Shown: positions 1 through 28,003 of the stretch, in pieces
How the letters are laid out: the number at the start of each line of letters is the position of its first letter
Position numbering within the stretch: the first letter of the stretch is position 1
Virus record (IMG/VR): IMGVR_UViG_3300029068_000004
DNA from: a virus
Lineage: Duplodnaviria > Heunggongvirae > Uroviricota > Caudoviricetes
Length of the DNA stretch: 28,003 nt
Reading direction: 5' to 3' (one strand)
Made by a program: the position numbers and the translations under genes
Notes under the pieces: model-generated
The model's database searches: none
The model's input: the letters and a program-made list of their open reading frames with translations, nothing else
What the model was told of the DNA's origin: nothing

Positions 1-536
1 TTTGTTGATGCCGTTCCTGCGCTGGAAGACGCTGACTGAGCCGACGACGCGGCCTGTCCGGCTGACGTGCTGGCTGCGCGTGCGGAGTCCGCAGCATCAG
101 TCGCATGGGTTGCCGCCTCACGGGCTGATGTGCGGGCATCACTGGCTGACTTCTTCGCGGCTGCCGTGTTCTGTGCCACTGCGGACGCGTTACGCGCCAC
201 CTCTTCCACCATCAGTTCAAAGCGGCGCAGTGCCTCCGGACGGACATCATCCTCCGTCATGGCACCGAGAAAATCATTCAGCGTACCCGGTTGTGAGTCT
301 TCATACACGGTGATGGTCCCGGCATGCGATGGCGGGAAGCCTTCCACCAACAGAATAACGCTGTACTGACCGTACTCAACGTCCATGCTGTAACGCCCGG
401 CTTCATCCGGGTTTTCTGAGGCCACTGTGTTCACCACCACCGTGGTGCTGTTGCGCCTGGCCTTTAGCTGAATGGTGCAGTTTTGTATCGGCTTACCTGC
501 GCCATCTTTCAGTACACCTGAAATCCGTACTGCCAT
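1..536 (-). CDS. stf: Side tail fiber protein Stf, N-terminal part (gene runs past the window start)
   Basis: Minus-strand ATG at 536-534 preceded by a GGGGGGAA Shine-Dalgarno. Manual translation MAVRISGVLKDGAGKPIQNCTIQLKARRNSTTVVVNTVASENPDEAGRYSMDVEYGQYSV... matches the lambda Stf N-terminus as I remember it. Open to the window edge, so absent from the ORF track. Position after lom matches lambda gene order. Confidence 0.75.
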   Translation of the reverse strand, partial: MAVRISGVLKDGAGKPIQNCTIQLKARRNSTTVVVNTVASENPDEAGRYSMDVEYGQYSVILLVEGFPPSHAGTITVYEDSQPGTLNDFLGAMTEDDVRPEALRRFELMVEEVARNASAVAQNTAAAKKSASDARTSAREAATHATDAADSARAASTSAGQAASSAQSASSSAGTAST

Positions 537-546
537 ATTCCCCCCA

Positions 547-574
547 CAAAAAAACCCGCCTGAACCGGCGGGCT
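547..574 (-). terminator. Rho-independent terminator-like hairpin downstream of lom
   Basis: Minus strand reads CCCGCC-GGUUCA-GGCGGG followed by a run of 7 U; sits between the lom stop (601) and the stf start (536). Confidence 0.55.
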
Positions 575-600
575 GTCATAACACTGTGTTACCTGGCTAA

Positions 601-1200
601 TCAGAATTTATAACCGACACCCACGATGAAACCGTCAGTGCGCCAGTCACCACTGCCGGAACCTTCATAAGCAATATCAATGGCCACGGATTCGGTCGGG
701 TTAAACTGCACGCCAGCCCCCCACGCCAGAGACGTGTTGCTGTGGCGACCGTCATCACTTCCGGTCAGCACATCGTGCGTTTTCCCCTTGTTGTCAGTTA
801 CGCGGAGATAATCCCCGGAGAAAGTCGACACACGGCTGTAAGCCACACCCGCCATCGCATACGCGCTGAACCATTCATTCACGCGTACAGACGGCCCCGC
901 CATCACGCTGAACCAGCGGTTACGCACGGAATCTTCATGCCAGCGGGTATCGCTGTAATGCGTTTTTTGCTCATCTTTGGCATTGGCATAACTGAATGAC
1001 GTCACCAGCCCCAGCGTGTCCGTAAATTCATAACGGTATTTCACGTTAATCCCGTTCAGATTATCGCTGCCGGGTACGTTCGTACGGGCATGAAGATACC
1101 CTGCGCTCAGTGTGGACTGGTGTTCAGACGCCCATGCAGGCGTACCTGATACGGCCAGACAGATGGCTGCGGACAAAATGGCGGCATAAACTTTACGCAT
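601..1200 (-). CDS. lom: Lom outer-membrane protein (Ail/Lom family), virulence-associated moron
   Basis: 199-aa ORF with a signal peptide (MRKVYAAILSAAICLAVSGTPAWA) and a C-terminal ...GFIVGVGYKF beta-barrel motif; near-identical to lambda Lom from memory; located directly after J as in lambda. Confidence 0.9.
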   Translation of the reverse strand: MRKVYAAILSAAICLAVSGTPAWASEHQSTLSAGYLHARTNVPGSDNLNGINVKYRYEFTDTLGLVTSFSYANAKDEQKTHYSDTRWHEDSVRNRWFSVMAGPSVRVNEWFSAYAMAGVAYSRVSTFSGDYLRVTDNKGKTHDVLTGSDDGRHSNTSLAWGAGVQFNPTESVAIDIAYEGSGSGDWRTDGFIVGVGYKF

Positions 1201-1222
1201 AATTACCTCTCGCTTTTCTGCA

Positions 1223-1249
1223 ATAAAAAAGGCGCCATTTCTGGCGCCC
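1223..1249 (-). terminator. Rho-independent terminator-like hairpin between J and lom
   Basis: Minus strand GGCGCC-AGAAAU-GGCGCC followed by UUUUUUAUU; a GAGAGG Shine-Dalgarno for lom follows. Confidence 0.6.
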
Positions 1250-1267
1250 GTATCTGGGTTATAAAAT

Positions 1268-4200
1268 TCAGCTAATCGTGATGCCTGCAGTGGCTTTCTT
1301 CATCACCACAACCAGCAAATCGCTGATACTTGCTGTGGGATACCAGTTATTTACCAGCCATGCTGACACCGAAAACTCCAGTGTCATGTGACCGTGACCG
1401 GCAGGCATATCAATAACACCACTGTAAATCAGCGTATTATCCAGCGCGGTACGGTTATAAATTTCAGCACCGTTTTTCCGTACTATCAGGCGGCATGACG
1501 AATAAATATCGTTATTCTCCCGCTCATGTTTAGCGCCGCTGAATGCCACCGCCGGAATAACAATCTGCCGGTCAAACGGCTGATCGTCATAAACCCTGAC
1601 GGTAATGGTCCCTGATGGCCACCGCTCCGGTGCCCGGGAGTCCCGTGGGAAAGCCTTACCCACTGTTTTGACAATATCGCCTTCAATCTGGTTGGCTGAC
1701 AGTTTCCCTTTAATCTGACAGTTCTCATTTATCGTAACGTTGTTGAGCGTCCCGGAGTTCGCATTCACACTGCCACTGATATCTGCATTTTTAGCGGTCA
1801 GCTTTCCGTCCGGTGTCAGGGAAAATGCCGGAGGATTACCGCCGCTGGTAATGGTCGGAGCCGTCAGGCGTTTCAGGAACACGTCGTTCATGAATATCTG
1901 ATCGCCCTGACCAACAAACATTGGTCTTGTGTTGCCATTAGACGGATCAATAAACGCGATACGGTTAGCGGCAACCAGAAACTGGCTCAGTTTGCCTTCC
2001 TCCGTGTCCTCCATGCTGAGGCCAATACCCGCGACATAATGTTTGCCGTCTTTGGTCTGCTCAATTTTGACGCCCCACATGGCATTCCACTTATCGTTGG
2101 CGTCCTTCCACTCTTTCGAAAACTGCTCCAGTTTGCTGGCGTTATCTTCCGTCAGCTCAAAGTTTTCCAGTAGCTCCTTGCCGAGATGCGTTTTATTGAT
2201 CAACCCTTTATAAAAATTCAGATAACCTTCCGCATCATCGCTCGCCCGACCGACGGCCTCCACAAATGCCGATTTACCAACGGTATTCACGCTGCGGATA
2301 TAAAAGTAATAATCATAACCCGGCTTAATATTGCTACTGGCAGCTATCCAGTACAGCGCCGTGCCAAGATAGCGGGCTGTGGTTTCAACCTGCCTGATAT
2401 CAGCAATCCGCTTTTCCGAGAACCAGAACTCAAACTGCACCGTCGGGTCATATACAGCCAGTTTCGGGACCGCTGTTATCTGAAAATACCCTGGTATCAG
2501 TTCAATAGTGACAGGCGCTGCAGGTGCGGCAATCCGGAACGATACCGATGCCGGATCGCCCTGCTGACCCCACGCATTTGCCGCCCGGACCGTCAGCGTG
2601 TAACGCCCCAGCGCCAGCTGCCTGAAGCGGTATGTGGTTTCCGTCGTCCGGACCGTGCTGACCAGCCGCTCACTGCCGTCATCCGCTGTTACGGTCAGAC
2701 GGAGCAGGAAGCTCACGCCCTTCACCACCTTCGGCGTGTCCCAGCGGGCCAGTACCTGATATTCCCCGCTGTCTGCGGTGACTTCGGCGGTCAGATGCTG
2801 CACTGCTGGCGGCGTGACACCATTCACCGTGCCGCTCTGGTCACCGTCAAAGTGCGCCCCGTTATCCACGATGGCCTCTTTCTCCGGCACATGCTGCACG
2901 GCAGTGATGGCATACGTGCCGTCGTCGTTCTCACGGATACTCACGCAGCGGAACAGGCGCTGGCGCAACGTCGGCAGCTTCAGTCCCCATACGCTGTATT
3001 CAGCAACACCGTCAGGAACACGGCTCACTTTTACCTTCACGCCGTCGGTGACGGACTGAACCTCCACGCTGACCGGATTGCCACTTCCGTCAACCAGGCT
3101 TATCAGCGTGGTACCGGAGGATGGCAGAGTGATTTCACGGTCGAGCGTCAGCGTCCGGGTCTGGCTGTTTACCGCCAGCACGCGCCCGCCGGTGCGGATA
3201 CCGGCATAGTCATCATCGCAGATTTCAATGACATCGCCCGGTACATGGCGAAGCCCTTCGGCACCCACGCTGAAGTCCACGGTCTGCGTTTCCAGCAGTT
3301 CTGTTTTAATCAGCCACAGCCCGGCGCGGTGTGCCTGCCCCCGGCTGGTACAGCCAAAAGCATCCATCTTCGTGACGTTACGACCGTAACGGGCAATGGC
3401 CTGTGTGTCCTCCACAAGCTCTGTCGCCGTCTCCCAGCCGTTATTCGGGTCAATCCAGTTCACCTCAACGGCATTATGGCGGTCCTTCAGGGCGCTGAAG
3501 CTGTAGCGGAACGGCGCACCATCATCCGGCATCACCACATTACTGCGGTTATAGGTCCACACCTTATCCGACGGTCGGTCCTGCACGAACGTCAGCGTCT
3601 GCCCGTTCCATACCGGCATACAGCGCATCGCCGAGCAGAAATCACTGAGCACATCCCACGCCTTGCGCTGTGTGGTCAGGTACGCATTACAGGTGATGCG
3701 CGGCTCCGTGCCGCCAAAACCGTCCGGCACCGACTGATCGCAATGCTGGCCGATGACATACAGCGCCCATTTGTCCACATCCGCCGCACCAAGACGTTTC
3801 CCCATGCCGTAGCGCGGATGGGTCAGCATATCCCACAGACACCAGGCCATGTTGTTGCTGTATGCTGGCTTAAACGTTCCGTCCCAGATACCGCTGTATT
3901 GCCGCGTCTGCGGGTTATAGTTCGACGGCACCTGCAGAATGCGCCCGCGCAGATGATAATTACGGCTCACCTGCTGGCTGCCGAACTGCTCCGAATCCAC
4001 CTGCACGCCGACCAGTGCCGTGTTCGGGTAGCCCTGTTTCACATCGATGATTTCGGTGTATGACGACCAGAGCGTTTTGTTCTGCAGCTGGTCTGTGGTG
4101 CTGTCCGGCGTCATCCTGCGCATCCGGATATTGAACGGGCGCGGCGGCAGGTTACCCACCACCACCGAGGCCAGATACTGCGAGGTGGTTTTGCCCTTAA

Positions 4201-4663
4201 TGGTGATGTCTTTTTCCGTCACCCAGCCACCATTACGCTGGATCTGAACCAGCAGGCGGACTTCCGACGGATTCCTGTCCCCCTTTGAGGTGGTTTCCAC
4301 CAGTGCCTGCACGCCGAAGGTAAAACGCAGTCGGTCAATGTTTGCCGACGTGATGGTCCGGGTGATCGGCGTGTCGTATTTCACTTCCGTACCCAGCACC
4401 GTCTCGGAGCCGGAGGATTCAAATCCCTCCGGCGGTGTCTGCTCCTGCTCACCGGCCCGGAACACCACCGTGACACCGGAGATGTTGGTATTCCCCTCAG
4501 TGTCCAGCACCGGCGTACTGTTCAGCAGCACACTTTTTAATCCGTCCACCGGACCTTCAATCGGCCCTTCACTGATGGCGTCTATCACGCTCAGCATCTG
4601 GGATGATTTCAGGTTGTCCTTCGCTTCGCGCGGGGTATGCCCCTTACTGCTGCCTTTACCCAT
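1268..4663 (-). CDS. J: Tail tip / host specificity protein J (central tail fiber)
   Basis: 1131-aa ORF; N-terminus [20 protein letters not shown]... and most of the length match lambda J (1132 aa) from memory; position between I and lom. Confidence 0.95.
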
Positions 4664-4723
4664 TCCTCACGCTCCATAAACGACAAAACCGCCCGGAGGC
4701 GGTTTCACATAAAACGTTTTGCA

Positions 4724-5365
4724 TCAACGACCAATCACCACAACCTGACCACCGTCCCCTTCGTCTGCCGTGCTGATCTCCTGAGATACCACCCGCGACC
4801 CCACACGCATTTCACCGTACAGAACGGGCAGGACATTGCCCTGGGCAACCATATTATCCAGTGAAGAAAAATAGGTGTTCTGTTTGCCGTTATCCGTTGT
4901 CTGTGTGTGGGGGGTTTTGGGTTTAGGGGCCAGCATCTGTGCAACACCGCCAAGCGTCATACTGGCACCGAGAGAAAACAGCAGATTACTCGCCATAATT
5001 CCTACCCCCGGCATCCATATAGCAACCGCCATAACAGCCGCCCCCAGCACAGCCTGGAACACACCGCCACTTTTGGCTCCTGCCAGACGCGGCACGATGT
5101 GGATCACAGCACCATTTGCCAGCGGTTCATTAAGACGGGCTGATAATTCCGTTTCACCTGTATCACGCCCGGCAATGCGTATCTGATACCAGCCGTCGCT
5201 CAGCTTCTGACGAAACGCCGGGATCTGCATGGCCAGCGCCCGGATGGCTTCGGCCCCCGTTTTCACACGCAGATCGATGCGGCGGCCAAATCGTTGTAAA
5301 TCCCCGTAAAGGCAGATGCGTGCCATGCCTGGTGACGCCAGAGGGAGTGTGTGCGTCGCTGCCAT
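4724..5365 (-). CDS. I: Tail tip assembly protein I (ubiquitin-like beta-grasp family)
   Basis: 213-aa ORF starting MAATHTLPLASPGMARICLYGDLQRFGRR, as lambda I from memory; ends about 60 nt upstream of J as in lambda. Confidence 0.9.
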   Translation of the reverse strand: MAATHTLPLASPGMARICLYGDLQRFGRRIDLRVKTGAEAIRALAMQIPAFRQKLSDGWYQIRIAGRDTGETELSARLNEPLANGAVIHIVPRLAGAKSGGVFQAVLGAAVMAVAIWMPGVGIMASNLLFSLGASMTLGGVAQMLAPKPKTPHTQTTDNGKQNTYFSSLDNMVAQGNVLPVLYGEMRVGSRVVSQEISTADEGDGGQVVVIGR

Positions 5366-5941
5366 TTGTCGGTATACCTCTCACGTTTGCTCAGTTGTTC
5401 AGGAATATGGTGCAGCAGCTCGCCGTCACCACAGTAAATGGCGGCATGATTCGGCACCGATGAACCAAAACAGCACAGCAGCACATCGCCCGGTTGTGCT
5501 GATGACAACGGCACCTGATACAGCCCTGTGGCCTCCAGATTATCCAGATAGAGATTCTGACCGTGACGCCACCAGTCATCCTCGCGATGAAAATCCGGCA
5601 TATCAATCCCCGCCAGATGGTAAGCATCCCGGAACAGCGTGTAACAGTCCGTCACCCCGTGCTCAAAGCGCCGCCCGGTGAGATACGGCACACAGCGGAA
5701 TTTATGAATCTCCCCACGGCAGACCACCGGGGTGGCTGTGGACCAGCGCCACAATCTCACCCTGCATCTCTGCCCGCAGCCAGTCCTCCGGCGACATCCG
5801 GAAATACGCCTCCGACTCACCGGAGATATTCACGCAGGGAAAATATCTTTCCCCTTCCGGCGTTCTCACCACGAAGCCGCACGACTCCGCTGGCGCACAT
5901 CGCCGGGCGTGCGCCAGAATCGCTGATTCTGTCTCTGTCAT
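5263..5941 (-). pseudogene. K: Tail tip assembly protein K (JAB/MPN + NlpC/P60) split across two reading frames, probable frameshift pseudogene
   Basis: The N-terminal part (5941-5702, 79 aa, MTETESAILAHARRCAPAESCGFVV...ALVHSHPGGLPW then stop) and the C-terminal part (frame of ORF 5263..5820, ...GEIHKFRCVP...NlpC/P60-like...) are both K-like but in different frames. The break falls inside the JAB motif HxHx7Sx2D, immediately after HSHPGGLPW. Confidence 0.7.
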
Positions 5942-5946
5942 GGGAT

Positions 5947-6645
5947 TTACTGCGAAAGTTTGTTAATGGAAAGGAAGCCGCCAAAGTTGCCGACATTATT
6001 GCGGAACTTACAGCCACTCAGGCATTTGCTGCATTTATCCTTCGTGATTTCGGATGTCGGCTGGTCATATTCATCCGCGACCGCCGGACCGTGATAACCG
6101 CACTCATCACCGCGATAGGTCCAGGTGCAGGTATTAGCAAGCATGATGCGCCCCGGAAAAACAGCGCCGTCCGTTTCCGTCGGCGTGGACAGTACAAAGG
6201 AGGCACTGACCGCGCTCAGTTCGCTGCACTGCTCAATACGCCAGCGGCTGATCACCTCCTGCTCCGGATCGGCGTCACTGTTTCCGTTGACGAAGTTCAC
6301 CGCATCCAGAAAACGGGCGTAAACCTTACGCCTGACCACCGTTCCGCCGACCAGACTCTGCAGGTCTTCCGCCATCCCGGTGACCATGCCGTGCAGATTA
6401 GAGACTTTCAGCGTTGGCCTTGCACTGGCACCTTTGCCGTTCATCTCAAATCCACTCCCCTGAATGGGATAGGCCTGATACTGCCGACTCTGCCAGGTGA
6501 CAGACTCTCCTTTCTCGTTCTGCTCATTGCAGAAAAAGTAGCGATCCCCGCCTACCTCGGTCAGGTCGATTTCCCAGAGCACCACGCTGGCCGACTGCTC
6601 CGCACGAATGCATTCATTCAGCGTTTCCTGTTGTATGTCCTGCAT
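5947..6645 (-). CDS. L: Minor tail protein L
   Basis: 232-aa ORF, same length as lambda L and N-terminus [33 protein letters not shown] familiar from lambda L; M stop and L start overlap (TGATG). Confidence 0.9.
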   Translation of the reverse strand: MQDIQQETLNECIRAEQSASVVLWEIDLTEVGGDRYFFCNEQNEKGESVTWQSRQYQAYPIQGSGFEMNGKGASARPTLKVSNLHGMVTGMAEDLQSLVGGTVVRRKVYARFLDAVNFVNGNSDADPEQEVISRWRIEQCSELSAVSASFVLSTPTETDGAVFPGRIMLANTCTWTYRGDECGYHGPAVADEYDQPTSEITKDKCSKCLSGCKFRNNVGNFGGFLSINKLSQ

Positions 6646-6983
6646 CAGATCACCACTTCGTCAAACTGACACGAAAAATCGGTATAGGTGATATGTTCTG
6701 TCGCTGACCACGTTCGACACACCACTCTGATTTTTCTGTTAATACCAGGCGGGCGCCAAAAAAAAGATTTATAGCCTTCATGCCGGGCTAAAAATTTTTC
6801 AAATGAATCACGTTCATTCGCCTCAACTTTGAAATCACAGGTGAAAACGCGCAGAGAATGATTAAGTCCATTTGGACTTCGTTGCTCATAACCATCGCCA
6901 AATCTTACAGTTTTTATCGATGGTTTATTTTCTGTTTTCATTCCATCCTCTGGTAACCAGTGAAATTCTTCCGTATTAGCCAC
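6645..6983 (-). CDS. M: Minor tail protein M
   Basis: 112-aa ORF containing the VRFGDGYEQ...FLW...EQV core resembling lambda M. The start at 6983 is GTG with a GGGGGAA Shine-Dalgarno; an alternative ATG at 6941 is possible. Confidence 0.8.
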
Positions 6984-9900
6984 TTAACATTCCCCCATCA
7001 CGTCGCATATTTAACAGATTGCCCTGCACCCGCTGATCAACCATCCCCATAAGTGCTTTTATTGCCTGAGGGCCAATCTCTCCATTCTGGCCGTCATTTT
7101 GAATAGTGATTTGGTATACAGGGGCATAGGTAATATCTCCGCCTCCATTACCACTTTTACTATTAATAGCTCTGACACCAAGAGAACCATCGGAAGTTCG
7201 TGTTAATGGCATAATGGCTTCCGGACCAGCCTCACCAAAAACACCAGCCCCTTTTGCAAAAGCAAAAAATTGCGGGGAATCATAAATACCGTTCGAATAC
7301 GTGTTCAATGACGGAGACTCATAAACACCGCCCTTTGCATTCGGAATAAATTTACTAATAGCACTCCCGATAGTTCCTAAAATCCCCCCCGAAGAACTGT
7401 TACTAATGCTGTCGAAAATCCGAGTAATTGAAGCCTTTAATGCTATTCGACTAAGATCCGAAATCACGGAAGTAGCGAAAGAACGAAAATTTGCCTTGCC
7501 TGTCGTGACAAAATCACCCAGCGCATCGGTCATTCCATCAAACATCTGAGTCGTGGTTGATTTTATCTGCTCACTGATATCCTTAGTGTCATCCAGCCAG
7601 TTATTGAATCCCTGGGAGGCACCACTAACCCAGTCTCCTGCCTGAATATCGAGCTGCTCGTTTTTCTGTCTGACAATTTCTTTTTCTCGTTCCAGAGCAT
7701 CATTCAGAGCCTGCATTTTCTCCTGAAAAACATGATTTGACATCCCACGGGATTTATCTGCATAGTCACGTTCAAGTTGCAGACGCTGATTGTTATATTC
7801 ACGTTCAATCCGCAGTAATTCCTGCTGGCGTTGCTGATTTTTATCGCCAACCCCATAACCAGCAATCTGAATATCATACCCCTGTTGACGATTATCAATC
7901 GAAGCCTGCAATGAATCACGCCATGCAGCTATTTCGGCGGATTCCTTGATTAGCCTGTTATTTTTTTCAATCGCAACATTTTTCTCCATCAACGCGGTTA
8001 TTTCTTCCCGGTGTAAGAGAAGCGATTTCTGATCCTTGGTTAATTTCGATGACGGTCGTGACTCCAGGTCGGCAATCTGCTGACGCCACTTAACCAGTTC
8101 CTGTTCAGAGGAACTTAATTTAACGGTTAATTCAGTTTGTGAACTTAGTAACGCATTCTGTTGATTCAGATGATCAATCATTCGTTGGGCAGCATCATCC
8201 GAATAACCTTTCGCCTTTGGTTGCTTTGGATCTTTATAACGCTCATTTATTTGAGCGATAAGATTATTATATTCTTCCTTTGAATACTGACTCTTTAGTT
8301 TTTCCAGTTTTGCAAGTTCACTAGCTCTCTGCTGCTCCCGGGTCTGATATTGTTTTGAAAAGGCATCTGCTCTCTGTCTGAGTTCAATTCCTTCCTGTTG
8401 TCGCTTGTTGTAATCGTTTATTGATGAATTTAGTACGTCCTGAGCAATTTTTTCTGCTTGAAGTACGCCCAATTGCTGCTTTAATCGTGCCAGCCTTTTA
8501 TTTTGAGCTCCGCCATCTCCAATGCCACCTAACCCGAAAACTCCGGGTCGGGTATTTTTTTCTATTTCATCAATTTGACGGAGAACATCTGAGATTTTTT
8601 GATCAAGGGAGGCCTCACGGCCAATATCCAGCATGGAATCCCATGCCCATTTTGCGGAGTCTGCGACAGCTTTCCATGCAGTCTCAAGATAACCAAGATT
8701 TTCTTTAATCTGGTTGGTGCGCTGGATCATTGAGGATGAGTATGCTTCTGTCGCAATGCGGGCGGCCTCCTGCTGGTTCCCTTCATCCTGTAGCGCCTTA
8801 ATCTGGTTATAAGTCGCAATTGTCAGAAAATGGTACTGATCATTAAGTTTTGATATGGCACTGACAGGATCCTTTGCAATTTCATTGAAGTCATTAACCA
8901 GTTGTTCGGTTGATATTCCTGTTACTTCGCTCGTTTTTACTATCGCTGTCGTCACTTGCTCCAGCGAACTGCTCGCTACCTTTCCCGAACGCACAAGCTG
9001 GTTTAATACTGCCGCCGCAGCGCCAGTTGTCGAATCAGCCGCATTCCCGGCACGTTGAGCTATATCGGCCAATTGCCCGCTGGTTGTCCCCAACTGATTT
9101 CCGGTAAGAATAAGAGATTTATTAAATTCGTCCTGCTCCTGAGAGCCTTTATAGTAAGCCAGCCCTAAGACGCCAACGGCTGCTGCGGCCAGGGTAAAAG
9201 GATTAATTAATCCCAGCACATAAGAACCAACACCTTTGATCGCCGGGCCAATCCCACCGAACATATCTTTTAGCTGGCCGCCCTGCTGCATTAACACCAT
9301 AAAAGGCGACTGACCAGTGGACAACCCAACAACAATATCCGTCATTTGTGCAGGCAACATGCGCATAGCAAAAGCCGTTTGTTTTGCCGACATTCCGGTT
9401 TTGCTTAATTGAGATTGAGTAACCTCAAGCTCACTCCGCATAGCACGAAGTTTTCCAGAAAGTTCCTCATACATTTCAGGAGAGAGCATCCCCTTAGCTT
9501 TTGCTTCATTGAGCTGTTTCTGTTGTTCTACCAGACGATTAAAAGCAGTTCCGACAGGGTCAAGTTGAGCAATCAGACGTTGCAAAGCAGCAACCTGTTC
9601 ATCATGCGCTTTTGCTGCTTCTCGCTCTGCCTGAGCCTCTCCGGTAAGCTCTCGCCGTGTTTCCTGTATTTTTCGGCTATAATTCTCAAACTGAGAACCA
9701 TTTATTTTCCCGGATGCAAACGCAGCATTAAGTTCATCCTGCTGTTGTTCAAGATTTCTTAGCGCCGCAGCCAGAGGGTCGATCTTGTCCAGCATTCTTT
9801 GAAAGGCCTGAGCCTGCGCTTCCTGCTGGGCGGCAGCAAGTTTTCCGGCCTTCTCGGCTTCTCTCTGCGCTTGCGCAACCCCGCTCAATTCCTCTGTGGT

Positions 9901-10209
9901 TTCATTAAGTTTACGGACAAGAAATTCATATTCTTCTTTATCAATAAGCCCTTTATCGAAAAATTTCTTTAATTCAGAATAGCGTCGACCGACAGTATCA
10001 ATTGCGGCACCAACTGGATCAATAGCTGCTTTTAATTTTGCGAGCGCGTTCTTCTCATCTTCTGTTGCCTTAGTCACTTTCCCTGCGCTATTTGCAGCAG
10101 TTTCCCCGGCCTGCGTCATTTTGACTAATGAGGAGGTCAGATTGTCAGCATTATTTTTTGCTCCAGTGCTATCAATAATTATTGCGAGACGCGAGGTTTG
10201 CTCTGCCAT
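6976..10209 (-). CDS. Tail tape measure protein
   Basis: 1077-aa ORF immediately upstream of M and downstream of the G/G-T chaperones; coiled-coil-rich with repeated A/Q/E/K segments and a glycine-rich hydrophobic segment, typical of tape measure proteins. Confidence 0.9.
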
Positions 10210-10236
10210 TTATTAAAACTCCAGACAACAAAAAGC

Positions 10237-10260
10237 CCACCGAAGTGGGTTTCAGGCGAC
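10237..10260 (-). promoter_or_regulatory. Short stem-loop (CCCAC-UUCG-GUGGG) with U-rich tail just upstream of the tape measure start
   Basis: Minus strand GAAACCCACUUCGGUGGGCUUUUUGUUG lies in the roughly 160-nt non-coding gap between the T frame stop and the tape measure ATG. Confidence 0.3.
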
Positions 10261-10372
10261 ATAATAGTAGATATAGCGATTACGAGGCCACGCAATGCTT
10301 TTCTCCAGGAGCATCATCGATTTAATTAAAGACACCATCACATCTCTGTAACAGAGTGTACGTAATTAACAA

Positions 10373-18562: not shown

Positions 18563-19870
18563 TTAAATCCGAAGTGATGTGACTCTTCCGATCGGTTTGA
18601 CAATAGGGAATTGCTTAACGATGAAATAACCTCCGGCATCATTCGGGTGATCATTGCCAGATTTTTTATCAGGCTCCCCCTTCTCATCCCAGACCTGTTG
18701 CTCCAGAGATTCGGCATATAACGGGCAACGCTTCACATTAACTTTATAGCGACGCTCACCATTGGCATTGCAGAACATTGCATTCATTGAGTTAACGCGA
18801 TCTTTTACTGGCGGGTTCGAGCTGTTCACCACAACGTTAAAACCAGCCTGCTTAAGCTGGGCTATATCCGTCGTACTTGCGTTACTTGATTTTCTGGAAT
18901 CCCCGGAAGCATCTGGATAAATATAAATTTCCCTCACTTTCCGGTAATCATTCCCATCATACAGCCAGAAGCGTTCTTTAATGATGCGGATCATATCCGG
19001 CGTATCGTAGGCATTGATGATTTCAGTTACCGCACATGGAAGCCCCAAACGCAGCACATGGACGATTCCCGCCATCTTTCCAACGTTAAAATCCATCCCA
19101 ATATAAATCGGCTCCCCTGGCTGCTCCACTTCTTCGCAATTATTCAGTTTCCGGTCAAACTGATGGTAAACAGTACCACTTGTCAGGTTAGTAAACTGTC
19201 CTCGAAGATAGGCTTTAATCAGCTCTGGAGGGTATGATTCAAGAAGCGAAGGAATGTAATCTGCTGGCAGGTTCTTTTCATTATCGAAAGTAGATGCCTG
19301 CACCAGACCATACAGTGAGGCCAGCTCTGTTTTTTCACGCACGGCTTTAACAAACTGCTCGTAGACAAATTTGAATCCTTCCGGCGTGGTTGTAACGTCA
19401 ATACCGTTGCGAAGTCCATCAATCTTATAACGCATACGTGCAATTATCTTGCGCCACGCCGTTCTGGCTTTTTCCTTCGGCAAAATGTCCAGTTCATCCA
19501 CCAACGCATTACCAATTTTGAAACCGACGATCGTTTGTGGCTTCTCCATCGATCTGCAGATAGTGGTTCCCCGATACTGGCGTCCGTAATAAAAGTGAAC
19601 CTCTTTATTTCCCTCATTAATTTTTACGTTCAATCCCCAGTCAGCAGCAACTTCTTCCACTGTAGGGTAAAAAATATCGCGAATTTGGGGATACGTTGGC
19701 GCAAAATATCCCTGATTTATACCTGGATGCTCCCAAATCCCCTTGCATATGCCGCCACACCCAACCCATGTTTTGCCCGAGCCAAAACCAGCAATATAGG
19801 CTTTAAATTTATGGGGCATTGAAAGAAATCGCGCCTGAGGCACATTAAGCGTCGGAGAGATCATCTTCAT
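18563..19870 (-). CDS. Terminase large subunit
   Basis: Walker A P-loop AGFGSGKT near the N-terminus, acidic motifs, size about 435 aa; probable ATG at 19870 (the track start at 19873 is GTG). Confidence 0.9.
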   Translation of the reverse strand: MKMISPTLNVPQARFLSMPHKFKAYIAGFGSGKTWVGCGGICKGIWEHPGINQGYFAPTYPQIRDIFYPTVEEVAADWGLNVKINEGNKEVHFYYGRQYRGTTICRSMEKPQTIVGFKIGNALVDELDILPKEKARTAWRKIIARMRYKIDGLRNGIDVTTTPEGFKFVYEQFVKAVREKTELASLYGLVQASTFDNEKNLPADYIPSLLESYPPELIKAYLRGQFTNLTSGTVYHQFDRKLNNCEEVEQPGEPIYIGMDFNVGKMAGIVHVLRLGLPCAVTEIINAYDTPDMIRIIKERFWLYDGNDYRKVREIYIYPDASGDSRKSSNASTTDIAQLKQAGFNVVVNSSNPPVKDRVNSMNAMFCNANGERRYKVNVKRCPLYAESLEQQVWDEKGEPDKKSGNDHPNDAGGYFIVKQFPIVKPIGRVTSLRI

Positions 19871-20939
19871 CACTCCTTACTCTGGCATCAACCACATTAA
19901 TATTGATCGCCACAGGCTGGGGATGTTCATTATCCTCCACCGTTTCGATCTCTTTGCGCAGCTTCTGGTTTTCTATTCTGCGCCGTTCAATTTCCAGTTC
20001 CTGTAGCCGCTTATCTGCACATAATGCCCCGCCAGCAGAAAGCAAACGCAACAATTCACGCCGGGCGGCAGCCTTATCCTCCAGCAGGATCTCAACACCG
20101 TATTTTCCGAGCTTTGACCCTGCATATAATTGCCGCGCATCCCCATCAAGCAGTGTGGTATCAGCCATATAAAGCTGTCCCGTTCCCTCACCGCAGCACT
20201 TCGGGCAATCCGGATTGGGTATGGCGTTATCAACAAAGCCGAGGCCTCCATATTCCGGCTCGGATTTACCATCTCTGGAGGCCTGTGCCGCAGCCTTATC
20301 GAATTCTGCAATATCACGCCACTGGTAGAGATGATTCTCGCCCCAGCAATAACGGCAGTTAACACGGCGAAATTGTGCCAACTGATTGGGGTCGGCCTGG
20401 ACAATGGCCATCAACTGGCTCACCAGTAAATCCAGGTCTGCGGTATAGCGTTTCTGGTACTGATTGCGGAAGTAGCTGATAGCACGATAAACCCTGGCAT
20501 TTCTAAGCATACGACTGGCGTTGCTGTTAGCTGTCGCACCTTGCCCCTCATAACCGGCTAGTCGGTACGCCTCTGTCGGCTTTTTACCCTGAGCAACAAG
20601 CATCGCAAACTTAGCCTGCTGGTCAGAAATGCCGAATTCATCGGGACAGAACGAAAATTCCTCCGCGTCGCCCTCATTCAGGCCCGCATCGAATACTGGC
20701 TTTTTTTCCTGAGATTTTTCGTTCCGCTTTTGTGCAGTCTGCGCAGATTTTTTCTGCGCACTTTTTTGCGCAGTTTTGCGCATTTCTGTCTGCGCATTTT
20801 TCGGAGGTTTTTTGATGTAACGACGGGCTGTTGCGTAATTCAGTCCCCTTGCTTCACACCATGCCACCGGAGATATACCGGAGCGGGTGTATTCAGCAAT
20901 ATACTCCTGCTGCAACGCCCCCCAGTCCGGTCTGCTCAT
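19845..20939 (-). CDS. Terminase small subunit (Terminase_2-like core with N-terminal HTH and C-terminal Cys-rich region)
   Basis: Residues around ...AKFAMLVAQGKKPTEAYRLAGYEGQGATANSNASRMLRNARV... fit the small-terminase pattern from memory; N-terminal HTH-like segment; CRYCW...CPKCC cysteine cluster; directly upstream of the large terminase. Confidence 0.7.
   Translation of the reverse strand: MSRPDWGALQQEYIAEYTRSGISPVAWCEARGLNYATARRYIKKPPKNAQTEMRKTAQKSAQKKSAQTAQKRNEKSQEKKPVFDAGLNEGDAEEFSFCPDEFGISDQQAKFAMLVAQGKKPTEAYRLAGYEGQGATANSNASRMLRNARVYRAISYFRNQYQKRYTADLDLLVSQLMAIVQADPNQLAQFRRVNCRYCWGENHLYQWRDIAEFDKAAAQASRDGKSEPEYGGLGFVDNAIPNPDCPKCCGEGTGQLYMADTTLLDGDARQLYAGSKLGKYGVEILLEDKAAARRELLRLLSAGGALCADKRLQELEIERRRIENQKLRKEIETVEDNEHPQPVAININVVDARVRSDEDDLSDA
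20731..20796. repeat. Array of palindromic TGCGCA hexamers (5 perfect + 1 TGTGCA) with T/A tracts, inside the 5' part of the small terminase gene
   Basis: TGTGCA at 20731; TGCGCA at 20740, 20755, 20767, 20777 and 20791; spacing 10-15 bp. Encodes the low-complexity peptide ...KTAQKSAQKKSAQTAQK... Confidence 0.8.
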
Positions 20940-20942
20940 CAG

Positions 20943-21194
20943 TTAGTCCTGATTTTTATCCACCCTGAGTAGTTCGCGCAGAGCAAAGGCATCCCCTTTT
21001 CTGGCAAGCTTAAACAATGCCGCTCGTAACTCGGCTTCACCTTTCGCTCTGCCCTTACGGATGGCCGCATAAAAATCTGTCATTGCTTCCCGATTTTCTT
21101 TCAGTCGGTTCAGATCAACATCCAGAACGTCAGCGATTTGTTGTGCAGTCATCCGGCACGCTGCCAGAGACTCGACTTTCGAATACGGAATCAT
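20943..21194 (-). CDS. Small HTH DNA-binding protein (function unknown)
   Basis: 83-aa ORF with an HTH-like segment MTAQQIADVLDVDLNRLKEN; its stop lies 3 nt upstream of the small terminase ATG. Confidence 0.45.
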   Translation of the reverse strand: MIPYSKVESLAACRMTAQQIADVLDVDLNRLKENREAMTDFYAAIRKGRAKGEAELRAALFKLARKGDAFALRELLRVDKNQD

Positions 21195-22062
21195 TTGTCA
21201 CCCCTATTGATATGCAGGGTGTCTTCTTCCTGTATTTTTCGTGAAGGATTTTTACTGCAGCGTTGTTCCAGGTGACCTGATGGTGAATGCGTTTATGGCT
21301 GGCACCCATCAGTGAGATTTTTACGCACGACGGCGCATACATGACGGAGTAAAAACTTTTAACGTAGGTTCCGGAATCCAGATACAGCTCGGTCATTCCG
21401 CCGCTGTTTTTCTGCGTCTGTTTCTGCCCTAACTGGACAGCACCGATCGTCATAAACAATTCACCACAGCGACCGAGATTCGTGTACGTATTCACATCCT
21501 CGTTAATGCGCCCCATGAATGAGAACGGTCGATCAACCGAACAGATAAAGCTGTTCATTGCCTTGCGTTTCACCCACGAAGCATGGCCGCCATTGTCACC
21601 AAGAAAATCCCCTCCCTGCGACATAGCGATGGAAAGAGCAGGTATTGATTCGTAGTACGCCAGCATTTCAGAAAGGATCGCATCCAGTTTCCTTATCGGA
21701 AAATAGGCCTGGTCATAGTTGCGATCCACCCGAAACTGGAACTCGTGATAATCATCATCGAGCTGAATGAAGTATTTACACCCGACCAGTTTTGCCTGGT
21801 CGAAACAGGCATTACGGGCGTAAAAAATTGAGCGGCGGTCACAGAAATTATCGGCTTCGTCAAAACGACTGGCGATATCGGCTTTGGAAAACACCAGCAC
21901 CTGTTCACCAAATTCAGCCATGTACTGATGCCGTGTCTTATCTTCATCATCAACAACGATAAAAATTTTCCCGGTATAGCCAGCACGACGCAACGTCCGG
22001 TAAGTCAGAACTTTGTCCGGTCGCCCGTGAGTCAGAATAAAGGCGCAAAAATCATCACGCAT
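21130..22062 (-). CDS. Hypothetical enzyme with GT-A (family-2-like) glycosyltransferase sequence pattern
   Basis: 310-aa ORF with ATG at 22062. Sequence pattern CAFILTHGRP ... KIFIVVDDED ... YARNACFDQAKLVGCKYFIQLDDDY resembles the GT-A N-terminal strand plus ARN...G.Y...LD.DD (DXD) signature; no C-terminal transmembrane segment. Confidence 0.4.
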   Translation of the reverse strand: MRDDFCAFILTHGRPDKVLTYRTLRRAGYTGKIFIVVDDEDKTRHQYMAEFGEQVLVFSKADIASRFDEADNFCDRRSIFYARNACFDQAKLVGCKYFIQLDDDYHEFQFRVDRNYDQAYFPIRKLDAILSEMLAYYESIPALSIAMSQGGDFLGDNGGHASWVKRKAMNSFICSVDRPFSFMGRINEDVNTYTNLGRCGELFMTIGAVQLGQKQTQKNSGGMTELYLDSGTYVKSFYSVMYAPSCVKISLMGASHKRIHHQVTWNNAAVKILHEKYRKKTPCISIGVTNDSVFESRVSGSVPDDCTTNR

Positions 22063-22846
22063 ATTCCTCCTCCTCACCACCATGCATGATCTCCACCATG
22101 CGCTGCGTCATCCGGACAAATCCATTTTCAATAGCCTGCTGATAATCAATGATCACCAGCGCCGACTCCTCGAAAAAACACTGAATTTCAGCGGGGGCGT
22201 GAGCGTAATAGTCCGCAATTCTGCTGAAATTAAACACCGTGTGACGTTCTGCCGCACACAGGAGGAATTTCTCAATATCAGGCTCAAGGGACGCCGAACG
22301 TATCCGGCTGATCAGCTCCTGAGTTTTCGTATCGTCGTACAGTTCACTGATATCCGGTTTACCGCCCGACGGCTCATAAACAGGCGTATCAATTTTCGTC
22401 GTATACGGCTCCTCCTCATTTCCTGTACCGGGCAAAACATCCGTCAACAGTTCATCAATTTCTGTCGGGATGAAGCCTGTCAGGGAGACATCAAAATCAG
22501 CATTGATTAGGTCCGACAGCTCCATCCGCAACAGATCTTCATCCCAGCCAGCATTCATCGGCAGGCGATTATCTGCCAGGCGGTACGCCTTTTTCTGCTC
22601 ATCCGTCAGGCCAGACAGAACAATGACCGGAACAGAATCCATTTTGAGCATTTCAGCCGCCATAACACGACCGTGACCCGCAATAATTTCGCCCTTTTCG
22701 TCAATCAGCACCGGATTAGTCCAGCCGAATTGCTTAATACTTTCTACCAGTTGTGCCACCTGCTCAGGGCTGTGCGTCCTGGCGTTGTGCGCATACGGTG
22801 ACAATTCTTGTAATGGGCGATAGACTATCTTTAATTTCTCGCTCAT
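22055..22846 (-). CDS. ParB-like (ParB/Srx N-terminal domain) protein with a C-terminal domain of unknown function
   Basis: N-terminus ...LSPYAHNARTHSPEQVAQLVESIKQFGWTNPVLIDEKGEIIAGHGRVMAAEMLKMDSVPVIVL matches the ParB N-domain pattern including GHxR. Ends with the acidic tail GGEEEEYA, whose codons (GAGGAGGAGGAA) form the Shine-Dalgarno for the downstream gene. Confidence 0.7.
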   Translation of the reverse strand: MSEKLKIVYRPLQELSPYAHNARTHSPEQVAQLVESIKQFGWTNPVLIDEKGEIIAGHGRVMAAEMLKMDSVPVIVLSGLTDEQKKAYRLADNRLPMNAGWDEDLLRMELSDLINADFDVSLTGFIPTEIDELLTDVLPGTGNEEEPYTTKIDTPVYEPSGGKPDISELYDDTKTQELISRIRSASLEPDIEKFLLCAAERHTVFNFSRIADYYAHAPAEIQCFFEESALVIIDYQQAIENGFVRMTQRMVEIMHGGEEEEYA

Positions 22847-22873
22847 ACAGCCTTGCTTTATGAATAAAACGCA

Positions 22874-22897
22874 CCCCAGCAGCCAGTGCTACTGGGG
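22874..22897 (-). terminator. Terminator-like hairpin between trkG and the ParB-like gene
   Basis: Minus strand CCCCAG-(12-nt loop)-CUGGGG followed by UGCGUUUUAUUC. Confidence 0.4.
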
Positions 22898-22983
22898 ACG
22901 GAGGTATTGCTGGTAAAGTTAGGTATTGGATCAATGAGTGAGTCAACATAATATTAAACTCACAATTATAAATCAGCCATATA

Positions 22984-24441
22984 TTAGGAGCGCCAAAAAA
23001 AACCTGAAAACAATATAATAACAGGATAAATTTCAAGGCGACCAAGAATCATAGCTATGCACATTAAACATTTTGCAATGTCATTAAGCACTCCGAATGA
23101 CGATGCAGTAGCCCCAAAACCTAATCCCATATTATTAATACATGCAGCCACTGTTGCAAATGATGTAAGAAAATCATATCCCATACCATTTAACACCAGT
23201 ATAAAAAACACCGTGAAGAGAGTATAAAGAAAAAAGAAACTCCATACAGACCTCATTACACGATCTGTAACTATCTTCCCTCCTACATTTACACTCAACA
23301 ACGCTCTGGGATGAGAAAGCTGATTTATCTCGTGTTTGCTTTGTTTGAAAAGTATAAGAAATCGAAGTGACTTAATTCCACCACAAGTTGAACCTATACA
23401 TCCCCCAAAGAAACTTGACAACAGCAAAAACACTATCGTGTGCGTGGGCCAACTTGCATAATCCTGCGTAGCTAAACCATTATCAGTGAGCATGGAGCTG
23501 GCAAGAAAAAACGAATGAATAAAACTTCCATGCAAGTCATACATACCTATATGCCAGACCTGGAAAGAGGTAACAATGATCACCCCTAAGGCTATTAACA
23601 GAAAGAAACGAAGTTCAATATCTCTGATTAAAGGTTTTATCGTTTTCCTGCTAATAACAATATACCAAAGAGTGAAGTTGAAAGCCGATAGCAGGGAAAA
23701 AGAACCAGCCACCAGCTCAACCAAATAGTTATTAAAATATCCGATACTCTCGCTATGAGTTGAGAAACCACCAAGCGAAACTGTGGAAATCCCGTGACAA
23801 ATAGCATCAAACAAAGGCATTCCTGCAAGTCTATAACAGACAATACAAGCAATACCTAATAAAGAATAAGTTATCCACAGTGTCCGTGACGTATCGGCCA
23901 GGCGGGGAGTGAGTTTGTCATCCTTAAATGGCCCCGGCATTTCTGACTGATAAAGCTTTGCACCACCAATACCCAATAATGGCAATACAGCAACCGCCAG
24001 AACAATAACTCCTAAACCACCTATAAAATTTAACTGTGACCGATAGTACAAATATGCCCGAGGTAATGAACTAACATCATCAATTACAGTTGCTCCTGTT
24101 GTTGTTATTCCAGAAACCCCTTCAAACAGAGCATCAATGAACGTTAAATTAAGTTCTGAGTCAATCCATAAAGGGAATGCACTAATAACAGAAAACAAAA
24201 TCCAAAACATTACAATTATAATAAACCCATCACGGGTACGTAATTGAATGCCAGATTTCTTAGTTGTATACCACGCTCCGCCACCAATGCAAAAAAATAT
24301 AACGAAAGTTATAAAGAAAACAAACAGGCTTTTTTCTTTATAAAACAATGCTACAACCATTGGTGGCAACATTGAAAGACTATAGAGCCAAACCAGGAAC
24401 CCACACATATGAGTAACAACTCTTACATGAGATGTATTCAT
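22984..24441 (-). CDS. trkG: TrkH/TrkG-family potassium uptake protein (moron)
   Basis: Polytopic membrane protein; from ATG 24441 it reads MNTSHVRVVTHMCGFLVWLYSL..., as E. coli Rac-prophage TrkG (485 aa) from memory. A TTG at 24459 with an AAGGTGG Shine-Dalgarno is an alternative start. Visibly AT-rich versus neighbours. Confidence 0.9.
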   Translation of the reverse strand: MNTSHVRVVTHMCGFLVWLYSLSMLPPMVVALFYKEKSLFVFFITFVIFFCIGGGAWYTTKKSGIQLRTRDGFIIIVMFWILFSVISAFPLWIDSELNLTFIDALFEGVSGITTTGATVIDDVSSLPRAYLYYRSQLNFIGGLGVIVLAVAVLPLLGIGGAKLYQSEMPGPFKDDKLTPRLADTSRTLWITYSLLGIACIVCYRLAGMPLFDAICHGISTVSLGGFSTHSESIGYFNNYLVELVAGSFSLLSAFNFTLWYIVISRKTIKPLIRDIELRFFLLIALGVIIVTSFQVWHIGMYDLHGSFIHSFFLASSMLTDNGLATQDYASWPTHTIVFLLLSSFFGGCIGSTCGGIKSLRFLILFKQSKHEINQLSHPRALLSVNVGGKIVTDRVMRSVWSFFFLYTLFTVFFILVLNGMGYDFLTSFATVAACINNMGLGFGATASSFGVLNDIAKCLMCIAMILGRLEIYPVIILFSGFFWRS

Positions 24442-24578
24442 ATCTAAATATTCTTTCAATTATAACCACCTTGCTGCAATATTATGATTATACTGTATAA
24501 AATTTAACTCCTCTTAGATCTTACTTCACTGTTCCTTATGAAACAATCATCAAAATGAATCATATTGTAGTTAAGATT

Positions 24579-25043
24579 TTACTTTAAACACTGCTCGGTT
24601 ATGTATTGCTGAGCACCTTCAAGTTGGGCCTGCATCATTACCAGTCGTTCCCGGAGGGTGAAATAATCCCGTTCAGCGGTGTCTGCCAGTCGGGGGGAGG
24701 CTGCATTATCCACGCCGGAGGCGGTGGTGGCTTCACGCACTGACTGACAGACTGCTTTGATGTGCAACCGACGACGACCAGCGGCAACATCATCACGCAG
24801 AGCATCATTTTCAGCTTTCGCATCAGCTAACTCCTTCGTGTATTTTGCATCGAGCGCAGCAACATCACGCTGACGCATCTGCATGTCAGTAATTGCCGCG
24901 TTCGCCAGCTTCAGTTCTCTGGCATTTTTGTCGCGCTGTTCTTTGTAGGCGATGGCGTTATCACGGTAATGATTAACACCCCATGACAGGCAGACGACGA
25001 TGCAGATAACCAGAGCGGAGATAATCGCGGTTACTCTGCTCAT
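24579..25043 (-). CDS. Rz: Rz i-spanin
   Basis: 154 aa with an N-terminal transmembrane segment and coiled-coil body; lambda-Rz-like sequence; start overlaps the R stop (ATGA). Confidence 0.9.
24638..24823 (-). CDS. Rz1: Rz1 o-spanin lipoprotein, embedded in Rz in the +1 frame
   Basis: 61-aa [27 protein letters not shown]... with a lipobox (VVGC) and proline-rich segment; wholly inside Rz, as in lambda. Confidence 0.85.
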
Positions 25044-25516
25044 ACCTCAATCTCTCTGACCGTTCCGCCAGCTTCTTTGAATTTTGCAATCAGACTGTCA
25101 GCCTTATGCTCGAACTGACCATAACCAGCGCCCGGCAGTGAAGCCCATATATTGCTGCAACGGTCGATAGCCTGACGGATATCACCGCGATCAATCATCG
25201 GCAAAGCGCCACGCTCTTTAATCTGCTGCAGCGCTACAGCATCCTGACTTTCTGGAGAAAAATCTTTCAGGCCAAGTTGCTTGCGGTAGGCATCCCACCA
25301 GCGTGAAAGAAGCTGGTAACGTCCAGCGGCTGTTGATTTGAGTTTCGGATTTAGCGTGACAAGTTTGCGGGGGTGATCGGAGTAATCAGTGAACAGTTCG
25401 CCACCGACAATAACATCATAACCGTGATTTCTGGTTTTCTGCCGTCCGTTATCTGTTCCTTCTGACCATGCCACCATATCAAGGAAAGCTTTACGCTGGG
25501 AATTAAGTGTCTGCAT
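25040..25516 (-). CDS. R: Endolysin (lambda R-type lytic transglycosylase)
   Basis: 158 aa; sequence ...[33 protein letters not shown]... is near-identical to lambda R from memory. Confidence 0.95.
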
Positions 25517-25519
25517 TAA

Positions 25520-25861
25520 TTACTCCTTATGGGCACCGAACTTGTTACCGATGACCCTCATTGCCGCACCACGAATAGCATCAACACCAATCAGCCCCAC
25601 CCCACCACCAATGGCAACAGAAAGTGATTTAGGCCATCCGACATACTCAAGCGCGGATGCAAAGGTCAGCGTCAGAGCACCACAAAGCAGAATCTCAAGC
25701 GTTTTTCGTTTCCAGCCGCCGCCACCGCCAAAATAGGCAATGCGCAAACCAGCCATAATAATTGACATAACCACTGCACCCAGCGGCGTATCTCCACGCC
25801 ACCAACTTTGTAAGAGTTCCAGTAAGTCAGGCCAGGAATGAGGGGCATTGTGCATTTTCAT
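25520..25861 (-). CDS. Holin (three predicted transmembrane segments) with M-K-M dual-start motif
   Basis: Immediately upstream of the endolysin; ATG-AAA-ATG at 25861-25853 preceded by a GGAGGTG Shine-Dalgarno; three hydrophobic stretches; not lambda S in sequence. Confidence 0.65.
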   Translation of the reverse strand: MKMHNAPHSWPDLLELLQSWWRGDTPLGAVVMSIIMAGLRIAYFGGGGGWKRKTLEILLCGALTLTFASALEYVGWPKSLSVAIGGGVGLIGVDAIRGAAMRVIGNKFGAHKE

Positions 25862-25956
25862 AAGCCTCACCTCCGAGAGTTCGGATGGTGCTAAGTGTAA
25901 GATTCAGGCTCTCAGGCTTGCTAACAAGAAGTCGAGGATGTTTCCGGAGCCTAACA

Positions 25957-25984
25957 ACGAAAAAGCCCCGGGACATGCCGGGGT
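25957..25984 (-). terminator. Rho-independent terminator-like hairpin upstream of the holin gene, downstream of the moron
   Basis: Minus strand CCCCGG-CAUGUC-CCGGGG followed by CUUUUUCGUUGUU. Confidence 0.55.
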
Positions 25985-26078
25985 CAGATGGAGTGCCAGA
26001 TTAAGCTTCTGGCGGTATATACTCGTGTTTGATATCGTTAAATCGCCAAAAGTAACAATTCAAACAAAGAGGATTTTT

Positions 26079-26240
26079 ATGTCTGAAAAAAACAAGCCAC
26101 AAGATGAAAATAAACCTCAGCAACCCGTGGCACCAAAACCAACTCCAACACAAAGTACTACAGACTTTGCTACACGTCGTGTTTTTGTTGGAGATTCTGC
26201 CGACTCAGTCATTGAACATATAAAAAAACAGCCGAGATAA
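26079..26240 (+). CDS. Small hypothetical protein (53 aa), convergent with and overlapping the 3' end of the membrane-protein gene
   Basis: Plus-strand ATG at 26079 with an AAGAGGA Shine-Dalgarno 5 nt upstream; MSEKNKPQDENKPQQPVAPKPTPTQSTTDFATRRVFVGDSADSVIEHIKKQPR; hydrophilic and proline-rich. Confidence 0.35.
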   Translation: MSEKNKPQDENKPQQPVAPKPTPTQSTTDFATRRVFVGDSADSVIEHIKKQPR

Positions 26241-26778
26241 ACATCGCCGCTACCGGAGCAAGGATGGTATACATCCTTGCTTTATCGAGACTCGTGCGGA
26301 TTTTCTCATTTTCCAACAGTAACTCTCTTGCTGTATCACTCAAGTCAACAAGGCGATACCTTCGTATAAGCGGCAATAACTTATCAGGTCCTAAATATCC
26401 TGCATCAGCGAATATTTTAAAGCTCGAGGGCTCCATATCCTTATATTTTTCATGATATAGATGATCAGGAGGGGCATTGATCAGGCCCCTAACCTTCACA
26501 GATAAACCAGTACATATCAAGTAAATGGCGCACCATGTCCATAGTAATGTAAATGTGGTAATTCCGGCGGTGAGAAAATCGAAATTAGTTTTCTGTGTCA
26601 GCAATAAAAAAGATGAACCAATTCCAACAATCTGAATGTTCAGAAGTTTGTATCCATTCTCAACATTGGTTTTGTTAGAAAGATGAATCTCTCGTATCGT
26701 CTCTTCCCCTTGTTTTTCAAGATAATCGACGAGCTCATCATCTACTCCTAAAAAATAATCTTTAGGTAGTTCTCTCAT
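26209..26778 (-). CDS. Hypothetical membrane protein (189 aa, about three predicted transmembrane segments), moron
   Basis: ATG at 26778 with a GGAGGTG Shine-Dalgarno; hydrophobic segments IQIVGIGSSFLLL, AGITTFTLLWTWCAIYLICTGL and YTILAPVAAMFISAVFLYV; AT-rich; I recognise no family. Confidence 0.6.
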   Translation of the reverse strand: MRELPKDYFLGVDDELVDYLEKQGEETIREIHLSNKTNVENGYKLLNIQIVGIGSSFLLLTQKTNFDFLTAGITTFTLLWTWCAIYLICTGLSVKVRGLINAPPDHLYHEKYKDMEPSSFKIFADAGYLGPDKLLPLIRRYRLVDLSDTARELLLENEKIRTSLDKARMYTILAPVAAMFISAVFLYVQ

Positions 26779-26806
26779 CTCACCTCCACATCCTGTACTG
26801 AAAACA

Positions 26807-26815
26807 ATTTTACCA
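26807..26815 (-). promoter_or_regulatory. Candidate extended -10 promoter (TGGTAAAAT) for the moron gene
   Basis: Minus strand TGGTAAAAT about 30 nt upstream of the ATG at 26778; no good -35, as is usual for extended -10 promoters. Confidence 0.3.
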
Positions 26816-26887
26816 GAATGTCTCGATTCTAGGTATTCCGCCAGGAATCTCGTTCCAGAAATGAAACATCAGGTTCGCCAGTACCAG

Positions 26888-26916
26888 AAACAACAAAACC
26901 CGCTCAATGGCGGGTT
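26888..26916 (-). terminator. tR'-like intrinsic terminator downstream of the late promoter
   Basis: Minus strand AACCCGC-CAUUGA-GCGGGUU followed by UUGUUGUUU, about 60-80 nt downstream of the PR'-like promoter. Confidence 0.5.
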
Positions 26917-26974
26917 CTGGTAAAGTTCATGCGCTTGGTTCGCCTCGCGATACAGCTTTGCGAAGCATACCGGA

Positions 26975-27003
26975 ATTGAAGCAGTTTATGCGTAAAAAAT
27001 CAA
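26975..27003 (-). promoter_or_regulatory. PR'-like late promoter candidate immediately downstream of Q
   Basis: Minus strand TTGATT - 17 nt - TTCAAT; the -35 overlaps the Q stop codon, the expected position of a lambdoid late promoter. Confidence 0.4.
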
Positions 27004-27542
27004 GCTATTTTTTGAGCAAATGATTCTCGCATGGGAATATATAGGGCATACTCAGCAACAGCCAACCAATTAGCAATTCGCTTTTCGCATGTGCTAAAAC
27101 ACCACTCAGGATGTGCATCATTTAGCAATTCAGCCATTTTGCGCTTAGTCATCCCCCGTCCTTCATACCGTTGCCGGAGGACACTAATCAATCCAGGATG
27201 CTCTGCCAGCACCTCACTTATGACTCTATCAATACATAACGCCTCTGCATCAGTACAATGCGCCAGCCAGGTCTTTTGCTTGCCATTGATCATCTCTCGC
27301 AAAAACGCTTCCAGCTCAGGTTTCTCTATTCCCGCTTTTTTCATCCTGCGCAGGGCTTCATTGACGGCTGTTTTCGTCAATTTTTTGGATGCCAGCAACT
27401 GGTTAAACATATTTCCCGTCTTACCGCCGCCAATATACGACCAGCGCCCCCACATGCGCAGTTTTCCCTGAATCCAGACACTTTCCAGCGTGGTGAGACG
27501 AAGGTGTTCCCCGCTTTTGCCTGTATTTGTTGGGTAAATCAT
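27000..27542 (-). CDS. Putative late antiterminator Q-like protein
   Basis: 180 aa from ATG 27542 (overlaps the upstream stop as ATGA); sits directly upstream of the PR'-like promoter/terminator and lysis genes; contains a Cys pair cluster (C...C...C..C). Assigned mainly by synteny. Confidence 0.5.
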   Translation of the reverse strand: MIYPTNTGKSGEHLRLTTLESVWIQGKLRMWGRWSYIGGGKTGNMFNQLLASKKLTKTAVNEALRRMKKAGIEKPELEAFLREMINGKQKTWLAHCTDAEALCIDRVISEVLAEHPGLISVLRQRYEGRGMTKRKMAELLNDAHPEWCFSTCEKRIANWLAVAEYALYIPMRESFAQKIA

Positions 27543-27829
27543 AAATAACCTTCCTTTCTCCAGATTTCTTGTGTGCGAAAAACACCTTCTGCATGCATCA
27601 GGCGTAATTCTTCTTTGGTGTAATCGCTGGTTTTTACCCGCCCGTCGATTAAATCGTGGCATGAGCTACAGGCAATCGCTGCCTGCATATCGTGTGGTTT
27701 TGTCGCTGTTCCGCACGTCCCCGACAGCCTGTAATGCGCCAGCACAGATGTTTCGGGATTGTGATTGCAGTAGCCAGGAATTCTGACGGTGCACATCTGC
27801 CCCCGCGCCGCTTTACGTAAATCCACCAT
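27539..27829 (-). CDS. YbcO-like (DUF1364) putative zinc-binding nuclease, nin-region protein
   Basis: 96 aa MVDLRKAARGQMCTVRIPGYCNHNPETSVLAHYRLSGTCGTATKPHDMQAAIACSSCHDLIDG... with a Cys/His-rich pattern as I recall for DLP12 YbcO-family proteins. Confidence 0.5.
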   Translation of the reverse strand: MVDLRKAARGQMCTVRIPGYCNHNPETSVLAHYRLSGTCGTATKPHDMQAAIACSSCHDLIDGRVKTSDYTKEELRLMHAEGVFRTQEIWRKEGYL

Positions 27830-27831
27830 TA

Positions 27832-27904
27832 CGCAAACTCCAGTAACTGTGCGGCCACATTTTCGACTTCCTCCGGAGAGGAAAATTTACGGAACAGGAT
27901 CCAG
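27832..27904 (-). pseudogene. 3' remnant of a nin-region gene truncated by the IS insertion
   Basis: Minus-strand frame open from the IS boundary to a TAA that overlaps the ybcO-like start (TAATG); it encodes ...LFRKFSSPEEVENVAAQLLEFA with no start codon inside the prophage-derived part. Confidence 0.35.
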
Positions 27905-28003
27905 TGATCTTACCCAGCAATAGTGGACACGCGGCTAAGTGAGTAAACTCTCAGTCAGAGGTGACTCACATGACAAAAACAGTATCAACCAGTAAAAAAC
28001 CCC
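27905..28003 (+). mobile_element. Left end of an IS3-family insertion sequence (terminal inverted repeat plus start of orfA), continuing beyond the window
   Basis: Sequence TGATCTTACCCAGCAATAGTGGACACGCGGCTAAGTGAG... then GAGGTGA Shine-Dalgarno and ATG at 27970 encoding MTKTVSTSKKP..., which I recognise as the IS3 left end / OrfA N-terminus. Confidence 0.6.

What the first reader, a model, noticed from the sequence alone, without database searches (positions are those of the whole stretch)
1268..1800. J C-terminal receptor-binding region differs from lambda J while the rest of J is near-identical
Most of J matches lambda J as I remember it, but the last roughly 150 residues (…[22 protein letters not shown]…[32 protein letters not shown]) do not match my memory of the lambda C-terminus, which is the LamB-binding domain. 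Swapping of the J C-terminal domain is the usual route to altered host receptor specificity, so this prophage probably targets a receptor other than LamB.
Basis: inference. Interest (0 to 1): 0.4.

Follow-up and report, generated by a model that had tools for sequence, protein, structure and literature searches.

The report
Common OmpC-type lambda J tail tip
This prophage's tail-tip protein J is lambda-like except for its last ~145 residues, which are a very common, already characterised receptor-binding module that most likely recognises the porin OmpC instead of lambda's LamB; it is real but ordinary.

Summary
J (window 1268..4663, minus strand, 1131 aa) is 96-100% identical to lambda J up to about aa 650 and 80-96% up to aa 1000. 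It is only about 41% identical over the receptor-binding domain (RBD). Nucleotide homology to lambda stops at window 1707, which is J aa 986.

The diverged part is still a homologue of the lambda RBD. It matches Pfam PF12421 (Ig_GpJ_C), and its model is closest to solved gpJ RBD structures.

It is not a new module. The RBD is 124/127 identical to that of prophage PPompW_132418. That C-terminus in turn matches the published engineered variant "gpJ 1A2" at every readable position. The 1A2 variant delivers DNA through OmpC, working on 20 of 23 alleles. It fails on K-12 OmpC and does not use LamB.

The next relative is "A8" (61% identical), which also uses OmpC and has been solved bound to it. The same RBD-coding DNA occurs in 3350 of 5426 complete E. 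coli genomes.

The one caveat is that three substitutions relative to 1A2 sit in a hypervariable loop that probably contacts the receptor. They may shift which OmpC alleles are recognised.

Novelty is nil and interest is low.

The parts
1268..4663 (-). Complete J (tail tip / central tail fibre) gene, 1131 aa plus stop codon
   Evidence: ORF list. It is 89% identical to lambda J over its full length. Pfam domains run in lambda order: FNIII-A_GpJ, Phage-tail_3, Ig_J, Ig_J_second, Phage_Tail_Tip, Ig_GpJ_C.
1707..4663 (-). Lambda-like part of J (aa 1-986): hub domains, two FNIII domains, alpha-helical shaft, most of the central straight fibre
   Evidence: A continuous BLASTN alignment to lambda 14412-18461 at 90.9% ends at window 1707. 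Protein identity is 96-100% for aa 1-650 and 80-96% for aa 651-1000.
1664..1798 (-). End of the central straight fibre (aa 956-1000), immediately above the RBD. It is identical to the same stretch of gpJ A8 and differs from gpJ 1A2 at S965N, Q983R, I984V, K985L and I997L.
   Evidence: phmmer alignment to PDB 9wca. Frameshift-tolerant alignment to the published 1A2 DNA.
1271..1663 (-). Receptor-binding domain (aa 1001-1131), an Ig-like beta-sandwich of the 1A2/PPompW sequence class
   Evidence: Pfam PF12421, 129 bits against a cut-off of 26.2. AF2 model with pLDDT 81-96 across the domain. Foldseek top hits are 9wcb, 9wca, 8xck and 8xcj. Identity from the FPR motif onward: 124/127 to PPompW_132418, 115/127 to PhiR40_1, 75/123 to A8, 52/127 to lambda.
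1613..1654 (-). Inferred receptor-contact loop L1 (aa 1004-1017, [14 protein letters not shown])
   Evidence: It is a loop between strands in the AF2 model and is variable among homologues. A8 has a 4-aa deletion here. It contains the lambda position-1012 hot spot (PMC6646904). Its assignment as a receptor-facing 'bottom' loop is an inference.
1508..1525 (-). Inferred receptor-contact loop L2 (aa 1047-1052, ERENND). This is the most variable segment and holds all three RBD differences from 1A2/PPompW (R1048K, N1050H, N1051T).
   Evidence: Translation. Highest column entropy, 1.76 bits. More than 20 natural variants of this loop were seen. A8 has a 5-aa insertion here. It coincides with the lambda 1048-1049 indel hot spot.
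1436..1444 (-). Inferred loop L3 (aa 1074-1076, LDN)
   Evidence: AF2 secondary structure. It lies next to the lambda 1077-1078 indel hot spot. Inference.
1319..1354 (-). Inferred loop L4 (aa 1104-1115, [12 protein letters not shown])
   Evidence: AF2 secondary structure. The single 1-aa indel relative to lambda lies here. It contains the lambda position-1107 hot spot. Inference.
1230..1249 (-). Terminator-like hairpin followed by a T run, between J and lom
   Evidence: Consensus scan. A terminator is annotated at the same place in phage 434.
601..1200 (-). lom (Ail/Lom outer-membrane beta-barrel, 199 aa). Its 5' two-thirds also lack nucleotide homology to lambda.
   Evidence: Pfam PF06316, E 2e-125. 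It is 48% identical to lambda Lom but 93-100% identical to the Lom of 434, PhiR40_1, MINF_8D and TA8571. Lambda's lom is therefore the outlier, and the lom allele is not tied to the RBD class.
3..536 (-). N-terminal 178 codons of the side tail fibre gene stf, cut by the window edge. Its unseen C-terminus is a second host-range determinant.
   Evidence: Pfam PF08400, E 4e-74. It is 85% identical at the nucleotide level to lambda 19458-20185.

Best explanation
This is the tail-tip (central fibre) protein J of a Rac-family lambdoid prophage. It has a lambda-type body carrying the commonest E. coli allele class of the exchangeable C-terminal receptor-binding domain.

By analogy with solved lambda and A8 gpJ structures, three J chains form a beta-prism fibre that ends in three Ig-like RBDs. 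Four variable loops of each RBD insert into the extracellular mouth of a trimeric porin. Binding spreads the base of the RBD trimer, twists the fibre, refolds the helical shaft and opens the tail tip for DNA ejection.

For this allele class the porin is most likely OmpC (non-K-12 alleles), not LamB.

Shown here: the gene is intact, its architecture is that of lambda J, the location of the breakpoint, homology of the tip to the gpJ RBD family, near-identity to the 1A2/PPompW tip, and its abundance. Taken from the literature: OmpC use by 1A2 and A8, and the conformational mechanism. Inferred: that this particular allele, with three loop substitutions, also uses OmpC, and which loops face the receptor.
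For: 1. Architecture. The ORF is intact and has lambda's domain order.

2. Breakpoint. Nucleotide homology to lambda ends at J aa 986. This lies next to the aa-964 junction at which functional lambda/prophage gpJ chimeras were built (PMC11338833).

3. Identity to 1A2.
- The published 1A2 C-terminal DNA was translated with tolerance for bases dropped during PDF text extraction. It matches PPompW_132418 J at 171/176 readable positions, and all 5 mismatches lie next to extraction errors.
- The window RBD is 124/127 identical to PPompW_132418. It has 8 reliable differences from 1A2 over aa 947-1131.

4. Receptor data for 1A2.
- Delivery was 76-99% GFP+ at the top MOI on 20 of 23 OmpC alleles expressed in MG1655 lacking lamB and ompC. 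It was at most 2% on G1 (K-12 OmpC), G2 and G40.
- Delivery was about 5% at MOI 50 on wild-type, LamB-positive MG1655, against 98% for lambda gpJ.
- 1A2 particles are used against O157 through OmpC.

5. The next relative also uses OmpC. A8 is 61% identical in the RBD and identical over aa 956-1001. It has been solved bound to EDL933 OmpC (PDB 9wcb).

6. Fold. The AF2 model (pLDDT 81-96 in the RBD) has as its best PDB matches 9wcb, 9wca, 8xck and 8xcj, with E 1e-17 to 1e-19 and TM about 0.7.

7. Mechanism. It is taken from the lambda gpJ-LamB cryo-EM work (PMC11101478).
Against: No experiment was done on this exact allele.

Three of the six residues of inferred loop L2 differ from 1A2 (R1048K, N1050H, N1051T). 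This is the most variable and probably receptor-contacting segment, and it has more than 20 natural variants. Allele range, or conceivably porin choice, could therefore differ.

The fibre segment just above the RBD (aa 965-997) is of the A8 type, not the 1A2 type. In lambda and phi21, changes in this region alter receptor breadth.

The 1A2 sequence was read from a machine-extracted PDF with dropped bases, so 9 positions could not be read.

In the held text of the source data for Extended Data Fig. 2, panel C (OmpC-EDL933), the 1A2 and A8 rows repeat panel B. I therefore relied on the main text and on two other source files, which agree with each other (G17, and file 16).

The host's own ompC allele is not in the window. 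Whether the prophage is inducible is unknown.
Confidence: 0.8

Rival explanations
1. The tip binds a different outer-membrane protein from OmpC (for example OmpF, PhoE, OmpN or another trimeric porin), because its hypervariable loop L2 and the fibre segment above the RBD differ from 1A2.
For: All three RBD differences from 1A2 fall in the most variable loop. In lambda and phi21, one to four substitutions in J can add OmpF or OmpC use.
Against: The RBD is 97.6% identical to an OmpC user. The next clade out (A8, 61% identical) also uses OmpC, so OmpC use brackets this allele. Laboratory receptor shifts usually add a receptor rather than replace one.
Confidence: 0.1
2. Despite the divergence, the tip still uses LamB as lambda does.
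For: The domain is homologous to the lambda RBD (E about 1e-46 to PDB 8xcj/8iyk). Phage 21 and HK97 are other lambdoid phages that use LamB (phage 21; HK97: my own recollection).
Against: The RBD is only 41% identical to lambda's, and the inferred contact loops L1-L4 are unalike. The near-identical 1A2 tip gave about 5% delivery at MOI 50 on LamB-positive K-12, against 98% for lambda gpJ. It works in a lamB deletion background once a suitable OmpC is supplied.
Confidence: 0.03
3. The gene is a relic. The prophage is defective, and J no longer mediates any adsorption, so the divergence has no present function.
For: Rac-family prophages are often cryptic. This RBD class also occurs in obvious remnants, such as the terminase::J fusion ORF in TA8571 and frameshifted copies among the homologues.
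Against: J is a full-length open frame. The whole late region in the window (terminase, portal, capsid, tail, lysis genes) consists of uninterrupted ORFs matching an annotated intact prophage at 98.9%. Variation in the RBD is concentrated in loops while the core is conserved, which is the pattern expected under selection for function.
Confidence: 0.07

Closest known systems
gpJ '1A2' (Brodel et al., Nature 2024, PMC11338833), equivalent to the J C-terminus of E. coli O145:H28 prophage PPompW_132418 (LC567822)
   Same: Same RBD sequence class, 124/127 identical from the FPR motif to the end. The lambda-type body is joined to this tip at essentially the same place (aa 964 versus aa 986). The Pfam family and fold are the same.
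   Different: Three substitutions in inferred loop L2 (R1048K, N1050H, N1051T) and five in the fibre just above the RBD (S965N, Q983R, I984V, K985L, I997L). This allele is natural and untested.
gpJ 'A8' (PDB 9wca closed state; 9wcb open state bound to OmpC G17 of EDL933)
   Same: Identical over aa 956-1001. Same fold, and it is the best structural match (Foldseek E 3e-19). It is an OmpC user.
   Different: The RBD proper is only 61% identical, with a 4-aa deletion in L1 and a 5-aa insertion in L2. A8 also accepts K-12 OmpC, which 1A2 does not.
Bacteriophage lambda J (P03749; PDB 8xcj/8xck/8iyk), LamB-binding
   Same: Aa 1-986 are 80-100% identical. Domain order is identical, the RBD fold is homologous, and presumably the trigger mechanism is the same.
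   Different: The RBD is 41% identical, the contact loops are unalike, and the receptor is LamB rather than OmpC. Lambda's lom is also a divergent allele (48%).
Phage 434 J (OmpC-binding; lambda h434 hybrids)
   Same: A lambda-type J with an alternative C-terminal RBD that redirects the phage to OmpC. Its Lom is 93.5% identical to the window's.
   Different: Its RBD is only 43% identical and longer, so it is a separate lineage. OmpC use is found in at least three RBD lineages.
J 'specificity region' module (residues 960-1132) of Maddamsetti et al. 2018 (PMC6646904)
   Same: Same boundaries, the same four variable or indel hot spots, and the same pattern of recombination independent of the rest of J.
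   Different: That paper described the general phenomenon across 1207 homologues and assigned no receptors to clades.

Membership tests
gpJ C-terminal receptor-binding domain (Pfam PF12421, Ig_GpJ_C) | Profile match above the curated gathering score | tested here: met
   Aa 1001-1131 score 129.2 bits against a cut-off of 26.2, E 1.4e-37, covering profile positions 1-135 of 135.
gpJ C-terminal receptor-binding domain (Pfam PF12421, Ig_GpJ_C) | Sits at the extreme C-terminus of a full-length J with hub, FNIII, helical shaft and beta-prism fibre upstream | tested here: met
   The Pfam domain order is that of lambda J. Aa 1-986 align to lambda J without rearrangement.
gpJ C-terminal receptor-binding domain (Pfam PF12421, Ig_GpJ_C) | Ig-like beta-sandwich fold superposable on solved gpJ RBDs | tested here: met
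   The AF2 model has pLDDT 81-96 over the domain. Foldseek gives 9wcb E 2.9e-19, 9wca 5.3e-19, 8xck 6.1e-18 and 8xcj 7.3e-17, with TM 0.69-0.71. The model is of a monomer only.
gpJ C-terminal receptor-binding domain (Pfam PF12421, Ig_GpJ_C) | Forms a trimer whose four bottom loops per chain engage a trimeric porin | not testable with these tools
   No multimer or complex modelling was available. Loop assignment L1-L4 is inferred from strand alternation, variability and published hot spots.
OmpC-using gpJ tip of the 1A2/PPompW class | Near-identity of the RBD sequence to the experimentally tested 1A2 tip | tested here: met
   124/127 identical to PPompW_132418, whose C-terminus equals 1A2 at all reliably readable positions.
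OmpC-using gpJ tip of the 1A2/PPompW class | Same residues in the receptor-facing loops | tested here: inconclusive
   L1, L3 and L4 are identical. L2 differs at 3 of 6 residues (ERENND versus EKEHTD). The effect is unknown, and L2 has more than 20 natural variants within the class.
OmpC-using gpJ tip of the 1A2/PPompW class | Infection or DNA delivery depends on OmpC and not on LamB | not testable with these tools
   Shown for 1A2 only (PMC11338833). It needs an adsorption or delivery assay with this allele.
LamB-using lambda-type tip | High identity to lambda J 987-1132, including the LamB-contacting loops | tested here: not met
   52/127 (41%) identical. L1, L2 and L4 are unalike, with a 1-aa indel in L4. 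There is no nucleotide-level homology.

The most novel reading that the evidence does not exclude
The three substitutions in loop L2 (ERENND here, EKEHTD in 1A2) are not neutral. They would retune which OmpC alleles are accepted, for example restoring use of the K-12-type alleles G1, G2 or G40 that 1A2 cannot use. That would make L2 a small, swappable determinant of OmpC-allele specificity within the commonest E. coli J tip class.
Probability: 0.25. Interest if true: 0.3.

Novelty: already known. Interest (0 to 1): 0.1.

Why it matters
It matters little beyond annotation. The result lets this prophage's tail tip be labelled 'J, OmpC-type (1A2 class) receptor-binding domain' rather than simply 'lambda J-like', and it predicts that the phage would not need LamB.

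More generally, it illustrates that the tip module most often joined to lambda-like J bodies in E. coli is the OmpC-type one. Lambda's LamB tip is the minority form. The hypervariable L2 loop within this class is a plausible target for studying or engineering OmpC-allele specificity, but that idea follows from published work rather than from this window.

Tried and rejected
1. Receptor data for natural phages with this tip. I looked for vB_EcoS-640R1, the PPompW prophages, the Stx2a 'JNE' phages, JLK-2012 and PhiR40_1. The papers held describe genomes or defence phenotypes, not receptors. The paper describing the PhiR collection (Brenes and Laub 2025) is not held.

2. A large receptor-prediction preprint. 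It deals with Drexlerviridae GpJ, not lambda-type tips.

3. A publication for PDB 9wca/9wcb. None is in the library, so only the entry titles are used.

4. Residue ranges of loops L1-L4 in the lambda-LamB and Ur-lambda papers. They are not given in the text. The loops were therefore inferred.

5. An exact-sequence look-up of this J. It is not on record, so the source genome and its ompC allele could not be examined.

6. The idea that the J tip and lom are exchanged together as one cassette. I considered it because both lack nucleotide homology to lambda. I rejected it because lom is 93-100% identical in phages with quite different tips, including 434, and lambda's lom is simply the odd one.

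7. Short ORFs on other frames or the other strand inside the interval (1486..1728 minus, 1740..1901 plus). They are mechanical ORFs inside a well-supported gene, and nothing supports them.

Full report
**What is there**

The interval lies at the 3' end of a 3396-nt ORF on the minus strand (1268..4663) that encodes a 1131-aa protein. Pfam finds the full set of lambda J domains in lambda order: FNIII-A_GpJ, Phage-tail_3, Ig_J, Ig_J_second, Phage_Tail_Tip and Ig_GpJ_C.

Downstream on the same strand are four features:
- a terminator-like hairpin at 1249-1230;
- an Ail/Lom gene at 601..1200;
- a second hairpin at 574-553;
- the first 178 codons of a side tail fibre gene at 536..3.

This is the lambda order J-lom-stf.

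The rest of the window is the late region of a Rac-family prophage. It has a lambda-like tail, a P22-like capsid, a lysis cassette and an embedded trkG. It is 98.9% identical over 25 kb to prophages in several complete E. coli genomes.

**Check of the observation**

BLASTP against lambda J gives 1001/1131 identities with one gap. In 50-residue windows the identity is as follows:
- aa 1-650: 96-100%
- aa 651-1000: 80-96%
- aa 1001-1050: 48%
- aa 1051-1100: 40%
- the last ~30 residues: 30%

DNA identity drops from about 95% to about 57% around J nucleotide 2900-2950. BLASTN homology to lambda ends at window 1707 (lambda 18461, J residue 986) and resumes only at window 728, inside lom.

The diverged block is aa 987-1131, window 1271-1706. 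The middle of J (aa 650-860) is also somewhat diverged, at 80-90%.

**What the diverged part is**

It is still a homologue of the lambda receptor-binding domain (RBD):
- Pfam PF12421 ('Tip attachment protein J, C-terminal receptor binding domain') matches aa 1001-1131 at 129 bits against a cut-off of 26.
- A sequence search of the PDB finds 'A8 gpJ 713' (9wca/9wcb, E 2.7e-69) and lambda J (8xcj/8xck/8iyk, E about 1e-46).
- An AlphaFold2 model built with 30 natural homologues has pLDDT 81-96 across the domain.
- Its best Foldseek matches in the PDB are 9wcb, 9wca, 8xck and 8xcj, with E 3e-19 to 7e-17 and TM about 0.7. Entry 9wcb is the open state of A8 gpJ with OmpC G17 from E. coli EDL933. Entries 8xck and 8xcj are lambda gpJ closed and LamB-bound.

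**Which receptor**

Brodel et al. (Nature 2024, PMC11338833) built lambda gpJ chimeras by fusing natural prophage C-termini at lambda J residue 964. They characterised two of them, A8 and 1A2, in MG1655 lacking lamB and ompC and carrying plasmid-borne ompC alleles.

The supplement prints the 1A2 DNA. The held copy is a machine-read PDF with dropped bases, and the DNA appears recoded (68% identical to the window at the nucleotide level). I therefore aligned it to protein with a frameshift-tolerant dynamic programme.
- Against the window J (aa 947-1131) the reliable differences are S965N, Q983R, I984V, K985L, I997L, R1048K, N1050H and N1051T. Nine positions are unreadable.
- Against the J C-terminus of the O145:H28 prophage PPompW_132418 it matches at 171/176 readable positions. 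All five mismatches lie next to extraction errors.
- The window RBD, from the FPR motif to the end, is 124/127 identical to PPompW_132418, 115/127 to PhiR40_1, 75/123 to A8, 52/127 to lambda and 54/126 to phage 434.

The window tip therefore belongs to the 1A2/PPompW class.

The functional data for 1A2 are these:
- Delivery was 76-99% GFP-positive cells at the highest MOI on 20 of 23 OmpC alleles. It was at most 2% on G1 (K-12 OmpC), G2 and G40.
- Delivery was about 5% at MOI 50 on wild-type, LamB-positive MG1655, where lambda gpJ gives 98%.
- 1A2 particles are used to target O157 strains through OmpC.

One discrepancy needs stating. In the held text of the source data for Extended Data Fig. 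2, the panel C rows for 1A2 and A8 repeat panel B. I relied on the main text and on two independent source files that agree with each other (G17; file 16).

The 1A2 tip is nearly identical to this one, and the more distant A8 tip also uses OmpC. OmpC is therefore the best-supported receptor for this allele, and LamB use is very unlikely.

**How it most likely works**

The mechanism is taken from the lambda gpJ-LamB structures (PMC11101478). The existence of closed and OmpC-bound open states of A8 suggests it carries over to OmpC binders. The steps are:
- Three J chains form the beta-prism central fibre, ending in a trimer of Ig-like RBDs.
- Four bottom loops (L1-L4) of each RBD insert into the extracellular side of the porin trimer.
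- Binding widens the base and narrows the top of the RBD trimer.
- New hydrogen bonds compact and twist the fibre.
- The helical shaft flips and partly refolds into strands, the FNIII domains separate, and the tail tip opens.

In the model of this protein the inter-strand loops are aa 1004-1017, 1047-1052, 1074-1076 and 1104-1115. They coincide with the indel and variability hot spots that Maddamsetti et al. found in 1207 natural J homologues, at residues 1012, 1048-49, 1077-78 and 1107. The alternate loops (DQPFD, NG, PAGH) are conserved across classes. Calling the four variable loops L1-L4 is an inference from this pattern, not a structural measurement.

**Caveat and mosaic structure**

All three RBD differences from 1A2 lie in inferred loop L2. 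This is the most variable segment among homologues (1.76 bits mean entropy). More than 20 natural versions occur within this class, including ERENND (this window and others), EREHTD, EKEHTD and EQDHTD. This looks like fine tuning to polymorphic OmpC loops, and it may change which alleles are accepted.

The stretch just above the RBD (aa 956-1001) is identical to A8 rather than to 1A2. This fits a recombination breakpoint near position 49 of the specificity region, which Maddamsetti et al. reported as putative.

Compared with the otherwise 99.5%-identical prophage of strain MINF_8D, the whole segment window 1-5726 (K/I, J, lom, stf) is only about 92% identical. The J of that strain is 28 residues longer. 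Exchange therefore operates at several nested scales.

**How common it is**

The 433 nt that encode the RBD (window 1268-1700) are present at 90% identity or more, with full coverage, in 3350 of 5426 complete E. coli genomes. The median is two copies per genome and the maximum is 11. In the phage collection the class occurs in Stx1/Stx2-converting phages, the PPompW prophages, JLK-2012 and others.

In the large protein database all close relatives are from E. coli, E. albertii or Shigella. An RBD-coding copy 100% identical at the DNA level sits in a deletion remnant in strain TA8571. The full-length J sequence itself is not on record, but that only reflects minor allelic shuffling.

**Verdict**

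It can be sharpened: the tip is an OmpC-type (1A2-class) module on a lambda-type J.

This is an already known, experimentally characterised and extremely common module. The general phenomenon of exchange of J residues 960-1132 is published. Interest is low.

The only open point is whether the L2 variant changes OmpC-allele range. That needs the chimera assay described under next steps.

Noticed in passing
window 21130..22083 (-) and 22055..22846 (-): The first ORF (317 aa) matches Pfam PF20691, TET-associated glycosyltransferase (E 1.5e-34). It overlaps the end of an intact 263-aa ParB_N-domain protein resembling ynaK, which is a truncated pseudogene in strain MINF_8D. No TET/JBP dioxygenase was seen in the window. 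The pair lies between the small terminase gene and trkG and could be DNA-modification or defence cargo.
   Followed up: no
window 22984..24459 (-): A full-length trkG potassium transporter gene (491 aa, PF02386) lies inside the prophage, between the lysis cassette (holin 25520..25870, endolysin 25040..25516, Rz 24579..25043) and the head genes. Together with ydaY it marks the element as a complete relative of the K-12 Rac remnant.
   Followed up: partly
window 1..5726 versus 5714 onward: Against the closest complete-genome prophage (strain MINF_8D), identity is 99.5% to the right of about 5720 but only about 92% across the K/I-J-lom-stf segment. That strain's J is 28 aa longer. There is therefore a second, larger recombination boundary near 5720.
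   Followed up: partly
window 601..1200 (-), lom: Lom here is only 48% identical to lambda Lom but 93-100% identical to the Lom of phage 434, PhiR40_1, MINF_8D and TA8571. Lambda carries the unusual lom allele, not this prophage.
   Followed up: yes
window 1892..1894 (-), J residue F924: The phenylalanine at lambda J position 924 is conserved here (alignment). Its change to serine lets lambda escape the Gifsy-1 HepS abortive-infection nuclease, and the Gifsy prophages replace it with isoleucine (PMC13043305). This J would be predicted to trigger HepS.
   Followed up: no
L003 6001..8343 (E. coli TA8571): An ORF annotated 'terminase gpA endonuclease subunit' ends with a J C-terminus whose RBD-coding DNA is 100% identical to the window's. 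It is apparently a deletion that fused terminase to the end of J in a decayed prophage.
   Followed up: partly
window 10681..11142 (-): By position, the gene annotated ydaY in related genomes (a pseudogene in K-12 Rac) corresponds to an intact 153-aa ORF just upstream of the tape-measure gene. That is where lambda has the G/GT tail chaperone.
   Followed up: no

What the first reader, a model, noticed from the sequence alone, without database searches (positions are those of the whole stretch)
5690..5830. Tail assembly gene K is split by a frameshift inside its JAB/MPN catalytic motif, probably a short direct-repeat deletion
The K-like reading frame runs ...EIVALVHSHPGGLPW and then hits a stop (GDS*). 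The rest of K (…CRGEIHKFRCVP… and the NlpC/P60-like region) continues in a different frame. The JAB motif HxHx7Sx2D is therefore cut after HxH, and the Ser/Asp half is not encoded in any frame. The junction lies in GGTCTGCCGTGGG, and as I recall lambda K carries that sequence twice (GGLPW ... LPWWLVCRG), consistent with slippage deletion between direct repeats. Lambda K is needed for tail tip assembly, so if real this makes the prophage tail-defective.
Basis: partly seen in the sequence, partly recalled or inferred. Interest (0 to 1): 0.55.

Follow-up and report, generated by a model that had tools for sequence, protein, structure and literature searches.

The report
Prophage tail gene K broken by deletion
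A lambda-type prophage tail-assembly gene (K) has lost 65 bases between two copies of a 9-base repeat, which shifts the reading frame and removes part of its protease active site; it is an ordinary inactivating mutation of a kind common in resident prophages.

Summary
On the minus strand, gene K (5263-5941) is 679 nt long; intact K genes are 744 nt. Exactly 65 bp are missing. In intact K genes (lambda, PhiR47_2, E. coli Rac-like prophages) the missing segment is bounded by two exact copies of TGGTCTGCC. One copy remains in the window, at 5718-5726. Because 65 is not a multiple of three, the N-terminal JAB/MPN frame stops three codons after the junction, giving a 79-aa product that ends HSHPGGLPWGDS*. 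The complete NlpC/P60 domain continues in another frame. Of the JAMM motif, E19, H68 and H70 remain; S78 and D81 are deleted. The junction was found in none of 5,426 complete E. coli genomes, 50,697 phage records, IMG/VR, JGI metagenomes or GTDB representatives. The intact form is abundant in those collections. The window is a 28,003-bp JGI/IMG contig carrying the late region of a Rac-type (trkG-bearing) prophage. Every other late gene has the same ORF length as in an intact relative. The best reading is a recent, private, microhomology-mediated deletion that makes K a pseudogene. The phage is then probably tail-defective unless K is supplied in trans. This is ordinary prophage decay and of low novelty. 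An assembly artefact is unlikely but cannot be excluded without reads.

The parts
5263..5941 (-). Gene K (tail tip assembly protein K; JAB/MPN + NlpC/P60) as a pseudogene: 679 nt instead of 744 nt
   Evidence: Alignments to intact K show a single 65-nt gap. Length arithmetic and a simulated deletion in the reference reproduce the junction.
5702..5941 (-). N-terminal fragment ORF of 79 aa. It is a truncated JAB domain that keeps E19, H68 and H70, lacks S78 and D81, and ends GDS*
   Evidence: ORF list. Pfam Prok-JAB E=1e-11, covering profile positions 4-79 of 114. The exact 79-aa product is recorded only from one JGI/IMG contig of 28,003 bp.
5718..5726 (-). Deletion junction: the single surviving copy of the 9-bp direct repeat TGGTCTGCC
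   Evidence: This is the only occurrence in the window. Intact K genes carry two copies 65 bp apart, in 109 of 120 IMG/VR loci plus lambda, PhiR47_2 and L016. The flanks differ immediately on both sides of the repeat.
5263..5717 (-). C-terminal remnant of K in a shifted frame: native residues from about V95 to the end, with a complete NlpC/P60 domain and no native start codon
   Evidence: ORF 5263-5820. Pfam NLPC_P60 profile 1-105 of 105, E=4e-13. Alignment to intact K.
4724..5365 (-). Gene I (ubiquitin-like tail assembly protein I). It is intact, and its start overlaps or abuts the 3' end of K, so it may be affected by polarity
   Evidence: Pfam Lambda_tail_I E=6.5e-24. K/I overlap is seen in the annotations of relatives.
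5947..6645 (-). Gene L (minor tail protein L), intact; upstream neighbour of K
   Evidence: Pfam Phage_tail_L E=4.5e-98. Same length, 232 aa, as in L016.
1268..4663 (-). Gene J (tail tip / host specificity protein), intact; part of the L-K-I-J synteny
   Evidence: ORF of 1131 aa, equal to gpJ of L016.

Best explanation
Gene K of a Rac-type lambdoid prophage lost 65 bp (one 9-bp repeat copy plus the 56-bp spacer) by recombination or slippage between two exact direct repeats, TGGTCTGCC. In intact K these lie 65 bp apart and in different codon phases. The loss removes codons for about residues 75-94, including Ser78 and the zinc ligand Asp81 of the JAMM motif E..HxHx7Sx2D. It also shifts the frame, so translation ends after 79 residues. 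The C-terminal two thirds of K, including the whole NlpC/P60 peptidase domain, is left without its own start codon. K is therefore a pseudogene. gpK is a non-virion factor required for lambda tail assembly, so the prophage is expected to make no functional tails unless K is supplied by another resident lambdoid prophage. Shown here: the deletion, its exact boundaries, the repeats, the truncated product, the intact neighbouring genes, and the fact that the allele is private. Inferred: the slippage mechanism, the loss of function, and that the lesion is biological and not an artefact.
For: Three independent alignments show a 65-nt gap and nothing else in K. The repeats lie at nt 216 (phase 2) and nt 281 (phase 1) of intact K, and a simulated deletion gives 679 nt, as observed. 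One repeat copy is left in the window. The repeat pair is present in 109 of 120 IMG/VR K loci and in all references. Pfam finds a truncated Prok-JAB domain and a full NLPC_P60 domain in separate frames. The JAB fold spans K residues 7-109 by alignment to PDB 2kks, so the deletion lies in the domain core. The JAMM His and Asp residues bind zinc (PMC300881). gpK is required for tail assembly (PMC12617516) and was not detected in virions by mass spectrometry (PMC10721106). The closest intact allele (E. coli MSHS 133) matches both flanks, with 1 of 224 and 9 of 477 mismatches, and includes the CCGTGGGG variant next to the junction. The junction is absent from all collections searched, while controls gave hits. 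All other late genes have the same ORF lengths as in L016, and the only other net indel is 2 bp in an intergenic stretch.
Against: No reads are available, and the window is a single 28-kb JGI/IMG contig seen once, so the allele has no independent confirmation. The essentiality of K is taken from lambda genetics and not tested for this phage. The catalytic role of the JAB domain in K has never been demonstrated. A weak internal TTG or GTG start upstream of the NlpC/P60 part cannot be excluded. Slippage within one molecule cannot be formally distinguished from unequal exchange between two K copies.
Confidence: 0.85

Rival explanations
1. The 65-bp gap is an assembly or sequencing artefact, and the real genome has an intact K.
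For: The allele occurs on one contig only and in no other record. E. coli genomes carry a median of 3 K paralogs, which complicates short-read assembly. The contig ends lie in repeated prophage genes.
Against: The two sites share only 9 identical bases, and the flanks differ immediately on both sides. That is far shorter than any assembler k-mer, so reads spanning the junction must exist (inference). Typical sequencing errors are 1-2 nt homopolymer indels, not a clean 65-nt loss bounded by repeats. Paralog mixing would produce in-register chimeras, not a deletion.
Confidence: 0.08
2. The gene is split but still functional. The NlpC/P60 part is translated separately from an internal GTG or TTG near the junction and suffices for tail assembly, with the JAB part dispensable.
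For: The NlpC/P60 domain is complete. Iyer et al. noted prophages whose TAPK has only the NlpC/P60 domain (PMC1779556). In-frame TTG and GTG codons lie just upstream of the junction, with at best a weak AGG-type Shine-Dalgarno sequence (sequence reading).
Against: Iyer et al. suggest that those NlpC-only versions may be degenerate prophage variants (PMC1779556). 100 of 107 full-length K genes are a single ORF, and no other record has this arrangement. There is no convincing ribosome-binding site. The last JAB strands (VCRGEIHKF...) would be orphaned.
Confidence: 0.05
3. The deletion arose by misaligned (unequal) recombination between K genes of two different resident prophages, not by intramolecular slippage.
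For: There are several K paralogs per genome. Mismatch rates to the closest allele differ somewhat between the flanks, 0.4% against 1.9%. Lambdoid prophages recombine readily (PMC3945230).
Against: Mismatch density against L016 does not change at the junction: 10 and 8 per 250 bp on the two sides. The mosaic boundary lies about 800-1000 bp away, at about 6530-6750. The same allele (MSHS 133) is the best match for both flanks.
Confidence: 0.1

Closest known systems
Lambda tail tip assembly protein K (gpK / TAPK; Prok-JAB PF14464 + NlpC/P60 PF00877; 'C40 family peptidase' in PGAP)
   Same: 97-98.6% nucleotide identity outside the gap. Same L-K-I-J synteny. Same N-terminal JAB residues E19, H68 and H70. 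Same complete NlpC/P60 domain.
   Different: 65 nt are missing, S78 and D81 are lost, the frame is shifted, and the product is 79 aa instead of 247 aa.
Rac prophage of E. coli K-12 and full-length Rac-like prophages (for example in strain Z1322HEC0005, locus L016)
   Same: Same gene order: stfR, lom, J, I, K, L, M, tape measure, ydaY, tail tube, head genes, portal, terminase, ynaK, trkG, lysis. 99% identity over 5714-25043.
   Different: From my own knowledge, K-12 Rac has lost most of the structural region, whereas here only K is visibly damaged. J, I and the K 3' part are a more divergent mosaic, 93% identical to L016.
Microhomology-mediated (slipped-strand / short direct repeat) deletions
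   Same: The deleted segment equals one repeat copy plus the spacer (9 + 56 = 65). One copy is retained at the junction, and the repeats are exact.
   Different: Nothing unusual. The mechanism itself (replication slippage, single-strand annealing or unequal exchange) cannot be read from the sequence.
NlpC/P60-only TAPK variants in prophages (Iyer, Burroughs and Aravind 2006, PMC1779556)
   Same: A K homolog whose JAB part is not functional, next to the ubiquitin-like gene I.
   Different: Here the JAB coding sequence is still 97-99% identical to intact genes. It has only just been cut, so this is a fresh lesion and not an established architecture.

Membership tests
Lambda gpK / TAPK (functional member) | N-terminal JAB/MPN domain with complete JAMM motif E...H(S/T)Hx7SxxD | tested here: not met
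   E19, H68 and H70 are present. S78 and D81 lie in the deleted 65 nt and are encoded in no frame. Motif definition from PMC300881.
Lambda gpK / TAPK (functional member) | C-terminal NlpC/P60 (C40) peptidase domain in the same polypeptide | tested here: not met
   The domain is complete (Pfam 1-105 of 105), but it lies in a different frame, downstream of the stop of the JAB frame.
Lambda gpK / TAPK (functional member) | Single ORF of about 247 aa between L and I | tested here: not met
   The region holds a 79-aa ORF and a shifted remnant. Intact relatives have 744-nt ORFs.
Lambda gpK / TAPK (descent: K-derived pseudogene) | Nucleotide homology and L-K-I-J synteny | tested here: met
   97-98.6% identity on both flanks to annotated K genes. 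Pfam assignments of L, M and I.
Direct-repeat (microhomology) deletion | The ancestral allele has two direct repeats bounding the lost segment, and the derived allele keeps one copy | tested here: met
   TGGTCTGCC occurs twice, 65 bp apart, in 112 loci, and once in the window.
Direct-repeat (microhomology) deletion | Arises by replication slippage (RecA-independent) and not by another route | not testable with these tools
   Sequence alone cannot separate slippage, single-strand annealing and unequal exchange. The flank comparison slightly favours an intragenic event.
Programmed frameshift or naturally split gene | The two-frame arrangement is conserved in homologs | tested here: not met
   100 of 107 full-length K genes are single ORFs. 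The 7 exceptions carry different lesions. The junction was found nowhere else. The lambda reference's apparent split is a 1-nt discrepancy absent from resequenced lambda.
Rac-type lambdoid prophage | Late-region synteny that includes the trkG moron | tested here: met
   100% coverage at 97.6-98.5% identity to E. coli chromosomal prophages annotated with trkG, ydaY, ynaK, stfR, tfaR and pinR.

The most novel reading that the evidence does not exclude
The K-null prophage is not dead. Either it still spreads because K is supplied in trans, or K is repaired by recombination with the K genes of co-resident lambdoid prophages (median 3 K homologs per E. coli genome). Alternatively, a separately initiated NlpC/P60 fragment is enough for tail assembly, which would mean the JAB/JAMM half of K is dispensable.
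Probability: 0.15. Interest if true: 0.3.

Novelty: already known. Interest (0 to 1): 0.12.

Why it matters
The lesion matters little beyond annotation. It marks this otherwise complete Rac-type late region as probably tail-defective, at a very early stage of prophage decay with a single visible lesion. It also gives a clean textbook example of a deletion between 9-bp repeats that sit in different codon phases. The one broader point is a caution. The function of K's JAB and NlpC/P60 domains, predicted to process the ubiquitin-like gpI, is still untested. A natural allele that separates the two domains could serve as a reagent for that question.

Tried and rejected
(1) I looked for the same junction elsewhere.
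- A 33-nt exact pattern found nothing in GTDB representative genomes or IMG/VR.
- A 27-nt pattern found nothing in JGI metagenomes or IMG/VR.
- A 41-nt megablast query, designed so that intact genes cannot seed a match, found nothing in 5,426 E. coli genomes or 50,697 phage records.
- Positive controls worked.
- A looser 21-nt pattern gave only chance hits in unrelated, mostly high-GC genomes such as Streptomyces.

(2) An exact-product contig lookup returned nothing. The cluster lookup showed the product exists only on this contig. The other short cluster members listed that I read are K genes ending at various points in the native sequence, named 'partial' by their sources; none ends in GDS.

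(3) I considered whether lambda itself naturally has a two-frame K. The reference record does, with K annotated as 199 aa. Resequenced lambda has one more G and a 247-aa single-frame K, so I rejected this idea.

(4) I considered whether the junction is a mosaic or recombination breakpoint. The BLAST split at the junction suggested it, but the mismatch profile places the boundary at about 6530-6750, not at 5718-5726.

(5) I did not run structure prediction or large protein-database searches. Nucleotide-level comparison with near-identical intact genes already answers the question.

Full report
**What is in the sequence**

All genes in this part of the window lie on the minus strand. Between L (5947-6645) and I (4724-5365) there is no single K ORF.

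- ORF 5702-5941 encodes 79 aa: MTETES...EIVALVHSHPGGLPWGDS*.
- A second frame (listed ORF 5263-5820) reads ...TATPVVCRGEIHKFRCVPYLTGRRFEHGVTDCYTLF... through to the normal K C-terminus.
- Pfam assigns the first ORF to Prok-JAB (E=1e-11), but it covers only profile positions 4-79 of 114.
- Pfam assigns the second to NlpC/P60, covering the full profile (1-105 of 105).
- A three-frame translation of 5640-5830 shows no SxxD continuation of the JAMM motif in any frame.

**What happened**

Megablast of 5250-5950 against phage records and complete E. coli genomes gives near-identical hits at 96-98.6%. Each is split into two pieces spanning 763-766 nt in the subject, against 698-701 nt in the query. 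Direct alignments were made to the following:

- the annotated 'tail tip assembly protein K' of phage PhiR47_2;
- a Rac-like prophage of E. coli Z1322HEC0005 and lambda;
- the closest allele, from E. coli MSHS 133.

Each shows one gap of exactly 65 nt and no other indel in K.

In intact K the gap is bounded by two exact copies of TGGTCTGCC, at nt 216-224 and 281-289. The bases flanking the two copies differ immediately on both sides, so the homology is exactly 9 nt. Deleting one copy plus the 56-nt spacer from the reference reproduces the 679-nt length and the junction seen in the window. The window keeps a single copy at 5718-5726, which is its only occurrence in 28 kb.

The two copies are in different codon phases. 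The first reads GGT GGT CTG CC (G-G-L-P). The second reads TGG CTG GTC TGC C (W-L-V-C). This is why the deletion shifts the frame.

**Consequences for the protein**

Intact K is 247 aa: MTQTES...HSHPGGLPWLSEADRRLQVQSDLPWWLVCRGEIHKF.... The JAMM motif is EXnH(S/T)HX7SXXD, in which the two His and the Asp bind zinc (PMC300881). In K these residues are E19, H68, H70, S78 and D81.

The deletion removes about residues 75-94, so S78 and D81 are lost. Translation stops at codon 80. Alignment to the solved JAB protein 2kks places the JAB fold at K residues 7-109, so the lesion lies in the domain core.

The NlpC/P60 part has no native start. In its frame there are only a GTG and a TTG just upstream of the junction, with at best a weak AGG-type ribosome-binding sequence. 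The next ATG lies after the catalytic Cys (sequence reading).

The start of I overlaps or abuts the end of K. Premature termination about 340-440 nt upstream might therefore also reduce I expression. This is an inference.

**Context**

The exact 79-aa product is on record from a single JGI/IMG contig of 28,003 bp, which is this window. The window is 97.6-98.5% identical over 25 kb to chromosomal E. coli prophages that carry trkG, ydaY, ynaK, stfR, tfaR and pinR. This makes it the late region of a Rac-type lambdoid prophage.

The following genes have the same ORF lengths as in the intact relative L016:

- tail genes: lom, J, L, M, the tape measure, the tail tube and the terminator;
- head genes, the portal and both terminase subunits;
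- trkG and Rz.

Apart from K, the only net indel is 2 bp in the intergenic stretch at 10241. K is thus the only visible lesion, which implies a recent event.

**How unusual is it**

The junction was absent from every collection searched:

- 5,426 complete E. coli genomes;
- 50,697 phage records;
- IMG/VR;
- JGI metagenomes;
- GTDB representative genomes.

Control queries from the intact sequence gave 60 phage records and at least 120 IMG/VR loci. The substrate for the deletion is widespread. Of 120 IMG/VR K loci, 109 have the exact repeat pair, as do lambda, PhiR47_2 and L016.

K genes broken in other ways are not rare. Of 107 full-length K genes in the fetched loci, 7 carry a nonsense codon or a 1-2 nt frameshift. 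The allele is private, but the phenomenon is commonplace.

**Mechanism and rivals**

The anatomy is the classic signature of a short-direct-repeat deletion: the lost segment equals one repeat plus the spacer, and one copy is retained.

I tested whether the junction is an inter-prophage recombination breakpoint. BLAST against L016 splits there, with 99% identity on one side and 93% on the other. The mismatch profile, however, shows similar densities on both sides of the junction (10 and 8 per 250 bp). The real mosaic boundary is at about 6530-6750. The same allele, MSHS 133, is the best match for both flanks. An intragenic event is therefore favoured, though unequal exchange between paralogs is not excluded.

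An assembly artefact is unlikely. Nine shared bases cannot mislead a k-mer or overlap assembler, and sequencing errors do not produce clean 65-nt losses. Without reads this remains an inference.

A conserved split or programmed-frameshift arrangement is rejected by the single-frame state of homologs. The one apparent exception is the lambda reference record, where K is annotated as 199 aa starting at M49 and the JAB N-terminus lies in another frame. It lacks one G that is present in resequenced lambda genomes (PV340536, KT232076) and in all relatives.

**Function**

gpK is required for lambda tail assembly, and its location is unknown (PMC12617516). It is not detected in virions (PMC10721106). 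[quoted passage not shown] They also noted that NlpC-only versions in prophages may be degenerate (PMC1779556).

A 79-aa product is expected to be null, so the prophage should fail to build tails. Two escape routes exist. E. coli genomes hold a median of three K homologs. Defective lambdoid prophages are known to be complemented by, or to recombine with, co-resident phages (PMC2669165, PMC3945230).

**Verdict**

The lesion is an ordinary, private, inactivating deletion in a well-known gene. Interest is low.

Noticed in passing
L017 (lambda NC_001416) 1267-1268, i.e. record position about 14266; compare window 5790-5800: The lambda reference sequence (J02459/NC_001416) lacks one G in K (GGAGGC-TATTTCC). 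Resequenced lambda (PV340536, KT232076) and all lambdoid relatives have it. This is why K is traditionally given as 199 aa starting at M49, and is still quoted that way in reviews. The resequenced gene encodes 247 aa with a complete JAB domain.
   Followed up: yes
window 10687-10693 (-), with ORFs 10681-11142 (-) and 10373-10606 (-): An A_AAA_AAG slippery heptamer sits at the end of the G-like tail chaperone ORF (ydaY-like). The -1 frame is open into the T-like ORF. This is the conserved G/GT programmed frameshift upstream of the tape measure gene, and it appears intact.
   Followed up: partly
window 21130-22083 (-) and 22055-22846 (-): A TET-associated glycosyltransferase (PF20691, E=1.5e-34) lies next to a ParB_N-domain protein (ynaK-like, 263 aa), between the terminase genes and trkG. 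This is a possible DNA-modification module. The ynaK-like ORF is intact here but is annotated as a pseudogene in the relative L016.
   Followed up: no
window 22984-24459 (-): The potassium transporter gene trkG is embedded between the packaging and lysis genes. This is the moron that marks the element as Rac-type. Here the full structural region is present.
   Followed up: partly
window about 6530-6750: There is a sharp mosaic boundary relative to the E. coli Z1322HEC0005 prophage. To its right (M, tape measure, head genes, to 25 kb) mismatches are mostly 0-5 per 250 bp, apart from a short patch at about 20000-20500. To its left (L, K, I, J, lom) they are 8-40 per 250 bp. The boundary is not at the K deletion.
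   Followed up: yes
loci L037, L048, L061, L080, L110, L136 (IMG/VR K genes): Six of 106 other full-length K genes in prophage-derived IMG/VR contigs carry their own lesions: one nonsense codon and several 1-2 nt frameshifts. K inactivation is therefore fairly common. None of them shows the 65-bp deletion.
   Followed up: partly
window 25040-25516 (-) and 26209-26778 (-): Two ORFs in the lysis and late-regulation region have no Pfam hit at E<=0.001. The ORF at the lysozyme position is 158 aa, against 165 aa for rrrD in L016. The window and L016 do not align between about 25043 and 26941, so the lysis cassette has been replaced.
   Followed up: no

What the first reader, a model, noticed from the sequence alone, without database searches (positions are those of the whole stretch)
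20731..20796. Cluster of six palindromic TGCGCA/TGTGCA hexamers with phased A/T tracts inside the small terminase gene: candidate pac or terminase-recognition site
Within 66 bp there are five perfect TGCGCA and one TGTGCA at 10-15 bp spacing, each flanked by T-runs (for example TTTTTTCTGCGCA, CTTTTTTGCGCA). This density of one palindromic hexamer is unlikely by chance. The region encodes a low-complexity AQK linker, so the protein is probably tolerant and the DNA motif may be what is under selection. In pac-type phages such as P22, Sf6 and SPP1 the pac site lies inside the small terminase gene, and P1 pac is made of repeated hexamers. This array is therefore a candidate packaging-recognition element, or alternatively a target for a methyltransferase or regulator.
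Basis: partly seen in the sequence, partly recalled or inferred. Interest (0 to 1): 0.5.

Follow-up and report, generated by a model that had tools for sequence, protein, structure and literature searches.

The report
Terminase docking array inside terminase gene
A cluster of TGCGCA hexamers inside a prophage's small-terminase gene is very probably the DNA site that this protein's own extra N-terminal DNA-binding domain grips to mark phage DNA for packaging, and relatives with altered domains carry correspondingly altered hexamers.

Summary
In detail: five TGCGCA and one TGTGCA lie in 66 bp (20731-20796), against 10 copies in the other 28 kb. They sit on the minus strand in the disordered Lys/Ala/Gln linker of a 364-aa Terminase_2 small terminase (TerS) of a Rac-like E. 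coli prophage.

Comparative data show that the DNA motif, not the peptide, is conserved.
- In 80 loci from other species the hexamer occurs in all three reading frames.
- 89% of linker Ala-Gln/His pairs are coded T|GCG|CA, against 34% elsewhere in the same genes.
- The array always starts just after an extra N-terminal helix-turn-helix (HTH).
- The array changes with that domain: Arg39 goes with TGCGCA (69 loci) and Lys39 with TGCGAA (11 loci; the switch arose at least twice).
- Five further HTH variants carry GTGGAAAC, GGTTCGCA, GGTACGCA, CCGACC or CCGTCC arrays at the same place.
- Flanking genes and TerS cores vary, so the HTH is the array's only constant partner.

Best reading: a portable HTH-plus-site cassette that sets packaging specificity (a pac-type recognition site). 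Binding, cleavage and headful packaging were not shown. No paper found describes it. I rate it a new variant of a known kind.

The parts
19845..20939 (-). Small terminase gene (TerS, 364 aa). It comprises an extra N-terminal HTH, a disordered linker, and a canonical Terminase_2 DNA-binding and oligomerisation core with a Cys-rich insertion.
   Evidence: ORF. Pfam Terminase_2 E 2.1e-8, aa 122-316. PHROG 51 'terminase small subunit' E 6.8e-77. Annotated as terminase small subunit in 98%-identical phage records and in E. coli 042.
20805..20939 (-). Coding region of the accessory N-terminal helix-turn-helix domain (aa 1-45).
   Evidence: AlphaFold2 single-sequence model gives helices 6-20, 24-31 and 35-41 with block pLDDT 77-90. 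No Pfam family matches. There is a weak, sub-threshold similarity to the IS66 TnpA HTH. The domain is conserved in 80 loci of other species.
20817..20837 (-). Predicted recognition helix (aa 35-41, YATARRY). Arg39 is the codon at 20823-20825.
   Evidence: Helix 3 of the model. Residue 39 is Arg in 69 loci with TGCGCA arrays and Lys in 11 loci with TGCGAA arrays.
20731..20796 (.). Array of six hexamers: TGTGCA at 20731 and TGCGCA at 20740, 20755, 20767, 20777 and 20791. Proposed binding sites for the TerS N-terminal HTH and packaging-recognition site.
   Evidence: for the sequence and statistics. for conservation, frame independence and co-variation.
20640..20804 (-). Coding region of the Lys/Ala/Gln-rich disordered linker (aa 46-100) that houses the array.
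   Evidence: pLDDT 47-66 over aa 41-100. Copy number varies by 9- and 15-bp unit indels in close relatives. Database proteins read the same DNA in shifted frames.
19992..20576 (-). Canonical Terminase_2 region (aa 122-316 in the Pfam match). The conserved core begins near aa 101 (FGISDQQAKF), which is also the boundary at which cassettes are exchanged.
   Evidence: Pfam match. Phage pPE4 and Rac-SA53 share 90-92% nucleotide identity from here on but have a different or deleted N-terminal cassette.
18563..19873 (-). Large terminase (TerL), the presumed nuclease/ATPase recruited by TerS.
   Evidence: Pfam Terminase_6N E 3.7e-33 and Terminase_6C E 3.4e-10. It is 43-44% identical to Jerseyvirus TerL, a genus reported as headful packagers (PMC10783031).

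Best explanation
The hexamer array is the cognate DNA site of the small terminase's own extra N-terminal helix-turn-helix domain. Together they form a compact, portable cassette of about 250 bp that sets packaging specificity.

Proposed mechanism:
1. TerS assembles into a ring through its Terminase_2 core. This step is inferred from SPP1/SF6 homologues.
2. Each subunit carries an accessory HTH on a disordered, Lys-rich tether of about 55 residues.
3. Several HTHs bind several hexamers at once. Weak single contacts add up to specific, high-avidity nucleation on phage DNA at the 5' part of terS.
4. The canonical, weakly specific Terminase_2 DNA-binding domains then engage the flanking DNA.
5. 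TerL is positioned to make the initiating cut nearby.
6. Packaging probably runs in the direction of transcription, towards lower window coordinates.

Shown here: the array exists, is conserved at the DNA level, is always next to the HTH, and changes sequence when helix 3 changes.
Inferred: physical binding, ring stoichiometry, cleavage position, packaging direction and headful mode.
For: (1) DNA-level selection.
- In 80 loci from other Enterobacterales and one Gallibacterium, TGCGCA occurs in three frames: 261 as xxT GCG CAx, 72 as xTG CGC Axx and 24 as TGC GCA.
- Twelve different residues precede Ala-Gln, always with a codon ending in T.
- 244 of 273 linker Ala-[Gln/His] pairs are coded T|GCG|CA, against 65 of 191 elsewhere in the same genes (p 1e-36).
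- Klebsiella phage ST16-OXA48phi5.1 shares only about 35% identity in the TerS core but has the same HTH and six TGCGCA in 65 bp, in all three frames.

(2) Co-variation.
- Arg39 loci have on average 5.13 TGCGCA and 0.09 TGCGAA. Lys39 loci have 0.27 and 5.36 (Fisher 7e-12).
- Lys- and Arg-type domains are up to 97% identical over aa 1-38.
- The Gallibacterium Lys39 domain is closer to Arg types, so the switch arose at least twice.
- Other HTH variants have their own arrays at the same position:
  - GVSHT[TA]INNRA: GTGGAAAC, 4-5 copies
  - DVSDTAIRKKAKADSW: GGTTCGCA, 4 copies
  - G[VI][TS]EGAIRK[KR]A: GGTACGCA, 3-5 copies
  - KSTLID[LM]AK: CCGACC/GGTCGG
  - KSTL[SM]DMAK: CCGTCC/GGACGG
- The last class was a prediction tested on a new HTH type and met.

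(3) The HTH is the only constant partner. The upstream 83-aa gene is present in 6 of 80 loci. A related TerS core is present in 53, at a median 40% identity, and a related TerL in 34. Twenty-four loci share none of the three. The cassette is fused to at least three C-terminal architectures.

(4) Reverse test. 70 of 121 triple-TGCGCA arrays sampled from IMG/VR lie immediately after this HTH.

(5) Residue 39 lies in helix 3 of a three-helix model.

(6) Precedent. TerS recognition helices and repeated sites co-vary in lambda, 21 and N15 cosB (PMC4669245). pac sites lie in or at terS in P22 and SPP1 (PMC9611059; PMC4737164).
Against: - There is no binding, footprint, terminus-mapping or transduction data for any phage with this TerS. 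Literature searches found none.
- The HTH and the array are adjacent, so part of the co-variation reflects co-inheritance. The loci are not phylogenetically independent, so the p-values overstate the evidence.
- Headful packaging is not established. The TerL has no sequence match among solved structures. Its nearest studied relatives (43% identity) are reported as headful, but another paper places K1G-like TerL with HK97 3'-cos enzymes.
- The fold search of the HTH model gave no significant match (best E 1.4).
- The palindromic array also predicts a stable mRNA structure (z -5.1).
- 51 of the 121 sampled TGCGCA arrays lie in other contexts.
- For SPP1/SF6, the repeats in pac turned out not to be the specificity determinants in vitro.
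Confidence: 0.65

Rival explanations
1. The array is a TerS-binding site, but it is not a headful pac site. It could be the cosB-like anchoring element of a cos-type phage whose nicking site lies elsewhere. Or it could be an operator through which TerS regulates its own late operon.
For: Everything that supports TerS binding fits this reading equally well. Lambda-like phages use arrays of TerS sites beside cosN, and N15 has one inside its terS gene. One paper groups K1G-like TerL, 51% identical to this TerL, with HK97 3'-cos terminases.
Against: Genes from 22846 down to TerL are tightly packed, with no non-coding gap next to terS for a cos site. Jerseyviruses with 43-44% identical TerL are headful by PhageTerm, restriction and PFGE. 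A Kagunavirus showed no defined termini. No autoregulatory role of TerS is known to me.
Confidence: 0.15
2. The hexamers act at the RNA or single-strand level. Self-complementary UGCGCA copies would form hairpins in the late mRNA that tune translation, stability or pausing.
For: The mRNA strand of 20715-20815 folds to -31.7 kcal/mol, z -5.1 against dinucleotide shuffles. The median z is about -2.3 for 62 Arg-type arrays and -2.1 for 10 Lys-type arrays.
Against: Every stem arm would carry the same sequence, instead of the pairwise compensatory variety expected of selected RNA helices. Several arrays have no excess structure: L136 -0.6, L143 -0.5, L162 -0.7, L178 -0.5, L180 +0.9, L183 -0.7. L162 has six copies all in one orientation. 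RNA pairing does not explain why the motif tracks one residue of the adjacent HTH.
Confidence: 0.06
3. The cluster is a by-product of tandem duplication of a codon block encoding a flexible AQK linker. Only the peptide matters, or nothing is selected.
For: Tandem Repeats Finder reports 10-, 12- and 15-bp units. Copy number changes by whole units among close relatives. The linker is disordered.
Against: The hexamer is preserved while the encoded residues change: A-Q, L/M/V-R and C-A, with 12 different preceding residues. Synonymous positions are fixed. Perfect copies persist between genes whose flanking domains are only 35-60% identical. Spacers diverge while the hexamers do not (position table).
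Confidence: 0.05
4. The array is the target of another protein, such as a DNA methyltransferase or restriction system recognising TGCGCA, or a host or phage regulator.
For: TGCGCA is the site of known type II enzymes (my own knowledge). A ParB-like protein and a TET-associated-type glycosyltransferase are encoded just upstream. In this sample, 51 of 121 TGCGCA arrays elsewhere are not linked to the HTH.
Against: No methyltransferase is seen in the window. The upstream genes are absent from most loci that have the array. The motif differs between cassettes in step with the TerS HTH, not with any other gene. TGCGCA is neither depleted nor enriched in the rest of the window.
Confidence: 0.04

Closest known systems
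cosB of lambda-like phages (R3/R2/R1 sites bound by the gpNu1 winged HTH; lambda, 21 and N15 specificities)
   Same: Several short TerS-binding sites lie beside or inside the 5' end of the terS gene. Differences in the recognition helix go with differences in the site sequence and define packaging specificity (PMC4669245).
   Different: Here the binding domain is an extra HTH in front of a Terminase_2 core, not a Nu1-type winged HTH. The sites are 6-8 bp, number 4-10, and are embedded in coding DNA for a disordered linker. No cosN or IHF site was identified. The packaging mode is probably headful.
pac of SPP1/SF6 (Terminase_2 small terminase G1P; pacL/pacC/pacR with box repeats)
   Same: Same Pfam family for the core. 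The recognition region overlaps the start of terS and contains direct repeats. The model is a ring of HTHs engaging many sites (PMC4737164).
   Different: In SF6 the repeats proved not to determine binding, and recognition is attributed to bent DNA. Here a separate N-terminal HTH and a strict hexamer co-vary, and no 10-11-bp A-tract phasing is present.
P1 pac site (hexamer TGATCA/G repeats inside pacA)
   Different: The P1 hexamers contain GATC and are controlled by Dam methylation. This array has no GATC, and the proteins are unrelated to PacA/PacB.
P22 / Sf6 pac sites within the small terminase gene
   Same: The recognition site lies inside terS, so the protein and its site are inherited together (PMC9611059). 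A sequenced example of a pac peak inside terS is prophage Gally of E. coli LF82 (PMC9928086).
   Different: P22 pac is a single asymmetric 22-bp sequence. Gally's TerS is an unrelated 140-aa protein. Neither has a tandem array or an accessory HTH.

Membership tests
Terminase_2 small terminase (SPP1 G1P type) | Match to Pfam PF03592 above the gathering score | tested here: met
   35.3 bits against a cut-off of 26.1, aa 122-316. PHROG 51 E 6.8e-77.
pac site of headful phages | Located within or next to the small terminase gene | tested here: met
   The array at 20731-20796 lies inside ORF 19845-20939.
pac site of headful phages | Specifically recognised by the cognate small terminase | tested here: inconclusive
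   Co-variation of HTH helix 3 with the array motif across seven classes argues for it.
pac site of headful phages | Initiating cut nearby; virion DNA circularly permuted and terminally redundant | not testable with these tools
   No virion DNA data were found for phages with this TerS.
pac site of headful phages | Large terminase of a headful-type lineage | tested here: inconclusive
   Terminase_6N/6C. It is 43-44% identical to Jerseyvirus TerL, reported as headful. A conflicting placement of K1G-like TerL with 3'-cos HK97 exists. No sequence match among solved structures.
lambda-type cosB | TerS of the gpNu1 winged-HTH family | tested here: not met
   Only Terminase_2 is found in Pfam.
lambda-type cosB | Adjacent cosN nicking site giving cohesive ends | not tested
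   No non-coding gap lies next to terS. Termini are unknown.
P1-type pac | Hexamers containing GATC, regulated by Dam methylation | tested here: not met
   No GATC in 20731-20796.
Helix-turn-helix DNA-binding domain (aa 1-45) | Three-helix fold with a recognisable relative among solved HTH structures or a family match | tested here: inconclusive
   The model has helices 6-20, 24-31 and 35-41 with pLDDT 77-90. The top Foldseek hits are HTH proteins, but the best E is 1.4. IS66 TnpA HTH scores 20.6 bits, below its cut-off of 28.

The most novel reading that the evidence does not exclude
A widespread class of small terminases solves pac recognition with a detachable module. The module is an accessory HTH on a flexible tether plus an array of its own 6-8-bp sites, written into the codons of that tether. 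A simple helix-3 code sets specificity: Arg39 goes with TGCGCA, Lys39 with TGCGAA, and Ile versus Ser/Met in another class goes with CCGACC versus CCGTCC. Phages would swap this roughly 250-bp cassette between unrelated terminase cores to change packaging identity. The cassette could also be used to reprogram which DNA a capsid packages.
Probability: 0.55. Interest if true: 0.75.

Novelty: new variant of a known kind. Interest (0 to 1): 0.66.

Why it matters
A recent review calls TerS DNA binding 'unclear and controversial', because P22, Sf6, SPP1 and SF6 TerS bind their pac DNA weakly or non-specifically in vitro (PMC9611059).

This family offers a tractable case:
- an obvious site;
- a small separate domain;
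- natural specificity variants that differ by one residue and one base;
- a prophage present in 883 of 5,426 complete E. coli genomes.

If confirmed, it would:
- give a sequence rule for predicting packaging specificity and pseudo-pac sites, and therefore transduction hot spots, in Enterobacterales;
- explain why the linker peptide is low-complexity, since its codons are dictated by the DNA site;
- provide a compact handle for engineering transducing particles.

Tried and rejected
- **Global enrichment.** TGCGCA is not enriched in the window overall (15 copies against 11.7 expected). Only the clustering is unusual.
- **Helical phasing of A/T tracts.** Rejected.
- **Direct experimental support from prophage Gally of LF82.** Its pac peak maps inside terS, but its TerS is an unrelated 140-aa protein.
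- **Fold search of the N-terminal model.** No significant hit.
- **Sequence search of solved structures.** TerS gave only a marginal Pam5 small-terminase hit (E 0.15). TerL gave nothing.
- **Alignment of all type-B HTHs as a locus-search query.** Too diverse to seed a scan.
- **Search with the P0149-type N-terminus.** It found no locus, so the DNA behind its AQ-rich linker remains unseen.
- **Literature on the 98%-identical phage records and on the Yersinia relatives.** No packaging data.
- **Decay of the array in dead genes.** Suggestive only. The four Arg-type loci with fewer than three copies all have interrupted ORFs, and the N-terminally deleted Rac-SA53 gene has two perfect and three decayed copies. 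Other loci with interrupted ORFs keep full arrays.

Full report
**1. What is there**

The plus strand of 20731-20796 reads TGTGCAgtcTGCGCAgattttttcTGCGCActtttttGCGCAgttttGCGCAtttctgtcTGCGCA. Perfect TGCGCA starts at 20740, 20755, 20767, 20777 and 20791. TGTGCA starts at 20731.

- The other 28 kb contain 10 copies. The window total of 15 is within expectation (11.7 +/- 3.3).
- No shuffle placed more than two copies within 66 bp. A Poisson estimate for the cluster is about 1e-7. No other hexamer in the window clusters as strongly.

TGTGCA is a one-base variant, not a palindrome.

**2. Context**

The window is a Rac-like lambdoid prophage. It is 98% identical to Escherichia phage vB_EcoS-666R9 and 100% identical over 300 bp to E. 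coli 042. The genes on the minus strand are listed below.

| Coordinates | Gene |
|---|---|
| 27000-27662 | Q antiterminator |
| 24579-25870 | lysis genes |
| 22984-24459 | trkG |
| 22055-22846 | ParB_N protein |
| 21130-22083 | TET-associated-type glycosyltransferase |
| 20943-21194 | 83-aa ORF |
| 19845-20939 | TerS |
| 18563-19873 | TerL |
| 17154-18560 | portal |

The array lies in TerS codons 48-70 and encodes NAQTEMRKTAQKSAQKKSAQTAQK. Four copies are read xxT GCG CAR (x-Ala-Gln). The copy at 20777 is read ATG CGC AAA (Met-Arg-Lys).

**3. Architecture of the protein**

- Pfam Terminase_2 matches aa 122-316. In a shorter homologue the match begins right after the linker, at profile position 1. 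The canonical DNA-binding and oligomerisation part therefore starts near aa 100.
- Residues 1-45 are an additional domain with no Pfam family.
- AlphaFold2 predicts helices 6-20, 24-31 and 35-41 (block pLDDT 77-90), followed by a low-confidence segment to aa 100.
- This is a helix-turn-helix layout, with YATARRY as helix 3.
- The fold search was not significant. The only family hint is a sub-threshold IS66 TnpA HTH match.

**4. The DNA motif is conserved, not the peptide**

Among 80 close relatives from IMG/VR:
- The array has 4-7 copies and gains or loses 9- and 15-bp units.
- Residue changes flanking the hexamer keep it intact: M/L/V as xTG and S/P/T as xCT.

Klebsiella phage ST16-OXA48phi5.1 has a TerS core only about 35% identical. 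Its N-terminal domain is the same, and it has six TGCGCA in 65 bp read as T-A-Q, L-R and C-A.

A scan of one genome per species with the N-terminal domain returned 80 loci. In nt 121-330 of those genes:
- The hexamer density is about 24 per kb, against 0.37 per kb in the flanks.
- The copies fall in all three frames (261, 72 and 24).
- Twelve different residues precede Ala-Gln, always through a codon ending in T.
- Ala-[Gln/His] pairs are coded T|GCG|CA in 244 of 273 cases in the linker, against 65 of 191 elsewhere in the same genes.

**5. The motif follows the adjacent HTH**

- Loci with Arg at position 39 (69 loci) average 5.13 TGCGCA and 0.09 TGCGAA. Loci with Lys39 (11 loci) average 0.27 and 5.36.
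- Lys- and Arg-type domains are up to 97% identical over residues 1-38.
- The Gallibacterium Lys39 domain keeps the Arg-type C-terminal flank (IKKP). It is closer to Arg types than to other Lys types, and it encodes TGCGAA as Cys-Glu rather than Ala-Asn. The switch therefore happened at least twice.
- The four Arg-type loci with fewer than three copies all have interrupted ORFs.

Homologous but more divergent N-terminal domains carry other arrays at the same position.

| HTH helix-3 variant | Array motif |
|---|---|
| ..ARRY.. (Arg39) | TGCGCA |
| ..AKRY.. (Lys39) | TGCGAA / TTCGCA |
| GVSHT[TA]INNRA | GTTTCCAC / GTGGAAAC, 4-5 copies |
| DVSDTAIRKKAKADSW | GGTTCGCA, 4 copies |
| G[VI][TS]EGAIRK[KR]A | GGTACGCA, 3-5 copies |
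| KSTLID[LM]AK | CCGACC(A) forward, then GGTCGG reverse |
| KSTL[SM]DMAK | CCGTCC(A) forward, then GGACGG reverse |

The last class was examined as a prediction on a new HTH type, and the prediction was met. F116 TerS lacks the N-terminal domain and has no array.

**6. Is the co-variation only linkage?**

The HTH and the array are adjacent, so they are inherited together. This inflates the statistics. What still needs explaining is that each lineage keeps many perfect copies of its own motif while everything else diverges. Whatever reads the motif must have changed with it.

- Across the 80 loci, the upstream 83-aa gene is present in 6. A related TerS core is present in 53, at a median 40% identity. 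A related TerL is present in 34. Twenty-four loci share none of these.
- The cassette is joined to at least three C-terminal architectures.
- E. coli phages with 90-92% identical cores carry different cassettes, with the junction at FGISDQQAKF.
- The N-terminal HTH is the only constant neighbour.
- In the reverse direction, 70 of 121 triple-TGCGCA arrays sampled from viral contigs lie directly after this HTH. Several more are cut by locus ends.

**7. Mechanism proposed**

A TerS ring (inferred from SPP1/SF6) presents several tethered accessory HTHs that bind several hexamers at once. This nucleates terminase on phage DNA at its own gene. The canonical domains and TerL then act nearby.

- The irregular spacings (7-16 bp) and the absence of 10-11-bp periodicity fit flexible tethers better than a rigid phased wrap.
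- In the non-palindromic classes, forward copies are usually followed by reverse copies. A palindrome satisfies this symmetry automatically.
- An Arg-to-guanine contact at the base that changes is plausible, but it is only an inference.

**8. Rivals**

- *RNA hairpins.* They are predicted for the window array (z -5.1) but are not a constant property of arrays. They also do not explain the co-variation with the HTH.
- *Duplication by-product.* Excluded by frame independence and by synonymous-site fixation.
- *Methyltransferase or other regulator.* Nothing in the window or in the conserved context supports it.
- *cos-type anchoring site or operator.* This remains open. The nearest studied TerL relatives are headful, but a conflicting placement exists.

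**9. Comparison with known systems and novelty**

- The principle that a TerS recognition helix and repeated sites define packaging specificity is established for lambda, 21 and N15 cosB.
- pac sites inside or at terS are known for P22, Sf6 and SPP1.
- I found no description of this element. Searches for TGCGCA with terminase, for pac with terS and E. coli prophages, and for the related phage records gave nothing relevant.
- New here are three things: the accessory HTH in front of a Terminase_2 core, the site array written into the linker codons, and a series of natural specificity variants.
- I classify it as a new variant of a known kind.

**10. Verdict**

Its main interpretation, a terminase-recognition or candidate pac site, is supported by strong comparative evidence but not by experiment. 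Interest is moderately high, because pac recognition by small terminases remains an acknowledged open problem and this family makes it directly testable.

Noticed in passing
window 21130-22083 (-) and 22055-22846 (-): A TET-associated-type glycosyltransferase (Pfam TAGT E 1.5e-34; PHROG 842, annotated as an HMC glucosyltransferase) overlaps a ParB_N-domain protein just upstream of the packaging genes. No TET/JBP or DNA methyltransferase gene was seen in the window. This may be a DNA-modification module. It is absent from most loci that carry the hexamer array.
   Followed up: partly
window 20943-21194 (-): The 83-aa ORF that ends 3 bp before terS matches the middle (positions 145-218 of 319) of PHROG 309 'terminase small subunit' (E 8e-23). 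It has no Pfam or NCBIfam family. It could be a remnant of a second TerS type or an accessory DNA-binding protein. It is present in only 6 of 80 related loci.
   Followed up: partly
window 20700-20830 (-); proteins P0014, P0023-P0030, P0032, P0059-P0066: Many database proteins read the same linker DNA in shifted frames (for example KKLRKMRRQKCAKLRKK) and then return to frame. The array is open in all three sense frames. The shifts fall at A-runs, so they may be homopolymer sequencing errors or real slippage. This was not resolved.
   Followed up: no
L002 3650-3740 (Rac-SA53, KU052037): The terS of Rac-SA53 is annotated as a deletion fusion and lacks the N-terminal HTH. Its array has two perfect TGCGCA plus TTCGCA, TGCGCT and TGCCCA, which is consistent with decay once the binding domain is lost.
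   Followed up: partly
L085 nt 360-377 of the terS ORF (Klebsiella phage ST16-OXA48phi5.1): Two further TGCGCA copies 12 bp apart lie inside the canonical Terminase_2 DNA-binding region (VAQAIAQ), about 160 bp downstream of the main array. They may be a second, smaller site cluster. This may also explain the high background (34%) of T|GCG|CA coding outside the linker.
   Followed up: no
L169-L183, L305-L311 and L088-L167: The three HTH classes share the N-terminal signature M-x-K-P-D-(W/E), and four of the seven motifs share a CGCA core (TGCGCA, TTCGCA, GTTCGCA, GTACGCA). This suggests one ancestral domain and site that diversified.
   Followed up: partly
L186 4593-4626 and 5463-5496; L204, L209, L195, L285: Other TGCGCA arrays in viral contigs are unrelated to this HTH. 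L186 has paired TTGCGCA repeats just upstream of two ORF starts, which look like operators. Several others are plain coding tandem repeats.
   Followed up: no
window 22984-24459 (-): trkG, a potassium-uptake gene known from the K-12 Rac prophage, sits as cargo between the lysis genes and the packaging genes. It is also present in the 98%-identical induced phage records.
   Followed up: no
PP818812.1 (L003): 'Actinobacillus phage vB_Apl-pPE4' carries a terS/terL block 92% identical in DNA to this E. coli prophage. Either the host attribution is odd or the transfer is very recent.
   Followed up: no

What the first reader, a model, noticed from the sequence alone, without database searches (positions are those of the whole stretch)
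21130..22846. Translationally coupled ParB-like + GT-A-like gene pair immediately upstream of the terminase genes: candidate DNA modification or anti-restriction module
The 263-aa protein has a clear ParB/Srx-type N-terminal domain (AGHGR motif) but a C-terminal half I cannot assign. Its last codons (GAG GAG GAG GAA) form the Shine-Dalgarno for the next gene, whose ATG (22062) overlaps the ParB stop, so the two are co-translated. The downstream 310-aa protein shows the GT-A pattern (ARN...G.Y...LD.DD) and has no membrane anchor, so it is not a GtrB-type seroconversion enzyme. In phages, ParB-N domains are usually fused or adjacent to DNA-modifying enzymes, and the slot just before the packaging genes is where DNA is modified before encapsidation. 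A soluble ParB-like/GT-A pair there could glycosylate or otherwise modify DNA or nucleotides. I do not recognise this pair as a characterised system. A fragment of it appears to survive in K-12 Rac as ynaK/ydaY.
Basis: partly seen in the sequence, partly recalled or inferred. Interest (0 to 1): 0.7.

Follow-up and report, generated by a model that had tools for sequence, protein, structure and literature searches.

The report
ParB-partnered phage DNA-type glycosyltransferase pair
Just before the DNA-packaging genes of this intact Rac-like E. coli prophage sit two overlapping genes: a sugar-transferring enzyme of the family that phages use to put sugars on their DNA, and a ParB-like helper protein with a previously undescribed partner domain; the same pair recurs in viruses of bacteria and archaea that have no known way of making the base such enzymes normally act on, so its target is unknown and can be tested in E. 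coli.

Summary
On the minus strand, a 263-aa ParB-like gene (22055-22846) overlaps by 8 nt a 310-aa gene (21130-22062), directly 5' of orf83, terS and terL. The window is an intact Rac-like prophage.

The 310-aa protein belongs to Pfam TAGT (PF20691, E 1.5e-34). This is the GT-A family of the T2/T6 second-sugar DNA glucosyltransferase and of the TET-associated DNA glycosyltransferases. It keeps the R...DDD...ED motifs.

The partner has a ParB/Srx N-domain, which elsewhere is found fused to phage DNA methyltransferases. It also has an unannotated C-domain with 1188 clusters at 50% identity.

In two independent samples, 98% of GT loci carry this C-domain gene immediately upstream (143/146 viral contigs, 65/66 cellular genomes). 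The hosts range from E. coli to Lactobacillus, Nocardia, Vibrio and a haloarchaeal virus. One locus fuses all three domains.

Where the ParB N-domain is missing, the C-domain protein starts with a clamp-binding-like xLF motif, and a DnaN-like clamp gene often follows the GT.

My best reading is a late-expressed, DNA-tethered glycosyltransferase system. The acceptor is unknown, because these phages encode no hydroxymethylase or TET. K-12 ynaK is a stump of the ParB-like gene; ydaY is an unrelated tail-gene remnant. I found no published characterisation.

The parts
22055..22846 (-). Full-length YnaK-type ParB-like partner protein, 263 aa. It consists of a ParB/Srx N-domain, a linker and a C-domain, and is strongly acidic (K+R 23, D+E 48).
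   Evidence: ORF. Pfam ParB_N and phrog_620 matches. 31-sequence alignment A2. Fold matches to ParB-CDP, PadC and Noc. Charge count.
22427..22846 (-). ParB/Srx-type N-domain plus helical extension (residues 1-140). Conserved residues include N21-A-R23, G57-H-G-R60 and D92-N93. This is the same module that sits at the N-terminus of phage ParB-methyltransferase fusions.
   Evidence: phrog_498 'DNA methyltransferase' 1.2e-50 over residues 3-141. PADLOC MTase_II 2.5e-38 over residues 10-144. Many tblastn hits lie under genes annotated as DNA methylases. Invariant columns.
22370..22405 (-). Invariant linker peptide Y148-T-T-K-I-D-T-P-V-Y-E-P159, with consensus Y-[TS]-x5-P-x-Y-E-P. It lies in a region predicted to be disordered. 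Its role is unknown.
   Evidence: Invariant from E. coli to the haloarchaeal virus HHTV-2 and in the C-only proteins. AF2 pLDDT is below 50 for residues 137-170.
22058..22426 (-). C-domain (residues 141-263). It is helical, matches no Pfam or PDB relative, and ends in an acidic tail. It is the element that always accompanies this GT clade.
   Evidence: No Pfam hit beyond ParB_N. The best PDB profile match is E 0.078, which is chance level. 1188 representative proteins at E<=1e-3. Adjacent to the GT in 143/146 and 65/66 loci. It occurs as a free-standing ~130-aa protein in Vibrio phage phiKT1024 and in 17 IMG/VR loci.
22055..22075 (-). Coupling junction. It comprises the GAGGAGGAGGAA Shine-Dalgarno-like run (22064-22075), the GT start ATG (22060-22062) and the ParB-like stop TGA (22055-22057).
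   Evidence: Sequence read. Overlapping stop and start codons are also seen in HHTV-2, NTR1, phi jlb1 and c5. The median gap across the IMG/VR loci is -17 nt.
21130..22062 (-). TAGT-family GT-A glycosyltransferase, 310 aa. NCBI names it 'GREB1-related protein'.
   Evidence: PF20691 1.5e-34, 120 bits against a 27.5-bit cut-off. phrog_842 5e-104. AF2 core pLDDT above 90. Foldseek matches GT-A enzymes in the PDB and phage TAGT models in BFVD (E 9e-25, TM 0.71-0.78).
21751..21759 (-). D102-D103-D104, the DxD metal and nucleotide-sugar motif. Together with R14 and E188-D189 it forms the R...DDD...ED signature.
   Evidence: Invariant in alignments A1 and A3-A5. The same motif set is described for phage DNA GT-A enzymes and for JGT in bioRxiv 10.1101/2023.12.21.572611.
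21193..21375 (-). Clade-specific C-terminal region of the GT (about residues 230-290: GTYVKSFYSVMYAPSCVK...RIHHQVTWNNAAVKI). It lies outside the Pfam model. It may be the docking or substrate-binding element.
   Evidence: Invariant G231, T232, Y233, K235, F237, Y238, P244, R258, H260, H261 and W265. Conserved in the archaeal, Gram-positive and Vibrio homologues. Absent from the unpartnered TAGT paralogue of L092. pLDDT below 50.
20943..21194 (-). orf83, a small terS-like (phrog_309) protein whose start overlaps the 3' end of the GT. It travels with the pair in enterobacterial phages. Whether it belongs to the module is uncertain.
   Evidence: PGAP calls a shorter 69-aa version.
22874..22897 (-). 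Terminator-like hairpin (10-bp stem, 7 G-C pairs, T tail). It lies after the trkG moron and 27 nt before the ParB-like ATG. No promoter-like site lies in between, so the pair probably depends on antiterminated late transcription.
   Evidence: sequence.
18563..20939 (-). Context only: terS (19845..20939) and terL (18563..19873), the genes the pair precedes.
   Evidence: Terminase_2 and Terminase_6N/6C matches. Synteny is kept across diverged phages. Terminase is the first large downstream gene in about 80 of 102 diverse loci.

Best explanation
The two genes encode a two-component, DNA-directed glycosyltransferase system made late in lytic growth.

Shown:
- The 310-aa protein is a catalytically intact TAGT-family GT-A enzyme.
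- Its gene is almost always preceded, with overlapping stop and start codons, by a gene for the newly delineated C-domain.
- That C-domain is usually fused to a ParB/Srx NTP-binding N-domain of the kind also fused to phage DNA methyltransferases.

Inferred:
- The C-domain binds the GT. Its invariant Y-T-x5-P-x-Y-E-P peptide contributes either to the active site or to substrate handling.
- The ParB N-domain acts as an NTP-gated dimerising clamp or activator that holds the enzyme on double-stranded DNA. This would parallel the ParB-like activators of phage thymine dioxygenases.
- In phages whose C-domain protein lacks the ParB N-domain, an N-terminal clamp-binding-like motif tethers it to a phage DnaN-like sliding clamp instead.
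- The enzyme then transfers a sugar from a host nucleotide-sugar onto replicated phage DNA before packaging. This would alter how host nucleases, and possibly the terminase, see that DNA.

Unknown: which atom receives the sugar. No hydroxymethyl-pyrimidine pathway is present.
For: Family and fold of the GT:
- PF20691 at 1.5e-34 and phrog_842 at 5e-104.
- GT-A fold, with phage TAGT models as the best viral matches.
- R14, D102-104 and E188/D189 are invariant. This is the motif set of the DNA GT-A enzymes and JGT.
- The characterised TAGT of T2/T6 glucosylates glucosyl-5hmC in DNA.

Partnership between the GT and the C-domain:
- The C-domain gene lies immediately upstream on the same strand in 143 of 146 non-redundant IMG/VR loci and in 65 of 66 GTDB genome loci.
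- In the phage database the C-domain hits (28 records) fall in the same phage groups as the close GT hits. The remaining GT hits are decayed copies or identities of 28% or less.
- The pair is present in the archaeal virus HHTV-2, Nocardia phage NTR1, Lactobacillus phages and 191-kb Vibrio phages.
- One 522-aa ORF fuses ParB-N, the C-domain and the GT.

Link to DNA:
- The ParB N-domain matches the N-terminus of DNA methyltransferase fusions and ParB-CDP structures.
- 14 of 18 proteins scored as C-only carry an N-terminal xLF motif.
- Among the clamp-linked C-only proteins, 8 of 9 carry it. The background is 6 of 125, Fisher p = 1e-8. A DnaN-like gene directly follows the GT in these loci.
- Locus L092 reads PolA, TAGT paralogue, C-domain protein, TAGT, clamp.
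- In Vibrio phage phiKT1024 the pair lies among primase, nuclease, ligase and helicase genes.

Precedent: a ParB-like protein with a nucleotide-binding domain, a linker and a C-terminal domain, but no DNA-binding domain, is required for a phage T-dioxygenase to act on dsDNA (PMC13229309).

Timing: the pair lies between the lysis genes and terS, with a terminator and no promoter-like site upstream.
Against: - No TET/5mYOX enzyme or dUMP/dCMP hydroxymethylase is annotated in the Rac-like prophage or in the complete genomes of phi jlb1 and c5. Every characterised enzyme of this family needs a hydroxymethyl base or a sugar hydroxyl.
- One TAGT-family member, GREB1, O-GlcNAcylates a protein.
- The ParB-like protein is very acidic and has no HTH, so it is unlikely to bind DNA by itself.
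- The NTP-motif arginine is missing in NTR1. In the dioxygenase system, NTP-site mutations had little effect.
- The clamp-binding motif and the complex are inferred from sequence only. AF2 confidence is poor for the C-domain and for the GT C-terminus.
- The pair is decaying in some L. delbrueckii phages, so it is dispensable there.
Confidence: 0.5

Rival explanations
1. The enzyme glycosylates a protein. The GT puts a sugar on a Ser, Thr or Tyr of a protein. One candidate is its own partner, at the invariant Y-T-x5-P-x-Y-E-P peptide, in the manner of glycogenin. Others are proteins that sit on DNA: replisome, terminase or portal components, host nucleoid proteins or defence proteins. In this reading the ParB or clamp tether only brings the enzyme to them.
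For: GREB1, a TAGT-family enzyme, O-GlcNAcylates ER-alpha (PMC7968844). The invariant linker peptide is rich in hydroxyl residues and predicted to be disordered. Glycogenin and peptide S-glycosyltransferases are among the fold matches. No hydroxymethylated base is available as a DNA acceptor.
Against: The closest sequence and structure relatives are phage TAGTs, not protein glycosyltransferases. The invariant peptide could equally be structural. In C-only loci the pair sits in replication modules, next to a second TAGT, as in sequential DNA glycan pathways. No target protein is conserved across hosts from haloarchaea to E. coli, other than the partner itself.
Confidence: 0.2
2. The enzyme glycosylates a small molecule or nucleotide. 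The pair would modify a free nucleotide, a nucleotide-derived immune signal or another metabolite. The ParB/Srx domain would act as an NTP-using phosphotransferase, as in Srx or SerK, rather than as a DNA clamp.
For: The ParB/Srx fold includes ATP-dependent phosphotransferases (Srx and SerK matches). ParB-fold proteins bind ATP, GTP or CTP (PMC12704722). The partner is acidic and has no DNA-binding domain.
Against: The N-domain is dispensable in C-only variants and is replaced by a clamp-binding-like motif, which points to DNA and not to a metabolite. It is closest to methyltransferase-fused ParB domains. The GT gave no PADLOC match, and this search found no known anti-defence family resembling the pair.
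Confidence: 0.1
3. The pair is a packaging accessory. The ParB-like protein would mark or recognise the packaging start region, or assist the terminase. The GT would play a structural or regulatory role.
For: The pair lies directly 5' of terS/terL in most loci, and terminase is the first large downstream gene in about 80 of 102. In phage c5 it lies between the cos site and the terminase genes. In NTR1 it directly abuts terL, with no annotated terS in between.
Against: The downstream terminases belong to at least four different families (Terminase_6N/3, TerL_ATPase, GpA, T7-type). This argues for conserved position or timing, not a specific protein contact. The catalytic residues of the GT are invariant. 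C-only loci are in replication modules, not packaging modules. Most phages with these terminase types lack the pair.
Confidence: 0.08
4. The pair has no role in the phage life cycle in E. coli. It would be either a decaying passenger or a lysogenic-conversion enzyme acting on a cell-surface glycan.
For: The module is truncated in K-12 and in many other E. coli genomes and is decaying in some Lactobacillus phages. It lies next to the trkG moron.
Against: Both proteins are under strong purifying selection, with dozens of invariant residues at 40-60% identity across phyla. There is no membrane anchor or signal sequence. A terminator and no promoter-like site lie upstream, so expression in the lysogen is unlikely. 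There is no Gtr-type partner.
Confidence: 0.04

Closest known systems
T2/T6 beta-glucosyl-HMC-alpha-glucosyltransferase, the type TAGT (PF20691)
   Same: Same Pfam family and GT-A fold, with a DxD motif. It is a phage enzyme that acts on DNA after replication.
   Different: The T-even enzyme adds a second glucose to DNA that is already glucosylated at 5hmC, and it has no ParB or C-domain partner. The Aeromonas T4-like homologues annotated with that name are only 22-24% identical. The Rac-like phage makes no 5hmC. The present clade has an extra invariant C-terminal region.
5mYOX/TET-associated phage GT-A enzymes and the trypanosome base-J glucosyltransferase JGT (Pyle et al. 2024, bioRxiv 10.1101/2023.12.21.572611)
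   Same: Same R...DDD...ED(Y/F) active-site signature and GT-A fold. That paper notes gene neighbourhoods that include ParB-like and terminase genes.
   Different: Those enzymes sit next to a methyltransferase plus dioxygenase, or next to a thymidylate-synthase-like hydroxymethylase, which creates the acceptor. None is present here. The C-domain partner was not described.
ParB-dependent phage thymine dioxygenases, e.g. 5mYOX176 with ParB176 (O'Toole et al. 2026, PMC13229309)
   Same: A ParB-like protein made of a nucleotide-binding N-domain, a short helical segment, a disordered linker and a C-terminal domain, with no HTH. It is encoded next to a DNA-modifying enzyme and is needed for that enzyme to act on dsDNA. 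The architecture matches the AF2 model here.
   Different: The partner enzyme there is an Fe/2OG dioxygenase, not a glycosyltransferase. Homology between the two C-terminal domains was not tested because I did not have the ParB176 sequence. Dependence of the GT on its partner is inferred, not shown.
ParB-N-fused phage DNA methyltransferases (phrog_498, PADLOC MTase_II)
   Same: The N-domain of the present protein matches their N-terminal ~140 residues at 1e-38 to 1e-50. My inspection of the hit coordinates suggests many of these genes also lie ahead of the packaging genes.
   Different: There the catalytic domain is fused and transfers a methyl group from SAM. Here the catalytic subunit is a separate GT, joined through the C-domain.
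T4 alpha-glucosyltransferase working with the gp45 sliding clamp
   Same: A DNA glucosyltransferase coupled to the replisome clamp, as stated in PMC13216743. The C-only variants of the present system appear to use a clamp-binding motif and an adjacent DnaN-like clamp.
   Different: T4 alpha-GT has a GT-B fold and is unrelated in sequence. The clamp link here is predicted from a short motif and from gene order only. The E. coli pair uses a ParB N-domain instead.
GREB1 (human; TAGT-type GT domain)
   Same: Same GT family. NCBI names the E. coli protein 'GREB1-related protein'.
   Different: GREB1 is a 1949-aa cytoplasmic protein reported to O-GlcNAcylate ER-alpha. There is no ParB partner and no link to DNA.

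Membership tests
TAGT (PF20691) DNA-type GT-A glycosyltransferases | Match to the family profile above the curated threshold | tested here: met
   120.2 bits against a 27.5-bit cut-off, E 1.5e-34, covering profile positions 4-205 of 205. phrog_842 at 5e-104.
TAGT (PF20691) DNA-type GT-A glycosyltransferases | GT-A (Rossmann-like) fold | tested here: met
   AF2 core pLDDT above 90. Foldseek matches SpsA, glycogenin, WrtF and ColGalT1 at E 3e-5 to 1e-3. Phage TAGT models match at E 9e-25, TM 0.71-0.78.
TAGT (PF20691) DNA-type GT-A glycosyltransferases | Catalytic signature R...DDD...ED(Y/F) | tested here: met
   R14, D102-D103-D104 and E188-D189-V190 are invariant or nearly so in 32 close and 9 distant homologues.
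TAGT (PF20691) DNA-type GT-A glycosyltransferases | Co-encoded source of the acceptor: TET/5mYOX with a methyltransferase, a dU/dCMP hydroxymethylase, or a first-sugar GT | tested here: not met
   None is annotated in the Rac-like prophage or in the complete genomes of phi jlb1 and c5. This is a feature of the characterised pathways, not of the protein family as Pfam defines it.
TAGT (PF20691) DNA-type GT-A glycosyltransferases | Transfers a sugar to DNA | not testable with these tools
   This needs nucleoside LC-MS or an in vitro assay.
ParB/Srx (ParB-CTPase) fold proteins | Profile match and fold of the N-terminal domain | tested here: met
   PF02195 at 28.9 bits against a 26.3-bit cut-off. 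Foldseek matches ParB-CDP 6sdk at E 5e-7, and also PadC, Noc, MxParB, KorB, Srx and SerK.
ParB/Srx (ParB-CTPase) fold proteins | Conserved NTP-binding boxes (Box I N/Q-P-R, Box II G-x-x-R, Box III D/E-N) | tested here: inconclusive
   N21-A-R23, G57-H-G-R60 and D92-N93 are invariant among close homologues. The Box II arginine is absent in NTR1. No residue-level structural superposition or binding test was done.
Canonical partition ParB (ParABS) | HTH DNA-binding domain, ParA partner and parS site | tested here: not met
   There is no HTH or ParB C-terminal dimerisation Pfam hit. TIGR00180 scores 38 bits against a 58-bit cut-off. No parA gene is nearby. This is not a partition protein, despite the database name 'chromosome partitioning protein'.
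ParB-activated DNA-modifying enzyme systems (5mYOX/ParB type) | ParB-like protein with NBD, linker and CTD, without a DNA-binding domain, encoded next to the enzyme | tested here: met
   Architecture from AF2 and alignments. Adjacency in 98% of loci. Description of the reference system.
ParB-activated DNA-modifying enzyme systems (5mYOX/ParB type) | Enzyme activity on dsDNA depends on the ParB-like partner | not testable with these tools
   This needs co-expression and in vitro reconstitution.
Gtr-type seroconversion glycosyltransferases (GtrB) | Membrane-anchored GT2 with GtrA and GtrC partners | tested here: not met
   No hydrophobic segment (highest 19-aa hydropathy 1.08). No Gtr family hit. 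No gtrA or gtrC neighbour.

The most novel reading that the evidence does not exclude
The ParB/C-domain-TAGT pair puts a sugar directly on ordinary DNA, without any prior hydroxymethylation. The acceptor could be a canonical base, the backbone or a DNA end. That chemistry is not known for any DNA glycosyltransferase. The C-domain, with its invariant Tyr/Pro peptide, would be the element that makes it possible. ParB clamps and beta clamps would be interchangeable tracks for the enzyme. If so, about 16% of complete E. coli genomes (867 of 5426 with at least 80% of the module region), and prophages across many phyla and in haloarchaeal viruses, would encode an unrecognised DNA modification.
Probability: 0.2. 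Interest if true: 0.9.

Novelty: new variant of a known kind. Interest (0 to 1): 0.62.

Why it matters
Two recent papers left a question open. Pyle et al. found that about 65% of phage GT contigs have no neighbouring base-modification enzyme. The 2026 NAR study found that 288 of 753 GT-encoding phages carry a 'solitary' TAGT of undefined function.

This locus shows that one large clade of those solitary enzymes is not solitary. It has an obligate partner domain that no database names. That partner is attached either to a ParB NTPase module or, apparently, to the replicative sliding clamp.

This extends the newly found principle of ParB-activated DNA-modifying enzymes from dioxygenases to glycosyltransferases. 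It also points to a DNA (or DNA-associated) glycosylation that needs no hydroxymethylated base.

The system occurs naturally in an inducible-looking E. coli prophage, and K-12 carries only an 87-aa stump of the ParB-like gene and no GT. It can therefore be tested directly by expression, nucleoside mass spectrometry and plating on restricting hosts. A positive result would matter for phage-host arms-race biology, for reading unexplained nanopore or SMRT signals in prophage DNA, and as a possible new tool enzyme for labelling DNA.

Tried and rejected
- Literature on this pair. Searches for 'TET-associated glycosyltransferase', PF20691, TAGT plus ParB, ynaK/ydaY, GREB1 plus bacteriophage, and ParB plus glycosyltransferase plus anti-restriction found nothing on the pair itself. 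Iyer et al. 2013 (NAR gkt573), which defined TAGT and may mention ParB linkage, is not held. Any statement about its content would be from memory, so I make none.
- NCBIfam gave nothing useful for either protein. PADLOC gave nothing for the GT.
- The C-domain has no relative in the PDB by profile search. The best hit was RNase E S1 at E 0.078, which I rejected as chance. Its AF2 model is too poor for fold comparison (pLDDT 30-78). The afdb50 library was unavailable, so structural closeness to JGT and GREB1 was not tested.
- ydaY as a GT remnant: rejected.
- The 317-aa start at 22083: rejected in favour of 22062.
- Clamp-binding motif among the top 150 C-domain representatives. The short proteins there are mostly truncated fragments and only 4 of 15 have the motif. 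The motif is therefore a property of the free-standing C-only proteins seen in the IMG/VR and GTDB loci, not of the whole family.
- Canonical partition ParB: rejected (no HTH, no ParA).
- GtrB-type seroconversion: rejected.
- A first Pfam run on 120 neighbour proteins exceeded the size limit and was repeated with 102.

Full report
**What is in the window**

The finding lies on the minus strand. A 263-aa ORF (22055..22846) is followed by a 310-aa ORF (21130..22062). The ATG of the second (22062-22060) sits inside the last codons of the first (...GAG GAG GAG GAA TAT GCG TGA). This gives an 8-nt overlap preceded by a GAGGAGG run.

Downstream come an 83-aa ORF (20943..21194) that overlaps the 3' end of the GT, then TerS (19845..20939, Terminase_2) and TerL (18563..19873, Terminase_6N/6C). 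Upstream are trkG (22984..24459) and the lysis genes.

The window is an intact Rac-like lambdoid prophage. The 2.1-kb region is found in 1610 of 5426 complete E. coli genomes, and 867 of them hold at least 80% of it. NCBI calls the two proteins 'ynaK: ParB/Srx family N-terminal domain-containing protein' and 'hypothetical' or 'GREB1-related protein'. Ten deposited phage records carry the region at 99.6-99.7% identity.

A strong terminator-like hairpin (22897..22874) closes trkG, 27 nt before the ParB-like ATG. No promoter-like site lies between them. The pair therefore most likely depends on antiterminated late transcription.

**The K-12 comparison**

K-12 Rac matches the window up to about codon 85 of the ParB-like gene. 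It then jumps to window position ~11032. ynaK (87 aa) is therefore a stump of the ParB N-domain. ydaY is 98% identical to the C-terminal 116 residues of window ORF 10681..11142(-), a tail-region gene, and has no similarity to the GT.

**The glycosyltransferase**

- The 310-aa protein matches Pfam PF20691, 'TET-Associated Glycosyltransferase' (TAGT), at E 1.5e-34 (120 bits against a cut-off of 27.5). It matches phrog_842, 'beta-glucosyl-HMC-alpha-glucosyltransferase', at 5e-104.
- The AF2 model has a confident core (pLDDT above 90 over most of residues 1-150 and 170-215).
- The model matches GT-A enzymes in the PDB, including SpsA, glycogenin, WrtF and ColGalT1.
- In BFVD its best matches are phage TAGT-domain proteins (E 9e-25, TM 0.71-0.78).
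- R14, D102-D103-D104 and E188-D189 are invariant. This is the R...DDD...ED(Y/F) signature that Pyle et al. describe for phage DNA GT-A enzymes and for the trypanosome base-J glucosyltransferase.
- There is no hydrophobic segment.
- The family's characterised phage member is the T2/T6 enzyme that adds a second glucose to glucosyl-5hmC in DNA.
- One eukaryotic member, GREB1, is reported to O-GlcNAcylate a protein.
- The present clade has about 60 further invariant residues C-terminal to the Pfam domain (GTYxKSFY...PSCVK...RIHH..W). AF2 cannot place them. They are missing from an unpartnered TAGT paralogue.

**The partner protein**

Residues 1-95 form a ParB/Srx domain. Pfam scores it 28.9 bits, and Foldseek matches ParB-CDP, PadC, Noc, MxParB, KorB, Srx and SerK. 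With its helical extension to about residue 140, this domain matches two methyltransferase profiles:
- phrog_498 ('DNA methyltransferase') N-terminus at 1.2e-50;
- PADLOC MTase_II N-terminus at 2.5e-38.

Many tblastn hits in phage genomes lie under genes annotated as DNA methylases.

It is not a partition ParB. There is no HTH and no ParA, and TIGR00180 scores below its threshold.

After a linker predicted to be disordered comes a helical C-domain (residues ~170-255) with an acidic tail. The linker carries an invariant Y148-T-x-K-x-x-x-P-x-Y-E-P159 peptide. The C-domain has no Pfam family and no PDB relative. Even so, a library of 1.84 billion representatives contains 1188 proteins that match it at E<=1e-3. 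Most of these are 250-300 aa with the domain at the C-terminus, and a minority are shorter. The whole protein is strongly acidic (K+R 23, D+E 48).

**The pair is a conserved module**

In enterobacterial viral contigs with GT identity from 58% to 94%, the order ParB-N, C-domain, GT, orf83, terS is kept even where terS and terL have diverged to about 40%.

In the phage database the C-domain hits only 28 records and the GT hits 42. All 28 C-domain records are in phage groups that also have a close GT hit:
- the E. coli Rac-like phages;
- six 191-195-kb Vibrio phages;
- Lactobacillus delbrueckii and L. gasseri phages;
- Nocardia phage NTR1;
- a gut phage;
- the haloarchaeal virus HHTV-2.

The extra GT hits are decayed copies (LL-Ku, Ld17, Ld25A), Porphyromonas phages at 28% identity, or Aeromonas phages at 22-24% identity.

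In phiLdb, c5, phi jlb1 and NTR1 the pair again lies directly before the terminase genes. In c5 it lies between the cos site and the terminase genes. In HHTV-2 it lies 3 kb upstream of terL.

I then scanned IMG/VR with alignments led by distant GTs and scored all ORFs with my own HMMs. Of 146 non-redundant GT loci with enough upstream sequence, 143 had a C-domain ORF immediately upstream on the same strand. The median gap was -17 nt, measured from longest-ORF starts. Their architectures were:
- 124 with the ParB N-domain plus the C-domain;
- 18 scored as C-domain only, one of which (L264) is really a divergent ParB;
- 1 fusing all three domains in a single 522-aa ORF (L138).

An independent scan of one genome per GTDB species gave 65 of 66. 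The taxa ranged from Bacteroidota, Clostridia and Veillonella to Acidobacteriota, Planctomycetota, Saccharibacteria and an uncultured archaeon.

**Two contexts**

For 126 of 130 loci, a same-strand ORF of at least 350 aa follows the GT, at a median distance of 500 nt. Pfam on 102 of these ORFs gave the following counts (one ORF can match more than one family):

| Pfam family | Members matching |
|---|---|
| Terminase_6N | 46 |
| Terminase_3 | 45 |
| TerL_ATPase | 6 |
| GpA | 1 |
| T7-type RNaseH-like domain | 8 |
| DNA_pol3_beta | 10 |

BLAST clustering gave terminase-like groups of 63, 10 and 6, and a clamp group of 9. So about 80% of loci have terminase next, from at least four terminase families.

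The clamp-linked loci are the ones whose partner protein is the C-domain alone (~130 aa). Those proteins begin with a short motif resembling the beta-clamp-binding pentapeptide: QIDLF, QFNLF, QFSLF, SQLF, MPLF, MALF, KSLF. The counts are:
- 8 of 9 among clamp-linked loci;
- 5 of 7 among the other true C-only proteins;
- 6 of 125 in the first 30 residues of ParB-containing partners.

Comparing the first and last of these gives Fisher p = 1e-8.

The same N-termini recur in the GTDB set. Locus L092 reads PolA, a small ORF, a divergent TAGT, the C-only protein, the TAGT and a DnaN-like clamp. In Vibrio phage phiKT1024 the C-only protein and the GT lie among primase, nuclease, ligase and helicase genes.

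**Interpretation**

The C-domain is the constant partner of this GT clade. What varies is the module attached to it. That module is either a ParB NTPase domain of the type fused to DNA methyltransferases, or an apparent sliding-clamp tether. Both are ways of keeping an enzyme on DNA. This is the strongest argument that the system works on DNA or on something bound to DNA.

It fits a direct precedent. O'Toole et al. (2026) showed that a ParB-like protein with the same layout is required for a phage thymine dioxygenase to act on dsDNA. That layout is a nucleotide-binding domain, a short helical segment, a disordered linker and a C-terminal domain, with no DNA-binding domain. It also echoes the reported coupling of T4 alpha-GT to the replisome.

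I therefore favour a late-expressed, DNA-tethered glycosyltransferase system.
- Shown: the family, the fold, the intact catalytic motifs, and the near-obligate, translationally coupled pairing.
- Inferred: complex formation, the ParB or clamp tethering, and DNA as the substrate.

**What does not fit**

- Every characterised enzyme of this kind needs a 5-hydroxymethylpyrimidine or an existing sugar.
- No TET/5mYOX enzyme or hydroxymethylase is annotated in the Rac-like prophage, nor in the complete 38-kb and 32-kb genomes of phi jlb1 and c5.
- Pyle et al. considered such GT contigs less likely to modify DNA.
- GREB1 shows that the family can act on proteins.
- The invariant Tyr/Thr-rich peptide in the partner could itself be an acceptor.
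- The partner's acidity argues against direct DNA binding.
- The Box II arginine is not universal.
- The pair decays in some Lactobacillus phages.

For these reasons I give the main explanation 0.5, protein glycosylation 0.2, small-molecule chemistry 0.1, a packaging role 0.08, and no phage function 0.04.

**Novelty**

The GT family and the idea of ParB-assisted DNA modification are both known. The literature already flags 'solitary' TAGTs (288 of 753 GT-encoding phages) as having undefined function.

Within what I could search, the following are new:
- the delineation of the C-domain as the obligate partner;
- its alternative ParB or clamp attachments;
- the three-domain fusion;
- the breadth of the module across bacterial and archaeal viruses;
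- the absence of any acceptor-making enzyme.

I rate it a new variant of a known kind, with interest 0.62. It is directly testable in E. coli K-12, which retains only an 87-aa stump of the ParB-like gene.

The most novel reading is direct glycosylation of ordinary DNA. It is not excluded by my evidence. I give it a probability of about 0.2.

Noticed in passing
window 10681-11142 (-) and 22593-22846 (-); L001 (K-12) 2878-3481: The K-12 Rac 'genes' ynaK and ydaY flank an ~11.5-kb deletion junction. ynaK is the first ~85 codons of the ParB-like gene. ydaY is the C-terminal 116 codons of a 153-aa tail-region ORF. The deletion removed the GT, the terminase, head and most tail genes.
   Followed up: yes
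L092 4616-5011, L100 4607-5011, L237 4604-5014, L130 534-932 and others; L333, L340, L349, L374: Free-standing ~130-aa C-domain proteins begin with a beta-clamp-binding-like motif (QIDLF, QFNLF, SQLF, MPLF...). In 9-10 loci a DnaN-like clamp gene directly follows the GT. This suggests a sliding-clamp tether takes the place of the ParB N-domain.
   Followed up: partly
L138 4281-5849: A single 522-aa ORF fuses the ParB-like N-domain, the C-domain and the TAGT. It is followed by a small ORF and a terminase-like gene. This is a Rosetta-stone fusion, although an assembly frameshift cannot be excluded.
   Followed up: partly
L092 3798-4616 and 5001-5852: Two TAGT-family genes lie in tandem in a replication module (PolA upstream, clamp downstream). 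The upstream paralogue has LFDD in place of DDD and lacks the clade-specific C-terminal region. The arrangement resembles sequential DNA-glycan pathways.
   Followed up: partly
window 20943-21194 (-): orf83 is an 83-aa terS-like protein (phrog_309) whose start overlaps the last 65 nt of the GT. It accompanies the pair in all enterobacterial loci examined but not in more distant ones. The 20 extra C-terminal residues of the E. coli GT exist only because of this overlap.
   Followed up: partly
window 22874-24459 (-): trkG (potassium transporter) is inserted as a moron between the lysis genes and the ParB-like gene. It ends in a strong terminator-like hairpin (22897..22874), so downstream late genes must be read through it.
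   Followed up: partly
L082 (phiLdb) 848-1713; phage records LL-Ku, Ld17, Ld25A: The pair is decaying in several Lactobacillus delbrueckii group-b phages. The GT is split into two ORFs in phiLdb and reduced to fragments in LL-Ku, Ld17 and Ld25A, while c5 and PMBT4 keep it intact.
   Followed up: partly
L084 (Nocardia phage NTR1) 3-3408: In NTR1 the pair abuts terL directly, with no annotated small terminase in between. Its ParB N-domain lacks the Box II arginine (AGNHTV instead of AGHGR).
   Followed up: no
K-12 ynaK (L001 2878-3141): A 2026 overexpression screen reported that the 87-aa K-12 YnaK stump raised the MICs of six antibiotics (PMC12924614). The mechanism is unknown, and any relation to the intact protein's function is unclear.
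   Followed up: no
L298 (Virgibacillus sp. CBA3643 plasmid pCBA3643-01): One GT homologue lies on a 50-kb record annotated as a plasmid, possibly a phage-plasmid. The GTDB scan also found hits in Saccharibacteria, Fonsibacter and an uncultured archaeon.
   Followed up: no

What the first reader, a model, noticed from the sequence alone, without database searches (positions are those of the whole stretch)
22874..24580. Potassium transporter gene trkG carried as a moron between the lysis cassette and the packaging genes
A full-length TrkH/TrkG-family K+ uptake protein sits inside the phage late operon in a visibly AT-rich segment, with TATAAT-like elements upstream and a terminator-like hairpin downstream. 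trkG is known to reside in the E. coli Rac prophage, but K-12 Rac has lost the head and tail genes. This window appears to be an intact-looking Rac-type relative, with trkG followed by the complete packaging, head and tail genes, so it is a useful reference for how Rac decayed.
Basis: partly seen in the sequence, partly recalled or inferred. Interest (0 to 1): 0.4.

Follow-up and report, generated by a model that had tools for sequence, protein, structure and literature searches.

The report
trkG cargo gene in full-length Rac prophage
This is the well-known potassium-uptake gene trkG in its usual place in the E. coli Rac prophage, here in a nearly complete copy that shows which pieces the laboratory K-12 copy has lost; it is correct but ordinary.

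Summary
Window 22984-24441 (minus strand) encodes a TrkH-family protein whose 485 residues are identical to E. coli K-12 TrkG. It lies in about 1.7 kb of AT-rich DNA (36.7% GC against 48.7% for the window), between the Rz/Rz1 spanin genes and a ParB-like gene (full-length ynaK) that precedes the terminase genes.

The window is the late region of a full-length Rac-type prophage. Aligning it with K-12 Rac gives three clean deletions: window 11033-22592, about 999-9274, and everything beyond 25024.

The copy is not fully intact. Tail gene K has a private 65-bp frameshifting deletion, and an IS3 element starts at 27905.

Relatives on the same backbone carry either no cargo gene (E. coli W) or the LT-II enterotoxin operon (strain Ceylon31) where trkG sits, so trkG is exchangeable cargo. 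The downstream hairpin belongs to the phage backbone, not to trkG.

None of the main points is new. trkG in Rac (1991), its own constitutive promoter, partial H-NS repression and full-sized Rac-like prophages are all published. trkG is in 1551 of 5426 complete E. coli genomes, and 677 keep at least 80% of this late region.

Minor by-product: the conserved start codon is probably a TTG 18 nt upstream, giving 491 aa.

The parts
22984..24441 (-). trkG coding sequence as annotated in K-12 (485 aa). It is the TrkH-family membrane subunit of the Trk K+ uptake system.
   Evidence: Pfam TrkH E = 5e-145. Identical protein to K-12 b1363, with one synonymous nucleotide difference. PDB TrkH 4j9u/3pjz E = 1.2e-120. 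D327, five residues after the third pore-loop glycine G322, is present (PMC9898762).
24442..24459 (-). Probable true 5' end of trkG: a TTG start at 24459-24457 adds six residues (MKEYLD), giving 491 aa.
   Evidence: TTG or GTG at -18 with a Shine-Dalgarno sequence is conserved in E. coli, E. fergusonii, Citrobacter, Pectobacterium and Enterobacter. The annotated ATG position is CTG, ATT or TTA in three of them. A stop codon lies immediately upstream of the TTG.
24460..24588 (-). AT-rich upstream region (25.5% GC) containing the Shine-Dalgarno AAGGTGG (24472-24466), a perfect TATAAT (24492-24487) and a weaker TTTAAA-18-TATGAT site (24588-24559). This is the putative autonomous trkG promoter region.
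   Evidence: Sequence read; scan; GC. The promoter itself is from the literature: an RpoD Genomic SELEX peak at trkG in Rac (PMC5811629) and luciferase fusions (PMC9898762). Homology to Rz genes of prophages without trkG stops at 24589-24654.
22864..22897 (-). GC-rich hairpin (10-bp stem, 4-nt loop) plus a short T-tract, 28 nt upstream of the ynaK start. It is a terminator-like element of the phage backbone that also ends the trkG transcription unit.
   Evidence: Relatives with no cargo or with LT-II share the 3' arm and T-tract and have a different but complementary 5' arm. Homology with them ends at 22889-22896.
24579..25043 (-). Rz i-spanin with embedded Rz1 o-spanin (24638-24823), the last genes of the lysis cassette. 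K-12 rzpR is this gene minus its first 7 codons.
   Evidence: Pfam Phage_lysis E = 5.6e-53. K-12 homology ends at 25023.
25040..25870 (-). Endolysin (25040-25516) and lambda-type holin (25520-25870). Both are absent from K-12 Rac.
   Evidence: Pfam Phage_holin_3_1. CH459 annotates a GH24 lysozyme and a lambda-family holin here.
22055..22846 (-). Full-length ynaK, a 263-aa protein with a ParB N-terminal domain. K-12 keeps only the first 84 codons.
   Evidence: Pfam ParB_N. The K-12 breakpoint lies at 22592/22593.
21130..22083 (-). TET-associated-glycosyltransferase (TAGT, 'GREB1-related') protein, the partner gene of ynaK.
   Evidence: Pfam TAGT E = 1.5e-34. The same ParB plus glycosyltransferase pair occurs in Lactobacillus phages.
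11191..20939 (-). Packaging, head and neck genes plus the tail tube: TerS, TerL, portal (DUF4055), head morphogenesis protein, scaffold, major capsid, adaptor, head closure, neck, tail terminator and tail tube.
   Evidence: Pfam, PHROGs, CH459 annotation.
601..11142 (-). Tail genes: assembly chaperone (= ydaY, 10681-11142), tape measure (6976-10209; K-12 ynaA is its first ~312 codons), M, L, K (frameshifted), I, J and Lom.
   Evidence: PHROGs; alignment with K-12.
11033..22592 (.). DNA deleted in K-12 Rac (11.56 kb). The deletion fuses the ynaK 5' end to the 3' part of the chaperone gene (ydaY).
   Evidence: Junction sequence ...TATCGCTGCTT|CTGCTCATCC..., with 2-bp TT microhomology.
999..9274 (.). 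DNA deleted in K-12 Rac (about 8.3 kb). The deletion fuses the tape-measure 5' part (ynaA) to lom (lomR). K-12 lomR also carries IS5.
   Evidence: The left edge is approximate because the lom alleles diverge over the last ~40 bp.
25024..27904 (.). Start of the third K-12 deletion (7.86 kb in CH459 coordinates). It removes the Rz start, endolysin, holin, the Q-like antiterminator (DUF1133) and further genes, up to ydaW (DUF1627).
5714..5726 (-). Site of a 65-bp deletion in tail gene K between imperfect GGCAGA(C/G)CA repeats. It causes a frameshift.
   Evidence: The best matches (25 listed; 4359 genomes matched in all) all carry the extra 65 bp.
27905..28003 (.). End of an IS3-family element that interrupts the DUF1367 gene upstream of the Q-like gene.
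   Evidence: 100% matches to IS3 transposase ends. Homology with CH459 stops at 27905.

Best explanation
trkG is a host-benefit cargo gene ('moron') in the late region of a Rac-type lambdoid prophage. It sits in a cargo slot between the lysis cassette (holin, endolysin, Rz/Rz1) and the ParB-like/TAGT/terminase block.

It encodes the membrane subunit of the Trk K+ uptake system. In K-12 this subunit works with host TrkA (and SapD) and gives Na+-dependent K+ uptake.

In the lysogen it is transcribed from its own sigma-70 promoter in the 25%-GC spacer after Rz and is partly repressed by H-NS. During lytic growth, Q-antiterminated late transcription would read through it, and through the hairpin before ynaK, into the packaging genes.

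The gene was captured from an enterobacterial chromosome or island. Only the coding sequence is recognisably related to its nearest homologues.

The window is a nearly complete copy of the phage from which K-12 Rac derives. K-12 Rac arose by three illegitimate deletions plus an IS5 insertion, and trkG and its promoter survived all of them.

Shown here: identity, composition, boundaries, synteny, deletion breakpoints, alternative cargo in relatives, chromosomal context of homologues.
From the literature: transport function, TrkA dependence, promoter, H-NS repression.
Inferred: read-through by Q-modified polymerase, direction of capture.
For: - Identity and family.
- Composition.
- K-12 synteny and breakpoints.
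- Full-length Rac next to uspF/ompN (the genes that flank Rac's ttcA site in K-12) with the racR/recE early region in CH459.
- Prevalence: trkG in 1551 of 5426 complete genomes; at least 80% of the 25-kb late region in 677.
- Boundaries of trkG-specific DNA, about 22890-24588.
- Same backbone without trkG (E. coli W, RM13745) or with the LT-II operon in the slot (Ceylon31, agreeing with PMC3252337).
- Nearest homologues are 79% (E. fergusonii), 77% (Citrobacter) and 75% (Pectobacterium), plus Enterobacter. All are in non-phage contexts, with about 70% nucleotide identity confined to the CDS.
- TrkH-family genes are otherwise almost absent from phage records.
- Own promoter: RpoD Genomic SELEX peak (PMC5811629) and luciferase fusions and qRT-PCR (PMC9898762). 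K-12 expresses trkG although the Q gene and late promoter region are deleted.
- H-NS repression and Na+ dependence: PMC9898762.
Against: - No exact empty site was found. No complete E. coli genome (0 of 5426) has this Rz within about 850 bp of ynaK. The relatives without trkG also have a different lysis cassette, so the left insertion boundary is inferred from Rz homology only.
- The promoter and terminator patterns are not enriched over shuffled sequence.
- The hairpin is a backbone feature rather than part of the cargo.
- The window itself contains neither the immunity region nor the attachment sites, so its 'Rac' status rests on near-identical CH459 and on K-12 synteny.
- The donor is unknown; the best homologue is only 79% identical.
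- No virion-derived record of this phage was found. The 'phage' records that carry trkG are in-silico prophage regions with chromosomal flanks.
Confidence: 0.92

Rival explanations
1. trkG has no promoter of its own here. It is simply one more gene of the Q-dependent late operon, is expressed only after induction, and so serves the phage during lytic growth (for example to keep up cell K+ and turgor before lysis) rather than the lysogen.
For: It lies in the late operon in the same orientation as all late genes. The promoter-like matches are no more frequent than in shuffles. The hairpin after it is a backbone element.
Against: K-12 lacks the Q-like gene, the late promoter region, the holin and the endolysin. 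It still expresses trkG at about the level of trkH, with a SELEX-mapped constitutive RpoD promoter and active promoter fusions (PMC5811629; PMC9898762). The gene and its upstream spacer survive in 1551 genomes, of which only 677 retain at least 80% of the 25-kb late region.
Confidence: 0.05
2. The AT-rich trkG segment is an ancestral part of this phage lineage rather than an acquired insert. Relatives without it (E. coli W, Ceylon31) lost it when their lysis cassettes were exchanged.
For: No exact empty site exists among 5426 genomes. Every prophage with this Rz allele next to ynaK has trkG. E. ruysiae and Shigella flexneri copies have the same arrangement.
Against: GC3 is 32% against 52-55% in the two neighbouring genes, Rz and ynaK. 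The TrkG clade is chromosomal or island-borne in Enterobacter, Pectobacterium, E. fergusonii, Citrobacter and Serratia. TrkH-family genes are otherwise nearly absent from 50,697 phage records. A cellular K+ transporter that needs host TrkA is not a phage function.
Confidence: 0.05
3. The window is not a Rac relative in the strict sense. It is a different lambdoid phage that shares only a recombined Rz-trkG-ynaK module with Rac.
For: Lambdoid phages are mosaics. The J/stf end is only 92-95% identical to CH459 and K-12. The endolysin/holin segment is exchanged in E. ruysiae and Shigella. The window lacks the immunity and integration regions.
Against: K-12 remnants outside the module also map onto the window in order at 98.3-98.6%: ydaY, ynaA (tape measure) and lomR. 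The 98.9%-identical CH459 prophage has the Rac early region at 99.2% identity to K-12, next to uspF/ompN, the genes that flank Rac's integration site in K-12.
Confidence: 0.03

Closest known systems
E. coli K-12 trkG (b1363) in the cryptic Rac prophage (Schlosser et al. 1991, cited in PMC9898762; Tanudjaja et al. 2022, PMC9898762)
   Same: The protein is identical, with one synonymous base change. The flanks are the same (rzpR/rzoR upstream, ynaK downstream). The upstream spacer and low GC (38%) are the same.
   Different: Here the neighbours are whole genes, and the terminase, head and tail genes follow. K-12 has three deletions and an IS5 insertion.
Full-sized Rac-like prophages of type II enterotoxigenic E. 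coli that carry LT-II and a pertussis-like toxin (Jobling & Holmes 2012, PMC3252337; Jobling 2018, PMC5917428; example Ceylon31)
   Same: The late backbone is the same: ParB-like ynaK, TAGT, TerS, TerL and a DUF4055 portal. The cargo slot is the same, between the lysis genes and ynaK. The homology boundary is the same, at the hairpin before ynaK.
   Different: The cargo is the LT-II A/B operon instead of trkG. The lysis cassette differs (two holins and a GH108 lysozyme, with no Rz next to the slot). A second toxin pair sits in the slot between Q and the holin.
Classical lambdoid morons (Juhala et al. 2000 and Hendrix et al. 2000, as cited in PMC3252337), for example lom/bor of lambda or stx between Q and S
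   Same: A single host-acting gene of deviant composition, expressed from the prophage, inserted between late-operon genes and absent from close relatives.
   Different: The cargo is a 12-helix-class K+ transporter subunit that depends on host TrkA. That is unusual cargo, and TrkH-family genes are almost absent from other phage records. The terminator after it is shared with the backbone.
Vibrio parahaemolyticus TrkH (PDB 3PJZ; TrkH-TrkA 4J9U)
   Same: Same family over the full length (E = 1.2e-120, residues 7-485).
   Different: TrkG belongs to a separate enterobacterial clade. It is about 41% identical to enterobacterial TrkH by tblastn and is Na+-dependent (PMC9898762).

Membership tests
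TrkH/TrkG K+ transporter family (Pfam PF02386) | Full-length match to the family profile above the curated cutoff | tested here: met
   484.2 bits against a cutoff of 27; profile positions 3-500 of 502. PDB TrkH E = 1.2e-120.
TrkH/TrkG K+ transporter family (Pfam PF02386) | Orthology with E. coli TrkG rather than TrkH, including D327 five residues after the third pore-loop glycine | tested here: met
   100% amino-acid identity to K-12 b1363. The motif TDNGLATQD has G322 and D327 (feature defined in PMC9898762).
TrkH/TrkG K+ transporter family (Pfam PF02386) | K+ uptake activity dependent on TrkA (and SapD/TrkE) | not testable with these tools
   Known for the identical K-12 protein (PMC9898762). 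trkA is not in the window.
Phage moron (cargo gene) | Lies between genes that are adjacent, or separated by other cargo, in related phages | tested here: met
   E. coli W and RM13745 have a lysis cassette, a 404-bp spacer, then ynaK. Ceylon31 has the LT-II operon there. Caveat: their lysis cassettes differ, and no exact empty site exists.
Phage moron (cargo gene) | Base composition different from the surrounding phage genes | tested here: met
   38.0% GC (GC3 32%) against 50-52% for the two neighbouring genes, Rz and ynaK (GC3 52-55%).
Phage moron (cargo gene) | Own promoter active in the lysogen | not testable with these tools
   The sequence has a TATAAT at 24492-24487, but the scan is not above chance. 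The literature shows a constitutive RpoD promoter and active fusions in K-12 (PMC5811629, PMC9898762).
Phage moron (cargo gene) | Own terminator | tested here: inconclusive
   A hairpin plus T-tract lies at 22897-22864. However, its 3' arm and T-tract are shared with relatives that lack trkG, so it belongs to the backbone.
Rac prophage | Colinear homology with the K-12 Rac late remnants (rzpR, rzoR, trkG, ynaK, ydaY, ynaA, lomR, stfR) | tested here: met
   Four colinear blocks at 94.9-99.8% identity.
Rac prophage | Rac immunity and early region (racR, ydaS/T, recET, kilR, sieB) and integration at ttcA | tested here: inconclusive
   These are outside the window, which ends in IS3 at 27905. The early-region genes are met in the 98.9%-identical CH459 prophage, which lies next to uspF/ompN, the genes that flank Rac's ttcA site in K-12; the ttcA/integrase end of CH459 was not fetched. 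Both are also met in record ON470595, which has ttcA followed by the integrase.
Intact (inducible) prophage | All essential late genes have open reading frames | tested here: not met
   Tail gene K is frameshifted by a 65-bp deletion. IS3 interrupts the DUF1367 gene upstream of the Q-like gene.

The most novel reading that the evidence does not exclude
The junction between the lysis cassette and the ParB-like gene of Rac-type phages is a recurrent cargo slot. It is bounded on its 3' side by a conserved read-through terminator whose 5' arm is rebuilt to stay complementary with each cargo: trkG, the LT-II toxin operon, or nothing. In addition, TrkG as annotated in K-12 since 1991 is six residues too short; its real start would be a conserved TTG with a strong Shine-Dalgarno sequence. 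Neither point changes what the element is.
Probability: 0.5. Interest if true: 0.2.

Novelty: already known. Interest (0 to 1): 0.15.

Why it matters
The finding has little consequence beyond housekeeping. It gives a clean coordinate map of how K-12 Rac derives from a full-length phage, with three deletions that have 2-bp or smaller junction homologies. It shows that trkG occupies a slot that carries the LT-II enterotoxin operon in other strains. It also suggests a six-codon correction to the trkG start. The biology itself is already in the literature: a prophage-borne, H-NS-damped, Na+-dependent K+ transporter kept by about 29% of complete E. coli genomes.

Tried and rejected
- Exact empty site: I searched with a synthetic Rz|ynaK junction and found none in 5426 genomes.
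- ynaK relatives in other species: a scan of GTDB species representatives found only Escherichia and Shigella copies, all with trkG, plus distant alphaproteobacterial ParB domains.
- Moron boundaries from the nearest homologues: homology is confined to the CDS, so it is uninformative.
- Virion-derived records: I checked whether the 'phage' records with trkG come from virions. They are predicted prophage regions with chromosomal flanks.
- RNA and defence searches: Rfam found no RNA family in the window. PADLOC gave no defence-system hit for trkG, TAGT or the 189-aa ORF, and only a ParB-like N-terminal match for ynaK.
- Jobling 2016 (PMC4957749) is not in the paper library, so its content is cited only through PMC5917428.
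- Superinfection-exclusion or defence role for TrkG: considered and not pursued, because nothing supports it.
Full report
**1. What is at the coordinates**

All long ORFs of the window lie on the minus strand. One runs 22984-24459 from a TTG; the ATG used in the K-12 annotation is at 24441. The 485-aa product matches Pfam TrkH over the whole profile (E = 5e-145) and the solved TrkH structures 3PJZ and 4J9U (E = 1.2e-120).

Against K-12 MG1655 trkG it has one synonymous nucleotide difference and no amino-acid difference. It keeps D327, five residues after the third pore-loop glycine. Tanudjaja et al. link that residue to Na+ dependence (PMC9898762).

The segment is clearly AT-rich:
- CDS: 38.0% GC (GC3 32%).
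- 137-bp spacer between Rz and trkG: 25.5% GC.
- 86 bp after the stop codon: 32.6% GC.
- Rz: 52.3% GC; ynaK: 49.9% GC.

**2. Upstream and downstream signals**

Two perfect TATAAT hexamers lie upstream, at 24492-24487 and 24464-24459. The second is the spacer between a strong Shine-Dalgarno sequence (AAGGTGG, 24472-24466) and the TTG at 24459. That leaves the first as the plausible -10 element.

A GC-rich hairpin with a short T-tract lies at 22897-22864. The generic promoter scan is not enriched over shuffled sequence, so these patterns are compatible with a promoter and a terminator but do not prove either. Experimental support comes from the literature (section 6).

**3. The surroundings**

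Upstream of trkG in the direction of transcription are:
- a DUF1364 gene and a DUF1133/Q-like antiterminator (27000-27662);
- a 189-aa membrane ORF in a second AT-rich patch;
- a lambda-type holin, an endolysin, and Rz with embedded Rz1.

Downstream are:
- a full-length ParB-N-domain protein (ynaK, 263 aa) and a TAGT-family glycosyltransferase;
- a small ORF, TerS, TerL, a DUF4055 portal, a head-morphogenesis protein, scaffold and major capsid protein;
- four connector and neck proteins, the tail tube, a tail assembly chaperone, the tape measure, M, L, K, I, J and Lom;
- the start of the side tail fibre.

**4. Relation to K-12 Rac**

BLAST of the window against NC_000913 1410000-1436000 gives four colinear blocks:

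| Window | Identity | K-12 genes |
|---|---|---|
| 22593-25023 | 99.8% | rzpR/rzoR, trkG, ynaK |
| 9275-11032 | 98.6% | ydaY and ynaA |
| 785-958 | 98.3% | lomR part 1 |
| 1-790 | 94.9% | lomR part 2 and stfR |

K-12 therefore differs by three deletions and one insertion:
- Deletion of window 11033-22592 (11.56 kb). It joins codon 84 of ynaK to the chaperone gene at a 2-bp TT overlap.
- Deletion of about 999-9274. It joins the first ~312 codons of the tape measure to lom.
- A deletion that starts at 25024, seven codons into Rz. In the coordinates of strain CH459 it removes 7.86 kb up to the DUF1627 gene, whose remnant is ydaW.
- IS5 in lomR.

K-12 'ydaY' is thus the 3' part of a tail assembly chaperone gene, and 'ynaA/tmpR' is the tape-measure N-terminus.

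**5. Is it Rac, and is it intact?**

The best complete-genome match, CH459 (98.9%), has this late region joined to racR, ydaS-V, sieB, kilR, racC and recE. That early region is 99.2% identical to K-12, and the prophage lies next to uspF/ompN, the genes that flank Rac's ttcA integration site in K-12. E. ruysiae and Shigella flexneri carry the same Rz-trkG-ynaK-terminase arrangement.

The window itself is not fully intact. Tail gene K has a 65-bp deletion between imperfect 9-bp repeats, and this shifts the frame. The best matches (the 25 listed records; 4359 genomes matched in all) all have the extra 65 bp, so the lesion looks private to the source strain. The last 99 bases of the window are the end of an IS3 element that interrupts the DUF1367 gene. 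The J and stf end is a diverged mosaic, 92-95% identical.

**6. Is trkG cargo?**

trkG occurs in 1551 of 5426 complete E. coli genomes, at 99% identity or more in nearly all of them. At least 80% of the 25-kb late region is kept in 677 genomes.

A synthetic Rz|ynaK junction finds no exact empty site. A probe across ynaK and the trkG 3' end does find relatives that lack trkG:
- E. coli W and RM13745 have two holins, an M15 endolysin, a small ORF, a 404-bp spacer, and then ynaK-TAGT-TerS-TerL.
- The bovine strain Ceylon31 has the LT-II enterotoxin A/B operon between a GH108 lysozyme and ynaK on the same backbone. It also has a pertussis-like toxin pair in the slot between Q and the holin. This matches Jobling & Holmes (PMC3252337) and Jobling's 'full-sized Rac-like prophages' (PMC5917428).

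Homology of these relatives to the window stops at 22889-22896, inside the hairpin. They share the 3' arm and T-tract, and each has a different 5' arm that is complementary to it. The terminator-like element therefore belongs to the backbone.

On the other side, Rz genes of prophages without trkG lose homology at 24589-24654. The trkG-specific DNA is thus about 22890-24588.

**7. Origin**

Outside the E. coli cluster the nearest proteins are 79% (E. fergusonii), 77% (Citrobacter) and 75% (Pectobacterium) identical. Enterobacter, Buttiauxella, Serratia and Xenorhabdus follow at 60-72%.

Their genomic contexts are not phage:
- E. fergusonii: next to porin genes.
- Pectobacterium: after ychF.
- Enterobacter: between ftsP-plsC-parC and a radical-SAM gene.
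- Serratia: in an island with a primase and IS fragments.

An 88%-identical partial allele in E. albertii lies in a 35%-GC island next to nleF. Nucleotide homology to the window is about 70-80% and confined to the CDS. TrkH-family genes are otherwise almost absent from 50,697 phage records. The ten 'phage' records that carry trkG are predicted prophage regions with chromosomal flanks.

The likeliest history is capture of a wandering enterobacterial accessory gene by the Rac lineage. The donor is unknown.

**8. How it works**

From the literature:
- TrkG is a functional, Na+-dependent K+ uptake subunit that uses host TrkA.
- Its transcript is about as abundant as that of trkH, and H-NS/StpA repress it partly but do not silence it (PMC9898762).
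- RpoD holoenzyme Genomic SELEX finds one of the few constitutive prophage promoters at trkG. The authors conclude that trkG was inserted together with its promoter (PMC5811629).
- trkG and recE are among the best-conserved Rac genes across strains (PMC5700373).

K-12 lacks the Q-like gene and the region between it and Rz, so its trkG expression cannot depend on the late promoter.

Inferred: after induction, Q-modified polymerase reads through trkG and the hairpin into ynaK and the packaging genes.

**9. By-product: the start codon**

At -18 from the annotated ATG, five genera all have a TTG or GTG preceded by a Shine-Dalgarno sequence. The annotated ATG position is CTG, ATT or TTA in Citrobacter, Pectobacterium and Enterobacter. 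In E. coli a stop codon directly precedes the TTG. TrkG is therefore probably 491 aa.

**10. Verdict**

The qualifications are that the copy is nearly, not fully, intact, and that the hairpin belongs to the backbone. Everything essential is already published, and the arrangement is present and annotated in hundreds of RefSeq genomes. Interest is low.

Noticed in passing
window 5263-5941 (break at about 5714-5726): Tail gene K (MPN/NlpC-P60 minor tail protein) carries a 65-bp deletion between imperfect GGCAGA(C/G)CA repeats, which shifts the frame. The best matches (25 listed; 4359 genomes matched in all) all have the undeleted form, so this copy is probably unable to make tails.
   Followed up: yes
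window 27905-28003: The window ends in the terminus of an IS3-family element inserted in the DUF1367 gene, upstream of the DUF1364 and Q-like genes. Strain CH459 has a different IS3 insertion, in the portal gene.
   Followed up: partly
window 24442-24472: The start of trkG is probably the TTG at 24459 (Shine-Dalgarno AAGGTGG, 6-nt spacer), giving 491 aa. This start is conserved in five genera, whereas the K-12 ATG is not.
   Followed up: yes
window 21130-22846: ynaK (ParB N-domain) and a TAGT-family ('GREB1-related') glycosyltransferase overlap and sit directly before the terminase genes. The same ParB plus glycosyltransferase pair precedes the packaging genes in Lactobacillus phages phiLdb, c5 and jlb1. 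No TET/JBP partner is present, and the function is unknown; DNA modification or a packaging-linked role is possible.
   Followed up: partly
window 26001-27000 (ORF 26209-26778, minus strand): A second AT-rich patch (40% GC) lies between the Q-like gene and the holin. It holds a 189-aa predicted membrane protein (phrog_11870, no Pfam or PADLOC hit). Relatives have tRNA genes (E. coli W, ON470595) or a pertussis-like toxin pair (Ceylon31) in this slot, so it is a second cargo position.
   Followed up: partly
window 22864-22897; L027 7248-7300; L035 5246-5300: The hairpin before ynaK keeps its 3' arm and T-tract in all relatives, but its 5' arm differs and stays complementary (window CCCCAGTAGC, Ceylon31 GCTCACCAGCAGC, W CCCGC...). 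This suggests selection for a terminator or attenuator at the cargo/ynaK boundary.
   Followed up: partly
window 10373-11142: K-12 'ydaY' is the 3' part of a tail assembly chaperone gene (phrog_313). The small ORF after it (10373-10606, phrog_1189) sits where the frameshift-extended chaperone product would be encoded. No slippery site was looked for.
   Followed up: no
window 1-5726: The J, lom and stf end is only 92-95% identical to CH459 and K-12, with a non-aligning gap at 1939-2172. The rest of the window is 99.5% identical. This indicates a recombinational exchange of the host-range end.
   Followed up: no
L030 (E. albertii contig), 1-6822: A diverged trkG allele (88% amino-acid and 79.5% nucleotide identity, CDS only) lies in a 35%-GC island beside nleF, a Metallophos gene and a DUF1482 gene. 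This is a second, independent mobile context for the TrkG clade.
   Followed up: partly
summary (E. coli genomes): Fifteen of the 1558 trkG matches lie on records labelled as plasmids. Whether these are phage-plasmids, integrated copies or assembly artefacts was not examined.
   Followed up: no

What the first reader, a model, noticed from the sequence alone, without database searches (positions are those of the whole stretch)
25957..26916. AT-rich moron between the Q/late promoter and the holin: 3-TM membrane protein with a convergent overlapping small ORF, own promoter and terminator
In lambdoid phages the slot between PR'/tR' and the holin is a classic cargo site (Shiga toxin genes sit there). 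Here it holds a 189-aa protein with three hydrophobic segments and a soluble middle domain, of no family I recognise. It is preceded by an extended -10 element (TGGTAAAAT) and a strong Shine-Dalgarno, and followed by an intrinsic terminator (25957-25984). A convergent 53-aa proline-rich ORF with a good Shine-Dalgarno overlaps its 3' end by 32 nt, and overlapping convergent pairs sometimes act as antisense-regulated toxin or exclusion modules. The region is visibly AT-rich, indicating horizontal acquisition. A lysogen-expressed small membrane protein here is a plausible superinfection-exclusion, abortive-infection or host-fitness factor.
Basis: partly seen in the sequence, partly recalled or inferred. 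Interest (0 to 1): 0.7.

Follow-up and report, generated by a model that had tools for sequence, protein, structure and literature searches.

The report
Convergent membrane-protein/small-protein prophage cassette
Between the late-gene switch and the lysis genes of an E. coli Rac-like prophage sits a conserved, mobile two-gene cassette of unknown function: a three-pass membrane protein and a small basic protein encoded tail-to-tail on opposite strands, whose layout suggests a toxin/antidote-type switch tied to the phage life cycle.

Summary
The 189-aa ORF (26209-26778, -), the convergent 53-aa ORF (26079-26240, +; 32-nt 3' overlap), the flanking terminators, the -10 element and the lower G+C are all present.

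Both ORFs are real genes and form one unit. Every full-length homologue of the large protein examined (about 49-99% identity, Enterobacterales prophages) has the same convergent, 3'-overlapping small ORF. So do two remote homologues (~30% identity), one of them outside a lambdoid late region.

The small ORF is under purifying selection. It encodes a basic, Pro/Gln-rich, non-hydrophobic protein.

The large protein is all-helical with three hydrophobic segments, probably N-in/C-out. It matches no Pfam, NCBIfam or PADLOC family and no specific fold.

The cassette lies after a tR'-like terminator, next to Q proteins of 3-4 families and holins of 6 families, so it is a mobile moron.

The small gene is driven by a near-invariant extended -10 promoter and 5'UTR block. 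In other lambdoid phages the same block drives unrelated genes on the strand opposite the late genes.

Function is untested. My best guess (~0.4) is a membrane toxin with a small-protein antidote, wired as an antisense "noncontiguous operon".

Verdict: new variant of a known kind, moderate interest.

The parts
27000..27542 (-). Q-type late antiterminator gene (context, upstream neighbour)
   Evidence: Pfam DUF1133 at 5e-109, plus Phage_antitermQ. The PGAP start corresponds to 27542.
27036..27065 (-). Candidate late promoter PR' (TTGGCT-18-TATATT) inside the 3' end of Q. Uncertain.
   Evidence: Consensus scan only. It was not verified by comparison with related loci.
26894..26919 (-). tR'-like intrinsic terminator at the left border of the cassette
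   Evidence: 10-bp stem plus T-run. A terminator occupies the same position upstream of the large gene in nearly all 25 loci. In lambda-Q-type loci it directly follows the lambda PR' pause motif AACGATGGGTTAAT.
26807..26815 (-). Promoter-like element of the large gene: TGGTAAAAT (-10 hexamer TAAAAT at 26812..26807)
   Evidence: Read from the sequence. A TAAAAT, TAAGAT or TAGTAT hexamer is conserved about 28-35 nt before the ATG in at least 20 of 25 diverged loci, while its flanks vary.
26209..26778 (-). Gene for the 189-aa inner-membrane protein. It has an acidic N-terminal cytoplasmic helix, a TM1-TM2 hairpin, a basic helical middle domain and a C-terminal TM3.
   Evidence: ORF. 104 homologues, nearly all 189 aa. 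26 invariant residues. AF2 pLDDT 83, all helical. Hydropathy and charge pattern. phrog_11870, function unknown.
26079..26240 (+). Convergent gene for a 53-aa basic, Pro/Gln-rich hydrophilic protein. Its last 32 nt overlap the 3' end of the large gene.
   Evidence: ORF. A partner ORF is present in every locus with a full-length large gene. Conserved pattern MSxxNKP...KPxP...DFxxxRxxVGDSA...KK. Median dN/dS 0.32 and no in-frame stops. SD in all loci. phrog_14506.
26030..26056 (+). Promoter and start of the 5'UTR of the small gene: extended -10 TGATATCGT (26030-26038), then the invariant TAAATCGCCAAAAGTAAC
   Evidence: The invariant columns of alignment A4 fall exactly on TG, T1, A2 and T6 of an extended -10. 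The same block precedes unrelated opposite-strand genes in other lambdoid phages.
25995..26013 (.). Conserved small hairpin GCCAGA-N7-TCTGGC between the small-gene promoter and the terminator. Role unknown.
   Evidence: Present with a variable loop in most loci. One compensatory arm variant was seen, GCCAGT/ACTGGC.
25960..25983 (-). Intrinsic terminator at the right border of the cassette, pointing toward the holin
   Evidence: 6-bp all-GC stem plus CTTTTT. A hairpin plus T-run of varying sequence lies at the same place in related loci.
25520..25861 (-). Lambda-S-family holin with an MKM dual start (context, downstream neighbour)
   Evidence: Pfam Phage_holin_3_1 at 2e-27. PGAP annotation. The sequence ATGAAAATG is visible.

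Best explanation
What it is.
- The region is a self-contained, horizontally mobile two-gene cassette.
- It sits just downstream of the Q-dependent late promoter and terminator, and just upstream of the lysis genes, in a Rac-like lambdoid prophage.
- Gene 1 runs in the late-gene direction. It encodes a 189-aa inner-membrane protein.
  - Inferred topology is N-in and C-out.
  - It has a strongly acidic N-terminal cytoplasmic helix that runs into TM1.
  - It has a tight TM1-TM2 hairpin.
  - It has a basic helical cytoplasmic middle domain that runs into TM3.
- Gene 2 is convergent and overlaps gene 1 at the 3' end. It encodes a 53-aa basic, Pro/Gln-rich, probably disordered cytoplasmic protein.
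- Each gene has its own promoter element. An intrinsic terminator facing the lysis genes bounds the cassette on each side.

How it most likely works (inferred, not shown).
- The pair behaves as a membrane-acting toxin or effector with a small protein antidote, wired as an antisense 'noncontiguous operon'.
- In the lysogen the small gene's constitutive extended -10 promoter fires head-on into the large gene. This lowers large-gene expression by polymerase collision and by duplex RNA.
- The small basic protein also binds and neutralises whatever large protein is made. A plausible binding site is the acidic cytoplasmic helix.
- The right-hand terminator stops large-gene transcripts from reaching the holin.
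- Small-gene output falls in two situations:
  - when Q-modified, terminator-resistant polymerase sweeps through from PR';
  - when an infecting phage shuts off host transcription and the small protein decays.
- The membrane protein then acts on the inner membrane by permeabilising or depolarising it.
- The outcome would be either abortive infection or exclusion of other phages, or help with the prophage's own late-stage killing and lysis.
For: Shown:
- The two genes are inseparable. A convergent 47-56-aa ORF overlapping the large gene's 3' end by 20-35 nt is present in every locus with a full-length homologue, down to about 49% identity. These include Serratia, Yersinia and Trabulsiella genomes and the phage deposited as Actinobacillus phage vB_Apl-pPE4.
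- Two remote homologues (~30% identity) have a convergent Pro/Gln-rich small ORF with a basic tail. One of them lies in a non-lambdoid early region next to Sipho_Gp157.
- The small ORF is translated-type sequence: median dN/dS 0.32, no in-frame stops and a conserved SD.
- The charges are complementary. The large protein's N-terminal segment is net -7, and the small protein is net +2 to +6. The small protein has no hydrophobic stretch.
- Each gene has a conserved promoter element of its own, and terminators lie at both borders.
- Late transcription must cross the cassette. It lies between Q and the holin on the same strand. In lambda-Q-type loci the lambda PR' pause motif and a terminator sit immediately upstream of it.
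- The cassette is mobile. It is found next to Q proteins of 3-4 Pfam families and holins of 6 families.
- Natural knock-outs lean toward the large gene. The large gene is broken with the small gene intact in 5 unique cassette sequences, which I group into 3 lineages (L043/L044, L045/L046 and L008). The small gene is clearly broken with the large gene intact in 1 case, L029, a 1-nt deletion in an A7 run. A second flagged case, L195, could not be checked because the comparison gave no alignment.

Precedents:
- Tha/Ith. [quoted passage not shown]
- SpoIISA/SpoIISB. A 3-TM membrane toxin with a cytoplasmic domain is neutralised by a basic, hydrophilic, natively disordered 56-aa protein (PMC3057836).
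Against: - There is no experimental or transcriptomic evidence here for expression, toxicity, binding or any phage phenotype.
- No homology to any toxin, holin, exclusion or defence family was found.
- A co-fold of the two proteins could not be run.
- The conserved -10 in front of the large gene means that gene is probably also meant to be expressed in lysogens. That fits a two-component lysogenic function as well as it fits a toxin/antidote pair.
- The small gene's promoter block is shared with unrelated genes. Antisense placement may therefore be a general property of this genomic slot, not something specific to this pair.
- The knock-out counts are too small to be significant.
- One distant homologue, in L212, has a convergent small ORF that is acidic and unrelated.
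Confidence: 0.4

Rival explanations
1. Lysis accessory. The 189-aa protein is a late-expressed membrane protein that tunes holin triggering, lysis timing or membrane shut-down in the phage's own lytic cycle. The small gene only prevents leaky expression or activity in the lysogen.
For: In the lambdoid loci it usually lies just upstream of a lysis cassette, on the late strand and downstream of PR'/tR'. Its membrane helices are rich in Ser, Thr, Gly and aromatic residues, as in holins. Placing the small gene antisense fits a design that is off in the lysogen and on late in infection.
Against: - It sits next to six unrelated holin families, so it has no specific holin partner.
- This phage already has a complete lysis set, including a dual-start (MKM) holin/antiholin.
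- Only about 4% of complete E. coli genomes carry the cassette.
- A remote homologue pair lies in an early region far from any lysis genes.
- The large gene has its own conserved -10 after tR', which a purely late gene would not need.
- No holin-family match was found, and both size and inferred topology differ from class I holins.
Confidence: 0.2
2. Two-component lysogenic-conversion function without toxicity. Both proteins are made in the lysogen and act together, for example to block DNA entry of superinfecting phages or to alter an envelope function. The convergent overlap is only compaction, or a means of shutting the function off during the phage's own lytic growth.
For: Both genes carry their own conserved promoter elements and are insulated by terminators. 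The slot holds many other opposite-strand cargo genes under the same promoter. Small inner-membrane proteins encoded by prophages are classic exclusion factors (established knowledge).
Against: No similarity to any defence model in PADLOC or to any Pfam-A family, a library that to my knowledge includes a SieB model. The convergent 3' overlap is kept even in remote homologues in other genomic contexts, which argues that the antisense arrangement matters to the pair itself. A 50-aa, apparently disordered basic protein looks more like a binder or inhibitor than a partner in a stable machine.
Confidence: 0.2
3. Type I-like antisense system. The 'small gene' is really a regulatory antisense RNA against the large gene's mRNA, and its ORF is incidental.
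For: Convergent genes overlapping at their 3' ends are the layout of the Bacillus prophage type I pairs TxpA/RatA and BsrG/SR4 (from my own knowledge; not checked here). No terminator lies between the two genes, so the transcripts must overlap.
Against: The ORF stays open in 25 diverged sequences, has a conserved SD and start, has a conserved C-terminal peptide motif and shows dN/dS of about 0.3. The putative toxin is 189 aa, not a peptide of under 60 aa. A dual role, with antisense RNA and protein acting together, is not excluded and is part of the best explanation.
Confidence: 0.05
4. Not functional. The ORFs are chance or decaying ORFs in an AT-rich spacer.
For: No annotated function. The promoter and terminator scan counts are no higher than in shuffled sequence.
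Against: 104 homologues of constant length. 99 clusters among 1.84 billion representative proteins. Purifying selection on the small ORF. A confident AF2 model.
Confidence: 0.01

Closest known systems
Tha/Ith 'noncontiguous operon' of Staphylococcus aureus prophages (PMC11087260)
   Same: A small gene with its own constitutive promoter lies antisense to, and overlaps, a prophage transcription unit. It encodes a protein that antagonises the neighbouring prophage effector. [quoted passage not shown]
   Different: The polarity is reversed. Here the antisense gene lies in the late operon, so it should be on in lysogeny and off late in infection. In Tha/Ith it lies in the cI operon. The effector here is a 3-TM membrane protein, not a HEPN nuclease. 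There is no sequence relationship. Antagonism between the two proteins is only inferred here.
SpoIISA/SpoIISB toxin-antitoxin of Bacillus (PMC3057836)
   Same: A membrane protein with three transmembrane segments and a cytoplasmic part is paired with a basic, hydrophilic protein of about 55 aa (natively disordered in the case of SpoIISB).
   Different: No Pfam-A family, a library that to my knowledge includes SpoIISA/SpoIISB models, matches. In SpoIISA the TM segments are all N-terminal and are followed by a globular cytoplasmic domain; here the order is helix-TM1-TM2-helical domain-TM3 and the protein is all helical. The spoIIS genes are co-directional, not convergent. The host phylum differs.
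Type I toxin-antitoxin pairs with convergent 3'-overlapping genes in Bacillus prophages (TxpA/RatA, BsrG/SR4; from my own knowledge)
   Same: Convergent genes overlap at their 3' ends on prophages, with a membrane-targeted product on one strand.
   Different: Those toxins are hydrophobic peptides of under 60 aa and the antitoxin is a non-coding RNA. Here the membrane protein is 189 aa and the opposite-strand gene encodes a conserved protein.
Cargo ('moron') genes in the Q-PR'-tR' to holin slot of lambdoid phages, such as stx in Stx phages
   Same: Same genomic slot, lower G+C, own promoter and terminator, and mosaic association with different Q and lysis modules.
   Different: The proteins are unrelated. 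The slot is used here by a convergent gene pair, one member of which is driven by a portable conserved promoter on the strand opposite the late genes.
Prophage exclusion and abortive-infection membrane proteins (lambda RexB with RexA, lambda/P22 SieB, HK97 gp15)
   Same: Small prophage-encoded inner-membrane proteins expressed in lysogens. RexAB pairs a membrane component with a cytoplasmic one.
   Different: No sequence or profile similarity. Gene order, location and partner size all differ.

Membership tests
Phage holins / antiholins (Pfam Phage_holin_* families; class I lambda S type) | Sequence match to a holin family | tested here: not met
   No Pfam family matches the window protein at E <= 1, and no holin family matches any of 36 homologues at E <= 0.1. 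The neighbouring true holin scores 2e-27 in the same search.
Phage holins / antiholins (class I) | About 95-110 aa, three TM segments, N-out/C-in, with a charged C-terminal cytoplasmic tail | tested here: not met
   The protein is 189 aa. It has a 43-aa acidic N-terminal segment and a 75-aa middle domain with 13 K+R. TM3 lies at the extreme C-terminus with no tail. Inferred topology is N-in/C-out. Topology comes from hydropathy and the positive-inside rule only.
SpoIISA/SpoIISB membrane toxin-antitoxin | Homology to the SpoIISA toxin or the SpoIISB antitoxin | tested here: not met
SpoIISA/SpoIISB membrane toxin-antitoxin | A 3-TM membrane protein with a cytoplasmic part, paired with a basic hydrophilic protein of about 55 aa (natively disordered in SpoIISB) | tested here: met
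   Three hydrophobic segments plus cytoplasmic helices. The partner is 47-56 aa in most loci, net charge +2 to +6, 12% Pro and 10% Gln, with a maximum 15-aa hydropathy of 0.58. SpoIISA/B properties are taken from PMC3057836. This is a resemblance in make-up, not evidence of homology.
SpoIISA/SpoIISB membrane toxin-antitoxin | Toxicity of the membrane protein, neutralised by direct binding of the small protein | not testable with these tools
No experimental data are available.
Type I toxin-antitoxin (convergent, 3'-overlapping) | Convergent genes overlapping at their 3' ends | tested here: met
   The overlap is 32 nt here and 20-35 nt in all related loci.
Type I toxin-antitoxin (convergent, 3'-overlapping) | The toxin is a small hydrophobic peptide and the antitoxin is a non-coding RNA | tested here: not met
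   The membrane protein is 189 aa. The opposite-strand gene is protein-coding by dN/dS, open-frame and SD conservation.
Type II toxin-antitoxin | The two genes are co-transcribed as an operon, and the antitoxin has a DNA-binding domain that autoregulates it | tested here: not met
   The genes are convergent and have separate promoter elements. The small protein has no recognisable domain.
Noncontiguous-operon effector/inhibitor pairs (Tha/Ith type) | A small antisense gene with its own promoter, nested in and overlapping a prophage operon | tested here: met
   The small gene lies on the strand opposite Q, the large gene and the lysis genes. It has a conserved extended -10 (TGnTAYnGT) and overlaps the large gene. 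Promoter activity itself is inferred, not measured.
Noncontiguous-operon effector/inhibitor pairs (Tha/Ith type) | The small protein inhibits the effector, and the expression states switch on induction | not testable with these tools
   This needs RNA-seq of the lysogen with and without induction, plus genetic tests.
Noncontiguous-operon effector/inhibitor pairs (Tha/Ith type) | A HEPN-domain effector homologous to Tha | tested here: not met
   No Pfam or PADLOC match. The protein is an all-helical membrane protein.
Known anti-phage defence systems (PADLOC-DB v2.0.0) | A match of either protein to a defence-system model | tested here: not met
   0 families at E <= 1 for both window proteins, and 0 at E <= 0.1 for 36 homologues of the large protein. 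The library dates from 2023, so later systems are not covered.
Lambdoid moron in the Q-holin slot | Lies between Q/PR'/tR' and the lysis genes, has its own transcription signals, differs in composition and associates mosaically with its neighbours | tested here: met

The most novel reading that the evidence does not exclude
The cassette is the first example of a new class of prophage module: a 3-TM membrane effector held in check by a small disordered protein. The ratio of the two is set by head-on transcription against the Q-dependent late operon, so the effector fires only when late transcription starts or when host transcription collapses. More broadly, lambdoid phages would possess a dedicated 'antisense cargo slot' in front of the lysis genes, served by a portable, near-invariant extended -10 promoter and 5'UTR plus a hairpin and terminator. 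That slot would switch lysogeny-expressed cargo off automatically at the onset of late transcription. Its cargo includes this small gene, Zn-ribbon proteins, GhoS-like and DUF2441 proteins, and others.
Probability: 0.25. Interest if true: 0.75.

Novelty: new variant of a known kind. Interest (0 to 1): 0.55.

Why it matters
- About 4% of complete E. coli genomes (223 of 5,426), and prophages of many other Enterobacterales, carry this uncharacterised pair at the same site where Shiga toxin genes sit. It is therefore common accessory cargo of unknown effect on host or phage.
- If the toxin/antidote-plus-antisense model holds, it would add a new membrane-acting effector family. It would also be a Gram-negative, late-operon counterpart of the Tha/Ith principle, in which a prophage couples a dangerous function to its own life cycle.
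- The portable promoter block is of separate interest. It marks a recombination-prone cargo slot that could be mined systematically for lysogeny-expressed genes.

Tried and rejected
- The afdb50 fold library was not on the machine.

Searches that found nothing:
- Rfam at permissive E-values found no RNA family over 25700-27200.
- A PDB sequence-profile search gave nothing below E = 0.09.
- A literature search for the RefSeq accession, and two searches for defence cargo between Q and the holin, found nothing on this cassette.
- The block is absent from the DLP12 and Qin late regions of E. coli K-12.
- A raw lower-case megablast query returned nothing and was repeated with a locus reference.
- Remote homologues show no informative domain fusions. 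The longer ones look like mis-called starts, and one is a low-complexity repeat.

Readings of the conserved block 26030-26056 that I considered and dropped:
- *A sigma-E promoter (GGAACTT-16-TCAAA) on the phage strand.* The AAC core of the -35 is not conserved, while the 'spacer' is invariant.
- *Sigma-28 or sigma-54 promoters.* The hexamers do not fit.
- *The late promoter PR' with a qut site, because it contains AACGAT.* The block is the same next to different Q families. In lambda-Q-type loci the true PR'-like pause motif lies upstream of the cassette.
- *A lambda CI operator, because of ACCGCCAGA.* There is no symmetric half-site.
- *A -35 element in the left hairpin arm.* Its spacing to the -10 varies with loop length.

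Other:
- Strand assignment of the small hairpin from G-U versus A-C mismatches was inconclusive.
Full report
**Context**

The window is a lambdoid prophage of the Rac type, with its phage genes on the minus strand.
- Identical DNA in E. coli EC50 lies between trkG, tfaR and ydaV.
- In the direction of late transcription, the order around the finding is:
  - a DUF1364 (RusA-position) gene;
  - Q, matching DUF1133 and Phage_antitermQ;
  - a terminator at 26919..26894;
  - the 189-aa ORF;
  - the convergent 53-aa ORF;
  - a terminator at 25983..25966;
  - a lambda-S-family holin with an MKM dual start;
  - a GH24 endolysin and Rz/Rz1.
- Further on come trkG, a ParB_N/TAGT pair, terminase, portal, coat, tape measure and J.
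- Four nearly identical phage records in GenBank carry the cassette.

**Observation**

- G+C falls from about 0.50 to 0.38-0.42.
- The consensus scans are not significant on their own: 2 promoter-like and 2 terminator-like sites, no more than in shuffled sequence.
- The case for the signals therefore rests on comparison with related loci.

**Both ORFs are genes**

*The large protein.*
- It has 104 homologues at E <= 1e-3, nearly all exactly 189 aa, at 42-99% identity. They come from Escherichia, Klebsiella, Citrobacter, Serratia, Yersinia, Proteus, Providencia, Morganella, Pantoea and others.
- An alignment of 36 homologues has 26 invariant residues.
- A profile search of 1.84 billion representative proteins finds only 99 clusters, all about 160-200 aa and without informative fusions.

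*The small ORF.*
- I located the large gene in 90 related loci from genomes and viral contigs and looked downstream on the other strand.
- Every locus with a full-length large gene has a 47-56-aa ORF that overlaps the large gene's 3' end by 20-35 nt.
- The two apparent exceptions are an N in the sequence and a 1-nt deletion in an A7 run.
- The small proteins share the pattern MSxxNKPxxExKPQ..KPxP..DF(A/S/T)xxRxxVGDSA(D/E)..(R/K)KK.
- All have a Shine-Dalgarno sequence 5-9 nt before the conserved ATG.
- Across 25 sequences there are no in-frame stops, against 36 and 118 in the other two frames. Median pairwise dN/dS outside the overlap is 0.32.

*Remote pairs.*
- P0129, in a contig whose neighbours carry Sipho_Gp157 and AAA_24 rather than Q or holin, has a convergent 47-aa partner: MSNKPDNKPVKPVENKTREAPKQPSPPQKKFGEPVVFAMDEAIKNKK.
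- P0160 has a convergent Pro/Gln-rich ORF with a basic tail that runs off the contig end.
- A third remote homologue has a convergent 51-aa ORF that is acidic and unrelated.
- The pair is therefore a unit, and its convergent layout belongs to the pair itself, not only to the lambdoid slot.

**The proteins**

*The large protein.*
- AlphaFold2 with the 36-sequence alignment gives pLDDT 83 and pTM 0.65. The model is all helical, with long helices at 14-62, 68-92 and 134-188 and short helices in between.
- The hydrophobic segments are at about 44-62, 69-92 and 168-187.
- The 6-residue loop between the first two segments carries about 1 K/R.
- The 75-residue middle domain carries 13 K/R, two of them within 8 residues of each flanking TM segment.
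- The N-terminal 43 residues are net -7.
- By the positive-inside rule the topology is N-in, with the middle domain in the cytoplasm and the C-terminus out. This is an inference; no topology predictor was available.

*The small protein.*
- It is net +2 to +6.
- It is 13% Lys, 12% Pro, 11% Ser and 10% Gln.
- It has no hydrophobic window.

*Database matches.*
- Neither protein matches Pfam, NCBIfam or PADLOC. This holds for the window proteins and for all 36 homologues of the large protein.
- PHROGs places them in the unannotated families 11870 and 14506.
- Fold searches return only BAR-type and other long-helix bundles without significance.
- A PDB sequence-profile search finds nothing.

**Position and mobility**

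- Among 22 non-redundant loci, the nearest same-strand upstream gene of at least 100 aa is a Q antiterminator in 14.
  - Seven are lambda-type Antiterm.
  - Four are DUF1133/Phage_antitermQ.
  - Three are Phage_antiter_Q.
  - The rest are other cargo, such as ORF6N, KilA-N, Rha, a methylase and a ParE-like protein.
- Among the first downstream genes are holins of six Pfam families and several endolysin types.
- Upstream of the large gene, almost every locus has a hairpin plus T-run, then 20-30 variable bases, then a conserved (C)AGGTAAAAT about 30 nt before the ATG.
- In loci with a lambda-type Q, the terminator is preceded by AACGATGGGTTAAT. This is identical to the pause-inducing stretch just downstream of lambda PR'. 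That this stretch induces the pause is from my own knowledge.
- The cassette therefore sits immediately after tR', and Q-modified polymerase has to cross it to reach the lysis genes.
- In E. coli, 223 of 5,426 complete genomes carry at least 80% of the 1.1-kb region.

**The small gene's promoter is a portable element**

- Aligning the 150 nt upstream of the small-gene ATG shows a non-coding block far better conserved than either protein. In the window it reads TGATATCGT TAAATCGCCAAAAGTAAC (26030-26056, + strand).
- This alignment was assembled through homology of the large gene, not through the motif. Its invariant columns fall on TG, T1, A2 and T6 of an extended -10 element (TGnTAYnGT) and on the following TAAA..GC..A.A..AAC.
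- I read this as an extended -10 promoter with a start near 26045 and a 5'UTR of about 34 nt.
- Three loci (L062, L082, L086) lack the block and have a different upstream sequence, in which I read a TTGGAT-16-TCTAAT promoter by eye.
  - About half of the hits have the cassette.
  - About 40 with enough flanking sequence do not.
  - A few are chance matches inside tail-fibre-like genes.
- In the lambdoid loci without the cassette the block has the same setting. On one side are the SD and ATG of a gene on the strand opposite the late genes. On the other side are the small hairpin and a terminator facing the holin or tRNA genes.
- The genes attached to the block are unrelated to one another:
  - a 67-aa Zn-ribbon protein;
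  - 94-99-aa proteins, one of which has a sub-threshold GhoS match;
  - 160-180-aa DUF2441 proteins;
  - several 150-165-aa proteins with no family.
- Several of these again converge on, and in some cases overlap, a small same-strand gene.
- One locus (L114) keeps the block and the first 23 codons of the small gene but has no large gene, which looks like a deletion scar.
- The block is therefore a shared promoter and translation-start module, and possibly a recombination linker, for an antisense cargo slot in front of the lysis genes.
- It is not the late promoter. It does not vary with the Q family, and the PR'-like motif lies upstream of the cassette.

**Mechanism**

What is shown:
- The two genes form an obligate, convergent, overlapping pair.
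- Each gene has its own conserved promoter element.
- The pair is insulated by terminators and lies in the path of late transcription.
- One product is a polytopic membrane protein with an acidic cytoplasmic helix.
- The other product is a small, basic, hydrophilic protein.

What is inferred:
- With no terminator between the genes, transcripts from the two promoters must overlap and the polymerases must collide.
- The layout matches the 'noncontiguous operon' described for Tha/Ith in S. aureus prophages. There a small antisense gene with a constitutive promoter encodes the inhibitor of the prophage's own effector, and the two expression states exclude each other (PMC11087260).
- The make-up of the pair matches SpoIISA/SpoIISB: a 3-TM toxin with a cytoplasmic part, and a basic, natively disordered 56-aa antitoxin that binds that part (PMC3057836).
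- I therefore favour a membrane effector/antidote pair, at about 0.4. The small gene would dominate in the lysogen. The large protein would be released when Q-dependent transcription overruns the small promoter, or when host transcription stops.
- Whether the output is abortive infection or exclusion, or a contribution to the phage's own late killing, cannot be decided from sequence.
- The tally of natural knock-outs points weakly the same way, but the numbers are small. The large gene is broken with the small gene intact in 5 unique sequences, which I group into 3 lineages. The small gene is clearly broken with the large gene intact in one.

**Rivals**

- *A pure lysis accessory.* This is made less likely by several points:
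  - the six different holin partners;
  - the complete lysis set already present, with a dual-start holin;
  - the rarity of the cassette;
  - the remote pair found in an early region;
  - the large gene's own -10.
- *A non-toxic two-component lysogenic function.* This remains quite possible.
- *A non-coding antisense RNA.* The coding signatures argue against it.
- *Chance ORFs.* Excluded by conservation.

**Novelty and score**

- Neither protein family has a characterised member.
- The general kinds are known: moron cargo in the Q-holin slot, membrane toxin with a small-protein antidote, and an antisense gene nested in a prophage operon.
- This combination and its polarity are not described in the material I could search.
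- I rate it a new variant of a known kind, with interest 0.55.
- The portable antisense-slot promoter is the most unexpected by-product of the analysis.

Noticed in passing
window 26030-26056 (+); loci L095, L100, L103/L150, L125, L138, L148, L149, L151, L176: A near-invariant extended -10 promoter and 5'UTR block (TGnTAYnGT TAAATCGCCAAAAGTAAC) is shared by many lambdoid phages. In each it drives a different gene on the strand opposite the late genes, directly upstream of a hairpin, a terminator and the lysis (or tRNA) genes. It appears to mark a general antisense cargo slot and possibly a recombination linker.
   Followed up: partly
L099, L138, L154, L170 (about 80-800 nt upstream of the block); L150, L176: Other convergent gene pairs, some of them overlapping, occupy the same slot. 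One type pairs a 160-165-aa DUF2441-like opposite-strand protein (L099, L154, L170), or in L138 a 157-aa protein of no family, with a 71-118-aa same-strand protein (motif GQHLHSLFAGIDEERPKTF). Another pairs a 94-99-aa protein (one member has a sub-threshold GhoS match, E = 9e-4) with a 73-76-aa protein (MKFYELSSDSRSQAK...). None matches PADLOC.
   Followed up: partly
window 25995-26013: A small hairpin, GCCAGA-N7-TCTGGC, lies between the small-gene promoter and the terminator. It is conserved, with variable loop length and at least one compensatory arm variant. Its function and the strand on which it acts are unknown.
   Followed up: partly
window 26086-26092; locus L029: There is an A7 run at codons 3-5 of the small gene. 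One otherwise identical locus has A6, which frameshifts the small ORF while the large gene stays intact. This could be a sequencing error or a slippage-prone on/off site.
   Followed up: partly
locus L114 (block at 6586 in phage orientation): The promoter block is followed by only the first 23 codons of a small-gene homologue, and there is no large gene. It looks like a deletion scar of the cassette.
   Followed up: no
window 21130-22846 (-): Two adjacent genes, just upstream of the terminase small subunit, encode a ParB_N-domain protein (263 aa) and a TET-associated glycosyltransferase (TAGT, 317 aa, E = 1.5e-34). This may be a DNA-modification module. In strain EC50 the corresponding ynaK is annotated as a truncated pseudogene.
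   Followed up: no
window 22984-24459 (-): The trkG potassium-transporter gene (TrkH family) sits in a stretch of 0.32-0.41 G+C directly after Rz/Rz1. This is the classic Rac-prophage cargo gene.
   Followed up: no
window 26920-26975 (-); loci L002, L079: The leader TCAATTCCGGTATGCTTCGCAAAGCTGTA..., upstream of the tR'-like terminator, is shared with loci in which the upstream gene is not Q (an ORF6N gene in L002). The left border of the cassette may therefore include this leader. Its role is unknown.
   Followed up: no
E. coli K-12 Qin prophage, locus L214 4806-4976: ynfU, annotated as a putative zinc-binding protein (56 aa), occupies the equivalent opposite-strand position immediately upstream of the holin gene essQ. 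It lacks the conserved promoter block. In DLP12 the opposite-strand gene at this position is nmpC.
   Followed up: partly
window 25855-25861 (-): The holin has the lambda-type dual start, Met-Lys-Met (ATGAAAATG). The phage therefore already encodes the standard holin/antiholin pair.
   Followed up: no

What the first reader, a model, noticed from the sequence alone, without database searches (positions are those of the whole stretch)
27832..28003. IS3-family element inserted at the early/late boundary, truncating a nin-region gene just upstream of the ybcO-like and Q genes
The window ends with what I recognise as an IS3 left inverted repeat and the start of its orfA (MTKTVSTSKKP...). On the prophage side, a minus-strand frame is open from the IS junction to a stop overlapping the ybcO-like start but has no start codon, so it is the 3' end of a gene cut by the insertion. 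The IS separates the ybcO-Q operon from upstream early promoters, which could abolish or alter Q expression and late gene induction. Together with the K frameshift this points to a decaying prophage whose morons may still be expressed from their own promoters.
Basis: partly seen in the sequence, partly recalled or inferred. Interest (0 to 1): 0.5.

Follow-up and report, generated by a model that had tools for sequence, protein, structure and literature searches.

The report
IS3 insertion splitting a prophage gene
The window ends in a copy of the common E. coli jumping gene IS3 that has landed inside a small gene just upstream of the late-gene switch (Q) of a Rac-type prophage; this is an ordinary step in prophage decay, not a new kind of element.

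Summary
Window 27905-28003 matches the left end of IS3 at 99 of 99 bases (inverted repeat, then the orfA start MTKTVSTSKKP at 27970).

The prophage side up to 27904 is 100% identical to many complete E. coli genomes. There a 199-aa DUF1367 (NinB/Orf-like) gene runs uninterrupted into ybcO and a Q-like antiterminator gene. The 24-codon minus-strand remnant (27832-27903) is exactly that gene's C-terminus.

The other IS end lies outside the window, so I predicted the protein a simple insertion with a 3-bp duplication would make: DUF1367 residues 1-175 plus CDPTHVIWTQA. That exact 186-aa protein is in public data on 14 human-gut metagenome contigs. They read DUF1367...CTG followed by the IS3 right end. 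This shows the CAG/CTG target duplication and a Rac-type early region on the far side.

The exact junction is absent from 5,426 complete E. coli genomes, but related prophages carry IS3 at three other sites.

The effect on Q expression is plausible but only inferred: there is no promoter-like site between the IS and ybcO-Q, and the published outward promoter of IS3 is at its other end.

Interest is low.

The parts
27905..28003 (+). Left end of IS3. It holds the imperfect terminal inverted repeat (about 27905-27943), a leader, and the first 11 codons of orfA (ATG at 27970). The element runs off the end of the window.
   Evidence: 99/99 identity to the left end of a 1258-bp IS3 in Z142-6. IRL/IRR comparison. 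Sequence.
27902..27904 (.). Target-site duplication CAG, left copy.
   Evidence: Left junction is GGATC|CAG|TGATCTTACCC in the window. Right junction is GGGTAGGATCA|CAG|TTCCACAGC in L015, L016 and L017. Intact sequence is GGATCCAGTTCCACAGC in KFu019.
27829..27903 (-). C-terminal 24 codons plus stop of the interrupted DUF1367 (NinB/Orf-like, ybcN-type) gene. The stop TAA overlaps the ybcO start as TAATG.
   Evidence: Translation. Identical to residues 176-199 of the intact 199-aa protein found in 10 fetched loci. The intact protein matches PF07105 over 1-198 of 198 positions, E 6e-98, and phrog_319.
27539..27829 (-). ybcO-like gene (96 aa, putative nuclease), first intact gene after the IS.
   Evidence: PF07102 E 2e-45. 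phrog_131 'HNH endonuclease'. Annotated as DUF1364 in relatives.
27000..27542 (-). Q-like late antiterminator gene (180 aa). Its start overlaps the ybcO stop as ATGA.
   Evidence: PF06576 DUF1133 E 3e-109. PF06530 Phage_antitermQ 28 bits against a cutoff of 26. phrog_753 'anti-termination protein Q-like' E 1e-79.
27036..27065 (-). Promoter-like site (TTGGCT-18-TATATT) in the 3' end of Q, a candidate late promoter (pR'-like). It is the only minus-strand promoter-like site between 26700 and 28003.
   Evidence: This is a consensus match only.
26894..26919 (-). Intrinsic-terminator-like hairpin with a T run downstream of the candidate late promoter (tR'-like).
   Evidence: 10-pair stem, 6 G-C pairs, tail TTGTTTCTGG.

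Best explanation
A copy of IS3 (1258 bp in every complete copy examined) transposed into the Asn175 codon region of the 199-aa DUF1367 (NinB/Orf-like) gene of a Rac-type, trkG-carrying lambdoid prophage of E. coli, duplicating the 3-bp target CAG.

Shown:
- The insertion is a simple one. On the window side it leaves a 24-codon remnant with no ATG start, followed by ybcO and the Q-like antiterminator gene.
- On the far side it creates a 186-aa fusion ORF (DUF1367 1-175 + CDPTHVIWTQA) and leaves the Rac-type early region in place (recE, kilR, sieB, a 158-aa ORF at the racR position, ydaS/ydaT and replication genes).
- The IS transposase reads opposite to the phage genes, and the IS left end faces ybcO-Q.

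Inferred:
- DUF1367, ybcO and Q form one tightly packed operon (overlaps TAATG and ATGA).
- The best promoter-like site lies about 60 nt upstream of DUF1367, which is now on the other side of the IS.
- Transcripts must therefore cross about 1.2 kb of untranslated antisense IS3 after the fusion ORF stops 33 nt into the element. That is the classical setting for Rho-dependent polarity.
- The IS3 left end supplies no recognisable outward promoter. Q output, and with it read-through of the terminator after the late promoter into lysis and morphogenesis genes, is therefore expected to fall.
- Together with the 65-bp deletion in tail gene K, this is a decaying prophage.
For: - IS3 identity is 99/99.
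- The prophage flank 27305-27904 is 100% identical to many complete genomes with an uninterrupted DUF1367-ybcO-Q.
- A predictive test passed. The fusion protein expected from a simple insertion with a 3-bp duplication is present exactly in public data, on 14 contigs from at least 3 ENA metagenome assemblies.
- The ends of those contigs read ...GTGGAACTG|TGATCCTACCCACGTAATATGG. The three fetched contigs are 100% identical to each other and 99.8% identical to the intact relative KFu019.
- The junction triplet is CAG on both sides.
- Three other IS3 insertion sites in related prophages are all 1258 bp with 3-bp duplications.
- There is no minus-strand promoter-like site between the IS and ybcO-Q and none on the antisense strand of IS3.
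- A promoter-like TTTACA-16-TATACT lies upstream of DUF1367.
- The published outward promoter of IS3 (P3R) is at the right end (PMC8860574, PMC12095673 section 12). The 150-bp IS3 end fragments were chosen for that study because they had no detectable promoter activity (PMC12095673 section 6).
- K deletion.
Against: - The window stops 99 nt into the IS. The right junction comes from other assemblies, so the link to this particular genome is an inference from the identical target site and complementary duplication.
- The window's own proteins that were tried (J, the K fragment, two junction ORFs) are not on record in that collection.
- No intrinsic-terminator-like site was found on the antisense strand of IS3, so any block to Q transcription would rest on Rho and could be partial.
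- The promoter scans are consensus matches, no more frequent than in shuffled sequence.
- It is not known how Q is normally transcribed in Rac-type phages.
Confidence: 0.9

Rival explanations
1. The insertion is real and simple but has no functional effect. Either Q is still transcribed by read-through across the IS, or the prophage was already dead (K deletion) and the IS changes nothing that matters.
For: No intrinsic-terminator-like site on the antisense strand of IS3. ybcO keeps its own GGAG Shine-Dalgarno sequence 8 nt before the ATG (sequence). K is already broken by a 65-bp deletion.
Against: The fusion ORF stops 33 nt into the IS, which leaves about 1.2 kb untranslated. From established knowledge, IS elements were first recognised as strongly polar insertions. 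No promoter-like site lies between the IS and Q.
Confidence: 0.3
2. In the genome the window comes from, this IS3 copy is the endpoint of an IS3-mediated deletion or inversion, so the rest of DUF1367 and the early region are missing or elsewhere.
For: The window ends inside the IS, so its own right side is unseen. IS3 is multicopy in E. coli (a median of 4 places per genome match the query that included the IS end).
Against: The complementary right junction at the same base, with the matching CAG duplication, exists on 14 contigs. All other IS3 copies in related prophages are simple insertions.
Confidence: 0.06
3. The junction is an assembly artefact, a chimeric contig end joining prophage sequence to a repeat.
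For: The window looks like a whole short-read contig. It starts inside the repeated stf tail-fibre gene and ends 99 nt into a repeat.
Against: The break falls exactly at the first base of the IS3 terminal repeat. The reciprocal junction with the expected 3-bp duplication exists independently in several assemblies. A chimera would not respect the IS terminus.
Confidence: 0.02

Closest known systems
IS3 of Escherichia coli (type element of the IS3 family; insE/insF copies in K-12)
   Same: The 99 bases present are identical to IS3, including the terminal repeat and the orfA start. The right end seen on the partner contigs is 127/127 identical to the IS3 copy in KFu019. There is a 3-bp target duplication.
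   Different: Nothing in the element itself differs. Only the insertion site is particular: this junction is absent from 5,426 complete E. coli genomes.
Rac prophage of E. coli K-12 and its fuller relatives (trkG-carrying lambdoid prophages)
   Same: The late region carries trkG between the lysis genes and the terminase. The partner contig carries recE, kilR, sieB, ydaS and ydaT.
   Different: From my own knowledge, K-12 Rac lacks the head, tail and Q modules. This prophage keeps a nearly complete late region, with a broken K and this IS3.
ybcN-ninE-ybcO-rusA-quuD region of prophage DLP12 (nin region upstream of Q)
   Same: Same gene families in the same order: DUF1367, then YbcO, then a Q-type antiterminator. 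DLP12 also carries an IS3 copy. The DLP12 details are from my own knowledge.
   Different: Here the three genes abut directly, with no ninE or rusA between them, and the Q is of the DUF1133 type. In DLP12 the IS3 sits elsewhere.
Classical polar IS insertions in operons (gal, lac)
   Same: An IS inside a promoter-proximal gene of an operon, with translation stopping soon after entry into the IS. This is expected to reduce expression of the distal genes.
   Different: Polarity has not been measured here.

Membership tests
IS3 (IS3 family, IS3 group) | Terminal inverted repeat beginning TG, with sequence identity to the IS3 left end | tested here: met
   Window 27905-28003 is 99/99 identical to the IS3 left end in L002. 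IRL and IRR align over about 39 bp.
IS3 (IS3 family, IS3 group) | Matching right inverted repeat at the other side of the same target | tested here: met
   Not in the window. It is found on L015, L016 and L017, where 127 nt of the IS3 right end abut DUF1367 at the same target.
IS3 (IS3 family, IS3 group) | 3-bp target-site duplication | tested here: met
   CAG flanks both junctions and occurs once in the intact allele.
IS3 (IS3 family, IS3 group) | orfA (helix-turn-helix) and orfB (DDE/rve) joined by a programmed -1 frameshift | not testable with these tools
   Only 11 codons of orfA lie in the window, and they are identical to IS3 orfA. Full copies in relatives are annotated with the frameshift.
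DUF1367 (PF07105) / PHROG 319 'NinB/Orf' | The remnant is part of a protein that matches the family profile end to end | tested here: met
   The intact 199-aa protein matches 1-198 of 198 profile positions, E 6e-98, and phrog_319 at E 1e-69. The remnant equals its residues 176-199.
Lambdoid Q antitermination module | Q-family protein encoded just upstream of the late promoter | tested here: met
   PF06576 E 3e-109. PF06530 28 bits against a cutoff of 26. phrog_753 E 1e-79.
Lambdoid Q antitermination module | Late promoter followed by a terminator that Q overrides | tested here: inconclusive
   A promoter-like site at 27065..27036 and a terminator-like hairpin at 26919..26894 are present on the right strand, but these are consensus matches only. 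Q activity cannot be tested.

The most novel reading that the evidence does not exclude
The insertion could be one of several independent IS hits around the Q-lysis switch of Rac-type prophages. IS3 sits at four different sites, and IS1 copies lie near Q in other strains. Together these could reflect selection to silence lysis while keeping trkG and the moron (accessory) genes, that is, recurrent domestication by IS rather than random decay.
Probability: 0.1. Interest if true: 0.3.

Novelty: already known. Interest (0 to 1): 0.08.

Why it matters
It matters little beyond annotation. The result explains why the contig ends where it does. It identifies a pseudogene (DUF1367 split into a 186-aa fusion and a 24-codon tail). 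It also marks this Rac-type prophage as probably unable to switch on late genes normally, and in any case unable to build tails because of the K deletion. The insertion allele could serve as a lineage marker for a gut E. coli clone, since it appears in several metagenome assemblies but in none of 5,426 complete genomes.

Tried and rejected
- Exact left-junction searches found nothing in GTDB representative genomes, JGI metagenome contigs or IMG/VR viral contigs. A right-junction search in JGI metagenome contigs also found nothing.
- No complete E. coli genome has the junction. The two full-coverage hits were two-piece matches: in Z142-6 the IS3 sits 500 bp further into DUF1367, and FORC_082 was not inspected. 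The CH423-type hits have the IS3 in trkG.
- Looking up the YbcO protein returned only uninterrupted neighbourhoods.
- Look-ups of junction-spanning ORFs, the truncated K product and J to trace the source sample all returned 'not on record'.
- Rfam found nothing credible in 26000-28003.
- NCBIfam has no model for the three phage proteins.
- I looked for an outward promoter formed by the IS3 left end and the flank. By eye and by scan none is convincing.
- No second IS3 end occurs in the window.
- Charlier et al. 1982 could not be read and is cited only through papers that cite it.

Full report
**What is in the sequence**

The last 99 bases of the window (27905-28003) begin TGATCTTACCCAGCAATAGTGG and carry an ATG at 27970 that opens MTKTVSTSKKP. 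Aligned with a complete 1258-bp IS3 copy from E. coli Z142-6, all 99 bases are identical, and identity begins exactly at the first base of the terminal repeat. The left and right ends of that copy form the expected imperfect inverted repeat of about 39 bp. The element is therefore IS3 itself. No other IS3 end occurs in the window.

On the minus strand, the frame that ends in TAA at 27831-27829 reads WILFRKFSSPEEVENVAAQLLEFA*. It has no ATG, and upstream it meets a stop inside the IS. Its TAA overlaps the ATG of the next gene as TAATG.

**What was interrupted**

A megablast of 27305-28003 against 5,426 complete E. coli genomes gave 1,319 genomes covering at least 80% of the query. Many were 100% identical over 27305-27905, where identity stops.

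In those genomes the sequence continues as a 199-aa gene annotated 'DUF1367 family protein', followed directly by DUF1364 (ybcO) and DUF1133 genes. The family matches are:

| Protein | Pfam | PHROGs |
|---|---|---|
| Intact 199-aa protein | PF07105, end to end, E 6e-98 | phrog_319, 'NinB/Orf homologous recombination mediator' |
| 96-aa gene, 27539-27829 | PF07102 (YbcO) | phrog_131, 'HNH endonuclease' |
| 180-aa gene, 27000-27542 | PF06576 (DUF1133); PF06530 Phage_antitermQ 28 bits, cutoff 26 | phrog_753, 'anti-termination protein Q-like' |

The remnant equals residues 176-199 of the intact 199-aa protein in ten fetched loci.

**The other end of the IS**

The window stops inside the element. 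The exact left junction is absent from the complete genomes, GTDB representative genomes, JGI metagenome contigs and IMG/VR.

I therefore made a prediction. If this is a simple IS3 insertion with the usual 3-bp duplication (CAG on the window's plus strand), the upstream part of DUF1367 should read through codon 175. It should then continue into the IS3 right end as CDPTHVIWTQA and stop, giving a 186-aa protein.

An exact-sequence look-up among about 15 billion proteins found that protein. It is encoded on 14 contigs, and the three places shown come from three different ENA human-gut metagenome assemblies. The three fetched contigs (L015, L016, L017) are 100% identical to each other and 99.8% identical to the uninterrupted relative KFu019.

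Each contig ends inside IS3, reading ...GTGCTGTGGAACTG|TGATCCTACCCACGTAATATGG. In window orientation the three states are (for the intact allele):
- left junction: GGATC|CAG|TGATCTTACCC
- right junction: GGGTAGGATCA|CAG|TTCCACAGC
- intact allele: GGATCCAGTTCCACAGC

This is the signature of one simple transposition event.

The far side carries a Rac-type early region: exonuclease VIII (recE), kilR, sieB, a 158-aa ORF at the racR position, ydaS/ydaT, replication genes, two opposite-strand accessory genes, and then the truncated DUF1367.

The link to the window's own genome is inferential, because the two halves come from different assemblies. An identical target base and complementary duplications arising independently is very unlikely. 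Related prophages carry IS3 at three other sites (between the 189-aa gene downstream of Q and the holin; at the DUF1367 N-terminus; in trkG). All of these are 1258 bp with 3-bp duplications.

**Why the window ends here**

The partner contigs end 127 nt (a MEGAHIT k127 contig) and 100 nt into IS3, and the window ends 99 nt into it. The window begins inside the side tail-fibre gene stf, which is another repeated sequence. Its odd length, 28,003 bases, fits a whole short-read contig bounded by repeats. This is an inference.

**Likely consequence**

DUF1367, ybcO and Q overlap by TAATG and ATGA, which indicates a single operon.

Between the IS and Q there is no minus-strand promoter-like site. The only one in 26700-28003 lies at 27065..27036, inside the 3' end of Q. 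It is followed by a strong terminator-like hairpin at 26919..26894, the arrangement expected of a late promoter and its Q-overridden terminator.

In the intact allele and in L015, the best promoter-like site near the operon (TTTACA-16-TATACT, 10 of 12) lies about 60 nt upstream of the DUF1367 ATG. It is now on the far side of the IS.

The IS is oriented against phage transcription, with its left end facing ybcO-Q. The outward promoter described for IS3 (P3R, Charlier et al. 1982) is at the right end (PMC8860574; PMC12095673 section 12). The terminal 150-bp IS3 fragments were chosen for a reporter study because they showed no detectable promoter activity (PMC12095673 section 6).

No promoter-like or terminator-like site was found on the antisense strand of IS3. 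The expected effect is therefore Rho-dependent polarity. The fusion ORF stops 33 nt into the IS and leaves about 1.2 kb untranslated. Loss of translational coupling into ybcO would add to this. The effect is inferred and may be partial. All promoter hits are consensus matches at frequencies no higher than in shuffled sequence.

**Prophage state**

The window is the late region of a Rac-type lambdoid prophage. It runs Lom, J, I, K, L, M, the tape-measure protein, then the tail and head genes, terminase, trkG, Rz, endolysin, holin, a 189-aa gene, Q, ybcO.

Tail gene K carries a 65-bp deletion near 5714 relative to strain MINF_8D. Two independent lesions support the picture of a decaying prophage.

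**Comparison with known systems, and verdict**

The element is IS3. The host element is a Rac-type prophage with a nin-Q arrangement like ybcN-ybcO-quuD of DLP12. The expected effect is classical IS polarity. Nothing departs from known kinds. Only the insertion site is new relative to the complete-genome set, and the allele already exists in public metagenome assemblies. The finding is correct and ordinary.

Noticed in passing
window 5263-5941 (minus strand), deletion near 5714: Tail gene K carries a 65-bp deletion relative to strain MINF_8D. This splits it into a 79-aa JAB-domain ORF (5702-5941) and a 185-aa NlpC/P60 ORF (5263-5820).
   Followed up: yes
window 21130-22083 and 22055-22846 (minus strand): A 317-aa ORF matches PF20691, TET-associated glycosyltransferase (E 1.5e-34). 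It overlaps a 263-aa ORF with a ParB N-terminal domain. In relatives the ParB-like gene (ynaK) is annotated as a truncated pseudogene. This could be the remains of a DNA-modification module and was not examined further.
   Followed up: no
window 22984-24459 (minus strand): The potassium transporter gene trkG sits between the lysis cassette and the terminase genes, which marks this as a Rac-type prophage with a nearly complete late region.
   Followed up: partly
window 27036-27065 and 26894-26919 (minus strand): A promoter-like site in the 3' end of Q is followed about 115 nt later by a strong terminator-like hairpin. This is the layout of a Q-dependent late promoter and terminator. The 189-aa gene of unknown function (26209-26778, phrog_11870, no Pfam match) lies just after the terminator.
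   Followed up: partly
window 27890-27913 region; L001 4584-4607: In the intact allele the IS3 target CAG lies in the loop of a small hairpin (GGAAC-N8-GTTCC) that contains a GGATCC palindrome. This is probably chance.
   Followed up: no
L001 (about 1704-2961) and L007 5564-6821; L002 5099-6356; L003 958-2215; IS1 genes at L005 537-1234, L008 5152-5849, L010 584-1236: Related Rac-type prophages in other strains carry IS3 at three other sites (target duplications ACC, GTT, GAC) and IS1 copies near Q or the early region. IS hits in this part of the prophage are recurrent.
   Followed up: partly
window 1-540 and 27905-28003: The window starts inside the stf side tail-fibre gene and ends 99 nt into IS3, so both ends lie in repeated sequences. 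The 28,003-base window is probably an entire short-read contig.
   Followed up: partly
L015 7412-9187: Between the early replication genes and DUF1367, relatives carry opposite-strand cargo that varies between strains: a 269-aa protein with no Pfam hit plus a TehB-like gene; SIR2 plus NTP pyrophosphatase plus amidohydrolase; or Hok/Gef plus an ATP-dependent nuclease plus a cytosine methyltransferase. This looks like a variable accessory or defence-gene slot.
   Followed up: no
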